A stretch of DNA of 64,000 bases from Azolla caroliniana (taxonomy: Eukaryota > Plantae > Polypodiophyta). This document shows, piece by piece, positions 1 through 64,000 of this stretch; the stretch's first letter is position 1; each line of letters begins with the position of its first letter. The notes under the pieces are model-generated. The model was not told the DNA's origin. It worked only from the letters and a program-made list of their open reading frames with translations, and ran no database searches. Location of the stretch: NCBI GenBank assembly GCA_043228905.1, contig JBHGNT010000011.1, positions 6,076,001-6,140,000 of the forward strand, written 5' to 3'. A program made the position numbers and the translations under genes.

Positions 1-1300
1 TTAGGTGCACATCTTCTAGCTTTCGCAACACTTTCTCGCAATCATGAATATGGTCGACCACGAACTTTCGGCATCCCCGATCATCCATAGTCTCATCTTT
101 TTCTTCCACCGCGCATCCTTTCATCGGAATGTCATCTAGAAACGGCATCGTTATCTCCGGGATGCAATCTCGAAGCACCTTGTTCATCGCGTTCATCATA
201 TGTGCAACCGAGTTTGTCGCTCCTTGTGGTAGTGTGCACATTCGAACTAGTCCTATCGGTGTCCGCATGGTAGTGATGTCTCGGCTCTCCACGGCTAGTT
301 GGAATTGGTCATACCCCGAGTATAGGTCCCCGATGGAGTATATCGCACGTCCGGCAAAAGCTTCCGCGAATTCGTCCACTATCGGACCGACTCCCGAGTT
401 CCGGATCGTGACCTTGTTCACCGGTTGCAAGTCTTGGATGAATCGGAGCGACCCATTCTTCTTCGGAACCGTAAACCATCGATTTGAGTACGGAGCACTT
501 GATGGCTCTAGAATCCCCATCGCCACCTTCTCCTTGAGCAAGTCGATGACTTTCGGAATATGCGCCCGTGGCACCGGAATCGGCTTCAGGTTCCACGGTA
601 CATGATCAATCGTGAAAATCACCATCGGCTCCACTATCTTTGGATCAATGCATCCGATCTCCCTCGATGTGAACGCGAATGCTTTGCCATGTTGCTCCAA
701 CATCTCTCGAAACCGTTTTTCTTCTTCTTGTAAGAGGAACCCACCTCCACCGATCCGAAGTTTCTTCCGGGTCTCATCTGTGAAGGCATGTCCGATATCC
801 ACGGACTTCCGAAGTGTCGGATCTCCCGAGACTTCTTTCTTCTTTTGTTCGCTATCGGCGGGTAGTGGTCCCGCGGCCGGTTTCACCTTCTTCTCCACGG
901 TCTTGTATTTCGTACTTACCATTGCTTCTTCTTTGCGGAGCGCATCCGGCCCCATTTTCGCAACGATCTCGTACATCTCGACCGATTCCACCGGGACTAC
1001 CCGGTTCCCTTGGCTTTTATCTTCCGCAAGCTCTTCAAGCCGTTGTAGTGTATTCCCATAGAACACTTCCTCGATCACTCCCACGATTTCTTCGTCTTCT
1101 TTTATTATTGATGCCGACCGTAACTTATCCTCCACTTGTCGGTATTGTTTCTTCATTCCTCTGGTTACGGCCGTGTACGTAGATGCCCCATCCGGGCCGA
1201 TTCGTACTTGTTTTGCTCCGAGAGTTTTCTTCCTGTGTGGGGTATCAGGGCTTCTCGGACTATCACTTCCCCACTCCGCAATAGTCCGCTTTAAAAATCC
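1..1300 (-). CDS. pol: Pol (RT N-terminal part) of copy A, partial, entered by inferred -1 frameshift
   Basis: Mirror of the 5553-6850 pol region; encodes RT motifs DLYSGYDQ, LPQGATNS, FLDD; open to the window edge. Confidence 0.88.
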
Positions 1301-3083
1301 ATTCTCACTTGGGACAAGAGTTCCCTCTTGTTCCTTTCGTGATTTGCCGGCACCGTTAGGAATTGGACGGATTTCCCTCCGTTTTGGCTCCGAATTCGCG
1401 CAAAAGCCGCACCACTATCGAGCACCTTCGTCTCCATCCGTGAAGCCGTGATAAAGGGTTGGCCGAGGATGACAGAATGTGAAACCTCATCCTGCACAAA
1501 GAAATTTTGGTCAATTTCGACATCCCCGATCTTTACCGTCACATCCGGACAAGCCGCAAATAGGTCTTCTGTCGTTTTCATGGCTGCCCGAATCTTCCAT
1601 CCATGGTTGGTGTTTATAGGCCACTTCCCCTTTCGGTAGAACTCCTTGGACATCAAGTTGATCTCCGATCCGTGATCAATCAATGCTAGCACGGGTTCTT
1701 TGATGTTGCCGATTCGGACCGGAGTCTCCGTAGTCGCACGTGCCCAGTGTGGCCTTGTATAGTGGGAGTTCGGAATTTCGCCTTCCACTTCGGTGTCGTT
1801 CATTGAAACGGTATTTGCATTCACCCTTGGAGCATTTTCCTCCGTACTTTGTCTCTTCCTTTTTACAAGATCCACGAGAAGATCGTGAAACTCCTTCTTC
1901 GCTATTCCGAGTAGTTCCCGCAGCGAAAAATCTACCCGGCTATCCAAGATTCTTTCCTCGAACACTCTTTTCAAGTCAGTTTGTTGTTCTATGTCCGAGG
2001 CGAGCTTGAATGCCGGAGTCGCCTTTTCTTTTCCCTTACCTCCGGAGTTCCAGCTTTCCGGTATCTTCGATGGTCCGGCCGCATCCTCCGTGCGCCGTCG
2101 TTTCTCGTCCACATACACCTCATGTAATTGACACAGGGCGTATATGCTATTCTTGTCGACAGGGCACTCCCATCCCGTAGCTTCCCAGACGCCTTCCGCG
2201 GTGTTTCGGATATCGTTGGAGTCGGTTTTCTCGGTGTTTCCTAGCACCTCCGGCCAGAAAGACGCCTTCGCTCCCGTTGACTCCCCGACACATATTCCCG
2301 CGGTTGTCGCATAGTTGCTTCTTGCTGCTAACTCCTCCTCGAGCACCTTCTTCATGCCGCCTTTCCGGAAGTTCGGTCGGAGTGGCTTCCGAGAGTCCAT
2401 CGAATGAATCCGGTTTCCCTCGTAGTAGATGAGATCCCGTCGTAGCGCCTCCTTATGGTCGTCGCAATCCCTCCGATCGTGTTCGGCGCTATCGCACCAT
2501 ATGCACCGTCGATCCGTATATTTGGAGCTTGTGGGGCGGTCATCCGACTTCTTCACCATCGCGATCTTTAGATTCTCCATCTCCTTCAGCAGCTGCTCCA
2601 CCGTAGACGCGTCGACCCCCTTCTCGGCCGTAATCTCTCGGGCCCTCGGTTGATGGTCTTCCAGTCCCGTTCTCGGTTTCGGAATCGGTTCCGAAACCCT
2701 CTCTTCTTCGTTGGCAAGCCATTGCCCCCTCTTCGTGTACCGCGCGACGATATCCCGTACGCTTTCCCATGTTTCGGTGAGGCCGCTTTCGGTGGTCGTG
2801 TCCTCAAGAAGCACTCCGAGATCTTTCCGGTCCCGGACGTCCACAGCTCGCAAAAACATGATGACTTTGTCCGGTGCAAGAATAGTTTGATCTCTCGCGG
2901 ACAACCTCCCGAACCGACTTTCGAATGTCGAAAACACTTCGAGGACCTTCAGCCCCTTACCTGACGTTTCCACCCAATCCTCGAATCCCCTCCGCGTTGC
3001 CTTGGAGGAGTCCTCGATGGCAAACGTGGTCTTTAACGCCTCTTCGAATGCTTCCCACGTCGGATTTTGTTGTTGCAACCCGT
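1291..3083 (-). pseudogene. gag: Gag-protease ORF of copy A, interrupted by insertion
   Basis: Zinc knuckle CIWCDSAEHDRRDC and aspartic protease ALIDHGSE; the first ~71 aa of the listed 668-aa ORF are read-through from the inserted LTR. Confidence 0.9.
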
Positions 3084-3954
3084 TGTCGTAGTGTAGGTTG
3101 CACACTATGTGAAAATTATATTTTTGTCCCTCCGGATAGAGAATGGAGTGCTCGGGGAGAACCGGAAGAAAACGGCATACCGGCAAGGAGGAAAAACGGC
3201 ATACCGGCAAGGAGGAAAACGGCATACCGAGGAAAAACGGCATACCGGCAAGGAGGAAAACGGCATACCGGCAAGGAAGAAAACGGCATACCGGCAAGGA
3301 AGAGCCGGATAAAGAGACATAAATGTAAAAAGAAAGGAAATACTCACTACTGCGCAGGGCGTGATTCGAACTCTACACCTCCACGTTGACAAACCCCAAC
3401 CTTACCATTACATTAACTTATCTTAAGTGCTTTAAATATAGATTTAATATGTATAAGACCTTTATTTATGCATACCTTTATTAAAAGGTAAATCGTGTAT
3501 TCTTTAATATATGAAAAAGAAAAAACACGAGACACTAAAAATAACTCATGCACATCTAGCGTGCATGAGCCCTATACTTAGGAAATAAAAAAGCATCACA
3601 TGCACATTTAGTGGACATGAACACTTTTTGTAAAAAAAAAGCATGAAGCCATGCTTAGCTCTTCCTTCCTTATATAAGGAGGAGAGAAATATGTAAAGAG
3701 TTGTTGATTATTTGGATTAAGTATTAATCAATACAAAAATTATTCGTGGGATTCACGATTTATACATCTACTTCTCTCTTAACACCCTAAGTACCAATTA
3801 ATATAGTATACTCGTGTGATTCACGAGTTTCTTATCTTTCTCTTTGCTATTTACTCATAATTAATCTCTATCTCACGAACTTCTTTCTCCTAGTCCAAGA
3901 CCTCTGTGGTTCCCACCCGACTCACGCAACGATCCGGAGCCGAAAGGCACGACA
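3084..3954 (+). repeat. 5' LTR of copy B (871 bp)
   Basis: TGTCGT...ACGACA termini; first half repeated from 9149; TATATAA at ~3670; ~6 copies of a ~21-bp AAAACGGCATACCGGCAAGGAGG repeat at ~3168-3300. Confidence 0.95.
3351..3418 (-). other. tRNA-like (A box/B box) cassette in LTR U3; further copies at 9416-9483 (-) and 9763-9830 (+)
   Basis: Minus strand reads TAATGTAATGGTAAG...TTTGTCAA...GAGGTG...GAGTTCGAATC with tRNA-like spacing; stems poorly paired. Confidence 0.6.
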
Positions 3955-3958
3955 CAGT

Positions 3959-3976
3959 TGGTGAACCCGACGTGAA
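3959..3976 (+). promoter_or_regulatory. Primer binding site, tRNA-Trp
   Basis: TGGTGAACCCGACGTGAA is complementary to the plant tRNA-Trp 3' end as recalled (TTCACGTCGGGTTCACCA); 4 nt after the LTR. Confidence 0.9.
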
Positions 3977-3992
3977 GACGGGTGGCAAGGAG

Positions 3993-5562
3993 ATGGAGGC
4001 TCAACAAGCTAACAATATGATGGCGATGTTCGAACGGATGCTTCAAGAACAACGCACGATGTCGGAGATTTCGGCATANNNNNNNNNNNNNNNNNNNNNN
4101 NNNNNNNNNNNNNNNNNNNNNNNNNNNNNNNNNNNNNNNNNNNNNNNNNNNNNNNNNNNNNNNNNNNNNNNNNNNNNNAAGAACGGGATTGGAAGACCAT
4201 CAACCGAGGGCTCGGGAGATTACGGCCGAGAAGGGAGTCGACGCGTCTACGGTGGAGCAGCTGCTGAAGGAGATGGAGAATCTAAAGATCGCGATGGTGA
4301 AGAAGTCGGATGACCGCCCCACAAGCTCCAAATATACGGATCGACGGTGCATATGGTGCGATAGCGCCGAACACGATCGGAGGGATTGCGACGACCATAA
4401 GGAGGCGCTACGACGGGATCTCATCTACTACGAGGGAAACCGGATTCATTCGATGGACTCTCGGAAGCCACTCCGACCGAACTTCCGGAAAGGCGGCATG
4501 AAGAAGGTGCTCGAGGAGGAGTTAGCAGCAAGAAGCAACTATGCGACAACCGCGGGAATATGTGTCGGGGAGTCAACGGGAGCGAAGGCGTCTTTCTGGC
4601 CGGAGGTGCTAGGAAACACCGAGAAAACCGACTCCAACGATATCCGAAACACCGCGGAAGGCGTCTGGGAAGCTACGGGATGGGAGTGCCCTGTCGACAA
4701 GAATAGCATATACGCCCTGTGTCAATTACATGAGGTGTATGTGGACGAGAAACGACGGCGCACGGAGGATGCGGCCGGACCATCGAAGATACCGGAAAGC
4801 TGGAACTCCGGAGGTAAGGGAAAAGAAAAGGCGACTCCGGCATTCAAGCTCGCCTCGGACATAGAACAACAAACTGACTTGAAAAGAGTGTTCGAGGAAA
4901 GAATCTTGGATAGCCGGGTAGATTTTTCGCTGCGGGAACTACTCGGAATAGCGAAGAAGGAGTTTCACGATCTTCTCGTGGATCTTGTAAAAAGGAAGAG
5001 ACAAAGTACGGAGGAAAATGCTCCAAGGGTGAATGCAAATACCGTTTCAATGAACGACACCGAAGTGGAAGGCGAAATTCCGAACTCCCACTATACAAGG
5101 CCACACTGGGCACGTGCGACTACGGAGACTCCGGTCCGAATCGGCAACATCAAAGAACCCGTGCTAGCATTGATTGATCACGGATCGGAGATCAACTTGA
5201 TGTCCAAGGAGTTCTACCGAAAGGGGAAGTGGCCTATAAACACCAACCATGGATGGAAGATTCGGGCAGCCACGAAAACGACAGAAGACCTATTTGCGGC
5301 TTGTCCGGATGTGACGGTAAAGATCGGGGATGTCGAAATTGACCAAAATTTCTTTGTGCAGGATGAGGTTTCACATTCTGTCATCCTCGGCCAACCCTTT
5401 ATCACGGCTTCACGGATGGAGACGAAGGTGCTCGATAGTGGTGCGGCTTTTGCGCGAATTCGGAGCCAAAACGGAGGGAAATCCGTCCAATTCCTAACGG
5501 TGCCGGCAAATCACGAAAGGAACAAGAGGGAACTCTTGTCCCAAGTGAGAATGGATTTTTAA
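3993..5562 (+). CDS. gag: Gag-protease polyprotein of copy B (spans the assembly gap)
   Basis: ATG 17 nt after the PBS; CCHC knuckle; protease LIDHGSE...VILGQPF; ends MDF-stop. Confidence 0.9.
4079..4178. other. Assembly gap (100 N)
   Basis: Run of N; comparison with copy A shows more than 400 nt of gag are missing, so the gap size is nominal. Confidence 1.
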
Positions 5563-5616
5563 AGCGGACTGTTGCGGAGTGGGGAAGTGATAGTCCGAGA
5601 AGCCCTGATACCCCAC
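5553..5616 (+). promoter_or_regulatory. -1 ribosomal frameshift signal (G GAU UUU plus H-type pseudoknot)
   Basis: Pol is in the -1 frame and open from 5553; stem 1 = 5565-5573/5589-5597, stem 2 = GTGGGG 5579-5584/CCCCAC 5611-5616; conserved at 16794-16856. Confidence 0.8.
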
Positions 5617-8600
5617 ACAGGAAGAAAACTCTCGGAGCAAAACAAGTACGAATCGGCCCGGATGGGGCATCTACGTACACGGCCGTAACCGGAGGAATGA
5701 AGAAACAATACCGACAAGTGGAGGATAAGTTACGGTCGGCATCAATAATAAAAGAAGACGAAGAAATCGTGGGAGTGATCGAGGAAGTGTTCTATGGGAA
5801 TACACTACAACGGCTTGAAGAGCTTGCGGAAGATAAAAGCCAAGGGAACCGGGTAGTCCCGGTGGAATCGGTCGAGATGTACGAGATCGTTGCGAAAATG
5901 GGGCCGGATGCGCTCCGCAAAGAAGAAGCAATGGTAAGTACGAAATACAAGACCGTGGAGAAGAAGGTGAAACCGGCCGCGGGACCACTACCCGCCGATA
6001 GCGAACAAAAGAAGAAAGAAGTCTCGGGAGATCCGACACTTCGGAAGTCCGTGGATATCGGACATGCCTTCACAGATGAGACCCGGAAGAAACTTCGGAT
6101 CGGTGGAGGTGGGTTCCTCTTACAAGAAGAAGAAAAACGGTTTCGAGAGATGTTGGAGCAACATGGCAAAGCATTCGCGTTCACATCGAGGGAGATCGGA
6201 TGCATTGATCCAAAGATAGTGGAGCCGATGGTGATTTTCACGATTGATCATGTACCGTGGAACCTGAAGCCGATTCCGGTGCCACGGGCGCATATTCCGA
6301 AAGTCATCGACTTACTCAAGGAGAAGGTGGCGATGGGGATTCTAGAGCCATCGAGTGCTCCGTACTCAAATCGATGGTTTACGGTTCCGAAGAAGAATGG
6401 GTCACTCCGATTCATCCAAGACTTGCAACCGGTGAACAAGGTCACGATCCACTCGGGAGTCGGTCCGATAGTGGACGAATTCGCGGAAGCTTTTGCCGGA
6501 CGTGCGATATACTCCATCGGGGACCTATACTCGGGGTATGACCAATTCCAACTAGCCGTGGAGAGCCGAGACATCACTACCATGCGGACACCGATAGGAC
6601 TAGTTCGAATGTGCACACTACCACAAGGAGCGACAAACTCGGTTGCACATATGATGAACGCGATGAACAAGGTGCTTCGAGATTGCATCCCGGAGATAAC
6701 GATGCCGTTTCTAGATGACATTCCGATGAAAGGATGCGCGGTGGAAGAAAAAGATGAGACTATGGATGATCGGGGATGCCGAAAGTTCGTGGTCGACCAT
6801 ATTCATGATTGCGAGAAAGTGTTGCGAAAGCTAGAAGATGTGCACCTAACACTTTCCGGGGAGAAATCGGCATTCGGGCAAGAAGAAATATTGGTGGTCG
6901 GACATCTATGTGGACCCTACGGCCGAAGACCGTCACCAACAAAGATCGATGCGATTCAAGCTATGAAGGAAGTATGTGAGTCAACATCGGAAGTCCGAAG
7001 GTTTCTGGGTGCGTGTGCATTCTATCACATATGGATTCCGCACTATGCACATATAGCGGACCCGCTCTATCACTTGTTGCGGAAAGGTAAGAAATTCGAG
7101 TGGAAACCGGAACACACTAAAGCCATGAGGAAGCTCAAGAAGACACTATGGAGGGCGGAATCACTTAAGAAGCCAAGCTACGAGCGGCCAATCATAGTAA
7201 CGGTTGATACAAGTCCAACCGGTATCGGGTGGGTCATCAATCAAGCCGACTCGGATGGTTCGCGGTATCCGATCCGATTTGGAGCAAAGGTCCTCAACGA
7301 AAGGCAACGCGGATATGCACAAGTCAAAAGAGAATTGTGGGGAGTCGTGTCGGCGATAAAATCGGATCGGGATTATTTGATCGGAGCTGAAGTGGTGATC
7401 GAGACGGATTGTCTTCCGATACTCGGGATGATGCGGTGTTGTACGATACCGGATGTGGCTATGCTAAGGTGGATTGCATATGTCAAGTCACTTAATCCGG
7501 AGGTTCGACACATCTCGGGGAAGGACAACGCGGTAGCGGACATGTTATCGAGGGCGCGGTTTGAAGACGACATAACCGAATCAGATAATGAAGAAGTTTC
7601 CGAAGACTACTTCACGTCAGAACACATATGCCGAGTGAACGTGATCCGAGAATTCCGGGAAGAAGAATACGAGGGGGAAACCTTGATGATCGGGAAGATG
7701 CTACAAGAGGTCGAGGATTCAACCAATGATAAAGAAAGGAGAGCCGAGATCCGAAGGAAGAAGAGGCAAGTCCAAAAGTTCTTCTTGGAAAACGGTTTAA
7801 TATGGAGGACGCCGAAAAGACCGGATGGGATACCACTTCGAGTAGTCGGGACGAAAGAGCAACGAAACCGGATAATGTCTGAGTTCCACGAATCCGATTG
7901 GGCTGGACATCGAGGAACATGGGCAACTTTTGTGAAAATCAAGCAAAGATATTGGTGGAAGAACATGTATAAAGATGTCGCGGAGTTCACAGAAAGCTGC
8001 GAGAAATGTCAAGTCTACTCCGGGGTCCGACACCGAGATGAGCTGCATCCGACATTCTCACCGACAATCAACTTCAAGTGGATGGTCGACATTGTAGCTA
8101 TGCCGACCGGGATTGGACAAAAGAAATACTTGGTGTTAGCTCGAGAAGATCTCACAAACCAAGTTGAAGGTCGAGCGCTTCGGAGGAAAACGTGTGCCGC
8201 GGTGTGCCAATTTCTTTTGGAAGAAGTGTTTTGTAGGTACGGCTGCGTAGGACAAGTGATTGCGGACCGGGGAGAACTCGACTCGGACAAAGCTAGGGGA
8301 TTCTTCGCCAAACATGGAGTTCGGTTAACGTTGACAACGGCCTACAATCCGGAGGCCAACGGGAAGATCGAACGAGGACATAGTCCGATCGTGAAAGCAC
8401 TTGCGAAGGCATGCGACGGAAGGGTGAAGGATTGGCCACAAATGCTTCCGTATGCACTATGGGCGGATCGGACGACGCATAGCTCCGTGACCGGTTACAT
8501 GCCGGCAGAACTCATGACCGGACAAGCACCGGTAATGCCAACGGAAACCGCAATCGCGACATGGACAATACTACCGTGGAAGGAAGAGATGAGCCGGGAA

Positions 8601-9161
8601 GAACTACTAGCGGTCCGGATACGACAACTGGAGGGAAGACCGAAAGATGTAGCGGAAGCGTCACGCCGACAACACGAAGCACGGTTCCGGAACAAAAGCC
8701 GGTTCGACACAAAGCACCGACTACGACCGAGGAGGATTGAAGAAGGAGATTGGGTGATCGTCTATGATAGGAGCTTGGACCATCAACATACAACGATGCG
8801 GAAATTCGCGAAAAGGTGGTTCGGGCCGTACGAGGTTCGGAAGGTCTTCGACAACGGGACGTACCGACTGTCCGAGTTGGATGGAACAATACTACGAGTG
8901 CCTATAGCCGGGAAGCGGGTGAAGATTTTCAAGAAGCGGACCGACGACAAACCTTATGTGATCCAAGTCGAGGCCGACAACGAGGAACAATCGGACGAAG
9001 ACCACAATGATGCGGGAAGCGAAGAAAGTGGATTACAACTCATAGTCGACATAAGGGGAGAATCGGAGGAAGCTTCGGATGAAGACGGATACGAAGAATC
9101 AAGAACTTCGGCACATACCGGAGGATGTGCGGGTTTGGAGGGGGCGAGTGTCGTAGTGTAG
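5553..9161 (+). CDS. pol: Pol: reverse transcriptase, RNase H, integrase
   Basis: RT FLDD, RNase H VDTS/ETDC/ADMLSR, integrase HHCC (H..GH..CEKC), ADRG, NGKIER, GPY motif, acidic tail; uninterrupted for 1154+ aa. Confidence 0.96.
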   Translation, partial: GFLKRTVAEWGSDSPRSPDTPHRKKTLGAKQVRIGPDGASTYTAVTGGMKKQYRQVEDKLRSASIIKEDEEIVGVIEEVFYGNTLQRLEELAEDKSQGNRVVPVESVEMYEIVAKMGPDALRKEEAMVSTKYKTVEKKVKPAAGPLPADSEQKKKEVSGDPTLRKSVDIGHAFTDETRKKLRIGGGGFLLQEEEKRFREMLEQHGKAFAFTSREIGCIDPKIVEPMVIFTIDHVPWNLKPIPVPRAHIPKVIDLLKEKVAMGILEPSSAPYSNRWFTVPKKNGSLRFIQDLQPVNKVTIHSGVGPIVDEFAEAFAGRAIYSIGDLYSGYDQFQLAVESRDITTMRTPIGLVRMCTLPQGATNSVAHMMNAMNKVLRDCIPEITMPFLDDIPMKGCAVEEKDETMDDRGCRKFVVDHIHDCEKVLRKLEDVHLTLSGEKSAFGQEEILVVGHLCGPYGRRPSPTKIDAIQAMKEVCESTSEVRRFLGACAFYHIWIPHYAHIADPLYHLLRKGKKFEWKPEHTKAMRKLKKTLWRAESLKKPSYERPIIVTVDTSPTGIGWVINQADSDGSRYPIRFGAKVLNERQRGYAQVKRELWGVVSAIKSDRDYLIGAEVVIETDCLPILGMMRCCTIPDVAMLRWIAYVKSLNPEVRHISGKDNAVADMLSRARFEDDITESDNEEVSEDYFTSEHICRVNVIREFREEEYEGETLMIGKMLQEVEDSTNDKERRAEIRRKKRQVQKFFLENGLIWRTPKRPDGIPLRVVGTKEQRNRIMSEFHESDWAGHRGTWATFVKIKQRYWWKNMYKDVAEFTESCEKCQVYSGVRHRDELHPTFSPTINFKWMVDIVAMPTGIGQKKYLVLAREDLTNQVEGRALRRKTCAAVCQFLLEEVFCRYGCVGQVIADRGELDSDKARGFFAKHGVRLTLTTAYNPEANGKIERGHSPIVKALAKACDGRVKDWPQMLPYALWADRTTHSSVTGYMPAELMTGQAPVMPTETAIATWTILPWKEEMSREELLAVRIRQLEGRPKDVAEASRRQHEARFRNKSRFDTKHRLRPRRIEEGDWVIVYDRSLDHQHTTMRKFAKRWFGPYEVRKVFDNGTYRLSELDGTILRVPIAGKRVKIFKKRTDDKPYVIQVEADNEEQSDEDHNDAGSEESGLQLIVDIRGESEEASDEDGYEESRTSAHTGGCAGLEGASVVV
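9111..9148 (+). promoter_or_regulatory. Pre-PPT hairpin and polypurine tract
   Basis: GCACATACCGGAGGATGTGC hairpin, then GGAGGGGGCGAG directly before the LTR TG. Confidence 0.8.
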
Positions 9162-10031
9162 GTTGCACACTATGTGAAAATTATATTTTTGTCCCTCCGG
9201 ATAGAGAATGGAGTGCTCGGGGAGAACCGGAAGAAAACGGCATACCGGCAAGGAGGAAAAACGGCATACCGGCAAGGAGGAAAACGGCATACCGAGGAAA
9301 AACGGCATACCGGCAAGGAGGAAAACGGCATACCGGCAAGGAAGAAAACGGCATACCGGCAAGGAAGAGCCGGATAAAGAGACATAAATGTAAAAAGAAA
9401 GGAAATACTCACTACTGCGCAGGGCGTGATTCGAACTCTGCACCTCCACGTTGACAAACCCCAACCTTACCATTACATTAACTTATCTTAAGTGTTTTAA
9501 ATATAGATTTAATACGTATAAGACCTTTATTTATGCATACCTTTATTAAAAGGTAAATCGTGTATTTTTTTAATATATGAAAAAGAAAAAACACGAGACA
9601 CTAAAAATAACTCATGCACGCTAGATGTGCATGAGTTATTTTTAGTGTCTCGTGTTTTTTCTTTTTCATATATTAAAAAAATACACGATTTACCTTTTAA
9701 TAAAGGTATGCATAAATAAAGGTCTTATACGTATTAAATCTATATTTAAAACACTTAAGATAAGTTAATGTAATGGTAAGGTTGGGGTTTGTCAACGTGG
9801 AGATGCAGAGTTCGAATCACGCCCTGCGCAGTAGTGAGTATTTCCTTATTTTTACATTTATGTCTCTTTATCCGGCTCTTCCTTGCCGGTATGCCGTTTT
9901 CTTCCTTGGCCGTTTTCCTCCTTGCCGGTATGCCGTTTTTTTCCTCCTTGCCGGTATGCCGTTTTCCTCCATTCTCTATCCGGAGGGACAAAAATATAAT
10001 TTCCACATAGTGTGCAACCTACACTACGACA
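9149..10031. repeat. Long inverted repeat: half 3' LTR of B (9149-9619) fused to inverted half 5' LTR of A (9627-10031)
   Basis: Centre CTCATGCAC-gctagat-GTGCATGAG; ends in CACTACGACA at 10031. Confidence 0.93.
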
Positions 10032-10213
10032 GCGCTATGGTGACGTAGTAGATTAACAGAGTCCTTTAGAAAACCCATCTGTAAATGGTAAATGCAACAA
10101 CATGTGTATCGATCCTTTAAGCGTCTCACAAAGTGTGGCTTAAGAGACTCGAATGTTCGTAGTTGAACTTTGATAGTTGGATGCATTCGTTTGAACCTAA
10201 TAAATAAATCGAC
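10032..10213 (-). CDS. Transposase-like exon 2 (not in the ORF track), cut by the LTR at 10031
   Basis: AG acceptor at 10215-10214, phase 0; VDLFIRFKRMHPTIKVQLRTFESLKPHFVRRLKDRYTCCCIYHLQM with a CxCxxH motif. Confidence 0.75.
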
Positions 10214-10244
10214 CTACGTAATAAAGGGGAATTAGTTGTTCTCG

Positions 10245-11290
10245 TAACTAGCTAGCTATCCTAGTAGCTAATTAGCTATTCTAGTAGCTTATTAGCTATT
10301 CTAGTAGCTTATTAGATATTCTAGTAGCTTATTAGCTATCATGGTAGCTAATTAGTTGTCCTAGTAGCTAATTAGTTGTCCTAGTAGCTAATTAGCTGTC
10401 CTAGTAGCTAATTAGCTATCATGGTAGCTAATTAGCTATTCTATCATGGTAGCTAATTAGCTATTCTAGTAGCTAATTAGCTATCATGGTAGCTAATTAG
10501 CTGGTCTAGTAGCTAATTAGCTTTCCTAGTAACTAATTAGCTATCATGGTAGCTAATTAGCTGGTCTAGTAGCTAATTAGCTATCATGGTAGCTAATTAG
10601 CGGGTCTAGTAGCTAATTAGGTATCATGGTGGCTAATTAGTGGTCCTAGTAACTAATTAGCTATCATGGTAGCTAATTAGTTGGTCTAGTAGCTAATTAG
10701 CTATCATGGTAGTTAATTAGCTGGTCTAGTAGCTAATTAGCTATAATGGTGGCTAATTAGCTATCCTAACTAATTAGCTATCATGGTAGCAAATTAGCTG
10801 GTCTAGTAGCTAATTAGCTATCCTAGTAAGCTAATTAGGTATCATGGTAGCTAATTAGCTTTCCTAGTAGCTAATTAGCTGGTAATAACGAAATAGCTAA
10901 CTAGCTACCAATACAGCTAATTATCTGGTAGTACCTAAATTAGCTATTGAGAATAGCTAATTAGCTATCATGGTAGTAGCTATTGAGAGTAGCCAGTTAC
11001 CTATGTAGTAGCTATCCTAGTAGCTAACTAGCTATCATGGTAGCTAATTAGCTTTCCTAGTAGCTAATTAGCTGGTAATAACGAAATAGCTAACTAGCTA
11101 CCATGATAGCTAACTAGCTACCAATACAGCTAATTATCTGGTAGTACCTAAATTAGCTATTGAGAATAGCTAATTAGCTATCATGGTAGTAGCTATTGAG
11201 AGTAGCCAGTTACCTATGTAGTAGCTATCCTAGTAGCTAACTAAGGTAAATGTAACTGATAAGCTAATTAGCTTTTTTGCTAACTAAGCT
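10245..11290. repeat. Intronic ~20-bp minisatellite built on the palindrome TAGCTAATTAGCTA
   Basis: Dozens of degenerate units TAGCTAATTAGCTATC(CTAG/ATGG), with a higher-order duplication at ~10840-11240. Confidence 0.95.
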
Positions 11291-11341
11291 AATTAACTTT
11301 CCGTGTAGAGTCAAAACAAATGTTGAGATAAATGTAAATAC

Positions 11342-12091
11342 CTGAGGTACATCAAGAAGATGAATGGGATGCTCCTCGTATTGATTTCTTCCAACACGTT
11401 TCCTGCATAAATCCTTTTTATTGGGTGAAACCCTACTCTCATTAGTCCAAAACATTGTGATTACATCCTTGATTTCAAATGTTATGGGTGTCATTGGCTT
11501 ACATCTTGTAGTTAGCTTTAGTAGACTAGTTCCTTCACCCGAGGAAATTATAGGGTTCTTTGTATTGTACACTGTTTTTCTACTAACACCAATTACCTTA
11601 GATAGCTCACTGATGTTTATATCGTCAACATCACTATTAAGTAACATCATTAGACTAGACCTTTTTAAGACAAGATCATCTTCTGACCTGCTCATGGATA
11701 CGAAACTTTTACGAAGATTATTTACTAAAATAGATGATATGTTTGCATTAAGACCATCACAATCAACTAAGTCCTTTATCGATGGATCATTACATATTCC
11801 ATAAAGTACTACCTTCTTTTCTTCATTGTTGATGTGCTTGGTTTGAACATTGAAATAGTCTACAACCTTTCTCTCTATGATGGTAGTCGCATTACTTACA
11901 TTCTCAACTAAACTATCCTTACCTTTACTGAGTGTGGCTTTCGTATCTTTCAACAATTGACGATGTTTCCTTTTTTTTTCTGCCCAATAGTTTTGTATGG
12001 CTTGTTGTGTCCTGATAGCATCATCCCTATCCTTATGATCATTGAGGGGTAATTCTAAACACCCTTCTTCCCCTTCCATTTGGTTGGACAT
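11342..12091 (-). CDS. Transposase-like exon 1 (HTH plus SRVSPNKKD motif)
   Basis: HTH-like INISELSKVIGVSRKTVYN; FWTNESRVSPNKKD...HLL; CAG|GT donor at 11342/11341 is in frame with exon 2. Confidence 0.7.
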
Positions 12092-12425
12092 GTTAAAACC
12101 CTAAATTTCCAGAAAAAAAAACAAGTATTTAAGATGGCTATGGGCAACAACAATACACAAAAATATTCCACAATACACAAGATTAGACACAACAATACAC
12201 AAAATAATCAATAGACAGAAAAGTTATTGCAATCCAAGACCGAACAGTAGAGGAGTTCACTCCGTTAGATCGAACAGTTCAAGAGGTGATCCAAGACCGA
12301 CCAATGGCGACAACTGAGTGTAGAATGTTGCCGTTGGATGAGTGAACTCCGTCAAATTGAAATGTGGAAGCAATCCGGGACTGGACAGTAGCGGCAACTG
12401 AGTATAGAATGATGGCAATGGAGGA

Positions 12426-13245
12426 GAGAACCCCGTTAGATTGAACAGTTACCGATGATGCTTGGAACACACATAGAAGGCACCTGAGAGTAGAGTGGCA
12501 CAGAGAAGAGAACCTCATCAGATTGAACAGTTACCAATGATGCTTGGAACGCACAGTAGTGGCCCCTGAGTGTAGAGTGGCACAGAGAAGAGAACCCCGT
12601 CAGATTGAACAGCTCTTTGATGATGCTTGGAACGCACGGTAGTGGCCCTTGAGTGTAGAGTGGCAAAGAGAAGAGAACCCCGTCAGATTGAACAGCTCTT
12701 TGATGATGCTTGGAACGCACGGTAGCGGCCCCTGAGTGTAGAGTGGCACAGAGAAGAGAACCCCGTCAGATTGAACAGCTCTTTGATGATGCTTGGGACG
12801 CACAGTAGCGGCCCCTGAGTGTAGAGTGGCAAAGAGGAGAGAACCCCGTCAGATTGAACAGCTCTTTGATGATGCTTGGAACGCACGGTAGCGGCCCCTG
12901 AGTGTAGAGTGGCAAAGAGAAGAGAACCCCGTCAGATTGAACAGCTCTTTGATGATGCTTGGAACGCACGGTAGCGGCCCCTGAGTGTAGAGTGGCAAAG
13001 AGAAGAGAACCCCGTCAGATTGAACAACTCTTTGATGATGCTTGGAACGCACGGTAGTGGCCCCTGAGTGTAGAGTGGCACAGAGAAGAGAACCCCATCT
13101 GATTGAACAGCTCTTTGAGGATGCTTGGAATGCACAGTAGTGGCCCCTGAGTGTAGAGTGTCACAGAGAAGAGAACCCCGTCAGATTGAGCAGCTCTTTG
13201 ATGATGCTTGGAACGCACAGTAGCGGCCCCTCAGTGTAGAGTGGC
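12426..13245. repeat. 83-bp tandem array, ~10 copies (degenerate units back to ~12240)
   Basis: Unit GAGAACCCCGTCAGATTGAACAGCTCTTTGATGATGCTTGGAACGCAC...; the 83-nt period is also visible in the staggered ORFs. Confidence 0.97.
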
Positions 13246-13694
13246 AGCAGGTGGACTCGATAGGGTTTAGCAACAGTGGTAGCAACTAACCCACAGTACT
13301 TAACTAGAGATGGCCTACGTGATGTGGCAAAGGATCATGCATAATGGACCTAGGAATTCGATATATAATTTATGGTACACATTTATGGTGCACACATCAA
13401 TTTATGTTTTGCACATTTATGGCACTCATTTACATATGTAATTAAAACACTCTAGTATTTTCAATGGTAGTTTTTTGCATACTTAATTTATTAATGATGG
13501 CTTTTTACTAAAATGACTATTTATCAATGGTAGCTTTTTGCATAGCTAATTAGCTATGTCAAGGACATAGCTAATTGTTTCCACTCGCATGCTTTCACCC
13601 TTATATATAAAACATTATCAAATGTTATTTTAGTTACGTATTTATCTAATTGTAGACTTTTAATGTGAAGCTTTCGTACTTCACGACATCCACC

Positions 13695-13807
13695 CCCGCC
13701 TCCGAAAGACTCTGCACTATGTGGTTCGCATTCCAGACATTAAGGAACATGCGAATATGAGTTGCGGCGTCGGTTTCGCCATTAAAGCGGGAGTAGGCAA
13801 ATGCCAT
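13695..13807 (-). pseudogene. Truncated gag start of a Tat-like element
   Basis: MAFAYSRFNGETDAATHIRMFLNVW resembles a retrotransposon capsid start; lies downstream of LTR plus PBS. Confidence 0.55.
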
Positions 13808-14077
13808 GCTGGGGGCTATGGCGGTTCGGGAAAGACCACAGGGTGGATGTGGTGAGCGTAGTCCCCACCTCTCGTCGGGGTATTTGGAGAGCGAAGAATC
13901 ACCTTTGTAATCACGGCAGGTAGTGCTAAGGTTGCTGAGGCGAGGCTTTTGCCGTGCACGTTCTTCTGCCTGGCGTGTGACAGACCTTGTTATTGGCCGG
14001 TCTTGTGGTGCTGGTTCTCTGGGGCGTCTGCGGCTAAACATCCATTCGTCGTTGTTCGTCTGTGAGAAGACATAGAT

Positions 14078-14091
14078 CACCAAGCGTGCCA
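14078..14091 (-). promoter_or_regulatory. Degenerate tRNA-Arg primer binding site
   Basis: TGGCACGCTTGGTG versus recalled Arg(UCU) PBS TGGCACGCCCGGTG; 4 nt from the LTR end. Confidence 0.65.
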
Positions 14092-14095
14092 AAAG

Positions 14096-14533
14096 TGTTG
14101 CCAATTAGGAACACGGTCCGCGGTCAGTCCTTCGACCTAGACCTCCAATTGGTTGTGGAACAACGAATAGGCGTCAATGCGTAATGTGTAGGGGAATGTT
14201 CCCTGTAACCTATCAGCATATAAGGGAGATGGCTACAACCGACTCCTTATCAAGGGTTACACTTACGTTCTTCCACGCTCAGGTATTCTAAACACACAGT
14301 CGATTAGCCGTAACTATACACAGACTTTCAGAGAAGATGGAATTCTATTATGATACGTTTCTTTACATTCCCAAAATTACACGCTCCCTCTATCCGAGGT
14401 TTTCTGCCCTTTATATACGCAGGGTCTATCTAGCCGTTCTCGCTTCCTGCGTGAACCGTTACATGCGTTATGATCTTATATTATTTCTTATTCCTACGCT
14501 CTTGTCCGTCGGTTACTATTCCGGCGGACAACA
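14096..14533 (-). repeat. LTR (438 bp) flanked by PPT upstream and PBS downstream
   Basis: TGTTGTCC...GGCAACA on minus; TATATAAAG on minus at ~14415. Confidence 0.75.
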
Positions 14534-16674
14534 GCCCCACCAAACCGCACATCCACCGGTATGTGCCAAGAAGGGGAAAGAGGTGAGATTTTTGGCCATG
14601 GCGGTCAACCAAGTCCTTAGCGTCTTTGTCAGCTTTGCCCAACTTTGTCTTCCACTTAGAGCAAGCCCATCCGTTCCACATCGACCACCGTAGCCTCCCG
14701 GTCCTCCATATCCATCGTATGCTCTCGAACCGTCGGCTCCATTCAATCCACCATACTCGACGGAGTTCGCCGAACCACTGTCTCCGCCCGGTTCCCCAAA
14801 TCCAGTCTTTGCACACCTCTCTTTGTCTTCCTTCGTTTTCCGAATCCTCGTTCTTCCCGACTGTTTGCCGGATATTGCACCGCGTGCTCTTCGTCCACGC
14901 TTGTCTTGCCTCGACGCTTCCTCGACTCGGCACTGTCACGCACTGAACTTCGTCGTCGATCATCCTCGTGCTCGTCACTCGGCCCTTATGCGGCCACATC
15001 GCACGTCTCGCACTCCGCTCCACTCTGCGTACCCTTTCGAAAAGGTACGTTGCTTCTCCAACATCCGTGTTAGTGCTCTTGTCTTCGATGTCCTCCGCAA
15101 CCTCCGATGTTGCCGCTTTGCCCCGAGGTACACCCTCTTGGTCCGCCTCGTATGTCCTTCGGATGCGCTCCTGATCTCTCTGATTCCGCCCTTTACGTGT
15201 TGCGTATGTTCCTCCTTTGGTTTTATCGTCTCCGCATGCCGAACACCTCGGCGTGTCGACTCTTCCCGCTCCGCGCTTGCCTTCCGTAGGCTCTTCTCGT
15301 ACGCCGATGTTGTCCCCTGAATATGCGCTCATTCTTTGGCCCTTAGGCAACCCCATTCCGCGTTCCTTGTTTCTCCTTTGCCGGCCGGGCTCTCTCACCA
15401 TAGATTGTACCGTCATCCTGACCTCCGTGTCAGTGTCCCTCGAGGCTCTCGTTACCGCCTCGCCTCGACTTGCGCCCTCTTGGGCCGCTTGGCCTTGCTT
15501 GCCCTCCGGGAAGCCGCCACGTCTTCTCTTCCCGATGTGTACCCTGTTGTTCTCCGTGCACCATCCTTCTCTCTTGCCGCCCATCCGCCCATCCCGGCAT
15601 CTCACCGCTTCGTCTCTCGTCGCGCTTTTGCCTCTCAAAGGCTCGACCGGACCGCTATCACCGGTCACTCGTTGTGGCTCTTCTGAATACATGCTCGTTT
15701 CTTGGCCCTCGAGCAGTTGTAGAGCATGCTCCATTTTACACCGTAGTGCACACTTCGTATTACGCGCCTCACCCGCCGTAGACCCGACCTCCGCGTCGGT
15801 CTCTTCGTCCTTCGTTACCGTAGCCCCTTCCGACTCCGACTTGCCGTCTTGTCCGTGCTCGTCCATCTTCACGCACCGGGTACCCGTTCCAGTAGCCTCA
15901 TCCGTTCCGGTCTCCGACTCCTCGCCGCCACCCACCGTCTCTCCGGTCTTATGTCGATCCACAACCGCCGAAGTCTCTAGAATAGGCGGGGAGGGTCCCT
16001 CTTGCTCTCGGCCTCTCACCGATCCATACTCATCGTGCCTGGTTAGCCTCCTTCTCGCTCTCACCGGCTCCCATTGTAACTGTAACCGGTCGGTAAGGAG
16101 TCGATCAAACAATCCTAGTCTTGTCGGCTTCTTTCGGTTTGGGCCCGGTTGACCGGCCCTCGCTTCACTCTTCTTCCGCTTCGTCTTCCGGTCGAGTCGG
16201 TCCCAGACTCTCTCCTCTTTGCCGGTCCCTACCTCTCCATCGGTCCTCTTGTATATGCCCGTTCTGGGCCTCGCATCCTCATCTTCGTACGTGTTCGCTC
16301 CGGGCCACGCCTCCTCATGGCCACCGCCTTCTCTCTGGTCTTACGTTGGCATTCGAGCGCAACCGCCATAGTCTTCGGCCCCGATGTCGAGGGGTCTTGC
16401 CTCCATCCGCTACAATCTTCGTCGTCGTCTCGGTTGCCCGCCTTGCCGCCGCCACCGCCCGTCGCTCTAAGTCTCACGCCGGCACTCAGGCCGACTGCCG
16501 GAGGCTCTAGGACCGGTGCGGGTAAGGACCCGGCACCACCGCTCGTTGTGGTTGTAGCCGCTTCTGTCCGGACGTCGTTGTCCGCGGCTACCCCGCCTCC
16601 GATCGCGCAAGCCTCGATTATGCTTGCCACCGTCTCTTCCATGTCGTCGTCTCGGTTGCCCGCCTTGCCGCCGC
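14534..16674 (-). mobile_element. GC-rich retroelement 3' internal region with low-complexity ORFs (14481-16112, 16229-16642)
   Basis: Ends in the same hairpin plus PPT as 9111-9148; ORFs are R/E/G/T-rich with no recognisable domain; ~32-bp direct repeat at ~16423 and ~16643. Confidence 0.55.
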
Positions 16675-16793
16675 CTCGATAATGGAGGAGCCTTCGTGCG
16701 CGTCAAGTGTCTTGATAGTAAAAGATCTGTTCAATTCCTGACGGTGCGAGTTAATCATGAAAGGAACCGAGATAGCCTTGCAGGCGAATCCTC

Positions 16794-19700
16794 GGATTTT
16801 TAAAGCGGACTATTGAAGCATGGGGCACAAATAGTCCGAGCAATCATAAGTCCCCACAAGGAAGCAGAGTGTGTGGATTGCAAGGAGAAGCAACATGTGT
16901 CACACCTAGTGGCGCATGCAAACTAAAACTACTCAATAAGAAGGAAAAGTGTCAAATACAAGACTTCGAGGAGGTGCTGAAAGAAGAAAGCATAATCCAA
17001 GAAGAAGAATTCGTGTCATATATTCTCGAGGAAGCCTCATTTAACGACACCATCGGCGAAATCGAGGAAGTCGTGGACATGAGCTATCCTCACCATCAAC
17101 ATGTATACTATCATCTATGAATATCATCGAGGCATCTTGATAGAGGAAGCCGAAGTCAACACAAAATATAAAACCGTGGATAGGAAGATCAAGCTAGTTG
17201 TAGTTCCACTACCGGAAGATAGCTGGCAAAAGATGAAGGAAGTTGCAAAAGATCCAAGCTTAAGGAACCCAAATACAATTGGTCACGTCTTCACTGAAGA
17301 GATGAAGGGAAAGCTACGAGTTGGAAGGGAGGATTTCCTCCTCCCTAAAGAGGAGCGGATGTTTCGTGGAATGCTTGAAAGACATGGGAAGGCTTTCACG
17401 TTTTTCCCACAAGAAATCGGGTGTGCTAATCCAAGGACGGTAGAAATGATGGTGATCTTCACGGTGCCGCATGTGCCTTGGAATTTGAAACCAATACTGG
17501 TTCCGAGAGCACACCTATCGAAGTTGATCGAGCTCTTAAAGGAGAAGGTGAGGATGAGAATTCTAGAACCGTCGAATGCTCTTTATTCTAATCGATGGTT
17601 CATGGTGCCAAAGAAGAATGGATCGTTGCAATTCATTCAAGATCTTCAACCTATCAACAAGGTGACAATTCGGAATGTTGGAATCGGTCCGAGTGTGGAT
17701 GAATTTGCCAAGGCGTTTGCGGGCCGGTCCATCTACTCCATCAACGATCTCTACTCTGCTACGATCAATTCCAGTTGGCGGTAGACAGTCGTGACATTAC
17801 AACCATGAGAACTCCAATCGGGTTGGTGCGGATGTGTACCTTACCTCAAGGCATAACAAACTTAGTGGCTCATATGGTGAATGCCATGAACAAGGTCTTG
17901 AAGGATTGCATCCCAAATATCACGATGCCATTCTTAGATGATATCCTGATAAAAGGATGTTCGAATGAAGAGAAGGATGAATCAAAAGATAAGGATGGAT
18001 GTAGAAAGCTCGTCGTGGATCATATGAAAGATTGTGAGAAGGTGCTCAAAGGCTCGAAGATGCGAATTTGACATTTTCGGGAGAAAAATCCGCATTCGGG
18101 CAACCAGAGATCCTAGTGGTAGGTCACTTGTGTGGAGCATACGGTCGGAAGCCTTCGCCATCCAAGGTGAATGCAATCCAAGACATGAAAGAAGAATTTG
18201 TAACCCAAACGGAGGTTCGAAGGTTCCTTGGAGCATGCGCGTTTTATCATATTTGGATTCCACACTATGCCCATATTGTTGAGCCATTATATGGTCTACT
18301 AAAGAAGAAGCGGATGTTCGAATGGACGAGTGAGCATACAATCGCCATCCGAAGGCTGAAGAAATTATTGATGGAGGCACCTGCACTACGGAAAGCGGAC
18401 TATTCATATAGCAAGCCCATTTTCGTGACTATGGATACTAGTCCAATCGGAATTGGATGGGTTATCAACCAAGAAGATGAAGATTGCAACCGATATGCAA
18501 TTCGATTTGGCGCGAAAGTGTTAAGTGACAAGCAAAGAAGGTATGCCCAAGTGAAGAGGGAGCTATGGGAATCGTCTCGGCAATCAAATCTGATCGTGAT
18601 TACCTTATTGGAGCAGAAGTCATAATTGAGACAGATTGCCTACCAATTTTGGGTATGATATCTGGTTGTAATACACCGGATATTTCCATGTTGTGTTGGA
18701 TTGCATATATCAAATCACTCAACCCGGAGATCCGTCATGTAGCTCGGAAGTGTAATGTCGTTGGAGACATGCTATCACAAGCGAGATATGACGAAGAAGA
18801 AGATCAACATTCTAATGAAGATGATGTTGGCTTGGATTTCTTGGCAAGTTCCTTCGCTAGGGTGTTGACTACTTTCATAGAAGAGGACTAGGAAGGCGAA
18901 TTCGTGGAGATCGGGAAATACTTGAGTTCTCTCCAAAAAGATGAATCATGGTCGACGGAAGACTTCCATCGAATTCGGAGGCATGCAAAAAAGAAGAATG
19001 GGACTCTGTAAAGAATCAAGAGATGGATTCTTGTGAAGCGGAATAGGTGTGAACTGTGTGTGTATGTGTATGAGAGAGAGAGAGAGAGAGACACAAAGTA
19101 TACGCAAGGTTAAGTATATTAGCAAAGGATAAAGACTCAACATTATACAAGGTGGGAGGAGGGTGCTTTATGTAGTCACCCTCTCTCTTCATTAACTACA
19201 AGACTCATGGAGCATGGGGAATGTGAAAGCTCATAAGTTATGTGTCATAGAATATGATTCTATGACTCATACTAAATGCTAGAATACAAAGTGGTGACTT
19301 AATGGTGACTCTTGACCGTTGGAGTGTCTATTCACTCTCAAGGTGAGTTCACACACTAGACCAAGTTGAGCTTGATTCTCAACAAACTCCAATGAGAGTT
19401 GTCTGCAAGCTAGAAGACCAACAAAAACTAATGTCTGAATTTCATGATAGTGTTTTTGCAGGCCATCGAGGAATATGGGCTACGTTTGCGAAGCTTAAGG
19501 AGAAATATTGGTGGCCGAGCATTTACAAAGATGTAGCAACTTATGTGGAAACATGTAAGGAATGTCAAATGTTTTCGAATATTCGCCATCGAGATGGACT
19601 TCATCCAACTTACCCGTTGGCTATGCCTTACAAGTGGATGGTGGACATCGTGATGATGCCAATAGGGCGATGGCAGATGAAGTATCTTGTGCTCGCGAGA

Positions 19701-20553
19701 GAGGATCTTACCAATCAAGTTGAAGGGCGAGCATTAAGAACTAAGGAGACATCATCGGTATGTCGAATCCTTCTTGAAGATGTTATTTGCAGATATGGAT
19801 GCGTCGGCAAGATAGTGGCTAATAGAGGCGAGTTGGACGCCAATGAAGATAGAGAATTCTTCTCGAGGATGGTAATCAAATTATCTCTTATCATGGTGTA
19901 TAATCCAGAAGCAAATGGGAAGGTGGAATGGACCGATTGTGAAGGCTCTAGTGAAAGCTTGCCATGGGAAAATAGGAGAATGGCCGCGTCTATTGCCATT
20001 TGCACTATGGGCTGACAGGACCACTCATAGCACGATGATGGGATACATGCTGGCAGACCTCATATTTGGACAAAAGCCAATAATGCCTGTAGAACAAAAT
20101 ATTATTTCATGGTTTGCATTGCCATGGCAAGATGAGATAAGTAGAGAAGATCTTCTAGCATTGAGGATTCGACAATTAGAGCAGAATTTGGAAGATTTAG
20201 AGGTGGCTAAAGCACGGCTAAAGAATGCAAGGCTAAAGAACAAGAAAGACTTCGATAAACGACATTGACTTCGGCCGAGGAAAATTGTTGAAGGAGATTG
20301 GGTGCTAGTCTATGACAGTAGCCTAGATAACCAACATAGTACGACTCAAAAATTCTCACAACGATGGTTTGGGCCATATGTGGTGAAGAAAGTGGAAGAT
20401 AATGCAACATATCATTTAGTAGAACTGGATGGTACACCACTTGCCTTGCCAATTGCCGGTAAAAGAATCAGGATCTTCAAGAGAAGAGATAGAATAGAAA
20501 TTGGATTTGAAGCTTTTGACGATTTAGTCTTAAGCATCGATGACAAAGTATAG
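16794..20553 (+). pseudogene. pol: pol pseudogene with frameshifts, stops and a solo-LTR insertion
   Basis: FIQDLQP, MPFLDDI, ETDCLP, GHRG...CKECQ and FGPY lie in different frames. Confidence 0.92.
19007..19384. repeat. Solo LTR (378 bp) inserted in family-2 pol
   Basis: TGTAAAGAATCAAG...CTTGATTCTCAACA; TSD GACTC/AACTC; removal rejoins KKNGT-PMRVV. Confidence 0.85.
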
Positions 20554-20620
20554 TAAACAAAAGTGGAGCCTCACCAAAATTGGCACATACTGGTGGATGT
20601 GCAAGTTTGGTGGGGGCGAA

Positions 20621-21453
20621 TGTCGTGTGAATCTTCACACACTATGTAAAAAAATAATGAAATAATTATTATAGATTAGATTAGTAGCTTACTATAGAAA
20701 GATGGATATACTCAGGAGCTTCAAAACGTATTTTACTATATACAAAATAGAGAAATACATATCAAGTTATGTGAAAATGAAGTTTGAGAAGATAAGGAAA
20801 ATAGAACTATCCCACATAGATAGGAAACTTAAGGCCCTGGCTATATAAGCACCTTGAGCTCCCTCATTTTTCATTTGTGCTAAAAGCACTTTGGTCACTT
20901 TGTCTTGATGGATGATGGTGGCCAAGTTCCCAAAAATCGGAAACTGGCCGATAAGCAAATCCGGAAATCAGCCGATAAGCAAATCCGGAAACCGGCCGGC
21001 AAGCAAATTCGCAAATTGGCCGGCAAGCAAAACCAGAACCGGTTGCAAGCAAAACCAGAAACCGGCTAGTAAGAAAATCCAGAAACCGGTTGGTAAGCAA
21101 ATCCGGAAACCTGTCGGTAACCAAATGCGGAAACTGGCCGCAAGCAAAACCAGAAACCGGCCGGTAAGCAAAACCGGAATACAGAAATTGGCCGGTAAGC
21201 AAAACCGGAATACAGAAACTGGCCGGTAAGCAAAACCGAAAACCGGAACCGACAAGCAAACCGGAATCGGTCGGCAAGCAAAATCGGAACCGGAACCGGC
21301 AAGCAAATCGGCACCGGTCGGCAAGCAAAATCGGAACCGGAACCGGTCGGCAAGCAAAATCGGAATCGGAACCGGCCGGCAAGCAAAATGGAACCGACCG
21401 GCGAGGGATTCAGCGATCGGGCAAAACCGGCTACCAGACGAGGTTGGACAACA
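20621..21453 (+). repeat. 3' LTR of the family-2 element with CCGG-rich tandem repeats (~20930-21400)
   Basis: Starts TGTCGTG after the PPT; shares TCCCACATAGATAGGA with the LTR at 47381; right end (GACAACA) less certain. Confidence 0.7.
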
Positions 21454-22345
21454 TACCCATACGCCTCCAATAGAGCTCCCTCAAAGGACTCCCACGATTC
21501 GTGAGCTTCTCGGAGCTCCTTGACCTCTTCGTACCTTGATACGGCCGTCACTCGACAAAAAAAATCTAGCCTTGTTGCTTCGTCCACACCCCGCTCTGTC
21601 ATCTCGACATTGTAAGCTCTCAAAAAACTTGGGACCTCATTCTCATTGAACCGGCGGACTCGATCGACCACCCTTTCGACGTCGTGTTGAGCCGCATCTC
21701 GTTTCACCATCTTCCGTCCGGCTTCCATCACGATCTTTGCCATCATCTCCTCGAAGTCGAAGTCTTCTTCCATCTCCATGCTCCCTTTCCGCCCTTCACG
21801 TCGGGTTCACCAAATATGTCGTGTTGTAACGTGCGTGCGTGTAGAAGGAGCGGGACCACCAAGGTCTCGGACTAGGGAGTAGAGGAGAAAGAATAAGATA
21901 TGTTTTGGAAGCTTAGCTCAAGAGGAGAAGAAGAAAGAATAAGACCATGACATAGAAGGAGAGATCTGCTGAGGCAAGATGTTCAACAAGTTATATTAAA
22001 ACAAACGAATGATTACAACAATGGTGGCCGCATGGGCCGCACCAAACGACTATGAGAAAACCCTAACCGAGGATGAATAAGGAACCCTAAACGAAACCCT
22101 AACCCTAAAACGGTAAGAACTCTAGACTAAGTGGTATACCTTTCATACGCAAAATAAGCAACCCATTCATAAGTGACCCCTCCCTTCCTTTTATAGCCCA
22201 AGGAGGGAGGGACCTTACAATGTGGGATAAAATTTCCCCTCTTATTTCTATACACCATTTCCTAGTCTACGTGTGCACATGTTGCACACCACCGACTTGC
22301 CCATTCCACCCCAGTTTCCCCCTATGGACGAAAATCTTCACGACA
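21454..22345 (-). mobile_element. 5' end of a third Phygy-like element: LTR 21817-22345, Trp PBS 21795-21812, gag start 21779 to 21454
   Basis: LTR TGTCGTGAAGATTTTCG...CACGACA; same PBS as 3959; gag SWESFEGALLEAY resembles TWEAFEEALKTTF of copy A. Confidence 0.88.
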
Positions 22346-24345
22346 ACGTCTAATCCCACTATCCAGCCATTAGCCTTCATCCAAGATATCCAGAATACTA
22401 TTGTTGTTGTTGTTGTGGCTGTGGTTGTTGTTGTTGCTATGGCTGATGTTGTTGCGGTGGCTGCTGCTGTTGTGGATGTGGTTCTTGTTGCTCCGGCTAC
22501 GGCTCCTCCGACTGTTGCTCCTTGGATGGCGTCTATTCGGCTCCCGGTACTAGCAGTTGTGGCGGTGATTGCTCCGTCAACTGCTCTGCCGGTTTTGACT
22601 CCGATTGACTTGCACCGGCCTTCTCTACGTCCAGTCCTTGCCCCGGCAATGGATCCTCATCGTTGAGGTTGACAGTCACCGTTGGCCTTGCTTCTTCTTG
22701 TCGTAGCCTAGTTCACTCATAGCTTTCGAACTGGATTTGAGCATCCAGTCGATCATTGTCCAGCTGTGCTACCAGTTGCCGGACCACTTCTGACTGTTCC
22801 TCCGCCAGAGCTACGAAGTCTTCTGCTAACTCATCTCTTACGGCGGTGAAGTCCACCTCTGTTAGCATGTAGTAGTCGTCGCCATCCTTCTGCCGATTTT
22901 CCGCGTCTGCCCTTAGCAACTGGAGCTCGGTTGTCTGCTTTGCCCATTTGTCCCACCATTGCATGGAGCTTTCGTCAATCAAGCGTTTTGTCTTGTTCCT
23001 CCATGCCTGGACAATGAACTGGATCCGCTCAAGTCCCATCTTCGATTTGTCCTCTGCGACTTGCCGGTTTTCCTTCAATTGCTTGATCAACTTCACCGTG
23101 TCCGCCTCCTGCTCCCGGTAATGTGACAATTGGTTTTGGTAGGTGTTCTACAACCTCTGCAATACCATTGTTGCTCTTTCCTTTTCTTCATAATGCTGCT
23201 TCTGGAGCTCCATACGTTCCTACGCGGCTTCCTCCAGTAGCGTTGTTATTTCAGCCCGTTCTTCAGCTACCGTTGTCTTAGCTCGATGACCTTCCTATAG
23301 TAGCTCTACCATCTTCTCCTACTGCTTCTTACGCTCCATATCCAGGTGCTTATAGTCCCGGTGCAGGTGCTCAAAATCCTCGGTCTTCTGCTTCAGCTTC
23401 TAGTTGAGTTGCCGGCGAGCGTGGTCTTCCCGATATTTCTGTTGACGGAGTTCTTCTTTAAGGCTTTCAATCTCCATTTCTGCCATCCGTTGCAGCTTAT
23501 CCTTTTCTTGCAACACTTTCTCTTTCTCCTCCTTAAGCCGGTCATATGCCTGATGTCCTTTCCACAGATTCTCTTCTGCCCGGCGGAGGTTCTTAGCAAT
23601 CTTTCTTTGTTATTCTTCTGCCGCTTTCTTCAAGTCCCTTTCTCGGGTGCGTAATGCTTCTTGTGCGGCTAGTTCATCTTTCAATTCGGCAAGCTCTTTC
23701 GCTTGCGCCGCCACTGTCTCCGGGACTGGTTCCGTCTCTAGGGTCTTATTCCTATGTACAGGTGCTGGTGTGTCTTTATTCTGTACACCTACCGGAGTCA
23801 CGGGTGCTTGGATCTGTGGTTCAGTTAAGACCATTTTGGCCAATTCTTCTAAGGCCAGGTCCAAGTCTTGCTCTAGGCTCTGGATCCACGACTAGGCCAT
23901 CTCTAGTTCTTCGATTGTGACTAGCAACCGGTCCATCTGCGCTTTCTCTTCTGCCTCTATGTAGTGCACCACTCCGGCAATCTGTTCTCCAATCCACCGA
24001 AGCCATTGGCTGCCGGTGCCCTGTTGTTGCGTCTGCACGGAGTGTTGGCTGTTGGTTCCACTAACCAGTGATCGATCTTGTCCGGTTGCATCGAGCTGCA
24101 ACTCTGTCTCTGGATGGTGACCACTTTGCCGTTCTGGTTCCGGTTGCACCTCCGTTGGCCGCTCCGCCTCTGATTGCTCTTGACTTGCCGGTGAGGGTGG
24201 CAACCGTACTACCGGCGCTTGAATTTCGGGTCTTGCCGTATCCTGACCCGGTGGTATAGCTTGTTGTGGAGGGAGCTCTGTGACCGGTTCTGTCCGAACC
24301 GGTTCCGGTCCCACCCTTGGTGTGGGCTGCTTAGTGCGGGGTAGA

Positions 24346-27300
24346 TGTTGGAAGCAATGTCGTCAGTGCGGAAGATCTTGAAGCACTCGATTCCTGTTTA
24401 TTCCCTGTGTATGACAGAATGTAGGTCGTTGCACAGAGAGAGAGAGAGAGAGACACAAAAGACTCTTTATTTCACAAAGCAATAATACAACAACCAACCT
24501 CACAAAGAGGTTACAAGGTCACTATATATAGTGACCGACTTAGGGCAACTACCCTTTATGCTAATTACATAAATGGCCAAAACGGGATGGTGTGAATACG
24601 TCCATTATACACATGTATTCGACACTCCCCCGTAATGGGCGTATACATGGGTTATCTAAGATTACAGGTATAGACTTAGGTTCTCGGACATATCAGCTTT
24701 GTTCGAGTCGGCAGGATCCGAAGACAGAAGACCGAACTGGTCGGGTCGGAACAGTTGAAGCCGATCATTAAGGAGCTGATGTCGGTTGTCGGGAACCATC
24801 CTGCTCTGTGTCCGGCTCTAACCGGACTGGTTTGTCGTTACGCCCATCTGATGCCGAAGAGACCGAAAACGGTCTGCCGAGAGACATTTGGTCATTCCAT
24901 CTGCGACATTATCGGTTGTGGATATTTTCTCTAGACCGATTTTCCCTGAAATGACGCAGTCCCGAACGAAGTGATATCGAACGTCGATATGTTTGGAGGC
25001 GTTGTGGTGAACCGGATTTTTCGACAAGGCAACAGCACCTTGACTGTCGCTGTAGACAACTGGAGCCGAGTCATGTTCGACTTGTCGAAACGTGTGCGCC
25101 AGCCGACCGAGCCACAAAGCTTCTTTTGCTGCGTCGGACGCAGCTACATATTCTGCTTCGGTCGTTGAGGTCGCTGTGCACTCCTGAAGTTTCGACTTCC
25201 ACGAGATTGCTCCATTGCCGAATTTGAAGCAGTATCCGGTTGTTGATTTCCGACTGTCTATACAACCGGCGAAGTCCGAGTCGGTGTAACCGACTACGCC
25301 TGAGGTTCGGTTCGGTCCGAAAAGAATGCCATGGTCTTTTGTGCCAGCCAGATATCTGAACACATGCTTGACTGCGTTCCAATGCGATCGGCCAGGATTG
25401 TGCATAAATCTGCTAACGACTCCTACGGCATGAGAGATGTCAGGCCGTGTCGCGACCATCAGGTACATAAGGGAGCCGACTGCCGGTGCATACGGTACCG
25501 ACTTCATATCTTCCCCCTCCGAACCGGATGTCGGGCAGTCTCGCTGAGAGAGCCGAAGATTCATAGGGAGTGGGGTTGAAGCAGATTTGGCTGATTGCAT
25601 GTTGAAGCGTTCCAAGACACGTCCGATATAGTCGGTCTGAGACAAAAAAAGATGTCGTTTATCGCGATGCCGACTAATCTTCATGCCAAGGATGTGTCGT
25701 GCCGGACCGAGGTCCTTCATGGAAAACTTCAACCGCAGTTGCCGAACGAGATCGGCAAGTTCGCCCGCGTGGCGTCCAGAAATTAGCATGTCGTCCACGT
25801 AAATGATGAGGAAGATGGGTGATCCATCTCGAGCTGTGTTGGTGAAGAGACAATGGTCCTCATCGCTTTTGGAGAAGCCGATTGATTGGATGAAGTCGTC
25901 GAACTTCTTGTACCATTGTCGCGGTGCCTGTTTGAGGCCGTATAGACTCTTCCTGAGTCGGCAGACTAGATGTTCTTGGCCAGTTGCCACGAAGCCTTTT
26001 GGCTGCTCCATATAAATTTCCTCCTCGAGATCACCATGGAGGAAGGCTGTTTTGACATCTAGCTGAATCAGCTCCAAGTTGTCGGCTGCCACGACGCCGA
26101 GCAGAAGACGAAGGGTTGTCATTTTCACCACTGGTGAAAAAATCTCGTCGAAGTCGACGCCATATTCTTGTCGGAAGCCCTTCGCAACTAATCTGGCCTT
26201 GTACTTTGGGGTGGTCGAATCAGACGTCTCTTTTAGTCGATAAACCCACTTGCAAGGAAGAGCACGTCGGTTCCTAGGTAATTCGACCAGATCCCAAGTC
26301 TTGTTTGCCCGGATGGAGTGCATTTCCGACTCCATCGCCAGATGCCAGGTGGCCGAATCGACAGATGTCGATGCTTCTTCGTAAGACGTCGGTTCGCCGG
26401 CGTCGGTGAAGAAAATTCCAGGAGAATACCTCTCCGGAGGTTGCGACAGTCTCTCGGATCGTCGAGGTATGATTGGACTGGTCGCATCGGGTATCGAGGT
26501 CGGATGGTCCGAAACCGAATCATTCGGCTGTGCCGAGTCAGAGTTGTCCGAGTCGGTAGTATAAGGTTCAGCTACCCGTGAAGCTGACCGTGTGTTGAGA
26601 GCGGGGCCTTCTTGAAGGGTCGGCACATCGGAGAATGTTACCCTTCGGACTTCGATCGGTTTTTCGACTGATGGATTCATAGCCGACTCGTTGAACACAA
26701 CGTCCGAACTTCGAACGATTTGTCTGCGTTCGGGGTCCCAGAGTCGGTATCCCATTTCGCCGTCTGATCCATATCCAAGGAAAATGCATTTCCTGGACCG
26801 AGGTGCAAGTTTTCGGCGATCATCTTTCGGAATGAGGGCGTACGCCTCGCATCCGAAGATCCTCAGCTTGTCGTAATTCGGCTTACTGCCGATCCATAGT
26901 TCCTGAGGAATTTGAAGTCCTAGAAGTCTACTTGGCGACATATTGATTATGTGTACTGCCGTGAGTAGAGCCTCTGCCCAGAAGCCATCCGATAGTCCGG
27001 AGTGTTGGAGCATGGAAACTATCCTTTCTTGGATTGTCCGATTCATTCGTTCGGCAATCCCGTTTTGCTCCGGACTGTGTGGTGCCGTAAATTCACGTCG
27101 GATGCCGCGTTGTCGGCAGAATTTGACGAATTCATCGGATTTGAACTCTCCCCCATTGTCTGTCCGAAGGCATTTCAGCTTTCGGTCGGTTTGATTTTCT
27201 ACCATAGCGAGCCAATCGGTGAAGATCGAGAAGACACGATCTTTGGTGCGAATTGGATAAGCCCACACCTTTCGAGTCGAATCGTCAATAAAACTGACGA

Positions 27301-29701
27301 AGTAAGAGGCACCGCCTAGAGACTGATGCGGCATTGGGCCACAGACGTCCGAATGGACTAAATCGAGAGGTCTCGTTTCTCTTGGTGCTGATGTCGGGTG
27401 TGATGCGGCTACTTGTTTGCCATACTGGCAATGCTCGCAGAATTGATGGTCCGAGAAGGAGAGTTTGGGGATGTATCCGGCGCTAGATAGGTGCGTGATG
27501 CCGGTCTTGCTGAGGTGTCCTAATCTTCGGTGCCATAATGATGACACAGGAATGTCCACCAAAAACAGGTTACCCTCTCTGAGCGTAACATGTAACGGAT
27601 ACAGTGAGTGTATCTTGGGTCCTCTAGCAAGCAGGAGGTTCCCCCTGTGGAGTGTCCACCCTCCCGAAGAAAAACCGGCACGAATGCCGTCTTCATCTAG
27701 TTGTCCGACTGAGATCAATGGCCTTGTGAGCTCGGGTACATGTCGGACATTGTGGAGTACAAGTGTAGAGCCCCCTGCAAGGTTGAGCTCTACTGTGCCG
27801 ATTCCGACGATGTCACAGTGTTGTGAGTTGCCGACTCGAACTGAGTCGGAGTGACGGATCGTATATTGCCGAAATTGGGATCGATGAGGAGTCACGTGAA
27901 ATGACGCGCCCGAATCCAAGAGCCATGTGCTCGATTCTTCAGTCGTGAGTAGAACTTCTGATCCGACTGGATTTTCTATTGATAGTATATTCGGGTCGTC
28001 CGGTAGTACATCAGCTGAGAAGCTGACGTAATTGATCTCCTCATGCCGGCCACTCTTCTTGTTGTTCTTGTTCTTGAGTGCGCGGCAGTCGGCTTTGATG
28101 TGTCCGGGTTTCTTGCAATAGTTGCAGATTCGGTTATCCCGTGACTGGCTCCGTCTTCGCTGATTGTTCGGCGGCCGTGAGGAATCTCGTCCTCGTATGT
28201 TCGATTGGTCTGTCGAACCTTGTACTACGTAGGCGTTGTCTGTTGAGTCTTTGGCGAAAGACTTTCTCCGAGCTGCTTCGGTCAGGATTGCGCTCGTGAC
28301 TTCGGAGTATTTAACAGCCGTGGTTGACGCGTTGCACACGGTTGTGACGAAAGTTTCCCATGATGGGGGAAGGCTGCTCATGAGTATCATTGCTCTGAGT
28401 TCATCCTCGATTGTCGTCCCCTGTGACGAGATTTGGGAGATTATGCTTTCGTACTCATTGAGGTGTGCTTGGACCGAGTCGGATTCTTTCATCCGCAAGT
28501 TGTAGAGGCGCCGGATCAGAAACATCTTCGTTGCGGCGACCTTCTTTTCGTAAGTGTCCGACAGTGTTTTCCACAGTTCGAATGCTGTCGTACACGATTG
28601 CACCGTGAAGTATACCGATTCCGATAGGTGCATCCGAATCGTGGCGCGGACGATTCTGTCCAGCTTCTGCCACTCAATTGGTTTGTATCCTTCTGGAGGT
28701 TCTTCATTTTCGATGGGATCGATTTGCCCCTTGACTATGAGATAGTCCTGCATTTGCTCCTTCCAGAAGTTAAAGTTCGATCCATCGAACTTTCGTAGAC
28801 TCATTTCTGACGAGCCGGATGTTGATGCCATCAAATTTGGTTTCGGTTGACGAAGCTCGGTTCGGAGTTGACTACGAATCTTGTTGGAGTGCAGCCTGTT
28901 GGCTCACCCGATATCGTTCTAGTCGGATTTGAACCCGAGTCGGTTCGGCTTCGGATATATGTATTGTTGAACTTGCTCGAATTGACTACGGTAACCTGAG
29001 GGACAGAACCGACTGGTCTTCCCGAATGTCGCCGAGTCGGAGTGAGCCCGGTTCACTTCGGATATATATGCCGAATACCGATTATTGAAACCGATTATCT
29101 GGACCGATTCGGCTTCGGGTGACTGCAGCGACGAGAGAGACGGATCCGACTGATCCTCCCGAATGTCGATCAGCCAGATGAAGCACGAATTTGGGTTGTT
29201 GTCAAAGTTGCACAAGGGGATTTCACCTCGAGCGGTTACGATCACAAGGGACAGAGTACAACCTGCTGGCTTACTCCAAGCAAGGGGATCTAACGCGATG
29301 AGGTGCAAACCTCGTTTTTGTTCTTCTTCTCTCTTTCTTCGAATGACGCAGGAAACCGAATGCAGAGACGACGGCCGACAGCGGATTGAAGGACCGACTA
29401 CTGTGCAGGCTCTGATACCAGATGTTGGAAGCAATGTCGTCAGTGCGGAAGATCTTGAAGCACTCGATTCCTGTTTATTCCCTGTGTATGACAGAATGTA
29501 GGTCGTTGCACAGAGAGAGAGAGAGAGAGACACAAAAGACTCTTTATTTCACAAAGCAATAATACAACAACCAACCTCACAAAGAGGTTACAAGGTCACT
29601 ATATATAGTGACCGACTTAGGGCAACTACCCTTTATGCTAATTACATAAATGGCCAAAACGGGATGGTGTGAATACGTCCATTATACACATGTATTCGAC
29701 A
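24346..29701 (-). mobile_element. Intact Ty1/copia element (Tnt1/Tork-like), 5356 bp
   Basis: 279-bp LTRs 24346-24624 and 29423-29701 identical by eye; TSD GTAGA on both sides; iMet PBS TGGTATCAGAGCC 29408-29420; PPT 24625-24633. Confidence 0.98.
24818..28834 (-). CDS. Copia Gag-PR-INT-RT-RH polyprotein, 1338 aa
   Basis: CNYCKKPGHIKADC, LLDSGAS, LWHRRLGH, TDNGGE, YVDD, TDSD, KHID all in one ORF. Confidence 0.98.
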   Translation of the reverse strand: MMASTSGSSEMSLRKFDGSNFNFWKEQMQDYLIVKGQIDPIENEEPPEGYKPIEWQKLDRIVRATIRMHLSESVYFTVQSCTTAFELWKTLSDTYEKKVAATKMFLIRRLYNLRMKESDSVQAHLNEYESIISQISSQGTTIEDELRAMILMSSLPPSWETFVTTVCNASTTAVKYSEVTSAILTEAARRKSFAKDSTDNAYVVQGSTDQSNIRGRDSSRPPNNQRRRSQSRDNRICNYCKKPGHIKADCRALKNKNNKKSGRHEEINYVSFSADVLPDDPNILSIENPVGSEVLLTTEESSTWLLDSGASFHVTPHRSQFRQYTIRHSDSVRVGNSQHCDIVGIGTVELNLAGGSTLVLHNVRHVPELTRPLISVGQLDEDGIRAGFSSGGWTLHRGNLLLARGPKIHSLYPLHVTLREGNLFLVDIPVSSLWHRRLGHLSKTGITHLSSAGYIPKLSFSDHQFCEHCQYGKQVAASHPTSAPRETRPLDLVHSDVCGPMPHQSLGGASYFVSFIDDSTRKVWAYPIRTKDRVFSIFTDWLAMVENQTDRKLKCLRTDNGGEFKSDEFVKFCRQRGIRREFTAPHSPEQNGIAERMNRTIQERIVSMLQHSGLSDGFWAEALLTAVHIINMSPSRLLGLQIPQELWIGSKPNYDKLRIFGCEAYALIPKDDRRKLAPRSRKCIFLGYGSDGEMGYRLWDPERRQIVRSSDVVFNESAMNPSVEKPIEVRRVTFSDVPTLQEGPALNTRSASRVAEPYTTDSDNSDSAQPNDSVSDHPTSIPDATSPIIPRRSERLSQPPERYSPGIFFTDAGEPTSYEEASTSVDSATWHLAMESEMHSIRANKTWDLVELPRNRRALPCKWVYRLKETSDSTTPKYKARLVAKGFRQEYGVDFDEIFSPVVKMTTLRLLLGVVAADNLELIQLDVKTAFLHGDLEEEIYMEQPKGFVATGQEHLVCRLRKSLYGLKQAPRQWYKKFDDFIQSIGFSKSDEDHCLFTNTARDGSPIFLIIYVDDMLISGRHAGELADLVRQLRLKFSMKDLGPARHILGMKISRHRDKRHLFLSQTDYIGRVLERFNMQSAKSASTPLPMNLRLSQRDCPTSGSEGEDMKSVPYAPAVGSLMYLMVATRPDISHAVGVVSRFMHNPGRSHWNAVKHVFRYLAGTKDHGILFGPNRTSGVVGYTDSDFAGCIDSRKSTTGYCFKFGNGAISWKSKLQECTATSTTEAEYVAASDAAKEALWLGRLAHTFRQVEHDSAPVVYSDSQGAVALSKNPVHHNASKHIDVRYHFVRDCVISGKIGLEKISTTDNVADGMTKCLSADRFRSLRHQMGVTTNQSG

Positions 29702-30384
29702 GTAGAGGCGTTCCATCCTTCTTTGGGTCCGAACGCTCCCCAGCCTGTTTTGTGGTGCTAGCCTTCTTGCGCTGCTAGAGGTGCTCTAACGGTTCCTCTT
29801 CCGCTTCCTTCTCTTGAGTCTCGATGTTAACTTTTGCTGCCAAGGGGTCCGGCTCTTTTTGAACCGGTCGGTGAAATATGATCTTGATTGGCTGTGTCGG
29901 TGTCTCCTCCTACGTTTCCGCCTATCCCTTCCTATTGGCGAACTCTTTTGCCGCCTTGTCCGTGTCGGCCGTCTTCCCTTTGGGTGCCTTAGAGGCCAAC
30001 AACTACTACCGTTTCGAAGCCGTTTTCGGGGTGCCTTCGGTTGTTCTCCCCTGCTTCGTGGTCTTCACAGGTTCGATAGGTGACGCCAATAGGGTGAGCC
30101 ATTGCGCCAATGCAGTCCATATTTTCCTACCCTCCTTGCCTCTTACAAATTCGATGGCCACACAGAGGCCATCTACAATCAGTACCGGCTAGTTCACCTT
30201 CATGCCTTCATACGTTGCTATGACTAAGTCGGTCGGTTCCGAGGAATGCACGGGGGTCAAGGGTATACATGTCCAAATTCATGCAACACACTGGCAATCT
30301 CTCGAAATAATGTATCTTCGCCGCCCTATGTCCTGTAGGCCTTGCTGGCCAGAGAGTATTCACCAAAATATAAGTTGGGGATAA

Positions 30385-33300
30385 TCGGAGCCAAAGTGGA
30401 GGCACATACTCGAAGTGCCTTCTTCAACATCTAGAGGCTGATACCGGAGTATCCACTTGACCACGTTCCAATGCTCTTTGCCGAGATTGCTCATGAACCG
30501 GCTCACCACTCTGACTGCATATCCGATATTTGGCCGCGTACATACCATTGCGTACATCAAGCTCCCAACGGCAGAGGCATATGGTATCTTCATCATATCC
30601 GCCTTCTCCGCCTTTGTCCTCGGGCTTTGTTTTCCGGATAGCTTGTAGTTTGCCAGAAGTGTCGATCCGACCAGTTTCGCCTCCGACATGTTGAACCGTT
30701 GAAGCACCTTTGTCACATACTTCTCTTGTGACGACCACAATAGCTTCTTCTATTGGTCCCGGATGATGTGCATTCCGAATATCTGCCTTGCGAGACCCAA
30801 GTCTTTCATTGAGAAGGTCCGGTTTAGAGCCTTCTTCAGCATCCGGCTCTTGCCTTGGTTTCGTCCGACGATCAACATATCATCCACATATAGGAGGAGT
30901 ATCAAGAAATCTCCTTCGTCAAATTTATTCACAAACACACAGTGATCGACCTGCGTCTTGTGGTACCCTTGGTCGATCATGAAGGAGTCGAACTTCCGGT
31001 ACCATTATTGGGGAGCTTGCTTCAGTCCGTATAGACTCTTCTTCAGCCGGTACACCAGGTGCTCCTTCCCTTTCCTCTCAAATCCTTCTGGTTGTTGCAT
31101 GTAGATCTCCTCTTCGAGGTCACCATGGAGGAACGTCGTCTTGACGTCCAATTGCTCTACCTCAAGGTCCATGCTTGCCACTATGCTCAACACCATCCAG
31201 ATGGAGGTCATCTTAACTACCGGGGCAAAGATCTCATCTAAGTCCACTCCTTTCTTCTGTTGGAAACCCTTCACCACGATTCGGGCCTTATACCTTGGTG
31301 GATTTCCGGCGTCTCCCGGTTTCAACTTGTACACCCACTTGTTTCAGACTGCCCTCTTTCCTTTCGGCAACTCCACCAATTCGTATGTGTGGTTCTCATG
31401 CAGGGAATCCATCTCATCTTGCATGGCACTCAACCACTTGTGGTTTTGGGTGTCTCCCCTTCCTTCTTCCAAAGCTTTCCGGCTCCCCCTCATCGGTTAG
31501 CAACACATGCTCTGCATCCGGAAATCTTCGGGGGGCTCTTCTCTCCCGGAGAGGATATCTCCGTCCTTGGTTTCGGACTGTCGGTTCCTTCGTCTGTCCT
31601 CCCGTAGACCCATAGCTTCCAATTGTGGTCGTCTATCAACATGACAAAGTACTGTGATCCAGCATGTGACTTCATGTCGACTTGACCCACATCGGTATGC
31701 ACCAGCTCCATTGGTGCATTTTGTCTCATCGATGGTCTTGACCGAAAGGAGGTGCGGTTTTGCTTGCCGTCCAGGCAGTCGATGCACTTCTCAAGTTGCA
31801 CATCCTTCACCGGAATGAGGTTATCATCGGCAAGCCTCTTCATCCCCTTCTCACTCATGTGACACAGTCTTTTGTGCCACAGCTCACCAACAGTGTCGGA
31901 TGCTACGCTCACTTCTTCCCGACATATCCGGGCATTCATCAAGTACAGTGTGTTAACCTTCCAGGCTCGAAGCACTATGAAGCTCCCTTTACAGAACATC
32001 ATGACACCATTCCTGATGCTACCTATGTAGCCTTCATCATCTAGCCGACCGGCTAATATCAGGTTCAGTCGAACCTCCAGAACGTGTCATACATCCTTCA
32101 GCAGCAACTTGCATCTAGTTGATGTCGTCAATAGCACATCTCCTATGCCAATAATTCGGCATGTCCCTTCATTCCCCATCCGGACACAGCCGTGCTCACC
32201 GGCTGAGTAGGATGAGAACCATTTTTTGTCCGAGGTAAGGTGGAACGACGCTCCGGAATCGACAACCCACGTTTTCTCGTCAGTAGCCAGGTTCAACTCG
32301 CTCTCCTCGATGATGAGCATTAGTTCTTCTTCACTTGCCGCGATCGCCAGCTTGCTGCAATAGAAGCAAGTGGACCTCCCCCTTGACTTTGACTGTGTCC
32401 CCGACGTTTCCCGGTTCTAGGGACTCCGATATCGGCCTCTTCCCCGGTTGTGGTCATCTTCCGTGACCAAGGCCTTCGGATCAGTTCCGGACTCCTTGTC
32501 CTTCCGGCGAGCTTCTTCATCTAGCAAGCTTGATTTTACCCTTGCTAGGGACAGTTGTTTTCCTTCCAGCCCGGCGTTGCCCAACATGACTACTAACGGC
32601 TCCTAGCTATCCGGGAGGGAACTGAGCAGGAGTAATGCGATTATCTCATTGGCAAGCGGTACTTCCAACGAGTTTGCCTGGTGGATCAGTCCCTAAAAGG
32701 CATTCATGTGCTCCGCCATACTAGAGCCGTCTTGGTATGGGAGCCTCACTAGCTTCCAGAATACCGAAACCCGATTAACAACATTTTTGTTTTGGAACAT
32801 AATTTCAATCTTCTCCCAGAGTTTGTGAGCCTTGATCTCTTCGTTGAAGTTGTTATACAGGCTCATGTTGCTGAAGCACTGTATGTAAGCAGTCATCTTC
32901 ATGTGCATCACCTCCCACACTGTGGCATCGATCTTGTCCGGTCTCTTGTCCCCGAACTGAACTGGCAACCAAAGATCTTTGACCACTAGCATATCCCTAA
33001 TCTTTGACTTCCACACTGAGTAGTTGGATCCGGTGAGCTTCAACATGCCGCCGAACAATTCTTTCATTTCCTGTGTTGTTCACTCTGATACTAGTTTGAC
33101 GAGAAATGCACGAAATATCGCTCGGCCACAACCGAGTAGTAAATCACATCATCAGGAATCAAACACAGAAATGGGAAGAGGAGAGTACACAAGAAAATGA
33201 CACAAGATGTTTACATAGAAAACCCTAATAGGGAAAAACCACAGGAGCCCATAGACTCTAAACTATCACTATGAAGAGAAGGGGTACAATTAGAGACTCG

Positions 33301-33596
33301 GAGGCAACGACCTCAAGCTCTGTTTCTTCACACAGTGGCAGTTACAACAGAGTGTCACTCTGTATCTCTCTCTCCCCCTCTCTCCCTCTAACTCTGTACA
33401 ACGATTATAGCAATATGACAACAACACACTCTCACATCTAAAGTGATTGCCCTAAGTCATATTTATAGTTATATGAACTTAGGGATATACAAATATAGCC
33501 TCAAGTGGCTTATCCTAGACATATTTACAAATCTGTCTTCTCTTCCGGTTCTCACCGGCTCTCTTCCGGTTCTCACTGGGTCCTCTTTATTCATCA
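30385..33596 (-). mobile_element. Decayed copia (family 2), 3'-truncated, internal deletion; 5' LTR ~33097-33596
   Basis: gag LTGSNYSVWKSK, VVDSGAS, YVDD fragments; degenerate Met PBS at 33083-33093; homologous to the 56145-64000 copies; LTR outer end approximate. Confidence 0.88.
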
Positions 33597-33719
33597 CCAA
33601 ATCCCATCCAGAAATATCGATTTCCCAACACTTTTATCCTCTTTCCACTACCACATTTCGAATTAGTGTCCTATCCAATTCACTAAGCTTATATGTAAAG
33701 TTATCATATACTTTTCTTA

Positions 33720-34139
33720 CTATGTAAGGCCCAAACCATCTTTTAGCGAACCACCCAATCCCCTTCTTCTATCTTCTTATGTCGAATTATGCGATTTTTA
33801 TCAAAAAGAAATTTATTCTTTAATCAAACCTCCAATCGTTGGCCTGCTAATTCTACATCTTCAGGCTGACGCTCTAATTCTTGAATTCGCAAAGCAAGCA
33901 ATTCTTTTTAGCTCAGCTCTTCTCTCCATGAAATAGATTTCCATGATATAATTGATTCTTCTATTGGCATGATGGGCTTTTGGCCAATTATCAGTTCAGT
34001 TGGCATATATCATGTTACCGAACTATGTGTTGTCTGATCTGCCCCATAGTGCATAAGGTAGCATGTGTGGCCAATCTCTTATTCTACCTTTACAACTTTT
34101 CACGATTGCCTTAAATATTGGGCTATGTCCTCTTTCAAT
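33720..34139 (-). pseudogene. Phygy-like integrase fragment
   Basis: IERGHSPIFKAIVKSCKGRIRDWPHMLPYALW matches copy B integrase. Confidence 0.85.
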
Positions 34140-34597
34140 TGTTGTTAATCCAGGGTTGGACAAGCCACTAACACAGGGTGTCCCTCTGGAACACTTCACC
34201 AAAGGGGTGGTACGGTAAGGAATGTGCAAATTGTAATACAGAACTGATCTTTCCCTGTTACTATCTGGAATGATTAACTTGATTCACGCGTATGATAATC
34301 ACATTAAGCACAGAACGGCATTAACAAGATAAACAATATGTAAAGCCACAACACTTCTCTCATAATGATCTGTTAATTACATCGTCTCCGCATCCTTTTA
34401 TAGGTATCCAGCTGTGTTACAAACCGGTGCCAATTGGCAACCGGCTACGAACTGGTCCAGATCCGGATCAACATACCAATTCCGGGTCCATCTATCCGAT
34501 CTTATAATTATCATAATTGATCTAATTACACCTCCCAAAACCGGCTCCCCATTCATACTTTGGCCTAACCGGCCAACACATGGCACGCCTGTGGGAC
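34140..34597 (+). repeat. Probable Tat-like LTR (34140-34578) with Arg-type PBS (34581-34597)
   Basis: TGTTG...CCAACA followed by TGGCACGCCTGTGGGAC; internal part lost. Confidence 0.55.
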
Positions 34598-34629
34598 AGT
34601 ACATTGTACGTCAAACCCATGATTAGCCC

Positions 34630-35380
34630 CCTCATTCATCCTCCAAAATGTCCAGAATGCTCTGGTCTCGGGGTTCCAACGGTTCATCGGGTAGTTGCTC
34701 CATTCTCTTCAACGGCAAGCATCGATTGCAATTTGAAGAACGAAGGCAAACCGCCATCCGTAATGATCCAAACTTCTACGCCAATCCTTCGAGACAGACC
34801 TGCACCATTTCTTCCTCCTCGACGGTCATGTTGATGGAGGTGAGGGAATTGCAGATGTCTTTGATCTAGGAGGTGTAATCAGACACCGACATGTCTCTTT
34901 GTCAAACAATGCTTAGTTCCTATCTTAGCTGAAGCTTTCTCGCTGTGGTGCTTGCCACGAAAATTTTCTTCAGATTTCCCCAAGCCTCCTTTGGTGTCTT
35001 GGCATCCCGGTTGTAGCTCAATAGCTTATCACTTACACTAGATGCAAAGCACTAGAAAACTTTGCTTGCCAACTAATCCCAAGACGGAAAATCCTTATGT
35101 GTTGAATCTGGTGTTGCTGCTCCTTCGACATAACTCCAATATCCATGTCGTAACATATATTGGTGCATCTTGTATGGCCAAGATGCGTAGTTGCTCCTAT
35201 CAAGCTTCTCCGTCGGAAGCGAGCTTCCCATGCCTTTGTCCATTTCTCGTTTTCGTATGTTCTCATCTGAACGCTAAGATTTGTCTGTGTTGGAAGTTCT
35301 TGTCGGCAGCAGAGGATGTTCAACCCTCGCACTCTGATACCATGTAAAAATCAAAGTGTGGAAGCTAAACACAAATCACA
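34630..35380 (-). mobile_element. Copia 5' fragment (LTR stub, Met PBS 35331-35342, decayed gag)
   Basis: TGGTATCAGAG on minus directly after CA; gag-like TPKEAWGNLKKIF frame. Confidence 0.7.
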
Positions 35381-35934
35381 ACAGGCTCAGCCGGATCGCA
35401 ACAAGAATCCGGATAATCGGAAATCCACGTCTGGCTACATATTCAACTAGGGCGGAGGAGCCATATCCTAGAGGTTGAAGCTTCAAGACTACACGGCCCT
35501 CTTGACAATGGCGCAAGAGAGCATGTGGGACTACAACAAGTGACCAAGCAGCAAAGAGCCTAATGAATAGATGCAGCAGGTGTCCAAACCAAGAGTAAAA
35601 GATAGAGTGATGGAAGAAGGATATAAGAGAACACGAGAAGAAAGGAAGGAAATGCTAAAAGAAGAATGGGTGTATTAAGATAGAGAAAGAAAGAAAATGG
35701 ATACAAGATATGTTATGAGAGCTAAATACTAGTGTTGATTCAAATTGATTTGATATTACATATATGCCCTTATTTATAGGTTCATATAGAATAGCTTAGA
35801 GATTTCTATAATGTTCTAGAATGTTCTAGACCTAGAATGTTTTGGGATATTCTAGAACATTCTAGAATGATCTAGAGTTTTTACAATAATCAATGTAATA
35901 CAAAAAAGTAGCTTTTATCCTCTCATATGACAAT

Positions 35935-36004
35935 AAGCTATCTTAATTGTTGACGTTTTCAATTATGGATTACAAGGTTCGAGGTTCAAGTCCGGGTGAC
36001 GCCA
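35935..36004 (+). other. tRNA-like cassette in Tcn1-like LTR U3 (second copy 39439-39508)
   Basis: TATCTTAATGGTTGAG...TTATGGA...AAGGTT CGAGGTTCAAGTCC...CCA, ~70 nt, antisense to the element. Confidence 0.6.
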
Positions 36005-39000
36005 CAATGGTCATGTGTTCATGACACTATTCCTCCTTTGAGAACGGCGAGTGGAAGTCAGCGTTAACATTGTAGTTCCGGGTTTGTTTGGATATTAGTG
36101 ATGGAAGTCATCGACAAGAGCTTGAGCATTACAAATGTTATCGACAGATTCCCAAGGGCGATCACTCAGAGGATAGCCAAGCCAATCAACTAGATAATAA
36201 AGTTTATTGTGCACAATCTTAGAATCGAGAATAGCAGCTACCTCGTATTCGGGGCTGCCAACCAGCTGGACAGAAGGCGGTGGTGGTATGACACGATTAG
36301 GAATTAAAGAGGTGGCTATTGAAGACTAGGTGAAGCCGCATATGTGCAAGAAGGTTAAGACGAAATGTTGCATCATTAATCCATGTTGTGATGACAAAAG
36401 GACCGAAGCGTTGATAATCAAGCTTAGCACACGGGCGGGTAGCCTTGATGTGACGACGACGCAACCATACTTGGTTACCAACCTTAAAAGGAGACTTAAG
36501 ACGATGTTGATTGGCATTGGTCTTATGGTGTGCTTGCGCTTTTTGAAGATGTGAAGATAACTCAAACTGGATTTGTTGTAGTCGGTGGAGGTCATGCATC
36601 ACACTAGGGTTTTGTGACACCTCCGGAAGATCCAAGATACACCATCGAGGGTGGTTGCCAATGTAGGCAAAGAAGGGTGTAACTTTGGTAGAAGAGTGTA
36701 CCGTGTTATTGTATGCAAACTCGGCAAGATGTAAAATATTACTCCAATCATCTTGTTGATAACTGATGAAGCATCGAAGATACTGCTCAAGCGTTTGATT
36801 GTCAAGAGGGCCGTGTATTCTTCACTATTGATGGTCTTTACACATGTTACAAAATGTGCCATCTTTGTGAACCGATCCACTCCTATTAAAACAATATCAA
36901 AGACTTTCGAAGGTGGCATATCCATAATGAAATCCACAAAAATAGACTGCCATGGTTTGCTAGGGAGGTGGTAATGGTTGTAGTAAGCCATAAGGATGAC
37001 GCCTGGGTATTTTGGCGCAACAATAGGTGTCACATGTGCGAACATAATCTTCAACAAATTTTTGCGAGTGAGGCCACCAAAACGAATGTTTCACCAGCTC
37101 AATGGTCTTGGCAATACCAAAATGTCCAGCCATGGGGCCATCATGACAATGTTCTAACACTTGAAGTTAGGGTGATCCGTCAGTGACGTAAAGGAAATTC
37201 TTGTAGAAGAGTAAGCCATCTTGCCACTTGAAGTCCTGATAATGTTGAGATGACCCTTGCAATGTGGAGCAAGATGGAAGACTTGAACCAATGTGGGCTA
37301 AGACATCCTTAGCAAAATCATCAGAGTGAAGTTGTTGCAGAATAGTGTCAAGAAGGCTAGAATCAAGTGGCTTGGCATAAATTGTTATTGCTTGTAGCTT
37401 TGATGGCCCGAGGAATATCTGTTTTCGATTGTCAAAGGCCAGATCTCCAGGTCTAAGAGCTAAATACAAACGTCGAGATAAAGCATCTGCTTTCCCTTGT
37501 TGTTTTCCGGAACAAAAAATGATCTTGAAATCGAAACGCGTTAGAAATCGGGCCCATCGAGCTTGTCGTCTATTTAATACTCGAACTGTTTGAAAATATG
37601 TCAGATTTTTGTTGTCTCTATAAATGATAATTTGATGAGGCGATCCTTCTAGAAAATGACGTCATTGCTCGAATGAGTCGACCACAGCTAGTAACTCCTT
37701 GTCATGCACCTCATAGTTTATCTCCGAAACAGTCAATTTTCTCGAGTCTGCCCGTGCTCGCCTGGTTGCAATAGGATACTCCCCAATGTGAAGTTTAACG
37801 CAGCTGCCTCAATAGTAAATGGATTTTCGGGATCAATATGCACTAGGATATGTGCTGATGTGAATGCCTCTTTCAACTAAGTAAAAGCCTTGTCTGCTTC
37901 GATACTCCAAAAAAATGCTTGATTTTTCTTGGTCAGTTGGGTGAGGGGCAACACAATGCTTGAATAATTACGTATGAATTTGCAATAGAAGTTCGCAAAT
38001 CCGAGGAAACACTAGACGTCCCGAACTGAACATGGGGGTTTCCATTCCAATATCGTTTGGACTTTTGCCGGATCCATGGAAATACCTTTGGATGAAATAG
38101 TGTAACCCAAAAAATCGACTTGTTTGCAATCAAAACTGCATTTCACAAGTTTGGCATAAAGATCATACTTTCTTAGGCGTTCAAGTACTTTCCCCCATGT
38201 ATATCATGCTCCTCCTACGTTTTAAAGTAAACCAACAGATCATCTAGGTAGATGATGATAAAGATATCCAACTATTTGCCTTGGGGATGATCGTGCCGTT
38301 ACTGATGCATAAGTTGGTGTGAATCTTGATCTTGTTATTTGTTGTTGTTGCTCACATCGACGCTCAAAAAGGCAATTCTCACACCGTATTGCTCGACTAA
38401 TACCTTCTATAAGTGACCTTGGATTCTCGGGGAAGGTAAGAAGTAAGTCTTTGACATCACTACGAAGGCCTGAACGGAATGTCTCCATTAGGGCTTGTTC
38501 ATCCCAAGGAATATCGCTTGCGATAAGACGGAAATTGGCTGCATATGTCGAAGCTGGCTAATCACCTTGACGTAGTGTACGAATCTTGTTGATAGTTGTT
38601 CTCACCCCATCAGTATCTCCAAAACAAGCCTTAAATTCTTTGATAAATTCCTCGAAATTATTCAGTAGAGGAGAATTTGTCTCTAGCAATGGGGCAAACC
38701 ACAACAACGTTATGCCAGTCAATAAGGTGCCCACTAACCCAACTCGCGATGCATCTGTTGGATAATGCGTGGGATGCATTTGAATCACCAACCGTACTTG
38801 ATTCAAGAAACCTCGGAAATGCACCCTCGAACCATCAAATTCAGTTGGGAGGCTGATTTTGGGCTCCTGGATAAGTCCTTGACCTTCGACCCTTTGTTTT
38901 TGTAATACTACGATTATCGACTCTAACTATTGTTGTTGCCTCTCTATAGTAACCTTTTGTAGATCCCCAAGTAGACGTTGATTCTCTACTTCAAGAGATG

Positions 39001-39087
39001 CGAACTTGGATTTAAGATTCTCCATTTCTGCAACAAGGGTGAGATATTCATGATGGTTACAAAGGAGGATGAGAGAGAGAGAGAGAG

Positions 39088-39099
39088 AATTCGAATCAA
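39088..39099 (-). promoter_or_regulatory. Self-priming PBS
   Basis: TTGATTCGAATT just after the 5' LTR is complementary to AATT(C/T)GAATCAA about 30 nt downstream of the LTR TATA (35735-35746; 39255-39266). Confidence 0.75.
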
Positions 39100-40099
39100 A
39101 CTGTCAGAACCAAGAATAAAAGATAGAGTGATGGAAGAAGGATATAAGAGAACACGAGAAGAAAGGAACGAAATCTAAAAGAAGAATGGGTGTATTAAGA
39201 TAAAGAAAGAAAGAGAATGGATACAAGATATGTAATGAGAGCTAAAGACTGGTGTTGATATGAATTGATTTGAGAATACATGTATGCCCTTATTTATAGG
39301 TTCTTATAGAATAGCTTAGATATCTCTATAACGTTCTAGAATGTTCTGGGACATTCTAGAACATTCTGGAATGATCTAGAGTTTTTTGCAATAATCAATG
39401 TAATACAAAAAGTAGCTTTCATCCTCTCATATGAAAGTAAGCTATCTTAATGGTTGAGGTTTTCAATTATGGATTACAAGGTTCGAGGTTCAAGTCCAGG
39501 TGACACCACAATGGTCATGTGTTCATGACAACAGGCAAGTCGAAGACCAGCTCGGTCGGACGAGCAGAGAAGGCAAAGTTGATGAAGCCGGAAAGCGGAG
39601 AGGCTAAGAACGCAATTGTGTGTTAACAAGTCGACTGGAAAAGAGATGATCGAGGGACAAGTGGACCCCAAGACCAATCAAGGATTCAGCCATAAGTTTA
39701 TCCACTTGTAATTATATAACTGAAATTTTAGATTCAAATTGTAATAACCCCAACAGATTGTATACCCATATAGGGGGGAGTTTGTTGGGATAAAAGGCTG
39801 ACTCTACCCATTTGTATCTCTAGTGTAAACACACAAACTAGTTAGGGATTAATTATATGAAACCCAACTAACTCATTGTAAGAAAGAATCTAGAGAGTTT
39901 TGGAGGGAATAAGCAAGACCGCCTTTGGGCTTAACTGTCTGTGCTTCTTGCTTCGTGAATTTGTTATAGGGCAACTCTACTTCCTTAGTTTAACAACATG
40001 GTCACTGACACTAGATATGTGGAGAACAATCCTTAACAATATCCCTCAAACAACTTCCATTTTCCTTCGGCAATCATAAAATGGAAATTCATCATCATT

Positions 40100-40930
40100 T
40101 AGCTACCTTGTGCTAAGTAGGCTCTTCTTGAGATGAGATACATGTCATACAATATCTTAACTTCTGAAGATAGAATCATACTCAAACTGCGATTGCACGT
40201 GCATAGCTCTCCCTATGATGGACGACACCATTTCAATCCCTTGTGCTGTCAGAAAACCACTCACATGAGGGTGACTTGAAAAGCACCTAAATCGAGAACC
40301 CAAGTGTGCATGTCACCATGGATATACAAGTAAAGCATGAAGAGAGGAAGGGTACTCCATTTCATTGTCAATCTCATGAGTGACTACATTCCCCACTTCA
40401 ATTTGAACACTGCTCTTCTTTCTCTTTTTTTCTCTTTCTTCTATTTTTAGTAATAACGCTAAAAGTGACCTTTCATGCGACAATAATTTACTATGAGCTT
40501 TGCTAACAAATTTGTGTCTCCTTTGTAACATTTCCCTAGTCTGCAAAGCACTTTAGAACTTACTAGATGCATTGTTCGACCAATTCTCTACATTAGATGA
40601 AAAAATTGCATTTTAAATCCACTTAAATTTTAATACCAATGGAGGATAGTTTTTTATGAAAAAAAATTCCATTTTTAATTTTCATGGTAGCCCTAAAGAT
40701 ACTGCAACTCTCTAGCAAAACGTAAAGTTGACATGTTGCCCTAAACTCATCATCAATGATGAATTTCAAGGCGTGTGGTTGGGTTAAAAAATAATTAAAC
40801 TCACTCAAGCGAGTTGACATGGATGCACCGCACCCTCTTTCATGCACATATCCATAAGTTTTTTCATCAATAAACATTGATAGCTTCACTATTCTAGGCA
40901 TAAAATTATTGCAGTCTTGACTAGATAGCA
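40100..40930 (-). pseudogene. Heavily decayed hAT-type transposase fragments
   Basis: PRIVKLSMFIDEKTYGYVHE, EMEYPSSLHAL and C.ENWS..LVSSK resemble plant hAT motifs. Confidence 0.45.
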
Positions 40931-41499
40931 TAGGAAGAGTTCAAACCTTCAATGTTAAATAGCAAGGCATCAGAAACTGATAGCTTAATGGTCGAGTGTG
41001 AATGTTCCTTTAAATCCTCCTAGTCATCCAAATATGTTGAGGCTTTATTCTTTTAACTTTGATCCACTTTTCTATTCTTTTTGTAATAGGATACTGTAGC
41101 ACAACTTTTGCCACATTGCATAACTATGCACACCCTCAAACTTCTTGATGAGCATGTGATGATTGTTACTGCTATCAATCATAATTTTTAGCCAAAAGAA
41201 AAATTACCAAAAAAATTAGACAGAGAGACAATTATTGAGGCAAAAACAAAGCGATGGTGGGTTAAAGTGTGGTAAGGGCGTGTTCACACCCATGCACGAA
41301 TGAAAGGCACAATGGCCCTTTATTCCCAACCAATTGAAGGTTCTTTGGCTCTATTGGCTAGCATTTTGGCCACTAGCTTTTAAATTACTACCATCATTAT
41401 GATGCAAATCTAGTCAACCAATCTCTAGCATAACAATCTTTAGGAAAGAGGTAAATTAAACCTTCCTTAGGAAGATTACATGCTTTACTCCAACTGTGA

Positions 41500-43650
41500 T
41501 TTTTTTTCCAAAGAAGAATATACTCCATTAGTTAAAATGACATACAATACACAACTTTAGACATTACCTACTTCCATATGAACTACATCACTTATTTATC
41601 TTACATTAAATAGCCACATGTTTGTTCTCCATGTTTCTCGTGTCATTCACGCCCCTCTATCATCTAATGGGAGGGGGGAACAACCATCTCGATACTACGT
41701 ACTACCATCATATATCCACTCCAATTTTTGCAGCCATCCGTGTAGTACACCATCGTTTTCTAAAATTCAGCCTCATTAATTCTGAAGCATCATCTGTTCC
41801 ATCAATCCATTCATATTGGGCCCTCAATGTAGTTAGTAATGTGTGCCATATTAGCTTAATAGATTCTACCGGAGGTCGTTTGTTTGCTGAAAATACCCTG
41901 GTACATCTTGCAGTCTAAATGTTCCATATGATAATGGGTGCTAGCAACATCCATAGATCTTCAATTTTCTGCTTCTGGGCATTACTTCTAAGTGCATTGT
42001 TACCAACAATCAATCGAATAGTTCCATTCTCCCCTTTGTACATAGTTGTCCATGTGCTATCAAATTTCTCTACATCATCATCAAGACAATTCCAACAAGC
42101 ATGTCCCCAATTGAGGGTAAATGAGCTAGAGGCATGGCAAAGCAATCATAATGCCCTTCTCCATACAACCGTAGCCTCATGACATTCCTAGAGACAATGG
42201 GAAATGATTTCTAGTTGTCCACATGCACTACATCTAGGGTCTACATTGGGGCCTTTAGCCCACGCCCCTACTGGCAAGGCTCTATGCACAATAAGCCATA
42301 AGCACATCATTATCTTGCGGTCACCACTATCATGCCATATCATTTTCTAGAATTTAGCTAATTTCCTTTCACAAATGCCCTCTTGTATCCAAAATTTACT
42401 AGTTACAATATCTTTGTGTTCTTGTTTTAGTATAATTTGCCTCCCGATTTTCGTGTTGTACCTGAAAAATTGCACCAACTTGGCACCATCACTTTGACCT
42501 TGAGTTCTCCAGAAATACATCGTGGGGTCCCATGATAGCTTATTTGAATGCCCTTCTATCGACCAACACATTGTCGTTGGTTTGAGCTCACTTGGCTCAG
42601 GGTCAACTATCATATCCTTTCCATTTTTTGCAAGCAACCTAATCGGCCTTTCAGTTTGATAGGTTGGTTGCTCACATATTACCATTCTATGCTCTATTTT
42701 GTAGTAGCATGCCTCATTAGATCTGGCTTTCATTCCCTTAATTCCAATTAGATAATTTTCAGCATCGATAAGTCCTGTCCATTCCATTTCAGAGGGACTT
42801 ATGGCTGCATCTTCCAAGATTTTCCCACTACGTGCAAAGGCATCTGTAATCCTCATTAGCATGCATTTACCCCTATTTATCCTCCATATTCTAGCCTTTT
42901 GAGTGTTCACATCATTACATAGAAATCTCTTCCAATCTGCCAATGTGTTCCCTTGGGCATTGATTAAATTGGCCCATTTGAAGCTTGCTTTTTGTCCTAT
43001 CATCAGCCCATCCACATCTCTAATTAGTGGGTTCCAAACAATAGGCATGTACATTCGAGCATATGCATCATTTCTCCACCTACAAACGATTCCCTTTCTT
43101 ATTCCTTGCCATGCCTTCATAATTCCAACAACACATATACTCTCTGTTTATATCCCCAGTATTTGGGTCACATTTTTGGTACAAACCCCCAAAGAGCGCT
43201 ACATGGCCAACTTCCGCCATGTCTTGGCAACCACATTTTCCATCTGCGTCGCTAGAGAATTTTCCAAGGTGCCTTAGGTGGTTGCATGCTCTTTACCACC
43301 AATTTTCCTAGCAAGGCCTTCGTTTGCACCACATGATCTATTAGTTCCACCCCACCTTCATTTTTATCTTTTATGAGTGTAGTCCATGCAACCTTTGCAC
43401 AAGCATTTTTTCCTCTGTGCCCCCCCATAAGAAATTTATGATCAGCCTTTTTATCAATTTCACAGTATGCCATATTGTGGCCATTAGAAACCAATGCTAC
43501 CATGATTCCATCACATCTTAGGCCATTTCATTTTCATAGATCTTTCAATGCTTCTAGTAGTTCCCCTTATGCAAAGGGTATTTCTAGATATTTTAGTTCC
43601 ACTTGGTCCATGAGGGGTATGCTATGAGGGAATAATTTATCAAACACCTA
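41500..43650 (-). mobile_element. L1-type LINE ORF2 3' fragment (pseudogene)
   Basis: AKVAWTTLIKDKNEGGVELID motif and zf-RVT-like ALPVGAW...CSACGQLEIISHCL.EC; short T-run near 41500. Confidence 0.8.
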
Positions 43651-44837
43651 AAACCTCTTGTATTCATATATGGTCATCCATAAAGATTATCACAAAATAA
43701 TCCACTTATTCCAGTGCAAGTTTATGAGAATTATGAGTCCATATTCATCTCTTGGTTTTTCGGGATTGAGGAGAAGTCTTGAGAGGAGCATCAATTGTTT
43801 CACACTTAGTTTTGATGGGCATGATCTACCATTTTTTGCCACTTCTACAAGTGATGAGGCATCAAAGTGTGTTTGACGTCACAAGGAGCATCGTCTCTAG
43901 AAATGTTAGTTATCTTGTATATGCCGTGACTACCATAGATTGGCTCAATTCTTTTCATTGTTAATGACAAATTTTATCATCAATAACAAATCAAAAGGTT
44001 GAGATGTATGATTAATCCATAGATTATAACAATAAGGTACATATTGAGTGGAGTTTATCATGTAATATCCCTAAAGCCTAGTGTAATCGGTAGAATTTGA
44101 TGCACAATGGGAGGTATAGCCTACCACAATTGACTCCATATGGCAGCCATAAGTAATGTTGCTTGCATAGGTGATCCTTCATATTTTTCCACATTTAGCA
44201 TATCACAAATGATTGAGCCATTATCTCCCATATCTTGAGGGTTGTTTAAATACTCATATAAAATAGTATTTGCAACACATGTATAATTGTTTATTTATTT
44301 CAAATTTCCATATATCAACCCTTGATTTAGAGGCACTTGACAAGTAGGTACTAGGAACCCCCATAACCAATCACCTACTATGGATGTCATTGGAAGCCTA
44401 AATGGGATTAAACTATTGATTCATAAACATTAACAATGTAGAAGAATTTATTTTGCTAACACAAAATATAGCATATTGTTCCAGAAATGTTGAATATTTG
44501 TTATCTTAACAAAAGCAAGATCCTCTTATGTTAACTTGAAATCAATGTGGATTTAATGAATTGTTTAACTCTTAGTAGGATGTATAATTTCAATCTCCAT
44601 GCATATTGACAAGGGCATGTGACATATTATACATAAAGATTCAAAGGCTCATGAATATGGTTTGTACTATTAGCAAATTGGAAACTAATTATGGATTAAT
44701 TAAACCCTTTCCAAGCTTGATGGCTTGATACTATCTTCAATTAATGAATACCAAAATTCACCACATCAATGTTTTCTGGTACCAAATCAATCAATCATAA
44801 ATTTCAAGTAAAGTTTGCACCTTCAAACAGTGTAAAT

Positions 44838-44859
44838 CACACACACACACACACACACA
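44838..44859. repeat. (CA)n microsatellite; others at ~54550-54574 and ~55773-55802
   Basis: Direct reading. Confidence 0.95.
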
Positions 44860-45949
44860 TAGAAGGTTATTGAATTATGACATCTTTTCTCATTATAGAG
44901 GCCCCTATACACATCATAACTTGAAGAGAAAACGAGAAGTAAAATACATTACTAACCAATGGGTGTAGAAATTACATAGTCATTTATTTATGCTCAATAG
45001 AATATTCATATTAACAAGATTTTATTGGAACTAATATGGCTTTAGGACAATCTATGGTACCCATATTCAAATATCTTTATGATATCTACATAAGAACATT
45101 TTATGTTTTTCCTTTTTTCAAAGACTAATGAACTTGCTAGCAAGCCCAAAGAGGTAGATTATGGTTTTGTAATGCATGTGTGAAGTTCTTCTATACAATA
45201 GATTTATGAGGTTTTATTATTGTATTCTTTGGTTTCATTCACCCATTAATGGACTGCATCAAAATTGTAACACTCTTAAGCATGTAAGAGGTGTTTGAGA
45301 TTATCTTCCCTTTTTCCTTTACAAGTTGTTTTTGTGTTTGATTAGAATAAACATTGATTGTTCCAAGTGAACTCAATACGAGAAATTTGGTTGGAATTGA
45401 TGTAGAAGATTTTGGCTAGTAGTTGGGATGAATATGAGGTGACAAAAACATATGTTAGAACAACAATTATGGCAACAATGGCTAGATCAACATACACACA
45501 CAGAATCTACCAAAGACAAGAACTTATATTAAATTATAAATGGAAGATTGGAATGATATGAACACTCCAATTAAAAGCTAATCGATACTTTATGGGGGGT
45601 CTTAATTATATATAAATCCAAGCATGCTTTTTCGTAGAAGAGAGTGAGCAAAATGTCATAATATCCTTTATATTGAGCGCCAGAAATATCTCTCCTTTCA
45701 AAATTCATATAATAAGATAGTGACAACATAGTTAAGACAATATGTGTTGGGCTTTAATGCACATATACCCCATTAATTCTTTGTTCCAATTTTGAGTTGA
45801 GCTTGTTACCTTAACAATAGGAAGTGCCTTCATGACCTTTACTTTAGACATATTTTTGTGAACTCTTATCGCACATTATACTCTCTCTCCTTGTTTTGAA
45901 GAGCATCTCTTAGTATGGCATCATCACATTGACCCAACAATAGTGGTGC

Positions 45950-46650
45950 CTTGTAAGGTAGTAAATCTTTTTAGATTTTAACCCTAGTGTACGGATTACT
46001 AAAAAATTCTATTAGTAACAAAGTAGGAGGCTACAAATGCAGCAAACTTAGTTTATAAGGTTGTGCGATAGAGAAAATAAAGAATAAACCCCATTCCATA
46101 ATGGCATCTATTAAATAAATGATGTTTAATGAGATTTCAATATGGGTGGTGTATGGGTTACTAAAAGCATGGCTTACCACTAGAATATAACCGTCATATT
46201 GAAGACATATATGATGTGATGTATTAACATCCATAAAGGTGGTGATATCACCTATACAATCCCTTGTGTCCATATGTTTGAAAATCTATCCAAATATGTT
46301 CAGATTGAGGATAAATGGGTTGCATAGAGCTACAATGCAAACTATACTTTATTTATAGATACACAATGTATGAGCCTACCTAAGTTGGTTGATGGAACCT
46401 ATATTACTAGAAGGTCAAAAGGGAGTTGACATAAAGCTATATCTCCATAAAGTTGAATCTTAATCTAAGGTGATATTTTTCCAAGGCAAATTTCCATATT
46501 GGCAACACATAGAAATTAACCATGTGAATTCTAAAATGCCGATGTTGGTTCTAGAACCATTGTTTCAAGCCATAGTTTGAGTTGATAAATCAATAAGAAA
46601 CAAGTGGTTGCAATGTCATCCAATAAGAGGAATCAACCTTGAAATATTTG
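45950..46650 (-). pseudogene. Possible very old LINE RT remnant
   Basis: Weak resemblance to RQGDPLSP and KLDF.KAYD motifs only. Confidence 0.25.
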
Positions 46651-47380
46651 ACCAATCAATTATGGACATGCATATAGTTACATTAACTAAAACAATATAA
46701 TATACTTCTTTAAGTTGGATAACAAAAATATTATAAAATGAGGAGAGGATATGCGAGGAAGATCCCTTTATGACTTGTTTTGTTTTTATTGTTCTCGAAA
46801 AAACAGTTTCTCATCAACTTTTATAGTTTTAATTAGTGGGCCTAGCATGATTATTCTTATTACATTAGATTTTCTTTGAGAGCAAGCTTTTTCAGTTGAA
46901 GGTTCCTCTTTCCTCCTTGACAAATCAGCTTTCACTTAAGAGAATGTTAACAAAAATTGTTGCAATTCTATCCTTATTGCATTCAAAGACAAAAAAAAGA
47001 AACCTCATATAGAAAGGAAAGGTTTTCATTGACATTGGTCCTATTGTTTTTTATTTCTCGGGGGGAGGGGCACACTCGTTTAAGAAATGAAGAGAGTTTG
47101 TTTCATTGACCACCATCGTTATACCATAATAATAATAATAATAAAAGGACTACATCATTCTATTACTCATTATGTGACATGTGTGCACATATTGGATGGT
47201 GTAGCTATGCTTTTTCATGATTGTGTGGTTTTTCTAAGAGGTTGGGAAAAGTAGATCACACTCTACTATAGACTTGTTAGTGTGTCAAAATGCAGTAGTT
47301 TTCGTGCAAGAAAATGCCCATTTTCTACACCTATGGTTCCTTGGTGAAAGGTTCCTAAAGTTTTTATGTATTGTAACCAT

Positions 47381-48432
47381 TGTCGTGAAGATTTTCGACA
47401 ATGGTGTGAAAATCACATAAGACGTACGAAATCAAGTGTCAATCATATAAAACAATAATAGTGAATATACTAATTCTAAGTAAGTTTAATATCTTAGTAC
47501 AAAAGACGAAGATCTTGAAAAGATGCACTTTACTACATAAGAAACGAACATCTAACTGTCAACTTATGTGAGTAAGAAGTTGGGAAAGAAAAAGAGAAAA
47601 TTGTGAGATATCCCACATAGATAGGACGAATAAGGCTCTCACCATATATAATGTAGAGCAAAAGTTATTATCTTTGTGTCTATGTGTGGAGCATAGAGAG
47701 TTGAAGGTAACTTGAACTAAGAGTGGAGGTGGCCTAGCCACTCATAAAGGTTTTGGCCAACCAAAACGAAACTGGACGGTAACCGGCGATCGGCATTCGA
47801 CGAGGTGGTGGTGGAGCCAATGATCCGATGGGCTGGCGAGGCGGTATCCGGCAACCAAATTAATAAATAAATATATATATATATATACACAAGGAGGGCA
47901 AGTGAGGATTTAAACCTTGCACCTCCCTCCTAGTTAAGAGTCAATAGGCTTACCACTAAGCCATGACATTTAGTTGAATTTATATTTCTATCATTGTACT
48001 TTTAAATGTAAATTTTCATACATGAGAGCTAAAATGAGTGACATGGTTATCATGCACCACATGTAATACATGAGCGCCAAATGGCACACATGGATTTTAT
48101 GCTTGTCTTGTACCCTCACATGCATCATATGCATGAGAGCATCTATAAAAGAAGGGATGAAAAAGAAAAAGGGTTCGGCTCTTTTGGTTATGAAATTAAG
48201 AAGAAGAAAATTCGTTATCGAATTGATTGTGTAACTTGTTTCTTAAATCTAAAGATAAAAGTTCAATCAATCTCTCTGAATCGAAAGTCAAGCGTTTAAT
48301 CTCAATTTCTCTCTTTCCCAATCTATCTTCAATACTTCCTCACTAAAGCTTATACCGACTTCGAATCCTTCCAGTCCAGAACCCCAGCGGTTTCGCCTCA
48401 CGATCCGTGCCTAGTGATGGATCTTCACGACA
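47381..48432 (+). repeat. Solo LTR (1052 bp), Phygy-like family
   Basis: 12-bp terminal inverted repeat TGTCGTGAAGAT/ATCTTCACGACA; 4-bp TSD CCAT/CCGT; same start as the LTR at 22345. Confidence 0.92.
47896..47967 (-). other. tRNA-like cassette in the solo LTR
   Basis: TGGCTTAGTGGTAAGCC (A box, paired D arm), CTCTTAA loop (Lys-CTT-like), GAGGTG, AGG-TTTAAAT-CCT T arm. Confidence 0.65.
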
Positions 48433-48650
48433 CCGTAAAAGATAAATTTGGGAAATAAACTTTTGTTCCATATTGCTTATTTACATCTCCCTCTTGCAAT
48501 CACATTATGTTCTCTATATACCTCTCATGACACCATTGGTGGACACATTTATGCATTAGTGTTTAAACATTTCTAATACAACACAGTGTTAATATTTGTT
48601 GTGATTTCTCACCTCATTTTGGAGGTTTCTCGTTTGAATTGTAACACAAT

Positions 48651-51600
48651 TATTAGAGATATAATCTAATGTAAGTGTATGATAAGGAAAAAAGAATGAT
48701 AGATAGATAGATAGAAAAGAGAGAGAGAAAGAAGGGTGTCGATCCACCCAACCACCCCCGAGCGAAGGGATGGTGACAGACTCGAGCCTCAATCGGCGTC
48801 CCATACCACCATCGTGGCGTCGAGTCGTACCTGGTGTTGGCACGCTCACTACAAGAGTTGAACCACCACGAAGCAGAGTCTCGACGTAGTCAAAAGATGA
48901 TGAAATGAGGGTAGCTAGGCCTCTTATTTATAGCGATACCCAAGGCCCCCAGGCAATTCACACTTGGCGTAATGGGTTGTCTCAATCCCGAGGATTAAAA
49001 GTAATCCACCCCTTCTTTACACTCTCGTTTAACCCTCACACTTATCCACGTGTATAGAATACTACAGTAAATTCCCACCACGGGATATTATATGGTCATG
49101 CTTGTAACATAGTCCCCCTCTTTTGCAATGTTAAGTTAGGGAAGTTAGTTCTGAGAGTATTTTCGCGTTCCCATGTGGCATCTTTTATTGATTTATCCAT
49201 CCATTTTATTTTAAATTCTCGGATTTCTTTAGTACGTAATTTCTTTGTTTTAACATCGAGAATTCTTTTTGGTACATGTGGTTTAGAAGATAATTCTTCA
49301 GAAGTAACCAGAGTTTCAATTGTAGTTGTATTGTCGCCAGAACCTAGAAGTTCTTTTAGACGACTCACATGAAAAACTGGATGAATTTCAACACCATATG
49401 GAAGAGCGAGACGATAGGTTGATGACCCAATCCGTTTGAGGACTGTAAAAGGTCCACAAAACCATGGGGCTAACTTAGCGCACTTATCCTTAGACAATGT
49501 CTTAGAATTGTGAGGTACACGTAAAAATACCTTCTATCGAGGGTTGAATACACGAGGTTGCCTATGATGTTTGGTATTAAAACGTGCTCTATCTTGAGCT
49601 GTTTTTATATTATCTCGTGCAATATACAACGTATCTTGCATATCCCGAAGAAAGTTTTGCGTACTTCGCAACTCATCATGATGTATATTAACATCAATCG
49701 AGGCTCGTGGTTGAAAACCATACATCAACATAAAAGGACTATATCTCGTCGATGTATGCTTGGAGGTGTTATAAGCAAACTCCAAAATTGGGAGATAACG
49801 TTCCCATTTTGTTAGTTTTGTATCAACGTATGCTCGAAGCATGTCCTCAATAATTTGATTTACTCATTCTGTCTGTCCATCGAATTGAGGATGATCCGTG
49901 GAGCTCATGCTCAATGTAGTTTCTAACTTCTTAAAGACTTGCGTCTAGAAGTCACTAGTAAACTTTGGATCTTGATCACTCATGATATCCATCGGTAACC
50001 CATAAAAACGAAAAAACTCATCAACGAATTGGTAACCCAATTCAGGAGTTGTTACCGTGGTTTTAGTAGCAATAAATCTGGCCATTTTAGTTAGTCTATC
50101 AACCACAACCCAAATGGCATCATGGCCTTTTTGGGTGCGAGGAAGGCTAACAATAAAATCCATGGATATACTTTCCCACTTATTATTGGGAATGTCCAAG
50201 GGATGTAAAAGTCCTGTGGCTTTAAGTCGCTCGACTTTGTTAACTTGACATTGGTGACATTTAGTCACATAGCTATGTATGTCAAGGCGCATCGTAGGCC
50301 AATAGAATTGAGTGGAGATGAGAATGAGTGTACGAAGTATTCCAGGGTGCCCCGTAGAGGGTGCATCATGGCATTCAAAAAGAATTCTCTTTTTGACCTC
50401 AGGCAAATCTGGAACACAAACCTTCCCATTACGGTAGAGCAGACCGTTAGCAATGTGGAAGTATTCCTTCGAGGATGTGGTGGTGTCTGTTCCAGACTCA
50501 ACTCTTGTCTCTAGTATTTCGCAAAATAATTGTCATCGGGATACTTTTCTTGAAGGTGATCATAAAGATCTGATGTTATTTCAGTGAAGCTAAGCATGTT
50601 AACTTCACGGATGTGACTTAGTGCATTAGTGACAATGTTCATGGAACCTTTACGATATCGTATGGAAAAATCAAAGTCTTGGATGAGATTAGCCCATCGT
50701 GCCTTATTACCTTTTAGGTCTTGTTGGTCACAAAAATATTTCAAGGACTCGTGGTCCGTAGTTACCACAAAACGATTTCCATAATGATAATGGCACCATG
50801 TTTTGAGCGCATGTATAACTGCAATAAACTCCTTTTCTTGAACCGTATACCGACATTGAGCAGAATCAAGCTTCTTACTCTCAAATGCTATTGGTTTACC
50901 ATCTTGATATAAGACAACACCTATAGCATAATCGCTTGCATCGGTTTCAACCTCAAAAGGTTTTGAAGGATGAGGTAAAAGGAGCGAAGGAGCCTTACAC
51001 ACTAGGTCCTTGAGTTCTTTAAAGGCGAGGTCTAGTGTAGCATTCCACACAATAGGTTTTGTAGAATTATGCATTTGACCTTTTAGAATATCAGTAAACG
51101 GCGTCGTCAATTGGGAGTAATTACGAAGGGATTTTCGCGAAAACCCGACAAAACCAAGGAATGATCGAACTTCTCGAATATTTCGAAGAGTGGGCCAAAG
51201 CTTGATTTTCTCAATGCGAGAAGGATCAATTTCAAATCCTCGTTCGGTTATGAGATGTCCAAGATAAGTAATTGATTTCTTGAAGAACTCAAATTTTGAG
51301 ATCTTCGCATAAAACTGTTTGTCACGCAATGTTTGTAAAACAAAGTGGACATGTTTAGCATGTTCTTATAATGTACGAATATAAACTAAACTATCATCCT
51401 AGAAAATAACGACACATTTTCCAAGTTGTTCTCGGAAAATGTCATTCATTTCTTGTTGAAATGTACCCGGAGCATTGGTCAAACCAAAAGACATAACCAA
51501 AAACTCATAATGGTCATAGCGCGTATGAAATGCCGTTTTAGGAACATTGTCCTCACTTATATGAATTTGATGGTAGCCAGTACGGAGATCAAGTTTCGTA

Positions 51601-53645
51601 AAATACCAAGCTCCCTGGAGACGGTCAATTAGATCGTCAGCCCGGGGCAATGGATACGAATTCTTGATCGTCACTTTATTCAAGTGTCAGTAATTAATAC
51701 ACATACGCCATGTGCCCTCCTTCTTTTTAACCAAGAGAACTGGTGCACCCCATGGAGATTTACTATAACGTATATAAACCATTCGTAAATAGTCCTTGAA
51801 TTTCTTAGATACCTCATCCTCTTCGGATCGACTTAAACGATAAGGAGGTATAATTATTGGTGTAACGCTAGGTACAATATCTATACGATGGTTTATATTA
51901 TATTTAGGAGGTAACACATCTGGTAGTTCGCTCAGAAAAATATCACGAAAATCATTTAAGATTTCATCAAGTTGTTGTTGTTCAAAATATGTTAATTGAA
52001 CCGAGACATTATCGATATTGTAAACGTGAATGTCCGGATCAAGTACACAATAAACTAGAGTAGAACAAGACAACTCGGATATTGATGGAGAGGAAACAAT
52101 CGAGAGGGATTGTTTTTTTACACATTGAATAAAATGAGTACAATCGTTCAGTACAAAAGTTATTGAATGATGAACCCAATCAATAGATAAAGAAGAGTTT
52201 TTATTATAGAACCAGGGATAACCCAATATTACATCAGTGGTACAAAGATTGATTACATGGAAGTCTACTTCCTCTATATAAGTATCAATAGAAATTCCTA
52301 ATGAATGAATCGCCCTATTGATGTATTGTACTCTTCCATTAGGCAAGTGCACCCTATAGGTGTGATCACTTACAGTGGGTTGGATTCCCCATATCTGAAC
52401 CAAACGATCATTCACAAAGTTGTGTGAGCTTCCTAAATCAAACAAAAATTGTACGGGAGATCCATTGATATACTTGTTTGCACGTAGTAAATCATTAGGA
52501 CCCAATACATAGTGAGGGAAAGAACATTGAAAATTACTTAAATGATGTGTATAGACCTAAAGGACATTAAGAATCTGACCTTTATGGTCTGTAGTTTTAG
52601 CTTTGCTGTCGCGCTCGCTACAAGAGTTGAACCACCACGAAACAGAGTCTCGACGTAGTCAAAAGATGATGAAATGAGGGTGGCTAGGCCTCTTATTTAT
52701 AACGATATTTTAAAAGAAACATATATGTCAAGTGTCCTTATTTCCCCCTCATTTACCACAAACTTTGTTGGTACGTAAACGCATATCATTTACATACAAA
52801 TCAAGGTAATGACCTCATACGCAAGCGTAACATATGTTTGTGAATGTAATACATAATTGAGGTATTAACCTCGTACGCATACGACACTAATCACATATTA
52901 AATATATGTCAAATGAGGTATTGACCTCGTGCACATATGTAAATGTTTTATATAACCAATTAATTACCACTACAACATCATTGAATTAATGAATCTTTTT
53001 TACATATAACCATATACATGATTAGAAGGGAGAAGAAAAAATAGAAAAAAAAACAAGAAAGATTACCGAAGTTCCTTTGTTGATCGTTGTCTGGATCAAG
53101 GTCAACCGCACATCAATCGATCACCATCAATCAAGAAGACAAAAGAAAACAAGAGAAACATTAGAACATGAGCTCTGATACCAACTATTAGAGATATGAT
53201 CTAATGTAAGCGTATGATAAGGAGAAAAGAATGACAGATAGATAGATAGAAAGGAGAGAGAGAAAGAAGGGTGCCGATCCACCCGATCACCCCTGAGCGA
53301 AGGGATGGTGACGAACTTGAGCCTCGATCAGCGTCCCATACCACCGTCGTGGCGTCGAGTCGTACATGGTGTTGGCGCACTCGCTACAAGAGTTGAACCA
53401 CCACGAAACAGAGTCTCAACGTAGTGAAAAGATGATGAAATGAGGGTAGCTAGGCCTCTTATTTATTGCGATACCCAAGGCCCCCAAGCAAGTTCACACT
53501 TGGCGTAATGGGTTGTCTCAATCCCGAGGATTAAAAGTAATCCACCCCTTCTTTACACTCTCGTTTAACCCTCACACTTATCCACGTGCATAGAATACTA
53601 CGGTAAATTCCCACCATGGGATATTATATGGTCATGCCCGTAACA
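48651..53645 (-). mobile_element. Decayed chromovirus (iMet PBS), gag deleted
   Basis: LTRs 48651-49109 and 53186-53645; TSD ACAAT; PBS 53171-53183; PPT ~49113-49122; [35 protein letters not shown], chromodomain KIKW...DATWE. Confidence 0.95.
52611..52707 (-). repeat. Internal ~97-bp copy of the element's own LTR TATA/R region
   Basis: Matches ~53376-53472 and ~48841-48937 in the same orientation. Confidence 0.9.
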
Positions 53646-54137
53646 ACAATGCTAGAAACTTTAGGATTCATGTAAAACACAACTACTTCATATTGGACCT
53701 ACATGAACAATTCCATCTTAATGTGGATTTTGGAAGTGTATGGAACCAGAAATAACAATTTCACTTTATCTACATCTAGTTATGTATGTATGTATGTACG
53801 TGAACCAATTTCAATATGTTTGGACTAGGAACCTATGAGAATTCATCATAGTACACATGACAATTTTGTATTTTTTGTCACCTTTGTTGTGTCTAGAGTA
53901 TAAACTCAATAACATATGTTGGCAACATCACAATGTAGATAAAAAGAAATATAGTATAGGCAAAACTATCCAATAGGATGACCCAATATTTTCGTTTAGG
54001 GAAATTTCTGAGTGGCCTATGACAATATAGATAAATTAGTTATGTCATTTCTAGAAGTGTTTGCCTTGATTATATTGCTCACCCAAATACCTATAAGCAA
54101 ATAATAAAAACATTTCACTATAAGTGGCAAGGTTCAC

Positions 54138-54328
54138 CCACACTCATGGATCTCGAATAAGTAGATATATAGCTAATATAATAGATCAATAGTCATGTAG
54201 GCCAACAATGAGATTGCATAAACAAGAAAAAACCACACTCATGGATCTCGAATAAGTAGATATATAGCTAATATAATAGATAAATAGTCATGTAGGTCAA
54301 CAATGAGATTGCATAAACAAGAAAAAAC
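54138..54328. repeat. ~95-bp tandem duplication
   Basis: CCACACTCATGGATCTCGAATAAG...ACAAGAAAAAA twice. Confidence 0.9.
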
Positions 54329-55339
54329 TTGTATGGGCATGTACCCTATGACACCAAAATTTCCAAGGTTTAATTTTGAAACTATCTTTCTTTTTGTTTT
54401 CAAAAAAGAGAAGTTGTATGTATATTTTACATCACTCTTTATAGCGCCAATAAATTTTAAATGCATATATTCCTCAAAGGTTGTCACTTTCCTAATGCTT
54501 TTTCACATGCAATCATAGGACTCCAATGTTCAAAGCCGAAGGAAACCTTACACACACACACACACACACACACATAGTTAGCAAGTCGTCAAGTTCTTAT
54601 TCAAGTATGTTTAACTTGATGTAAAATTGTGAAGCTTCAGAGCAACTTTCTCTTGCCTTGCTAGCAAAACTACCTTTAGTTTGTTCTAGTCATAACCTCC
54701 TTCACTGAATTCTTGTTGGACTTTGCATCCGAAGATAGATAAGAAAATCAATAAGTGAAGATGTCACTATGTCGGTTTTATTTGTTTGAGAATATGCACT
54801 TCTTACAAAATAATTGATCTAAACCGCCAACGCGAAAAGTGCAAATAAACATTCCGCCATTGTTATAACCTTATAGATAGTTGTACATTGCAATTAAATT
54901 TTCAATTTGTTTATAAATATTCCACATGTGAAGACACCACATTTTCAGCTCATCTCATAAGTGCAATGTTACCAAAAGCTCACAATGTTGGATGCTTTAT
55001 CTATAATTTATGAAGACAAAATTCAAATCAAGGACCTTAGGTCCACTTGTACAACCATGTGTAAACTAGAGGAAGAATCAAAGTTCAACCCAACCATTCA
55101 ATATATAACTATATTCATGGGTTCTTAGCTACTCATATATAGGCTAACTTTATGAGGTGCTAGCTCTCCACAATACAACTGGCTTGGCTATATATTGACA
55201 CCTTGTAGAAAACATGCCCTTCTCCTCGTTACATGGTCTAATGTCATACCTAATGGCCATATTTGTTACACTACATATATTTTATAAAAAGAGCTACAAA
55301 ATAATCATTCCAAAAACCGAGAAACGTTATGTATATGTT

Positions 55340-55525
55340 AATGAGCTCATTAACATATGTTAATTTGTTTTACCCCCTAAAAAAAGTAAATTAAAGCGGT
55401 CATTAACATGTTTGTGATTGTGTTCTATGAGCTCATTAACATATGTTAATTTGTTTTACCCCCTAAAAAAGTAAATTAAAGCGGTCATTAACACGTTTGT
55501 GATTGTGTTCTATGAGCTCATTAAC
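55340..55525. repeat. ~86-bp tandem duplication
   Basis: ATGAGCTCATTAACATATG...GTGTTCT twice plus a partial third unit. Confidence 0.9.
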
Positions 55526-55771
55526 ACTATAAAAAAGAGTTAAAATCAAAATAAGAAGCCAATAAACACTCATTTCATTCTGTTGAGGCAAGATAATATA
55601 TTCTTGTGTTGAATCTCCAGTATAATCCTCTGAGGCTTGGCATTATACGAATGCTAGCACAAATTACTTCTACAAATACCAATATTAATTTCATTACCAT
55701 CACTTGACCAACGAAAATTAACAATTAAGGAATCATATCAACAATTCTCAACTTTCTCAAAATATGAAAGT

Positions 55772-55803
<32 letters not shown>

Positions 55804-56144
55804 GAAAAGTAAATTGAAATATTGGTGCATTCACATAAGGCCACTCACATGGAGATGATGGAACACACCCAACCGTAGATTATCATCCCCATGCATTTAG
55901 AGCAAGATGAGAAATCACTCTCCATACGACCCATATTCATCATTTTGAAATTCAAAATGAAACATGGTAAGTTCTAAGTAGAGAAAACCAAATCTTTTCC
56001 ACTTTTCCTCGATCAAAAGCAAAGTATAATGTGAAGTACTCATAACACTACTATGTGAAGGAGCACCTCACACTACAATTTAAGTATTCACACCAATCCC
56101 ACACCATCACATACCTAACACGTCAACCTTGCACAACATCATTA

Positions 56145-58278
56145 TGTTGGACACTCCCACCCATGCTTCTTCGTCACATTGTAAAAAGCCGTAAATTCAT
56201 ATAAGTATAAATATGACTTAGGGCAATCACTTAAGGTTGTTATTGTTGTTGTAACTGTTGTAAAGTGAGAGCGACAGAGAGGGAGAGAGATATACAAAGA
56301 GAGGTCGTTGCCTACAAGTCTATGATTGTACCCCTTTCTTCATAGTGACAGTTTGGAGTCTGTGGACTCCCGTGCTTTTTCCCATTTAGGTTTTTCCACG
56401 TAAACATATTGTGTTCACTCTTTAGTTCCCATTTCTGTGTTCTCCATTCTCATAGAAGTGTTCAAGACTCGGTTGTGGCTGAGCAATATTCCACGTTTTT
56501 CTTAACAATTTGGTATCAGAGCCAACAACACAGGGAATGGAAAAATCGTTCGGCGGCCTGTTCAAGCTCACCGGCTCCAACTACTCAGTGTGGAAGTCGA
56601 AGATGAGATGTTGGTGGTTAAAGATCTTTGGTTGCCGGTTCAGTTTGGGGACAAAAGACCAGATAAGATCGACGCCACAATGTGGGAGGTGATGCACATG
56701 AAGACGACGGCCTACATCCGGTGCTTCATCAACATGAGCCTGTACAACAACTTTAATGAAGAGAGCAAGGCTCATGAACTCTGGGAGAAGATCGGCATCA
56801 TGTTCCAGAACAAGAATGTCGTTAATCAGGTTTCGGTATTTCGGAAGCTAGTGAGGCTTCAGTACCACGACGGCTCCAGTATGGTGGAGCACATGAATGC
56901 CTTCCAAGGGCTAATACACCATGCAACCTCGTTGGAAGTACCTCTCGCCGATGAGGTACTCGCATTGCTCCTGCTCGGTTCCCTCCCAGACAACTGGGAG
57001 ACGTTAGTTGTCACGCTGGGAAACGTCGGGACGGAAGGAAAACAGTTGTCCCTAGCAAGGGTAAAATCAAGCTTGCTAGAAGAAGACGTGCACCAGAAGT
57101 CTGGAACCGATCCAAAGGGCTTCGTCACAGAAGATGACCACAACCGAGGAAGAGGCCGGTATCGGAGTCCCCAAAACCAGGACAAGTCGGGGACGAGGTC
57201 GAACTCAAGAGGTAGGTCACATGCGGGAAGCCGGGACACTTCCAGAAGAACTATCGGCATTTCCGGAAGGAGGAAGAAACCGGCACTACTGATTCGAAGA
57301 AGAGTTTGAATCGGAGAGGGCCGGATCAGAAAGGCACATCGGCGGTCACGACAAGTGAAGAAGAAGTGATGCTCATTACCGAAGAGGATGAGTTAAACCT
57401 TGTCGGTGATGAGACAACATGGGTTGTCGATTCCAAAGTGTCCTTCCACCTGACACCGGATCAGAAATGCTTCTCATCCTACACAACCGGTGATCCCGGT
57501 TGTGTCCGGATGGGGAATCAAGGCACATGACGAATTATCAGCATAGGAGATGTGTTGTTGGCGACATCAACCGGATGCAAATTGCTGCTGAAGGATGTCT
57601 GACACGTTCCGGAGGTTCGACTAAACCTGATATCAGCCGGTCGGCTAGATGATGAAGGCTACACGGGTAGCATCTGGAACGGTGTTATGAAGTTCAGCAA
57701 GGGAAGCTTGATAGTGGCTCGAGTCCGGAAGATCAACTCACTATACTTGATGAATGCCCAGATATGCCGGGAAGAAGTGAACGTAGCATCTGACACTGCC
57801 AGTGAGTTGTGGCACAAAAGACTGTGTCACATGAGTGAGAAGGGGATGAAGAGGCTTGCCAAAGACAACCTCATTCCGGTGAAGGACGTGCAACTTGAGA
57901 AGTGCACCGATTGCTTGGCCAGCAAGCAAAACTGCACCTCCTTCCGGTAAAGACCACCAATGAGACGGAATGCACCACTAGAGCTGGTACATATCGATGT
58001 GTGTCAAGTGGACACGAAGTCACATGCCGGATCGCAGTACTTCGTGATGTTCATAGATGACCATAGCTGGAAGTTGTGGTTCTCACCATTGAAGACGAAG
58101 GATCAAGTGCTATCTGTCTTCAAGGAGCTCCATGCAAGAGCGGAAAGAGAAACTGATCGGAAGTTGAAGGCAGTTCGAGCAGATAACGGAGGAGAATACT
58201 GGGGGTAGTTCGAGGAGTACTGCCGATCGAAGGGAATCCAGCTCGAGTTTACTGTGCCGAAGACGGTAGAACTAAACG
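56145..58278 (+). mobile_element. Copia family 2, 5' part (LTR 56145-56507, Met PBS 56511-56523, gag-PR-INT start), decayed
   Basis: TGTTGG...TTAACA, TGGTATCAGAGCC, LWHKRLCH, ADNGGE; ends abruptly at PKTVELN. Confidence 0.92.
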
Positions 58279-61200
58279 TATCTGGTTGGGTACACACCAT
58301 TGCATACATTAAGCTCCCGACGGCAGAGGCATATGGTATCTTCATCATATCCGCCTTCACTGCCTTCATCTTCAGGCTTTGCTTACCGGATAACCTGCAG
58401 TTTGCCAAGAGTACTGATCCGACCGGTTTTGCATCTGACATGTTGAATAGCTGAAGCACCTTTGTCACATACTTCTCTTGTGACAGCCACAATTGCTTCG
58501 TTGACCAGTCCCGGATGATATGCATCCCCAGTATCTGTCCTGCTGGACCCAAGTCTTTCATTGAGAAGGTCCGTCTAGTTCAGGGCCTTCTTCAGCATCC
58601 GTATCTTGACTTGGTCTTTTCTGATGATCAACATGTCATCCACATACAGGAGGAGTATCAGGAAGTCTCCATCTTCAAACTTCTTCACAAATACGCAGTG
58701 ATTGGCCTGCGTCTTGTGGTACCCTTGATCGGTCATGAAGGAGTTGAACATTCGGTACCATTGTTGGGGAGCCTGCTTCAAACCATAGAGGCTCTTCTTC
58801 AATCGGCAAACTAGGTGCTCATTCCCTATCTTCACAAATCCCTTAGGTTGCTGCATGTAGATCTCCTCTTCGAGGTCGCCATGGAGGAACGCCATCTTCA
58901 CGTAACTGCTCTACCTCGAGGTCCATGCTTGCCACTATACTCAACACCGTCCGGATGGAAATCATCTTTACTACCAGGGCAAATATCTCGTCGAAGTCCA
59001 CACCCTTCTTCTGCTGGAACCCCTTCACCACGATCCTAGCTTTGTATCTCGAGGGGTTGTCGGCATCTCCCGGTTTCAACTTGTACACCCACTTGTTTTG
59101 GAGTGCCCTCTTTCCTTTTGGCAACTCCACCAATTCATACTTGTGGTTCTCATGCAAGGAATCCATCTCGTCCTACATGGCACTCAACCACTTGTGGCTG
59201 TGGGTGTCCTCCTTTGCTTCTTCGAAGCTTTCCGGCTCCCCCTCATCGGTCAGCAACACGCGTTCTACATCCGGAAATCTCCAGGGGGCACTTCTTTCCC
59301 GGAGAGGATATCTCCGTCCTTGGCTTTCGGCAACCAACTCCTCTATTTGTTCTTCATCTTAACCCGATTTGGGGTCTTGGCCGGTTCCAGTTTCTTCTTC
59401 TTCTTCTGCCGTAACCGGCCGGTTCTTCTAGTGTTAACCGACTCTTTGCCGGATGGGTTTGCATCTCATCAAACCGGTCCTTTCCGGTCGATTTGGAGTT
59501 CATTATCTTCTTCTCTGACTCCCATTCGGCACGGGTCTTGTTCTCCATGAAGATAATATCTCGACTCCGGAATACTTTCTTGTCAACCGGGTCCCACACT
59601 CGGTAGCCGAACTCATCATCGCCGTATCCGAGGAAATATGCATGGCCAGGTCTTTGGATACAACTTTCCTCTCCGGTCTTTAGCCACATGCACGTACGTG
59701 AGACACCCAAACACCTTCAGATGCCGGTAGGATACTTCCTTACTGGTCCACACTCTCTGCGGCGTGTCTCCATCCAAGGGTACTGAGGGTGACCTGTTTA
59801 TCACATATGCCATTGTCGACAGCGCCTCAGCCCAAAACATCTTGGGTAACTTTGCATGTGCCAACATACTCCGGACCCTCTCCATTATGGTTCAGTTCAT
59901 CCTCTCGGCCAGCTCGTTTAGTTCCGGCATCTTCGGCACAGTAAATTCGAGCCGGATTCCCTTCGAGCCGCAGTACTCCTCAAACTGCCCCCAGTATTCT
60001 CCTCCGTTATCTGCTCAAAGTGCCTTCCGCTTCCGACCGATTTCTCTTTCCACTCTTGCATGGAGCTCCTTGAAGACGGATAACACCTGGTCCTTCGTCT
60101 TCAACGGTGAGATCCACAACTTCTAGATGTGGTCTTCTATGAACGTCACAAAGTACTGCGATCCGGCATGTGACTTCGTGTCCACTTGACACACATCGGT
60201 ATGCACCAGCTCTAGTGGTGCAATACGTCTCATCGGTGGCCTTGATCGGAAGGAGGTCCAATTTTGCTTATCGGCCAGGCAGTCGGTTCACCTCTCAAGA
60301 TGCACGTCCTTTACCGGAATGAGGTTGTCATCAGCTAGCCTCCTCATCCCCTTCTTGCTCATGTGACACAGTCTCTTGTGCCACAACTCACTAGCAGTGT
60401 CGGATGCCACATTCACGACTTCCGGGCATAACCGAGCATTCAACAGGTATAGTGTGTTGACCTTCCTGGCCCGAGCCACTATCAGGCTCCCCTTGCTGAA
60501 CTTCATGACATCGTTCCGGATGCTACCCGTGTAGCCTTCATCGTCTAGCCGACCGGCTGATATTAGGTTTAGTCGAACCTCCAAAACGTGTTGGACATCC
60601 TTCGACAGCAGCTTGCATCCGGTTGGTGTTGTCAACCACACATCTCTTATGCCGACAATTCGGCATGTACCTTCATTCCCCATCCGGACACAACCGTGAT
60701 CACTGGTTGTGTAGGATGAGAAGCATTTCCAGTCTGGGGTCAGGTGGAACTACGCTCCGGAATCGACAACCCACGTTGTCTTGTCGCCAGCAAGGTTCAA
60801 CTCACTCTCCTCGGTGATGAGCATCAACTCCTCTTCACTTGCAGTGATTGTAGTCGTTCCCTTCTGGTCCAGCCCCCTCCGGTCTTTACCGTTCCGGTTC
60901 GGTGACCGCTTCGAATCGGTATTGTCGGTTTCCTTGTCTTTCCGAAAATGCCGACAATTCTTCTGGAAGTGCCCCGACTTGCCGCAATAGAAGCAAGTGG
61001 GCCTCCCCCTTGACTTTGACCATGTCCCAAACTTTTCCCGGTTCTGGGGACTCCGATTCCTTTGTCTTCCGCGTTTCGATTCGGTAAGGAGTGCTTTGGA
61101 GTCAGAGATTGTATCCTTGTCTTTCCGACACGCCTCCTCATCTAGCAAGCTCGACTTGACTCTTGCTAGGGACAATTGTTTTCCTTCCGGCCCAGCGTTG

Positions 61201-62853
61201 CCCAAAGTGACAACTAACGTCTCCCAACTGTCTGGGAGGGAACCGAGCAGGAGTAATGCTAGTACCTCATCGGCGAGAGGTACTTCCAACGATGTTGCCT
61301 GGTGAATCAGCCCCTAGAAGGCATTCATGTGCTCCGCCATGCTAGAGCCATCTTGGTACCGGAGCTGCACTAGCTTCTGGAATATCGAAACCCGATTAAC
61401 AACATTTTTGTTCTGGAACATAATGTCGATCTTCTCCCAGAGCTCATGAGCCTTACTCTCCTCATTAAAGTTGTTGTACAAGCTCATGTCGATGAAGCAC
61501 CATATGTACGCCGTTGTCTTCATCTGCATCACCTCCCATATCGTGGCATTGATCTTGTCCGGTCTCTTATCCCCAAACTGAACCAACAACCAAAGATCTT
61601 TAACCACGAGCATGTCCCTCATCTTCGACTTCCACAATGAGTAGTTGGAGCCGGTGAGCTTGAACATGCCTCCCAACGAATCTTCCATTTTTCTGTGTCG
61701 TTTCCCTGTGATGCCAAATTGACAGGAACTATGCGGAATAATCTTCGGCCACAACCGAGACTTAGATCACTTAATGATAATCAAACACATGTTGGGAACT
61801 CGACGTTCCTTATGTCCGACGCTCGGCCACAACCGAGATTCTTTTCATACACAGAAAAACAGGTAATGAAACGCGACACAAAAGGGGAGAAAGGGTACAC
61901 AGGAGGTTTACGTGGAAAACCCCAAAATAAGGGAAAAACCACGGCAGCCCACACAGGCTGCAAACTGTCACTATGTAGGAATATACAACAGTGAGTTCAC
62001 CAAGGCAACAACCTCGTGCACTCAGATCTTCGCCACAGGCGGCGGTTACAACAGAGGCAACGACCTCGTCTCTCTCTCTCTCACTCTGTACAGTTACGCG
62101 CTCTTCGTTATCTTCTTGCACCAACAAGGAAGAATCACAACAACAAAAAAAACGACGACAACAACTAAAAGTTTGCCCTAAGTCATATTTATACTAATAT
62201 GACTTTTCGGCTATTTACAAATGTAGCCTCGATGGGCTCTCAGAAACATATTTACAAATATGTCTCTTCCTCCGGTTCATACCGGGCCTGCACCATCCGT
62301 CTCTCCGTAGTCGGGTACTCCCCATCCGGTTCATACCGGATCTACACCATCCGGCTCTCCGCAGTCGGGTACTCCCCATCCGGTTCATACCGGGTCTACA
62401 CCATCCGGCTCTCCGCAGTCGGGTACTCCCCATCCGGTTCATACCGGGTCTACACCATTCGGCTCTCCGCAGTCGGGTACTCCCCATCCGGTTCATACCG
62501 GGTCTACACCATCCGGCTCTCCGCAGTCGGGTACTCCCCATCCGGTTCATAACGTTTCGGCCTCGGCCTGTCAGCCTCGGCCGAGTTTGTTCGTCGACAC
62601 TGTTCTTCTCCCTTCCCATCCGGATGGACCTGTCTCCCAACAACACAGTAGAAATGGAGAAATGGAAGTAGGTACACAGATAGAAGAGAATGCACAGGAT
62701 GTTAACGTGGGAAACCCTAAAACGGGAAAAAACCACGAGAGTTCCCAAACTCCAACTATCACTATGTAGAGAGGAATACAACAAATGAACACAGAGGCCA
62801 TGACCTCTTGCTCTCAATCTTCGCCTAGTGGCGGTTACAATAGAGACACACAT

Positions 62854-62888
<35 letters not shown>

Positions 62889-63158
62889 GGTTCTTCTACG
62901 CTTTGTACAGTAGTTACACCAATAACTCTATACAAAATAATAACTACACAATGATCCTGTTTGCCCTAGGTCATATTTATACTAATATGACTTTTGGGCT
63001 ATTTACAAATATAGCCCTTGTGGGCTCTTTGGAACATATTTACATACATGTCCCTTCATCCGGTGAGAGGTTCTCATCGGGCCTACAACATCCGGTTCTC
63101 ACTGGGCCTTCCGTTGCCGGGTACTCATATCCCATCGGGAGGGACCGAAATCCTAACA
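58279..63158 (-). mobile_element. Copia family 2, inverted nested copy, 3'-truncated; 5' LTR 61720-63158 containing a solo LTR
   Basis: gag, CFYCGKSGHFQKNC, INT and RT YVDD fragments; degenerate PBS ~61706-61716; LTR ends TCCTAACA at 63158. Confidence 0.9.
61790..62642 (-). repeat. Solo LTR (853 bp) nested in a related LTR; 54-bp tandem array (~5 copies) at 62271-62550
   Basis: TGTTGGGA...TCCCAACA with TSD ACACA (61785-61789, 62643-62647). Confidence 0.9.
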
Positions 63159-64000
63159 TTCAGTTACCAGGTGTGGGATCTGGTTGACAAGAAGGTTTTC
63201 CGGAGTCGCGACATAGGCTTCATGGAAGACATGACCATTGCCGACTGGGAGTCGGAGAAGAAGGTGATGAACTTTGGATCATTCAATGAAAACCGGCTCG
63301 AAGACACAAGAACTTACCCGGTTGAAAACCAGACGCTAGCCGGTAACCGGATGACACTCGACGAACCGGCCGGATACAGACAAGAAACCGAACCGACCGA
63401 AGAAAAAGAAGAAGAAGAAGAAGAAGAAGAAGACATTGGAACCAGACAACATCCCGAATCAGATTCGGATGAGGAACAAACAGAGGAACCGGCAGTCAGA
63501 AACCAGGGAAGGAAGTTCGACTCCTTCATGACCGACCAAGGGTACCACAAGATGCAGGCCGATCACTGTGTGTTTGTGAAGAAATTTGATGGAGGAGATT
63601 TCCTTATACTCATCTTGTATGCGGATGACATGTTGCTCATCGGACGAGACCAAGGCACAATTTGGATGCGGAAAAAGGCTCTGAATCGGACATTCTCAAT
63701 GAAAGACTTGGGGCCGGCAAGACAAATATTGGGAATGCACATCATCCGGGACCAGTTGAAGAAGCTGTTGTGGCTGTCACATGAGAATTATGTGACAAAG
63801 GTGATTCAACGGTTCAACATGTCAGAGACAAAACCGGTCGGATCGACACTTCCGTCAAACTGCAAGCTATCCGGAAAACAAAGCCAGAGGACAAAGGCGG
63901 AGAAGACGAATATGATGAAGATACCTATGCCTCTGCCGTCGGGAGCTTGACGTATGCGATGGTATGTACCCGGCCAGATATCAGATATGCAGTCGGAGTG
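63159..64000 (+). mobile_element. Copia family 2, INT tail and RT fragment (probable continuation of 56145-58278)
   Basis: YQVWDLVDKKVFRSRD, then a deletion to FDSFM...LYADD...KDLG; runs off the right edge. Confidence 0.85.

Follow-up and report, generated by a model that had tools for sequence, protein, structure and literature searches.

Autonomous plant LTR elements are held to use Pol II alone, and in the accessible parts of two reports Pol III promoters are ascribed just to small, non-autonomous elements (PMC12786077, PMC10886601). The closest described system is Helenus (TRIMp3; Kojima 2024, PMC10886601), which resembles the elements reported here in that its LTRs hold tRNA-derived sequence with conserved boxes A and B and no functional tRNA, in its patchy spread, for which multiple origins have been proposed, and in that both LTRs contain the boxes, as do those of the elements in the window (the whole 64-kb stretch of DNA that was analysed). 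However, as described in the accessible part of that report, Helenus elements are non-autonomous and 311-1263 bp long, their boxes are proposed to make the template RNA, and the sole plant case is Selaginella. In contrast, the carriers described here are coding Ty3/gypsy elements with a TATA box and, in family 1, an open pol frame of 1240 aa, and their modules are mostly antisense, often terminated, present in up to three copies per LTR and undetected by ARAGORN and Rfam. The window elements thus fall outside Helenus, in that they are coding, have a TATA box and bear boxes unable to transcribe the template. According to the accessible part of the same report, tRNA-like sequence is present in "not a few" LTRs of Repbase (PMC10886601).

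Cassandra TRIMs likewise place the Pol III promoter and terminator of a small-RNA gene in plant LTRs; however, as far as the accessible text goes, their promoter is of the 5S type (boxes A and C), and they are non-autonomous elements of vascular plants that are themselves transcribed by Pol III (PMC7215508, PMC12786077). tRNA genes and ETC sites provide a further comparison, since their B box also has extended upstream contacts, and TFIIIC has been tied to chromatin boundaries in yeast and animals (PMC11724288, PMC9540200). ETC sites are described in the same partial sources as binding TFIIIC without TFIIIB or Pol III, whereas the modules described here keep an A box at tRNA spacing. We saw no plant demonstration of TFIIIC chromatin organisers in the accessible parts of these two papers (PMC11724288, PMC9540200), and the plant barrier review cites tRNA/TFIIIC barriers, in the part available, just for yeast and animals (PMC9540200). 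Unlike tRNA-gene and ETC sites, the sites here ride on mobile elements. The heads of tRNA-derived SINEs combine A and B boxes with a decayed cloverleaf; compared with these, the modules here show no tail, no TSD of their own and no depth excess over the flanking LTR.

Pol III boxes in Phygy or Tcn1 LTRs are not mentioned in the accessible parts of Neumann et al. 2019 (PMC6317226), nor are these boxes in those of PMC7466625 and PMC3350952. A search of openly accessible article texts found no description of such boxes in moss Phygy or Tcn1 LTRs.

LTR Retrotransposons of the Window

The window is made up of a nest of LTR retrotransposons (table 1), whose strands were read from the pol ORFs, PBS and PPT. 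As outlined in the accessible part of Neumann et al. 2019 (PMC6317226), Phygy and Tcn1 are both moss clades, the former of short non-chromovirus Ty3/gypsy elements with an NCGN target, the latter of chromodomain-bearing elements of the self-priming type. Family 1 and the solo LTR conform to the Phygy type, reading as short, non-chromoviral elements with an NCGN target. The PBS of family 1 is presumably of the tRNA-Trp type. The family-1 pol had no match to a chromodomain, and the nearest named homologs of its RT-RNase H were Riccia (liverwort) and Adiantum (fern) proteins, about 57-72% identical. The minus-strand element at 35581-39530, which keeps gag-pol remains, appears to fit the Tcn1 clade because its closest homologs have a chromodomain and its distant ones are fungal (the closest is 84% identical and carries PF00385). 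There was no TGG PBS behind its 5' LTR, and the self-priming complement of its LTR, a clade trait of 10 or more nt, had no exact match of at least 9 nt in this aged copy. Taken together, the two clades would suggest a moss as the source of the DNA.

The family-1 element stands head-to-head with an inverted copy that is 99.5% identical (window 1-10031), and a short inverted repeat centred on 9620-9626 marks the point at which its 3' LTR is fused to an LTR piece in inverted orientation. Either the element nested in itself and then underwent a deletion between the inverted LTRs, or the assembly is at fault here. Two tandem arrays adjoin the junction (10170-11243, 12250-13334), one palindrome-rich with a 20-bp unit and one with an 83-bp unit.

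Table 1. Positions of LTR elements, A/B-box modules and associated features in the window
Feature	Coordinates	Strand	Remarks
Family-1 5' LTR, Phygy-type Ty3/gypsy	3084..3954	+	TG..CA ends; NCGN left flank; PBS from 3959
T5 run, candidate Pol III terminator	3327..3331	-	19 nt behind family-1 module
A/B-box module, family-1 5' LTR	3351..3422	-	Spacing 44
Parts of this module	A box 3415-3405; positions 44-47 at 3380-3377; B box 3371-3363	-	
Family-1 TATA box	3671..3678	+	300 bp from G53 of module
PBS, common to Phygy-type loci	3959..3976	+	
Family-1 gag frame, DUF4100	4021..5562	+	100-N gap inside
Family-1 open pol frame, 1240 aa	5439..9161	+	RT, RNase H, integrase
Family-1 3' LTR, U3 part	9149..9623	+	Ends at palindromic junction
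A/B-box module, family-1 3' LTR	9416..9487	-	G53 at 9436
A/B-box module, inverted family-1 LTR piece 9624-10031	9759..9830	+	G53 at 9810; antisense to that LTR
Tcn1-type chromovirus 3' LTR	35581..36026	-	5-bp TSD, one mismatch
A/B-box module, chromovirus 3' LTR	35932..36004	+	G53 at 35984; spacing 45; G18 lost
Tcn1-type chromovirus 5' LTR	39102..39530	-	TATA 39298-39292
A/B-box module, chromovirus 5' LTR	39436..39508	+	G53 at 39488; spacing 45
Solo LTR, second Phygy-type family	47381..48432	+	4-bp TSD, one mismatch; NCGN on right
A/B-box module, solo LTR	47895..47970	-	G53 at 47915; spacing 48; TATA at 48144

A/B-Box Modules in the Window

A preliminary description of this DNA had placed six tRNA-like cassettes in the U3 of these LTRs, each antisense to its own element and upstream of a TATA box. 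All six were located where it had placed them, the strands given by pol ORFs, PBS and PPT bore out the antisense orientation, and each module lay upstream of a TATA box, the distance from G53 being 300 bp in family 1, 229 bp in the solo LTR and 190 or 206 bp in the chromovirus. However, just three of the six are distinct, since the three family-1 copies differ from one another by 1-2 nt and the Tcn1-type pair represents the two LTRs of one insertion. The module of the chromovirus 3' LTR stops 22 bp short of the U3 tip, and that of the 5' LTR, 190 bp from its TATA box, is followed by no T4 run before the LTR end. A T-run terminator was present in family 1 and absent from the solo and chromovirus modules. 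The solo module, in which C56 of the B box has become T, is likely decayed.

Throughout the chromovirus family, position 10 of the A box is occupied by T. Common variants of family 1 at 3372, 3410, 3411 and 3413 shift the boxes toward the canonical form, and none of the 40 variants listed of 83 falls in the B-box core; likewise, the 15 chromovirus variants all lie outside the A box and outside positions 53-60 of the B box, with C61 variable at about 1-19%, all within a comparison whose 80% likeness filter favours similar copies. With the same filter, depth in the contigs of four public runs was equal over the family-1 module and the adjacent U3, and thus the module belongs to the family and does not represent a dispersed SINE.

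Occurrence of the Modules in Related Loci

We aligned 49 pol proteins for a profile search and took the best 80 of 326 related metagenome-contig loci, which are collapsed short-read contigs and may be chimeric. The resulting LTR set comprised 61 segments of at least 300 nt (47,259 nt in total, some ends limited to 900 nt), which formed 36 groups by LTR similarity. Both box patterns of the search were textbook ones, and any spacing from 30 to 59 was accepted. These patterns are in line with PMC10886601. The scan returned 28 matches in the LTRs, 21 of them at spacing 44 or 45; dinucleotide shuffles gave 0.2 pairs at these spacings per round (maximum 1 in 20 rounds), and no such pair occurred in 228,241 nt of pol. 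A two-block profile, scored with the own group left out, found modules in 14 of the 36 LTR groups and none in shuffles or in pol. When the profile was trained on outside loci alone, its matches in the 64 kb were exactly the six sites of the preliminary description; 12 other window intervals taken as LTRs or LTR remains (Copia, a second chromovirus and other Phygy-type LTRs among them) scored at most 2.8, against 28.5-38.9 for the modules. One of the window families without a module is represented by a Phygy-type 5' LTR on the minus strand (21817-22345, PBS 21812).

The remaining 22 of the 36 groups gave no match, and the module is dispensable because complete LTRs are among them (L019, L026/L030, L064, L076, L015). 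L019 carries a second chromovirus-type module. Among viral contigs there were no further chromovirus or Phygy LTR loci, and genome contigs yielded two distant chromovirus loci (42-48%) in which no module was seen, their LTR cover being uncertain. Chromovirus-like retrotransposon contigs were also encountered within two bacterial MAGs (L081, L082), probably as eukaryotic contamination.

Several loci depart from the common arrangement. L033 has two sense modules with a spacing of 49-50 (6808-7040), a deletion has shortened the module at L038:1054-1118 to spacing 33, and in L045 and L027 a lone second B-box-like block is repeated just downstream of the antisense module. Decayed copies comprise the solo module (C56T), L060, L007 and L038 (deletion).

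Conservation of Promoter Positions and Loss of the tRNA Fold

The cassettes had been called tRNA-shaped, and this was not confirmed. ARAGORN found no tRNA gene in the window or in any of the 31 related loci scanned. Rfam, with matches reported up to E = 10, gave no tRNA family for the window or for three cut-outs of 131 nt from it, and no tRNA match for two cut-outs from related loci. In the window modules 7-10 of 20 stem positions pair. Stem-pair counts, which replaced the covariance-versus-shuffle comparison proposed earlier, gave 41-52% pairing over 26 modules and 41-42% in shuffles, with weak excesses only in the T stem (p 0.02) and in acceptor Watson-Crick pairs (p 0.05), values inflated by kinship among the modules. 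Just one of the six window modules folded better than its shuffles (solo, z -4.5), via a hairpin that is not a cloverleaf. The anticodon-like loops carried no identity signal: at 39467 the majority of Tcn1-type copies depart from the window sequence, and the loop assignment of the solo LTR, whose spacing of 48 required two anchors in the cluster and stem counts, shifts with the anchoring box. The proposal that the boxes are better kept than the stems was, on the other hand, upheld. With an A box and a B box at tRNA spacing, the architecture is that of a Pol III type-2 promoter, and the modules, judged from their sequence, are A-box/B-box promoter pairs and not tRNAs.

Conservation of the boxes is partly circular as a measure, the boxes being the search pattern, and we therefore considered positions outside it. 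Among the 19 modules found by the textbook scan or lying in the window, A44 was kept in 16, G45 in 18, G46 in 18, T47 in 17, T20 in 16, A38 in 15 and T33 in 14. The 29 modules overall fall into 13 clusters with chance-level spacer identity (31%), across which G46 scored 12.9, G45 12, T47 12 and A38 10.8; three of these clusters, all singletons, were found only by the profile containing positions 43-47, positions 33 and 38 belong to no pattern, and relatedness among modules means that p-values overstate independence. C56 was kept in 27 of the 29. A pyrimidine at 33 and A38 persist despite drift of the stems and the anticodon. Four-fold pol sites were saturated (29-33%) in six family pairs, in which the boxes were 62-88% and the extra positions 80-100% alike, compared with 33-51% for the flanks. 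T4 runs lay at most 25 nt behind 13 of 27 modules, against 5.4 expected, a comparison whose p-value is inflated by related modules. The upstream flank of the modules, where a plant type-2 promoter would have TATA-like and CAA elements, is 75-81% A+T within a U3 that is AT-rich throughout.

According to the accessible parts of the yeast literature, TFIIIC contacts a base upstream of the B box, and changes at +44 to +47 alter transcription (PMC11724288); the A box is needed for TFIIIB placement and not for TFIIIC binding (PMC11724288), and a change of C56 cuts binding 370-fold (PMC11811891). Because the boxes, positions 44-47 and the spacing were kept while stems and spacers drifted, the conserved parts correspond to what a promoter needs and not to what an RNA needs. 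These results support the interpretation of the modules as retained tRNA-type Pol III promoter elements in LTR families.

Orientation and Evolutionary History

The term outward-facing, applied earlier to the modules, describes a tendency and not a rule: 9 of the 13 clusters face away from the TATA box and 4 face toward it. For the TATA-proximal antisense modules, the distance to a TATA-like core is 190-319 bp, and in 8 of 13, chromovirus included, it is 190-211 bp; several cut LTR segments showed no core. The four sense clusters upstream of TATA (L008/L009, L011, L023, L054) each have a T4 run 3-24 nt behind. Some LTRs hold two or three modules, which in L031 and L045 flank the TATA box on both sides and face away from it, and whole modules have been duplicated within the LTRs of L029, L031 and L045.

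In a tree of 54 rows (L060 and L076 are not in it, and 8 loci bear no label, being uninformative or degenerate), each of the five deep branches of a 43-row clade (support 94/86, not starred) contained carriers, and the module state changed 7 times among 41 labelled rows. None of the six loci outside this clade carries a module, one of the six having short LTR cover. The simplest reading would be ancestral presence followed by losses and U3 exchange. L002 and L046 are 95-96% identical to the window family 1 in pol, yet their module spacers are just 52% alike and U3 has diverged, reflecting either exchange of U3 blocks between close families or chimeric contigs; pol divergence is thus an imperfect clock for the modules.

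Three independent captures had been proposed, with differing loops as their sign. Family 1 and the solo LTR share both clade and module position, and the solo LTR aligns across the module with the LTR of L017, a member of the family-1 clade (68% over 427 columns); thus, the solo module is not independent of that of family 1, and the loops differ because the spacer has drifted freely. A separate origin is required for the chromovirus module alone. Its spacer identity to Phygy modules reached at most 43%, equal to the background maximum, and candidate sources are a host gene or SINE, capture of U3 from Phygy, and fungal ancestors. We rejected SINE insertion, since the modules in the window had neither an A-rich tail nor a TSD of their own, depth showed no spike, and a profile scan of the 64 kb gave no match outside LTRs; the modules are fixed in LTR families, in agreement with the original view, and are not isolated insertions.

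Possible Roles of the Modules

The modules are clade-wide and apparently selected. From their architecture, we consider it quite probable that they serve as Pol III promoters; whether they also help the TATA promoter of the LTR, as analogy suggests, seems to us an evenly balanced matter. Taken as a whole, our best explanation, namely selected Pol III promoter pairs whose fold has decayed and which aid the Pol II promoter, is one that we hold with equal measures of belief and doubt. We propose that one tRNA gene or SINE head would have been captured in the clade ancestor, followed by duplication, inversion and swapping of the module with U3 blocks and by several losses, with separate acquisition by the chromovirus. 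By analogy with yeast and human work, TFIIIC would dock on the B box and bases 44-47, and the A box would position TFIIIB in the interval that separates the module from the TATA box. The Pol III product would be a short, unstructured RNA of about 90 nt, directed away from the transcript of the element and terminated at the T-run. The local TFIIIC/TFIIIB complex would keep the TATA promoter of the element, about 200-300 bp off, open, and the putative benefit is lower nucleosome cover or a block to the spread of silencing, leading to more transposition. Against such a helper role stand the 22 of 36 groups without a module, the 4 of 13 clusters that face TATA, and the chromovirus, with T at position 10 of its A box and no terminator within the LTR. 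According to the accessible part of PMC7544208, methylation silences clustered tRNA genes of Arabidopsis whose boxes are intact.

A tRNA gene or SINE head that fell into an ancestral LTR might instead have been carried along without benefit. Its absence from 22 of 36 LTR groups, the seven state changes on the tree and the decayed copies (solo C56T, L060, L007, L038) would fit such a passenger, and U3 swapping could make the modules look younger than pol; however, decay has been selective, with stems and spacers at chance and boxes, 44-47 and spacing persisting in 13 clusters, modules were duplicated whole (L029, L031, L045), and poly(A) accompanied 0 of 29 contexts while flanking repeats of 8 or more nt accompanied 7 of 29, none of them in the window. 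We regard this as improbable. It is unlikely, although somewhat less so, that the product itself matters, in the form of a short Pol III RNA in antisense to U3 serving as a regulator of the element, as a decoy or as input for small-RNA pathways. The kept A box and the terminators imply transcription beyond TFIIIC binding, pyrimidine 33 and A38 were retained though in no search pattern, and most modules are antisense to the genomic RNA, but neither fold nor spacer sequence is conserved and sense-oriented modules share the same features. The original suggestion of decoy or antisense RNA is thereby weakened, as RNA sequence and fold are both unkept. The PBS is intact in all Phygy-type loci where covered, so the RNA is not needed as a primer, and on this ground a self-encoded primer was rejected.

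Targeting, in which bound TFIIIB/TFIIIC would guide integration or nuclear position and LTRs would act as landing pads, for the same or for other elements, or as cDNA-end tethers, has precedent in the established Ty3/Ty1-type targeting of Pol III genes (from partly accessible sources), and in the chromovirus 43 bp separate the B box from the U3 tip. We nevertheless judge it decidedly improbable, given that none of the six window modules, a small sample, has an insertion just upstream, that the nested family-1 copy sits in gag and that Phygy prefers an NCGN target (PMC6317226, accessible part). Hardly credible is a Helenus-like role, in which Pol III would transcribe the template RNA of the element from these boxes: every window module is directed away from the internal region, the elements have a length of about 4-7 kb, are coding and possess a TATA box, and all four sense modules upstream of TATA (L008/L009, L011, L023, L054), whose orientation would otherwise suit this role as proposed for the tRNA-derived LTR sequence of TRIMp3 (PMC10886601, accessible part), have a T4 run 3-24 nt behind.

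Returning to the selected promoter pair as helper of the TATA promoter, a broader version is conceivable but doubtful: autonomous elements of two deep lineages in mosses, Phygy and Tcn1, might each have enlisted Pol III promoters stripped of the tRNA fold, placed about 200 bp from the TATA box or flanking it, as portable anti-silencing elements that keep them transcribed in heterochromatic TE islands. If true, moss genomes would hold thousands of unannotated TFIIIC/TFIIIB sites, and Pol III cassettes beside the TATA box of coding elements would constitute a new cis-strategy in transposon-host conflict. tRNA finders miss the modules, and genome annotations would too. Being natural and high in copy number, the modules would allow the question of whether tRNA-type promoters form chromatin barriers in plants to be tested, and mosses are a group with efficient gene targeting.

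Two further observations concern parts of the window away from the modules. An AT-rich stretch holds a 266-aa frame with no Pfam match (42347-43147), which we take to resemble a decayed LINE piece. At 35274-35342, a minus-strand Copia-type PBS is followed by sequence that reads as a plus-strand B-box-like motif, perhaps through extended complementarity to the primer tRNA.

Follow-up and report, generated by a model that had tools for sequence, protein, structure and literature searches.

How is the polymerase of an LTR retrotransposon made when it lies in a frame other than that of Gag and protease? The question is raised by a Ty3/gypsy element, here called copy B, in a stretch of 64,000 nt (the window hereafter) from a repeat-rich fern genome of 523 Mb. 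Its ORF1 carries Gag and protease and translates to a C-terminus ...RMDF*, while its pol frame, −1 relative to ORF1, is open through 1240 codons. In copy B itself ORF1 is broken by an assembly gap (N 4079–4178); in another, ungapped copy the intact ORF1 is a single frame of 679 aa. The first-pass annotation had proposed that a slippery heptamer and a pseudoknot at this junction direct a −1 shift located after the protease. The heptamer GGATTTT abutting the TAA, the open −1 pol frame, the loop GTGGGG with its partner CCCCAC and a related motif in a diverged second family were all found where it had placed them (Table 1).

The element is Phygy-like by its sequence traits. Its domains follow the order GAG-PROT-RT-RH-INT, and a domain search of ORF2 gave no chromodomain match; no env ORF is seen in the element. 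It has a primer binding site complementary to tRNA-Trp and an NCGN-type 4-bp target duplication, seen as GCGC/GCGC at locus L071 and clear in three of the six full elements of the variant clade described below. Another observation in that clade is the apparent target duplication of 6 bp, not 4 bp, of the full element L193. One family-1 copy measures about 7.36 kb and variant-clade elements 7.9–8.0 kb, next to a Phygy range of 7656–9968 bp. Both NCGN duplication and tRNA-Trp priming are given as Phygy traits by Neumann et al. 2019 (PMC6317226), in whose Additional file 5 the ORF organisation of the lineage is entered as not determined (ND). Named ORF1 homologs come from Physcomitrium patens, Riccia sorocarpa and Adiantum nelumboides. 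Clusters from Basidiomycota with DUF4100-protease are present in the Atlas, and a search of viral contigs found no relative. Matches to the tRNA-Trp 3' motif form two clusters in this genome, G000:C8:17796786-17823371 (about 16 matches) and G000:C16:4989495-5105637 (about 19), many of them 1.2 kb apart; three matches outside those clusters were confirmed as tRNA-Trp genes.

Copy B lies head-to-head with a second copy, A (window 1–10034). The gag of copy A ends at 3083, at the 5' LTR of copy B behind CCGT, and the 3' LTR of copy B breaks at 9635 into an inverted LTR piece (9611–10034); the layout reflects either a nested insertion plus rearrangement or an assembly artefact. Elsewhere, the window contains a Ty1/copia polyprotein open for 1361 codons (24818–28903, minus strand) and flanked by direct repeat copies that are 100% identical over at least 282 nt. 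It also holds tandem arrays at 10170–11300 and 12454–13334 with units of 20 nt and 83 nt, and distant gypsy-type pol remnants at 49276–51884 and 37029–38191 (both minus strand), 18–28% identical to the pol of copy B.

Table 1 Features of copy B and of related signals, in window coordinates.
Feature	Position	Strand	Remark
Ty3/gypsy element, Phygy-like	copy B in window	+	Gag-protease ORF and RT-RNaseH-integrase ORF
5' LTR	3084..3954	+	CCGT just before
Primer binding site, complementary to tRNA-Trp	3959..3975	+	
ORF1, Gag (CCHC knuckle, DUF4100) and protease	3993..5562	+	ATG at 3993
Protease domain, retropepsin fold, D-H-G motif	5119..5502	+	structure model; Asp at 5176-5178
ORF2, −1 frame: linker, RT, RNase H, integrase	5439..9161	+	RT at 6384-6905
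Slippery heptamer G_GAU_UUU, last two ORF1 codons (Asp-Phe)	5553..5559	+	nucleotide-level conservation, 43 junctions
ORF1 stop TAA and 6-nt spacer	5560..5565	+	TAA at 5560-5562
Predicted pseudoknot stem 1	5566..5596	+	core 8 bp, 5566-5573 with 5589-5596
Predicted stem 2, 5' strand GUGGGG, inside stem 1 loop	5579..5584	+	
Predicted stem 2, 3' strand CCCCAC	5611..5616	+	
Polypurine tract, then truncated 3' LTR	9137..9635	+	tract 9137-9148, LTR from 9149
Copy A signal, A-U in place of copy B G-U	1237..1300	−	A where B has G at 5571
Signal in decayed family-2 element	16794..16856	+	

Two details of the original proposal needed adjustment. The stem, which it had set 5 nt downstream of the heptamer, is present, but its conserved part begins at 6 nt, since the outer pair C5565–G5597 is C-G in only 14 of the 43 junctions compared below; in the family of copy B an 11-bp stem is predicted (5565–5575 with 5587–5597). 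The A-U pair of copy A, offered against the G-U pair of copy B, is a true difference, but being a one-sided change it is weak evidence alone, and the double compensatory changes come from other families, not from the comparison of these two copies. The motif GGATTTTTAA occurs three times in the window against 0.25 expected, and none of 100 shuffles reaches three; since the occurrences are homologous repeats, they count as no independent events. In this genome, the 64-nt signal has 259 exact copies (control 0), and a looser signal pattern has 722 matches, some double-counted, in at least four families (control 0). The 259 exact copies, with the same frame found at 58 related loci, rule out chance or a frameshift mutation confined to a single copy. 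The hairpin alone is no more stable than its shuffles (z −1.1 and −1.2), and the family-2 61-mer has a competing nested fold. An Rfam scan of positions 5400–5800 returned no family match, its single hit being a chance miRNA match at E 9.6.

We compared the frames of the best 80 of 176 related stretches of metagenome contigs. Eight lack the protease end and 11 an RT match, and 61 remain; RT lies in the −1 frame in 58 of them and in the +1/−2 frame in three. All but one of the 58 (57) are free of stops from before the ORF1 stop through to RT. L137, in the +1 frame, was excluded as decayed, its RT frame opening only 202 nt past the stop, and with duplicates also removed there are 43 distinct junctions, 41 of them −1. 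One assembly series supplied 71 of the 80 loci, so these junctions are related, not independent. In 13 of the 41 −1 junctions the stretch of open −1 frame ahead of the heptamer is only 3–9 nt long, which pins the shift to the heptamer site.

A GG-N-TTT-Y heptamer is found in the zero frame at 61 of 61 loci, at a distance of 0, 3 or 15 nt from the stop that follows. Of the 11 loci with no RT match, five have no in-frame heptamer at the ORF1 end; these we read as decayed copies. Among the 43 junctions, the codon before the heptamer takes 12 different forms and ends in G in every case (background 0.30). The Asp codon within the heptamer is GAT in 38 junctions and GAC in none (background 247/144), and the Phe codon is TTT in 39 and TTC in four (background 86/128). 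Read in the zero frame, G_GAU_UUU is an X_XXY_YYZ-type heptamer with an imperfect XXX, and its synonymous positions are conserved. The stop follows directly in 35 of the 43 junctions (TAG 15, TAA 14, TGA 6), and the spacer before stem 1 is 6 nt in 41 of 41 −1 junctions; G_GA shift sites and spacers of 5–9 nt are both documented in excerpts of PMC5009743. At L140, L157, L160, L163 and L165, ORF1 stops 15 nt past the heptamer, in the pseudoknot region, with ends like DFHRMPL.

The same dipeptide can be followed in proteins. Among the best 120 of 220 ORF1 homologs listed, 76 end in DF, GF or NF, 25 have such a pair five residues before the end and four at other offsets, and in 15 it is absent; the listed homologs that have it include Riccia, Adiantum and Physcomitrium entries. 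The idea that DF is kept merely as a protease cleavage site fails on the excess of GAT over GAC and of TTT over TTC, and on the invariant G.

Stem 1 measures 31 nt from first to last base and is gap-free in the 43-row alignment. Its eight core pairs are 97.7% paired over the 43 junctions, with double changes in six of the eight; none of 500 shuffles reaches the score, slid controls are 39–48% paired, and RNAalifold returns the same eight pairs. The residues encoded under stem 1 vary (T/A/I/V; S/G; P/T/A) while the pairing holds, so the constraint acts on the RNA. For stem 2, pairing of 4–8 bp is possible in 43 of 43 junctions, with co-changes that include GCGAGA/UCUCGC, GAGGGU/ACCCUC and CAAGG/CCUUG. 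Its mean score is 15.7, against 14.1 for swapped halves (maximum 15.05 in 300) and 9.3–13.0 for downstream sequence. Held in a fixed register stem 2 is 75.6% paired, the register differing between families, and it mostly sets a G-run against a C-run. Covariation, gauged with shuffles that ignore relatedness among the 43 junctions, thus argues strongly for stem 1 and moderately for stem 2 of the predicted H-type pseudoknot. The original reading of a −1 signal of this kind after the protease is supported by the conserved frame, by the constraint at synonymous heptamer positions and by the covariation of stems 1 and 2.

The position of the protease was taken from a structure model of the last 153 residues of ORF1 (33-row alignment, pLDDT 76). 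In this model, a retropepsin fold occupies residues 7–134, with a disordered tail behind. It matches Ddi1 and retroviral proteases (best E 5e-6); the best sequence match in the PDB is a weak one, to Ty3 Gag-Pol at E 0.099. As modelled, the protease lies wholly within ORF1 and is complete before the shift site. The first-pass annotation inferred equal amounts of protease and Gag, with RT-RH-INT alone rationed; given a fold that is complete upstream of the site, the inferred 1:1 ratio follows from the anatomy. The post-protease placement itself is real, but less exceptional than it had implied, as Ogre and Retand are split there too. Of the 117 motif matches among the homologs listed, 115 read D-H-G at the putative catalytic site in place of D-T/S-G (window 5176–5184). 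A His at that position is unusual in retropepsins.

Two of the 43 junctions, L142 and L149, differ from the others. Their site reads AG_GUU_UUU, the spacer measures 5 nt and both stems are retained; pol occupies the −2/+1 frame, which opens ahead of the site and continues for 1153 codons in L142 and 1100 in L149. A pattern for this variant finds 104 matches in our genome (control 0), and 98 of 100 among the matches listed are of the variant type. The −1 frame is closed at the 14 variant loci compared: a stop stands 4 nt before the site in every one of them, and another follows within 5–80 nt, at 5 nt in 11 of the loci. RT is in the −2/+1 frame in 12 of the 14, two copies with later breaks placing it elsewhere. 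Of eight variant stretches, six have LTR pairs that are 99.5–99.9% identical, four have pol open through 1153 codons, and in two both frames are open. The LTRs of the clade appear young, and the clade recently active.

Between L142 and L149, pol is 81.6% identical with dN 0.10 against dS 1.15 (dN/dS 0.09), indicating purifying selection on pol in the variant frame. The two form a clade with support of 100/100 in a midpoint-rooted pol tree of 31 of the 43 rows (12 with fewer than 400 residues were left out), and the clade sits in an open fork; we infer the direction from −1 to −2 because all other families are −1. An assembly error as the source of the clade is ruled out by its roughly 100 copies and by gap-free junctions in contigs of two other studies. 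A −1 junction at L156:1258–1329 has G_GUU_UUC with a 6-nt spacer, and its site is a possible intermediate between the −1 and −2 types.

For the −1 families, we consider it very probable on comparative grounds that pseudoknot-stimulated −1 frameshifting after the protease joins Gag-PR to pol. Following what is known of −1 frameshifting (excerpts of PMC5009743), the pseudoknot 6 nt downstream would make the ribosome stall while GAU occupies the P site and UUU the A site, and in a minority of cases tRNA-Asp and tRNA-Phe would re-pair from GAU UUU to GGA UUU. Slipped ribosomes would read ...D-F-L-K-R into pol and yield a fusion of about 1879 aa (679 + 1200); most would terminate at UAA and release Gag-PR of 679 aa. 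The predicted outcome is a protease as abundant as Gag, with only RT-RH-INT in short supply.

Splicing of some transcripts, as reported for Ogre, could instead join pol to Gag-PR and leave the structure another role, and two observations speak for it: eight Riccia gene models among those listed join ORF1 to ORF2 and leave out the DF end, and one contig of run X2 skips 5543–5922, a length that would restore the frame. However, the breakpoints of the Riccia models differ from one another, and gene predictors invent introns at programmed frameshifts, as a part of 10.1101/2022.12.06.519325 describes; the X2 joint, bounded by AA..AG, is seen in a single contig that reaches 25 nt past it on the shorter side and is uninformative about splicing or expression. 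No donor-like position recurs in more than 8 of the 43 junctions, and splicing leaves the heptamer constraint and the fixed spacer unexplained, so that we give it very little credence. We credit even slightly less a separately made pol, from internal initiation, termination-reinitiation or a subgenomic RNA, with the pseudoknot acting in packaging or termination. In both −2 subfamilies an AUG of the pol frame does lie a little upstream of the stop of ORF1, but at different positions, and 13 of the 41 −1 junctions carry such an AUG in the −2/+1 frame too, which they do not use; the first Met past the site ranges from codon 3 to codon 111 over the 43 junctions. The last reading retains frameshifting and ascribes it to the stem 1 hairpin and the adjacent stop, stem 2 being unformed or irrelevant. 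That the stop abuts the heptamer in most junctions, that a neighbouring stop strongly affects G_GAU_UUU shifting in pea enation mosaic virus (excerpts of PMC5009743), and that stem 2 has only 4–5 bp in many families all speak for it. It is set against stem 2 complementarity that is present in every junction, co-changes and beats the swap null, and against five junctions that retain both stems with the stop 15 nt downstream; we judge it as improbable as splicing.

In the variant clade, pol is probably reached by a −2 slip on AG_GUU_UUU, as far as its sequences allow a prediction. A +1 slip, in which UUU re-pairs to UUG or UUU, would give the same frame and is inseparable from −2 by sequence, and +1 shifting is known in Ty1 and Ty3 (excerpts of PMC5009743); we nevertheless regard it as unlikely. 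After a −2 slip the transframe peptide would read in the same register as in the −1 families (F-L-x-R-T) and stem 1 would again lie 7 nt away, and in the commoner subfamily a +1 re-pairing from UUU would land on UUG. The variant site also matches the −2/−1 site of PRRSV, including the stop in the −1 frame (excerpts of PMC4937337), and its shorter spacer favours −2, for which the abstract of PMC3458567 gives an optimum 1–2 nt shorter than for −1. Taking −1 and −2 shifting together, it seems likely on balance that one conserved pseudoknot drives −1 across a moss, liverwort and fern lineage and that a recently active clade has been retuned to −2. Retuning would have involved a spacer one base shorter and a change from G_GAU_UUU to AG_GUU_UUU. 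Since the two clades differ by one spacer base and two heptamer positions, the spacer-length model is directly testable.

The main survey of retrotransposon recoding is reportedly that of Gao et al. 2003. Our literature search, in which subscription journals are thinly covered, returned no description of this signal or of a −2 shift in an LTR retrotransposon, and excerpts of PMC7466625, PMC11963269, PMC5006619, PMC5014426 and PMC8310308 give no account of the signal. Annotation of the two ORFs may already exist in Repbase and GyDB, and the post-protease split is already known from Ogre and Retand, by means other than a frameshift signal. New here is the variant clade with pol in the −2/+1 frame beside the same predicted pseudoknot, which predicts a natural switch from −1 to −2. 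If the −1 reading is true, it would settle how a lineage with ND as its ORF organisation expresses its polymerase, and account for false introns in gene models of this lineage. A predicted, covariation-supported frameshift pseudoknot family, absent from Rfam, is added. The −1/−2 pair lets the model of slip direction be tried on selected, not engineered, sequences; if the −2 reading is true as well, the clade would be an LTR retrotransposon example of a natural −2 shift driven by RNA structure, and would put the mRNA-tension model to an evolutionary test.

Several known systems share parts of this design. In Rous sarcoma virus, the protease ends Gag and a single −1 shift lies at the end of gag, so that protease is made 1:1 with Gag; a stop stands beside the heptamer and a pseudoknot is present, a layout like that of the fern element. 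Rous sarcoma virus is a retrovirus with env and with another heptamer and structure, whereas our element is a plant Ty3/gypsy one. MMTV and HTLV, as covered in excerpts of PMC5009743, also use a −1 shift past the protease into pol, but need an earlier gag-pro shift, unlike the single open Gag-PR frame seen here. Among plant elements, Ogre and Retand (Tat) likewise have GAG-PROT split from RT-RH-INT; according to excerpts of PMC6317226 the split is a spacer or intron in Ogre and an in-frame stop in Retand (49%), in contrast to the overlapping frames of our element, and the lineage table excerpted there lists none with overlapping frames after PROT. A −1 Gag-Pol shift has been proposed for Tcn1 and Tf1-sushi chromoviruses, including a Physcomitrella element and thus likewise in non-seed plants (excerpts of 10.1101/2022.12.06.519325 and PMC6317226). 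Their overlap sits between GAG and PROT, they carry a chromodomain and they are mostly self-priming, in all of which the present element differs.

Dianthoviruses and umbraviruses shift on the same G_GAU_UUU, on plant ribosomes and with a nearby stop; stimulation there comes from a stem-loop that base-pairs with a distant 3' element (excerpts of PMC5009743), whereas a compact local pseudoknot is predicted here. For −2 frameshifting, the cases listed in one review are a phage, arteriviruses and a totivirus. The nsp2TF −2/−1 site of the arterivirus PRRSV, GG_GUU_UUU, is the counterpart of AG_GUU_UUU in the variant clade, and a −1 frame stop comes right after both; in PRRSV a protein complex on a C-rich motif acts in place of an RNA structure (excerpts of PMC4937337), whereas the variant clade has its predicted pseudoknot 5 nt downstream.
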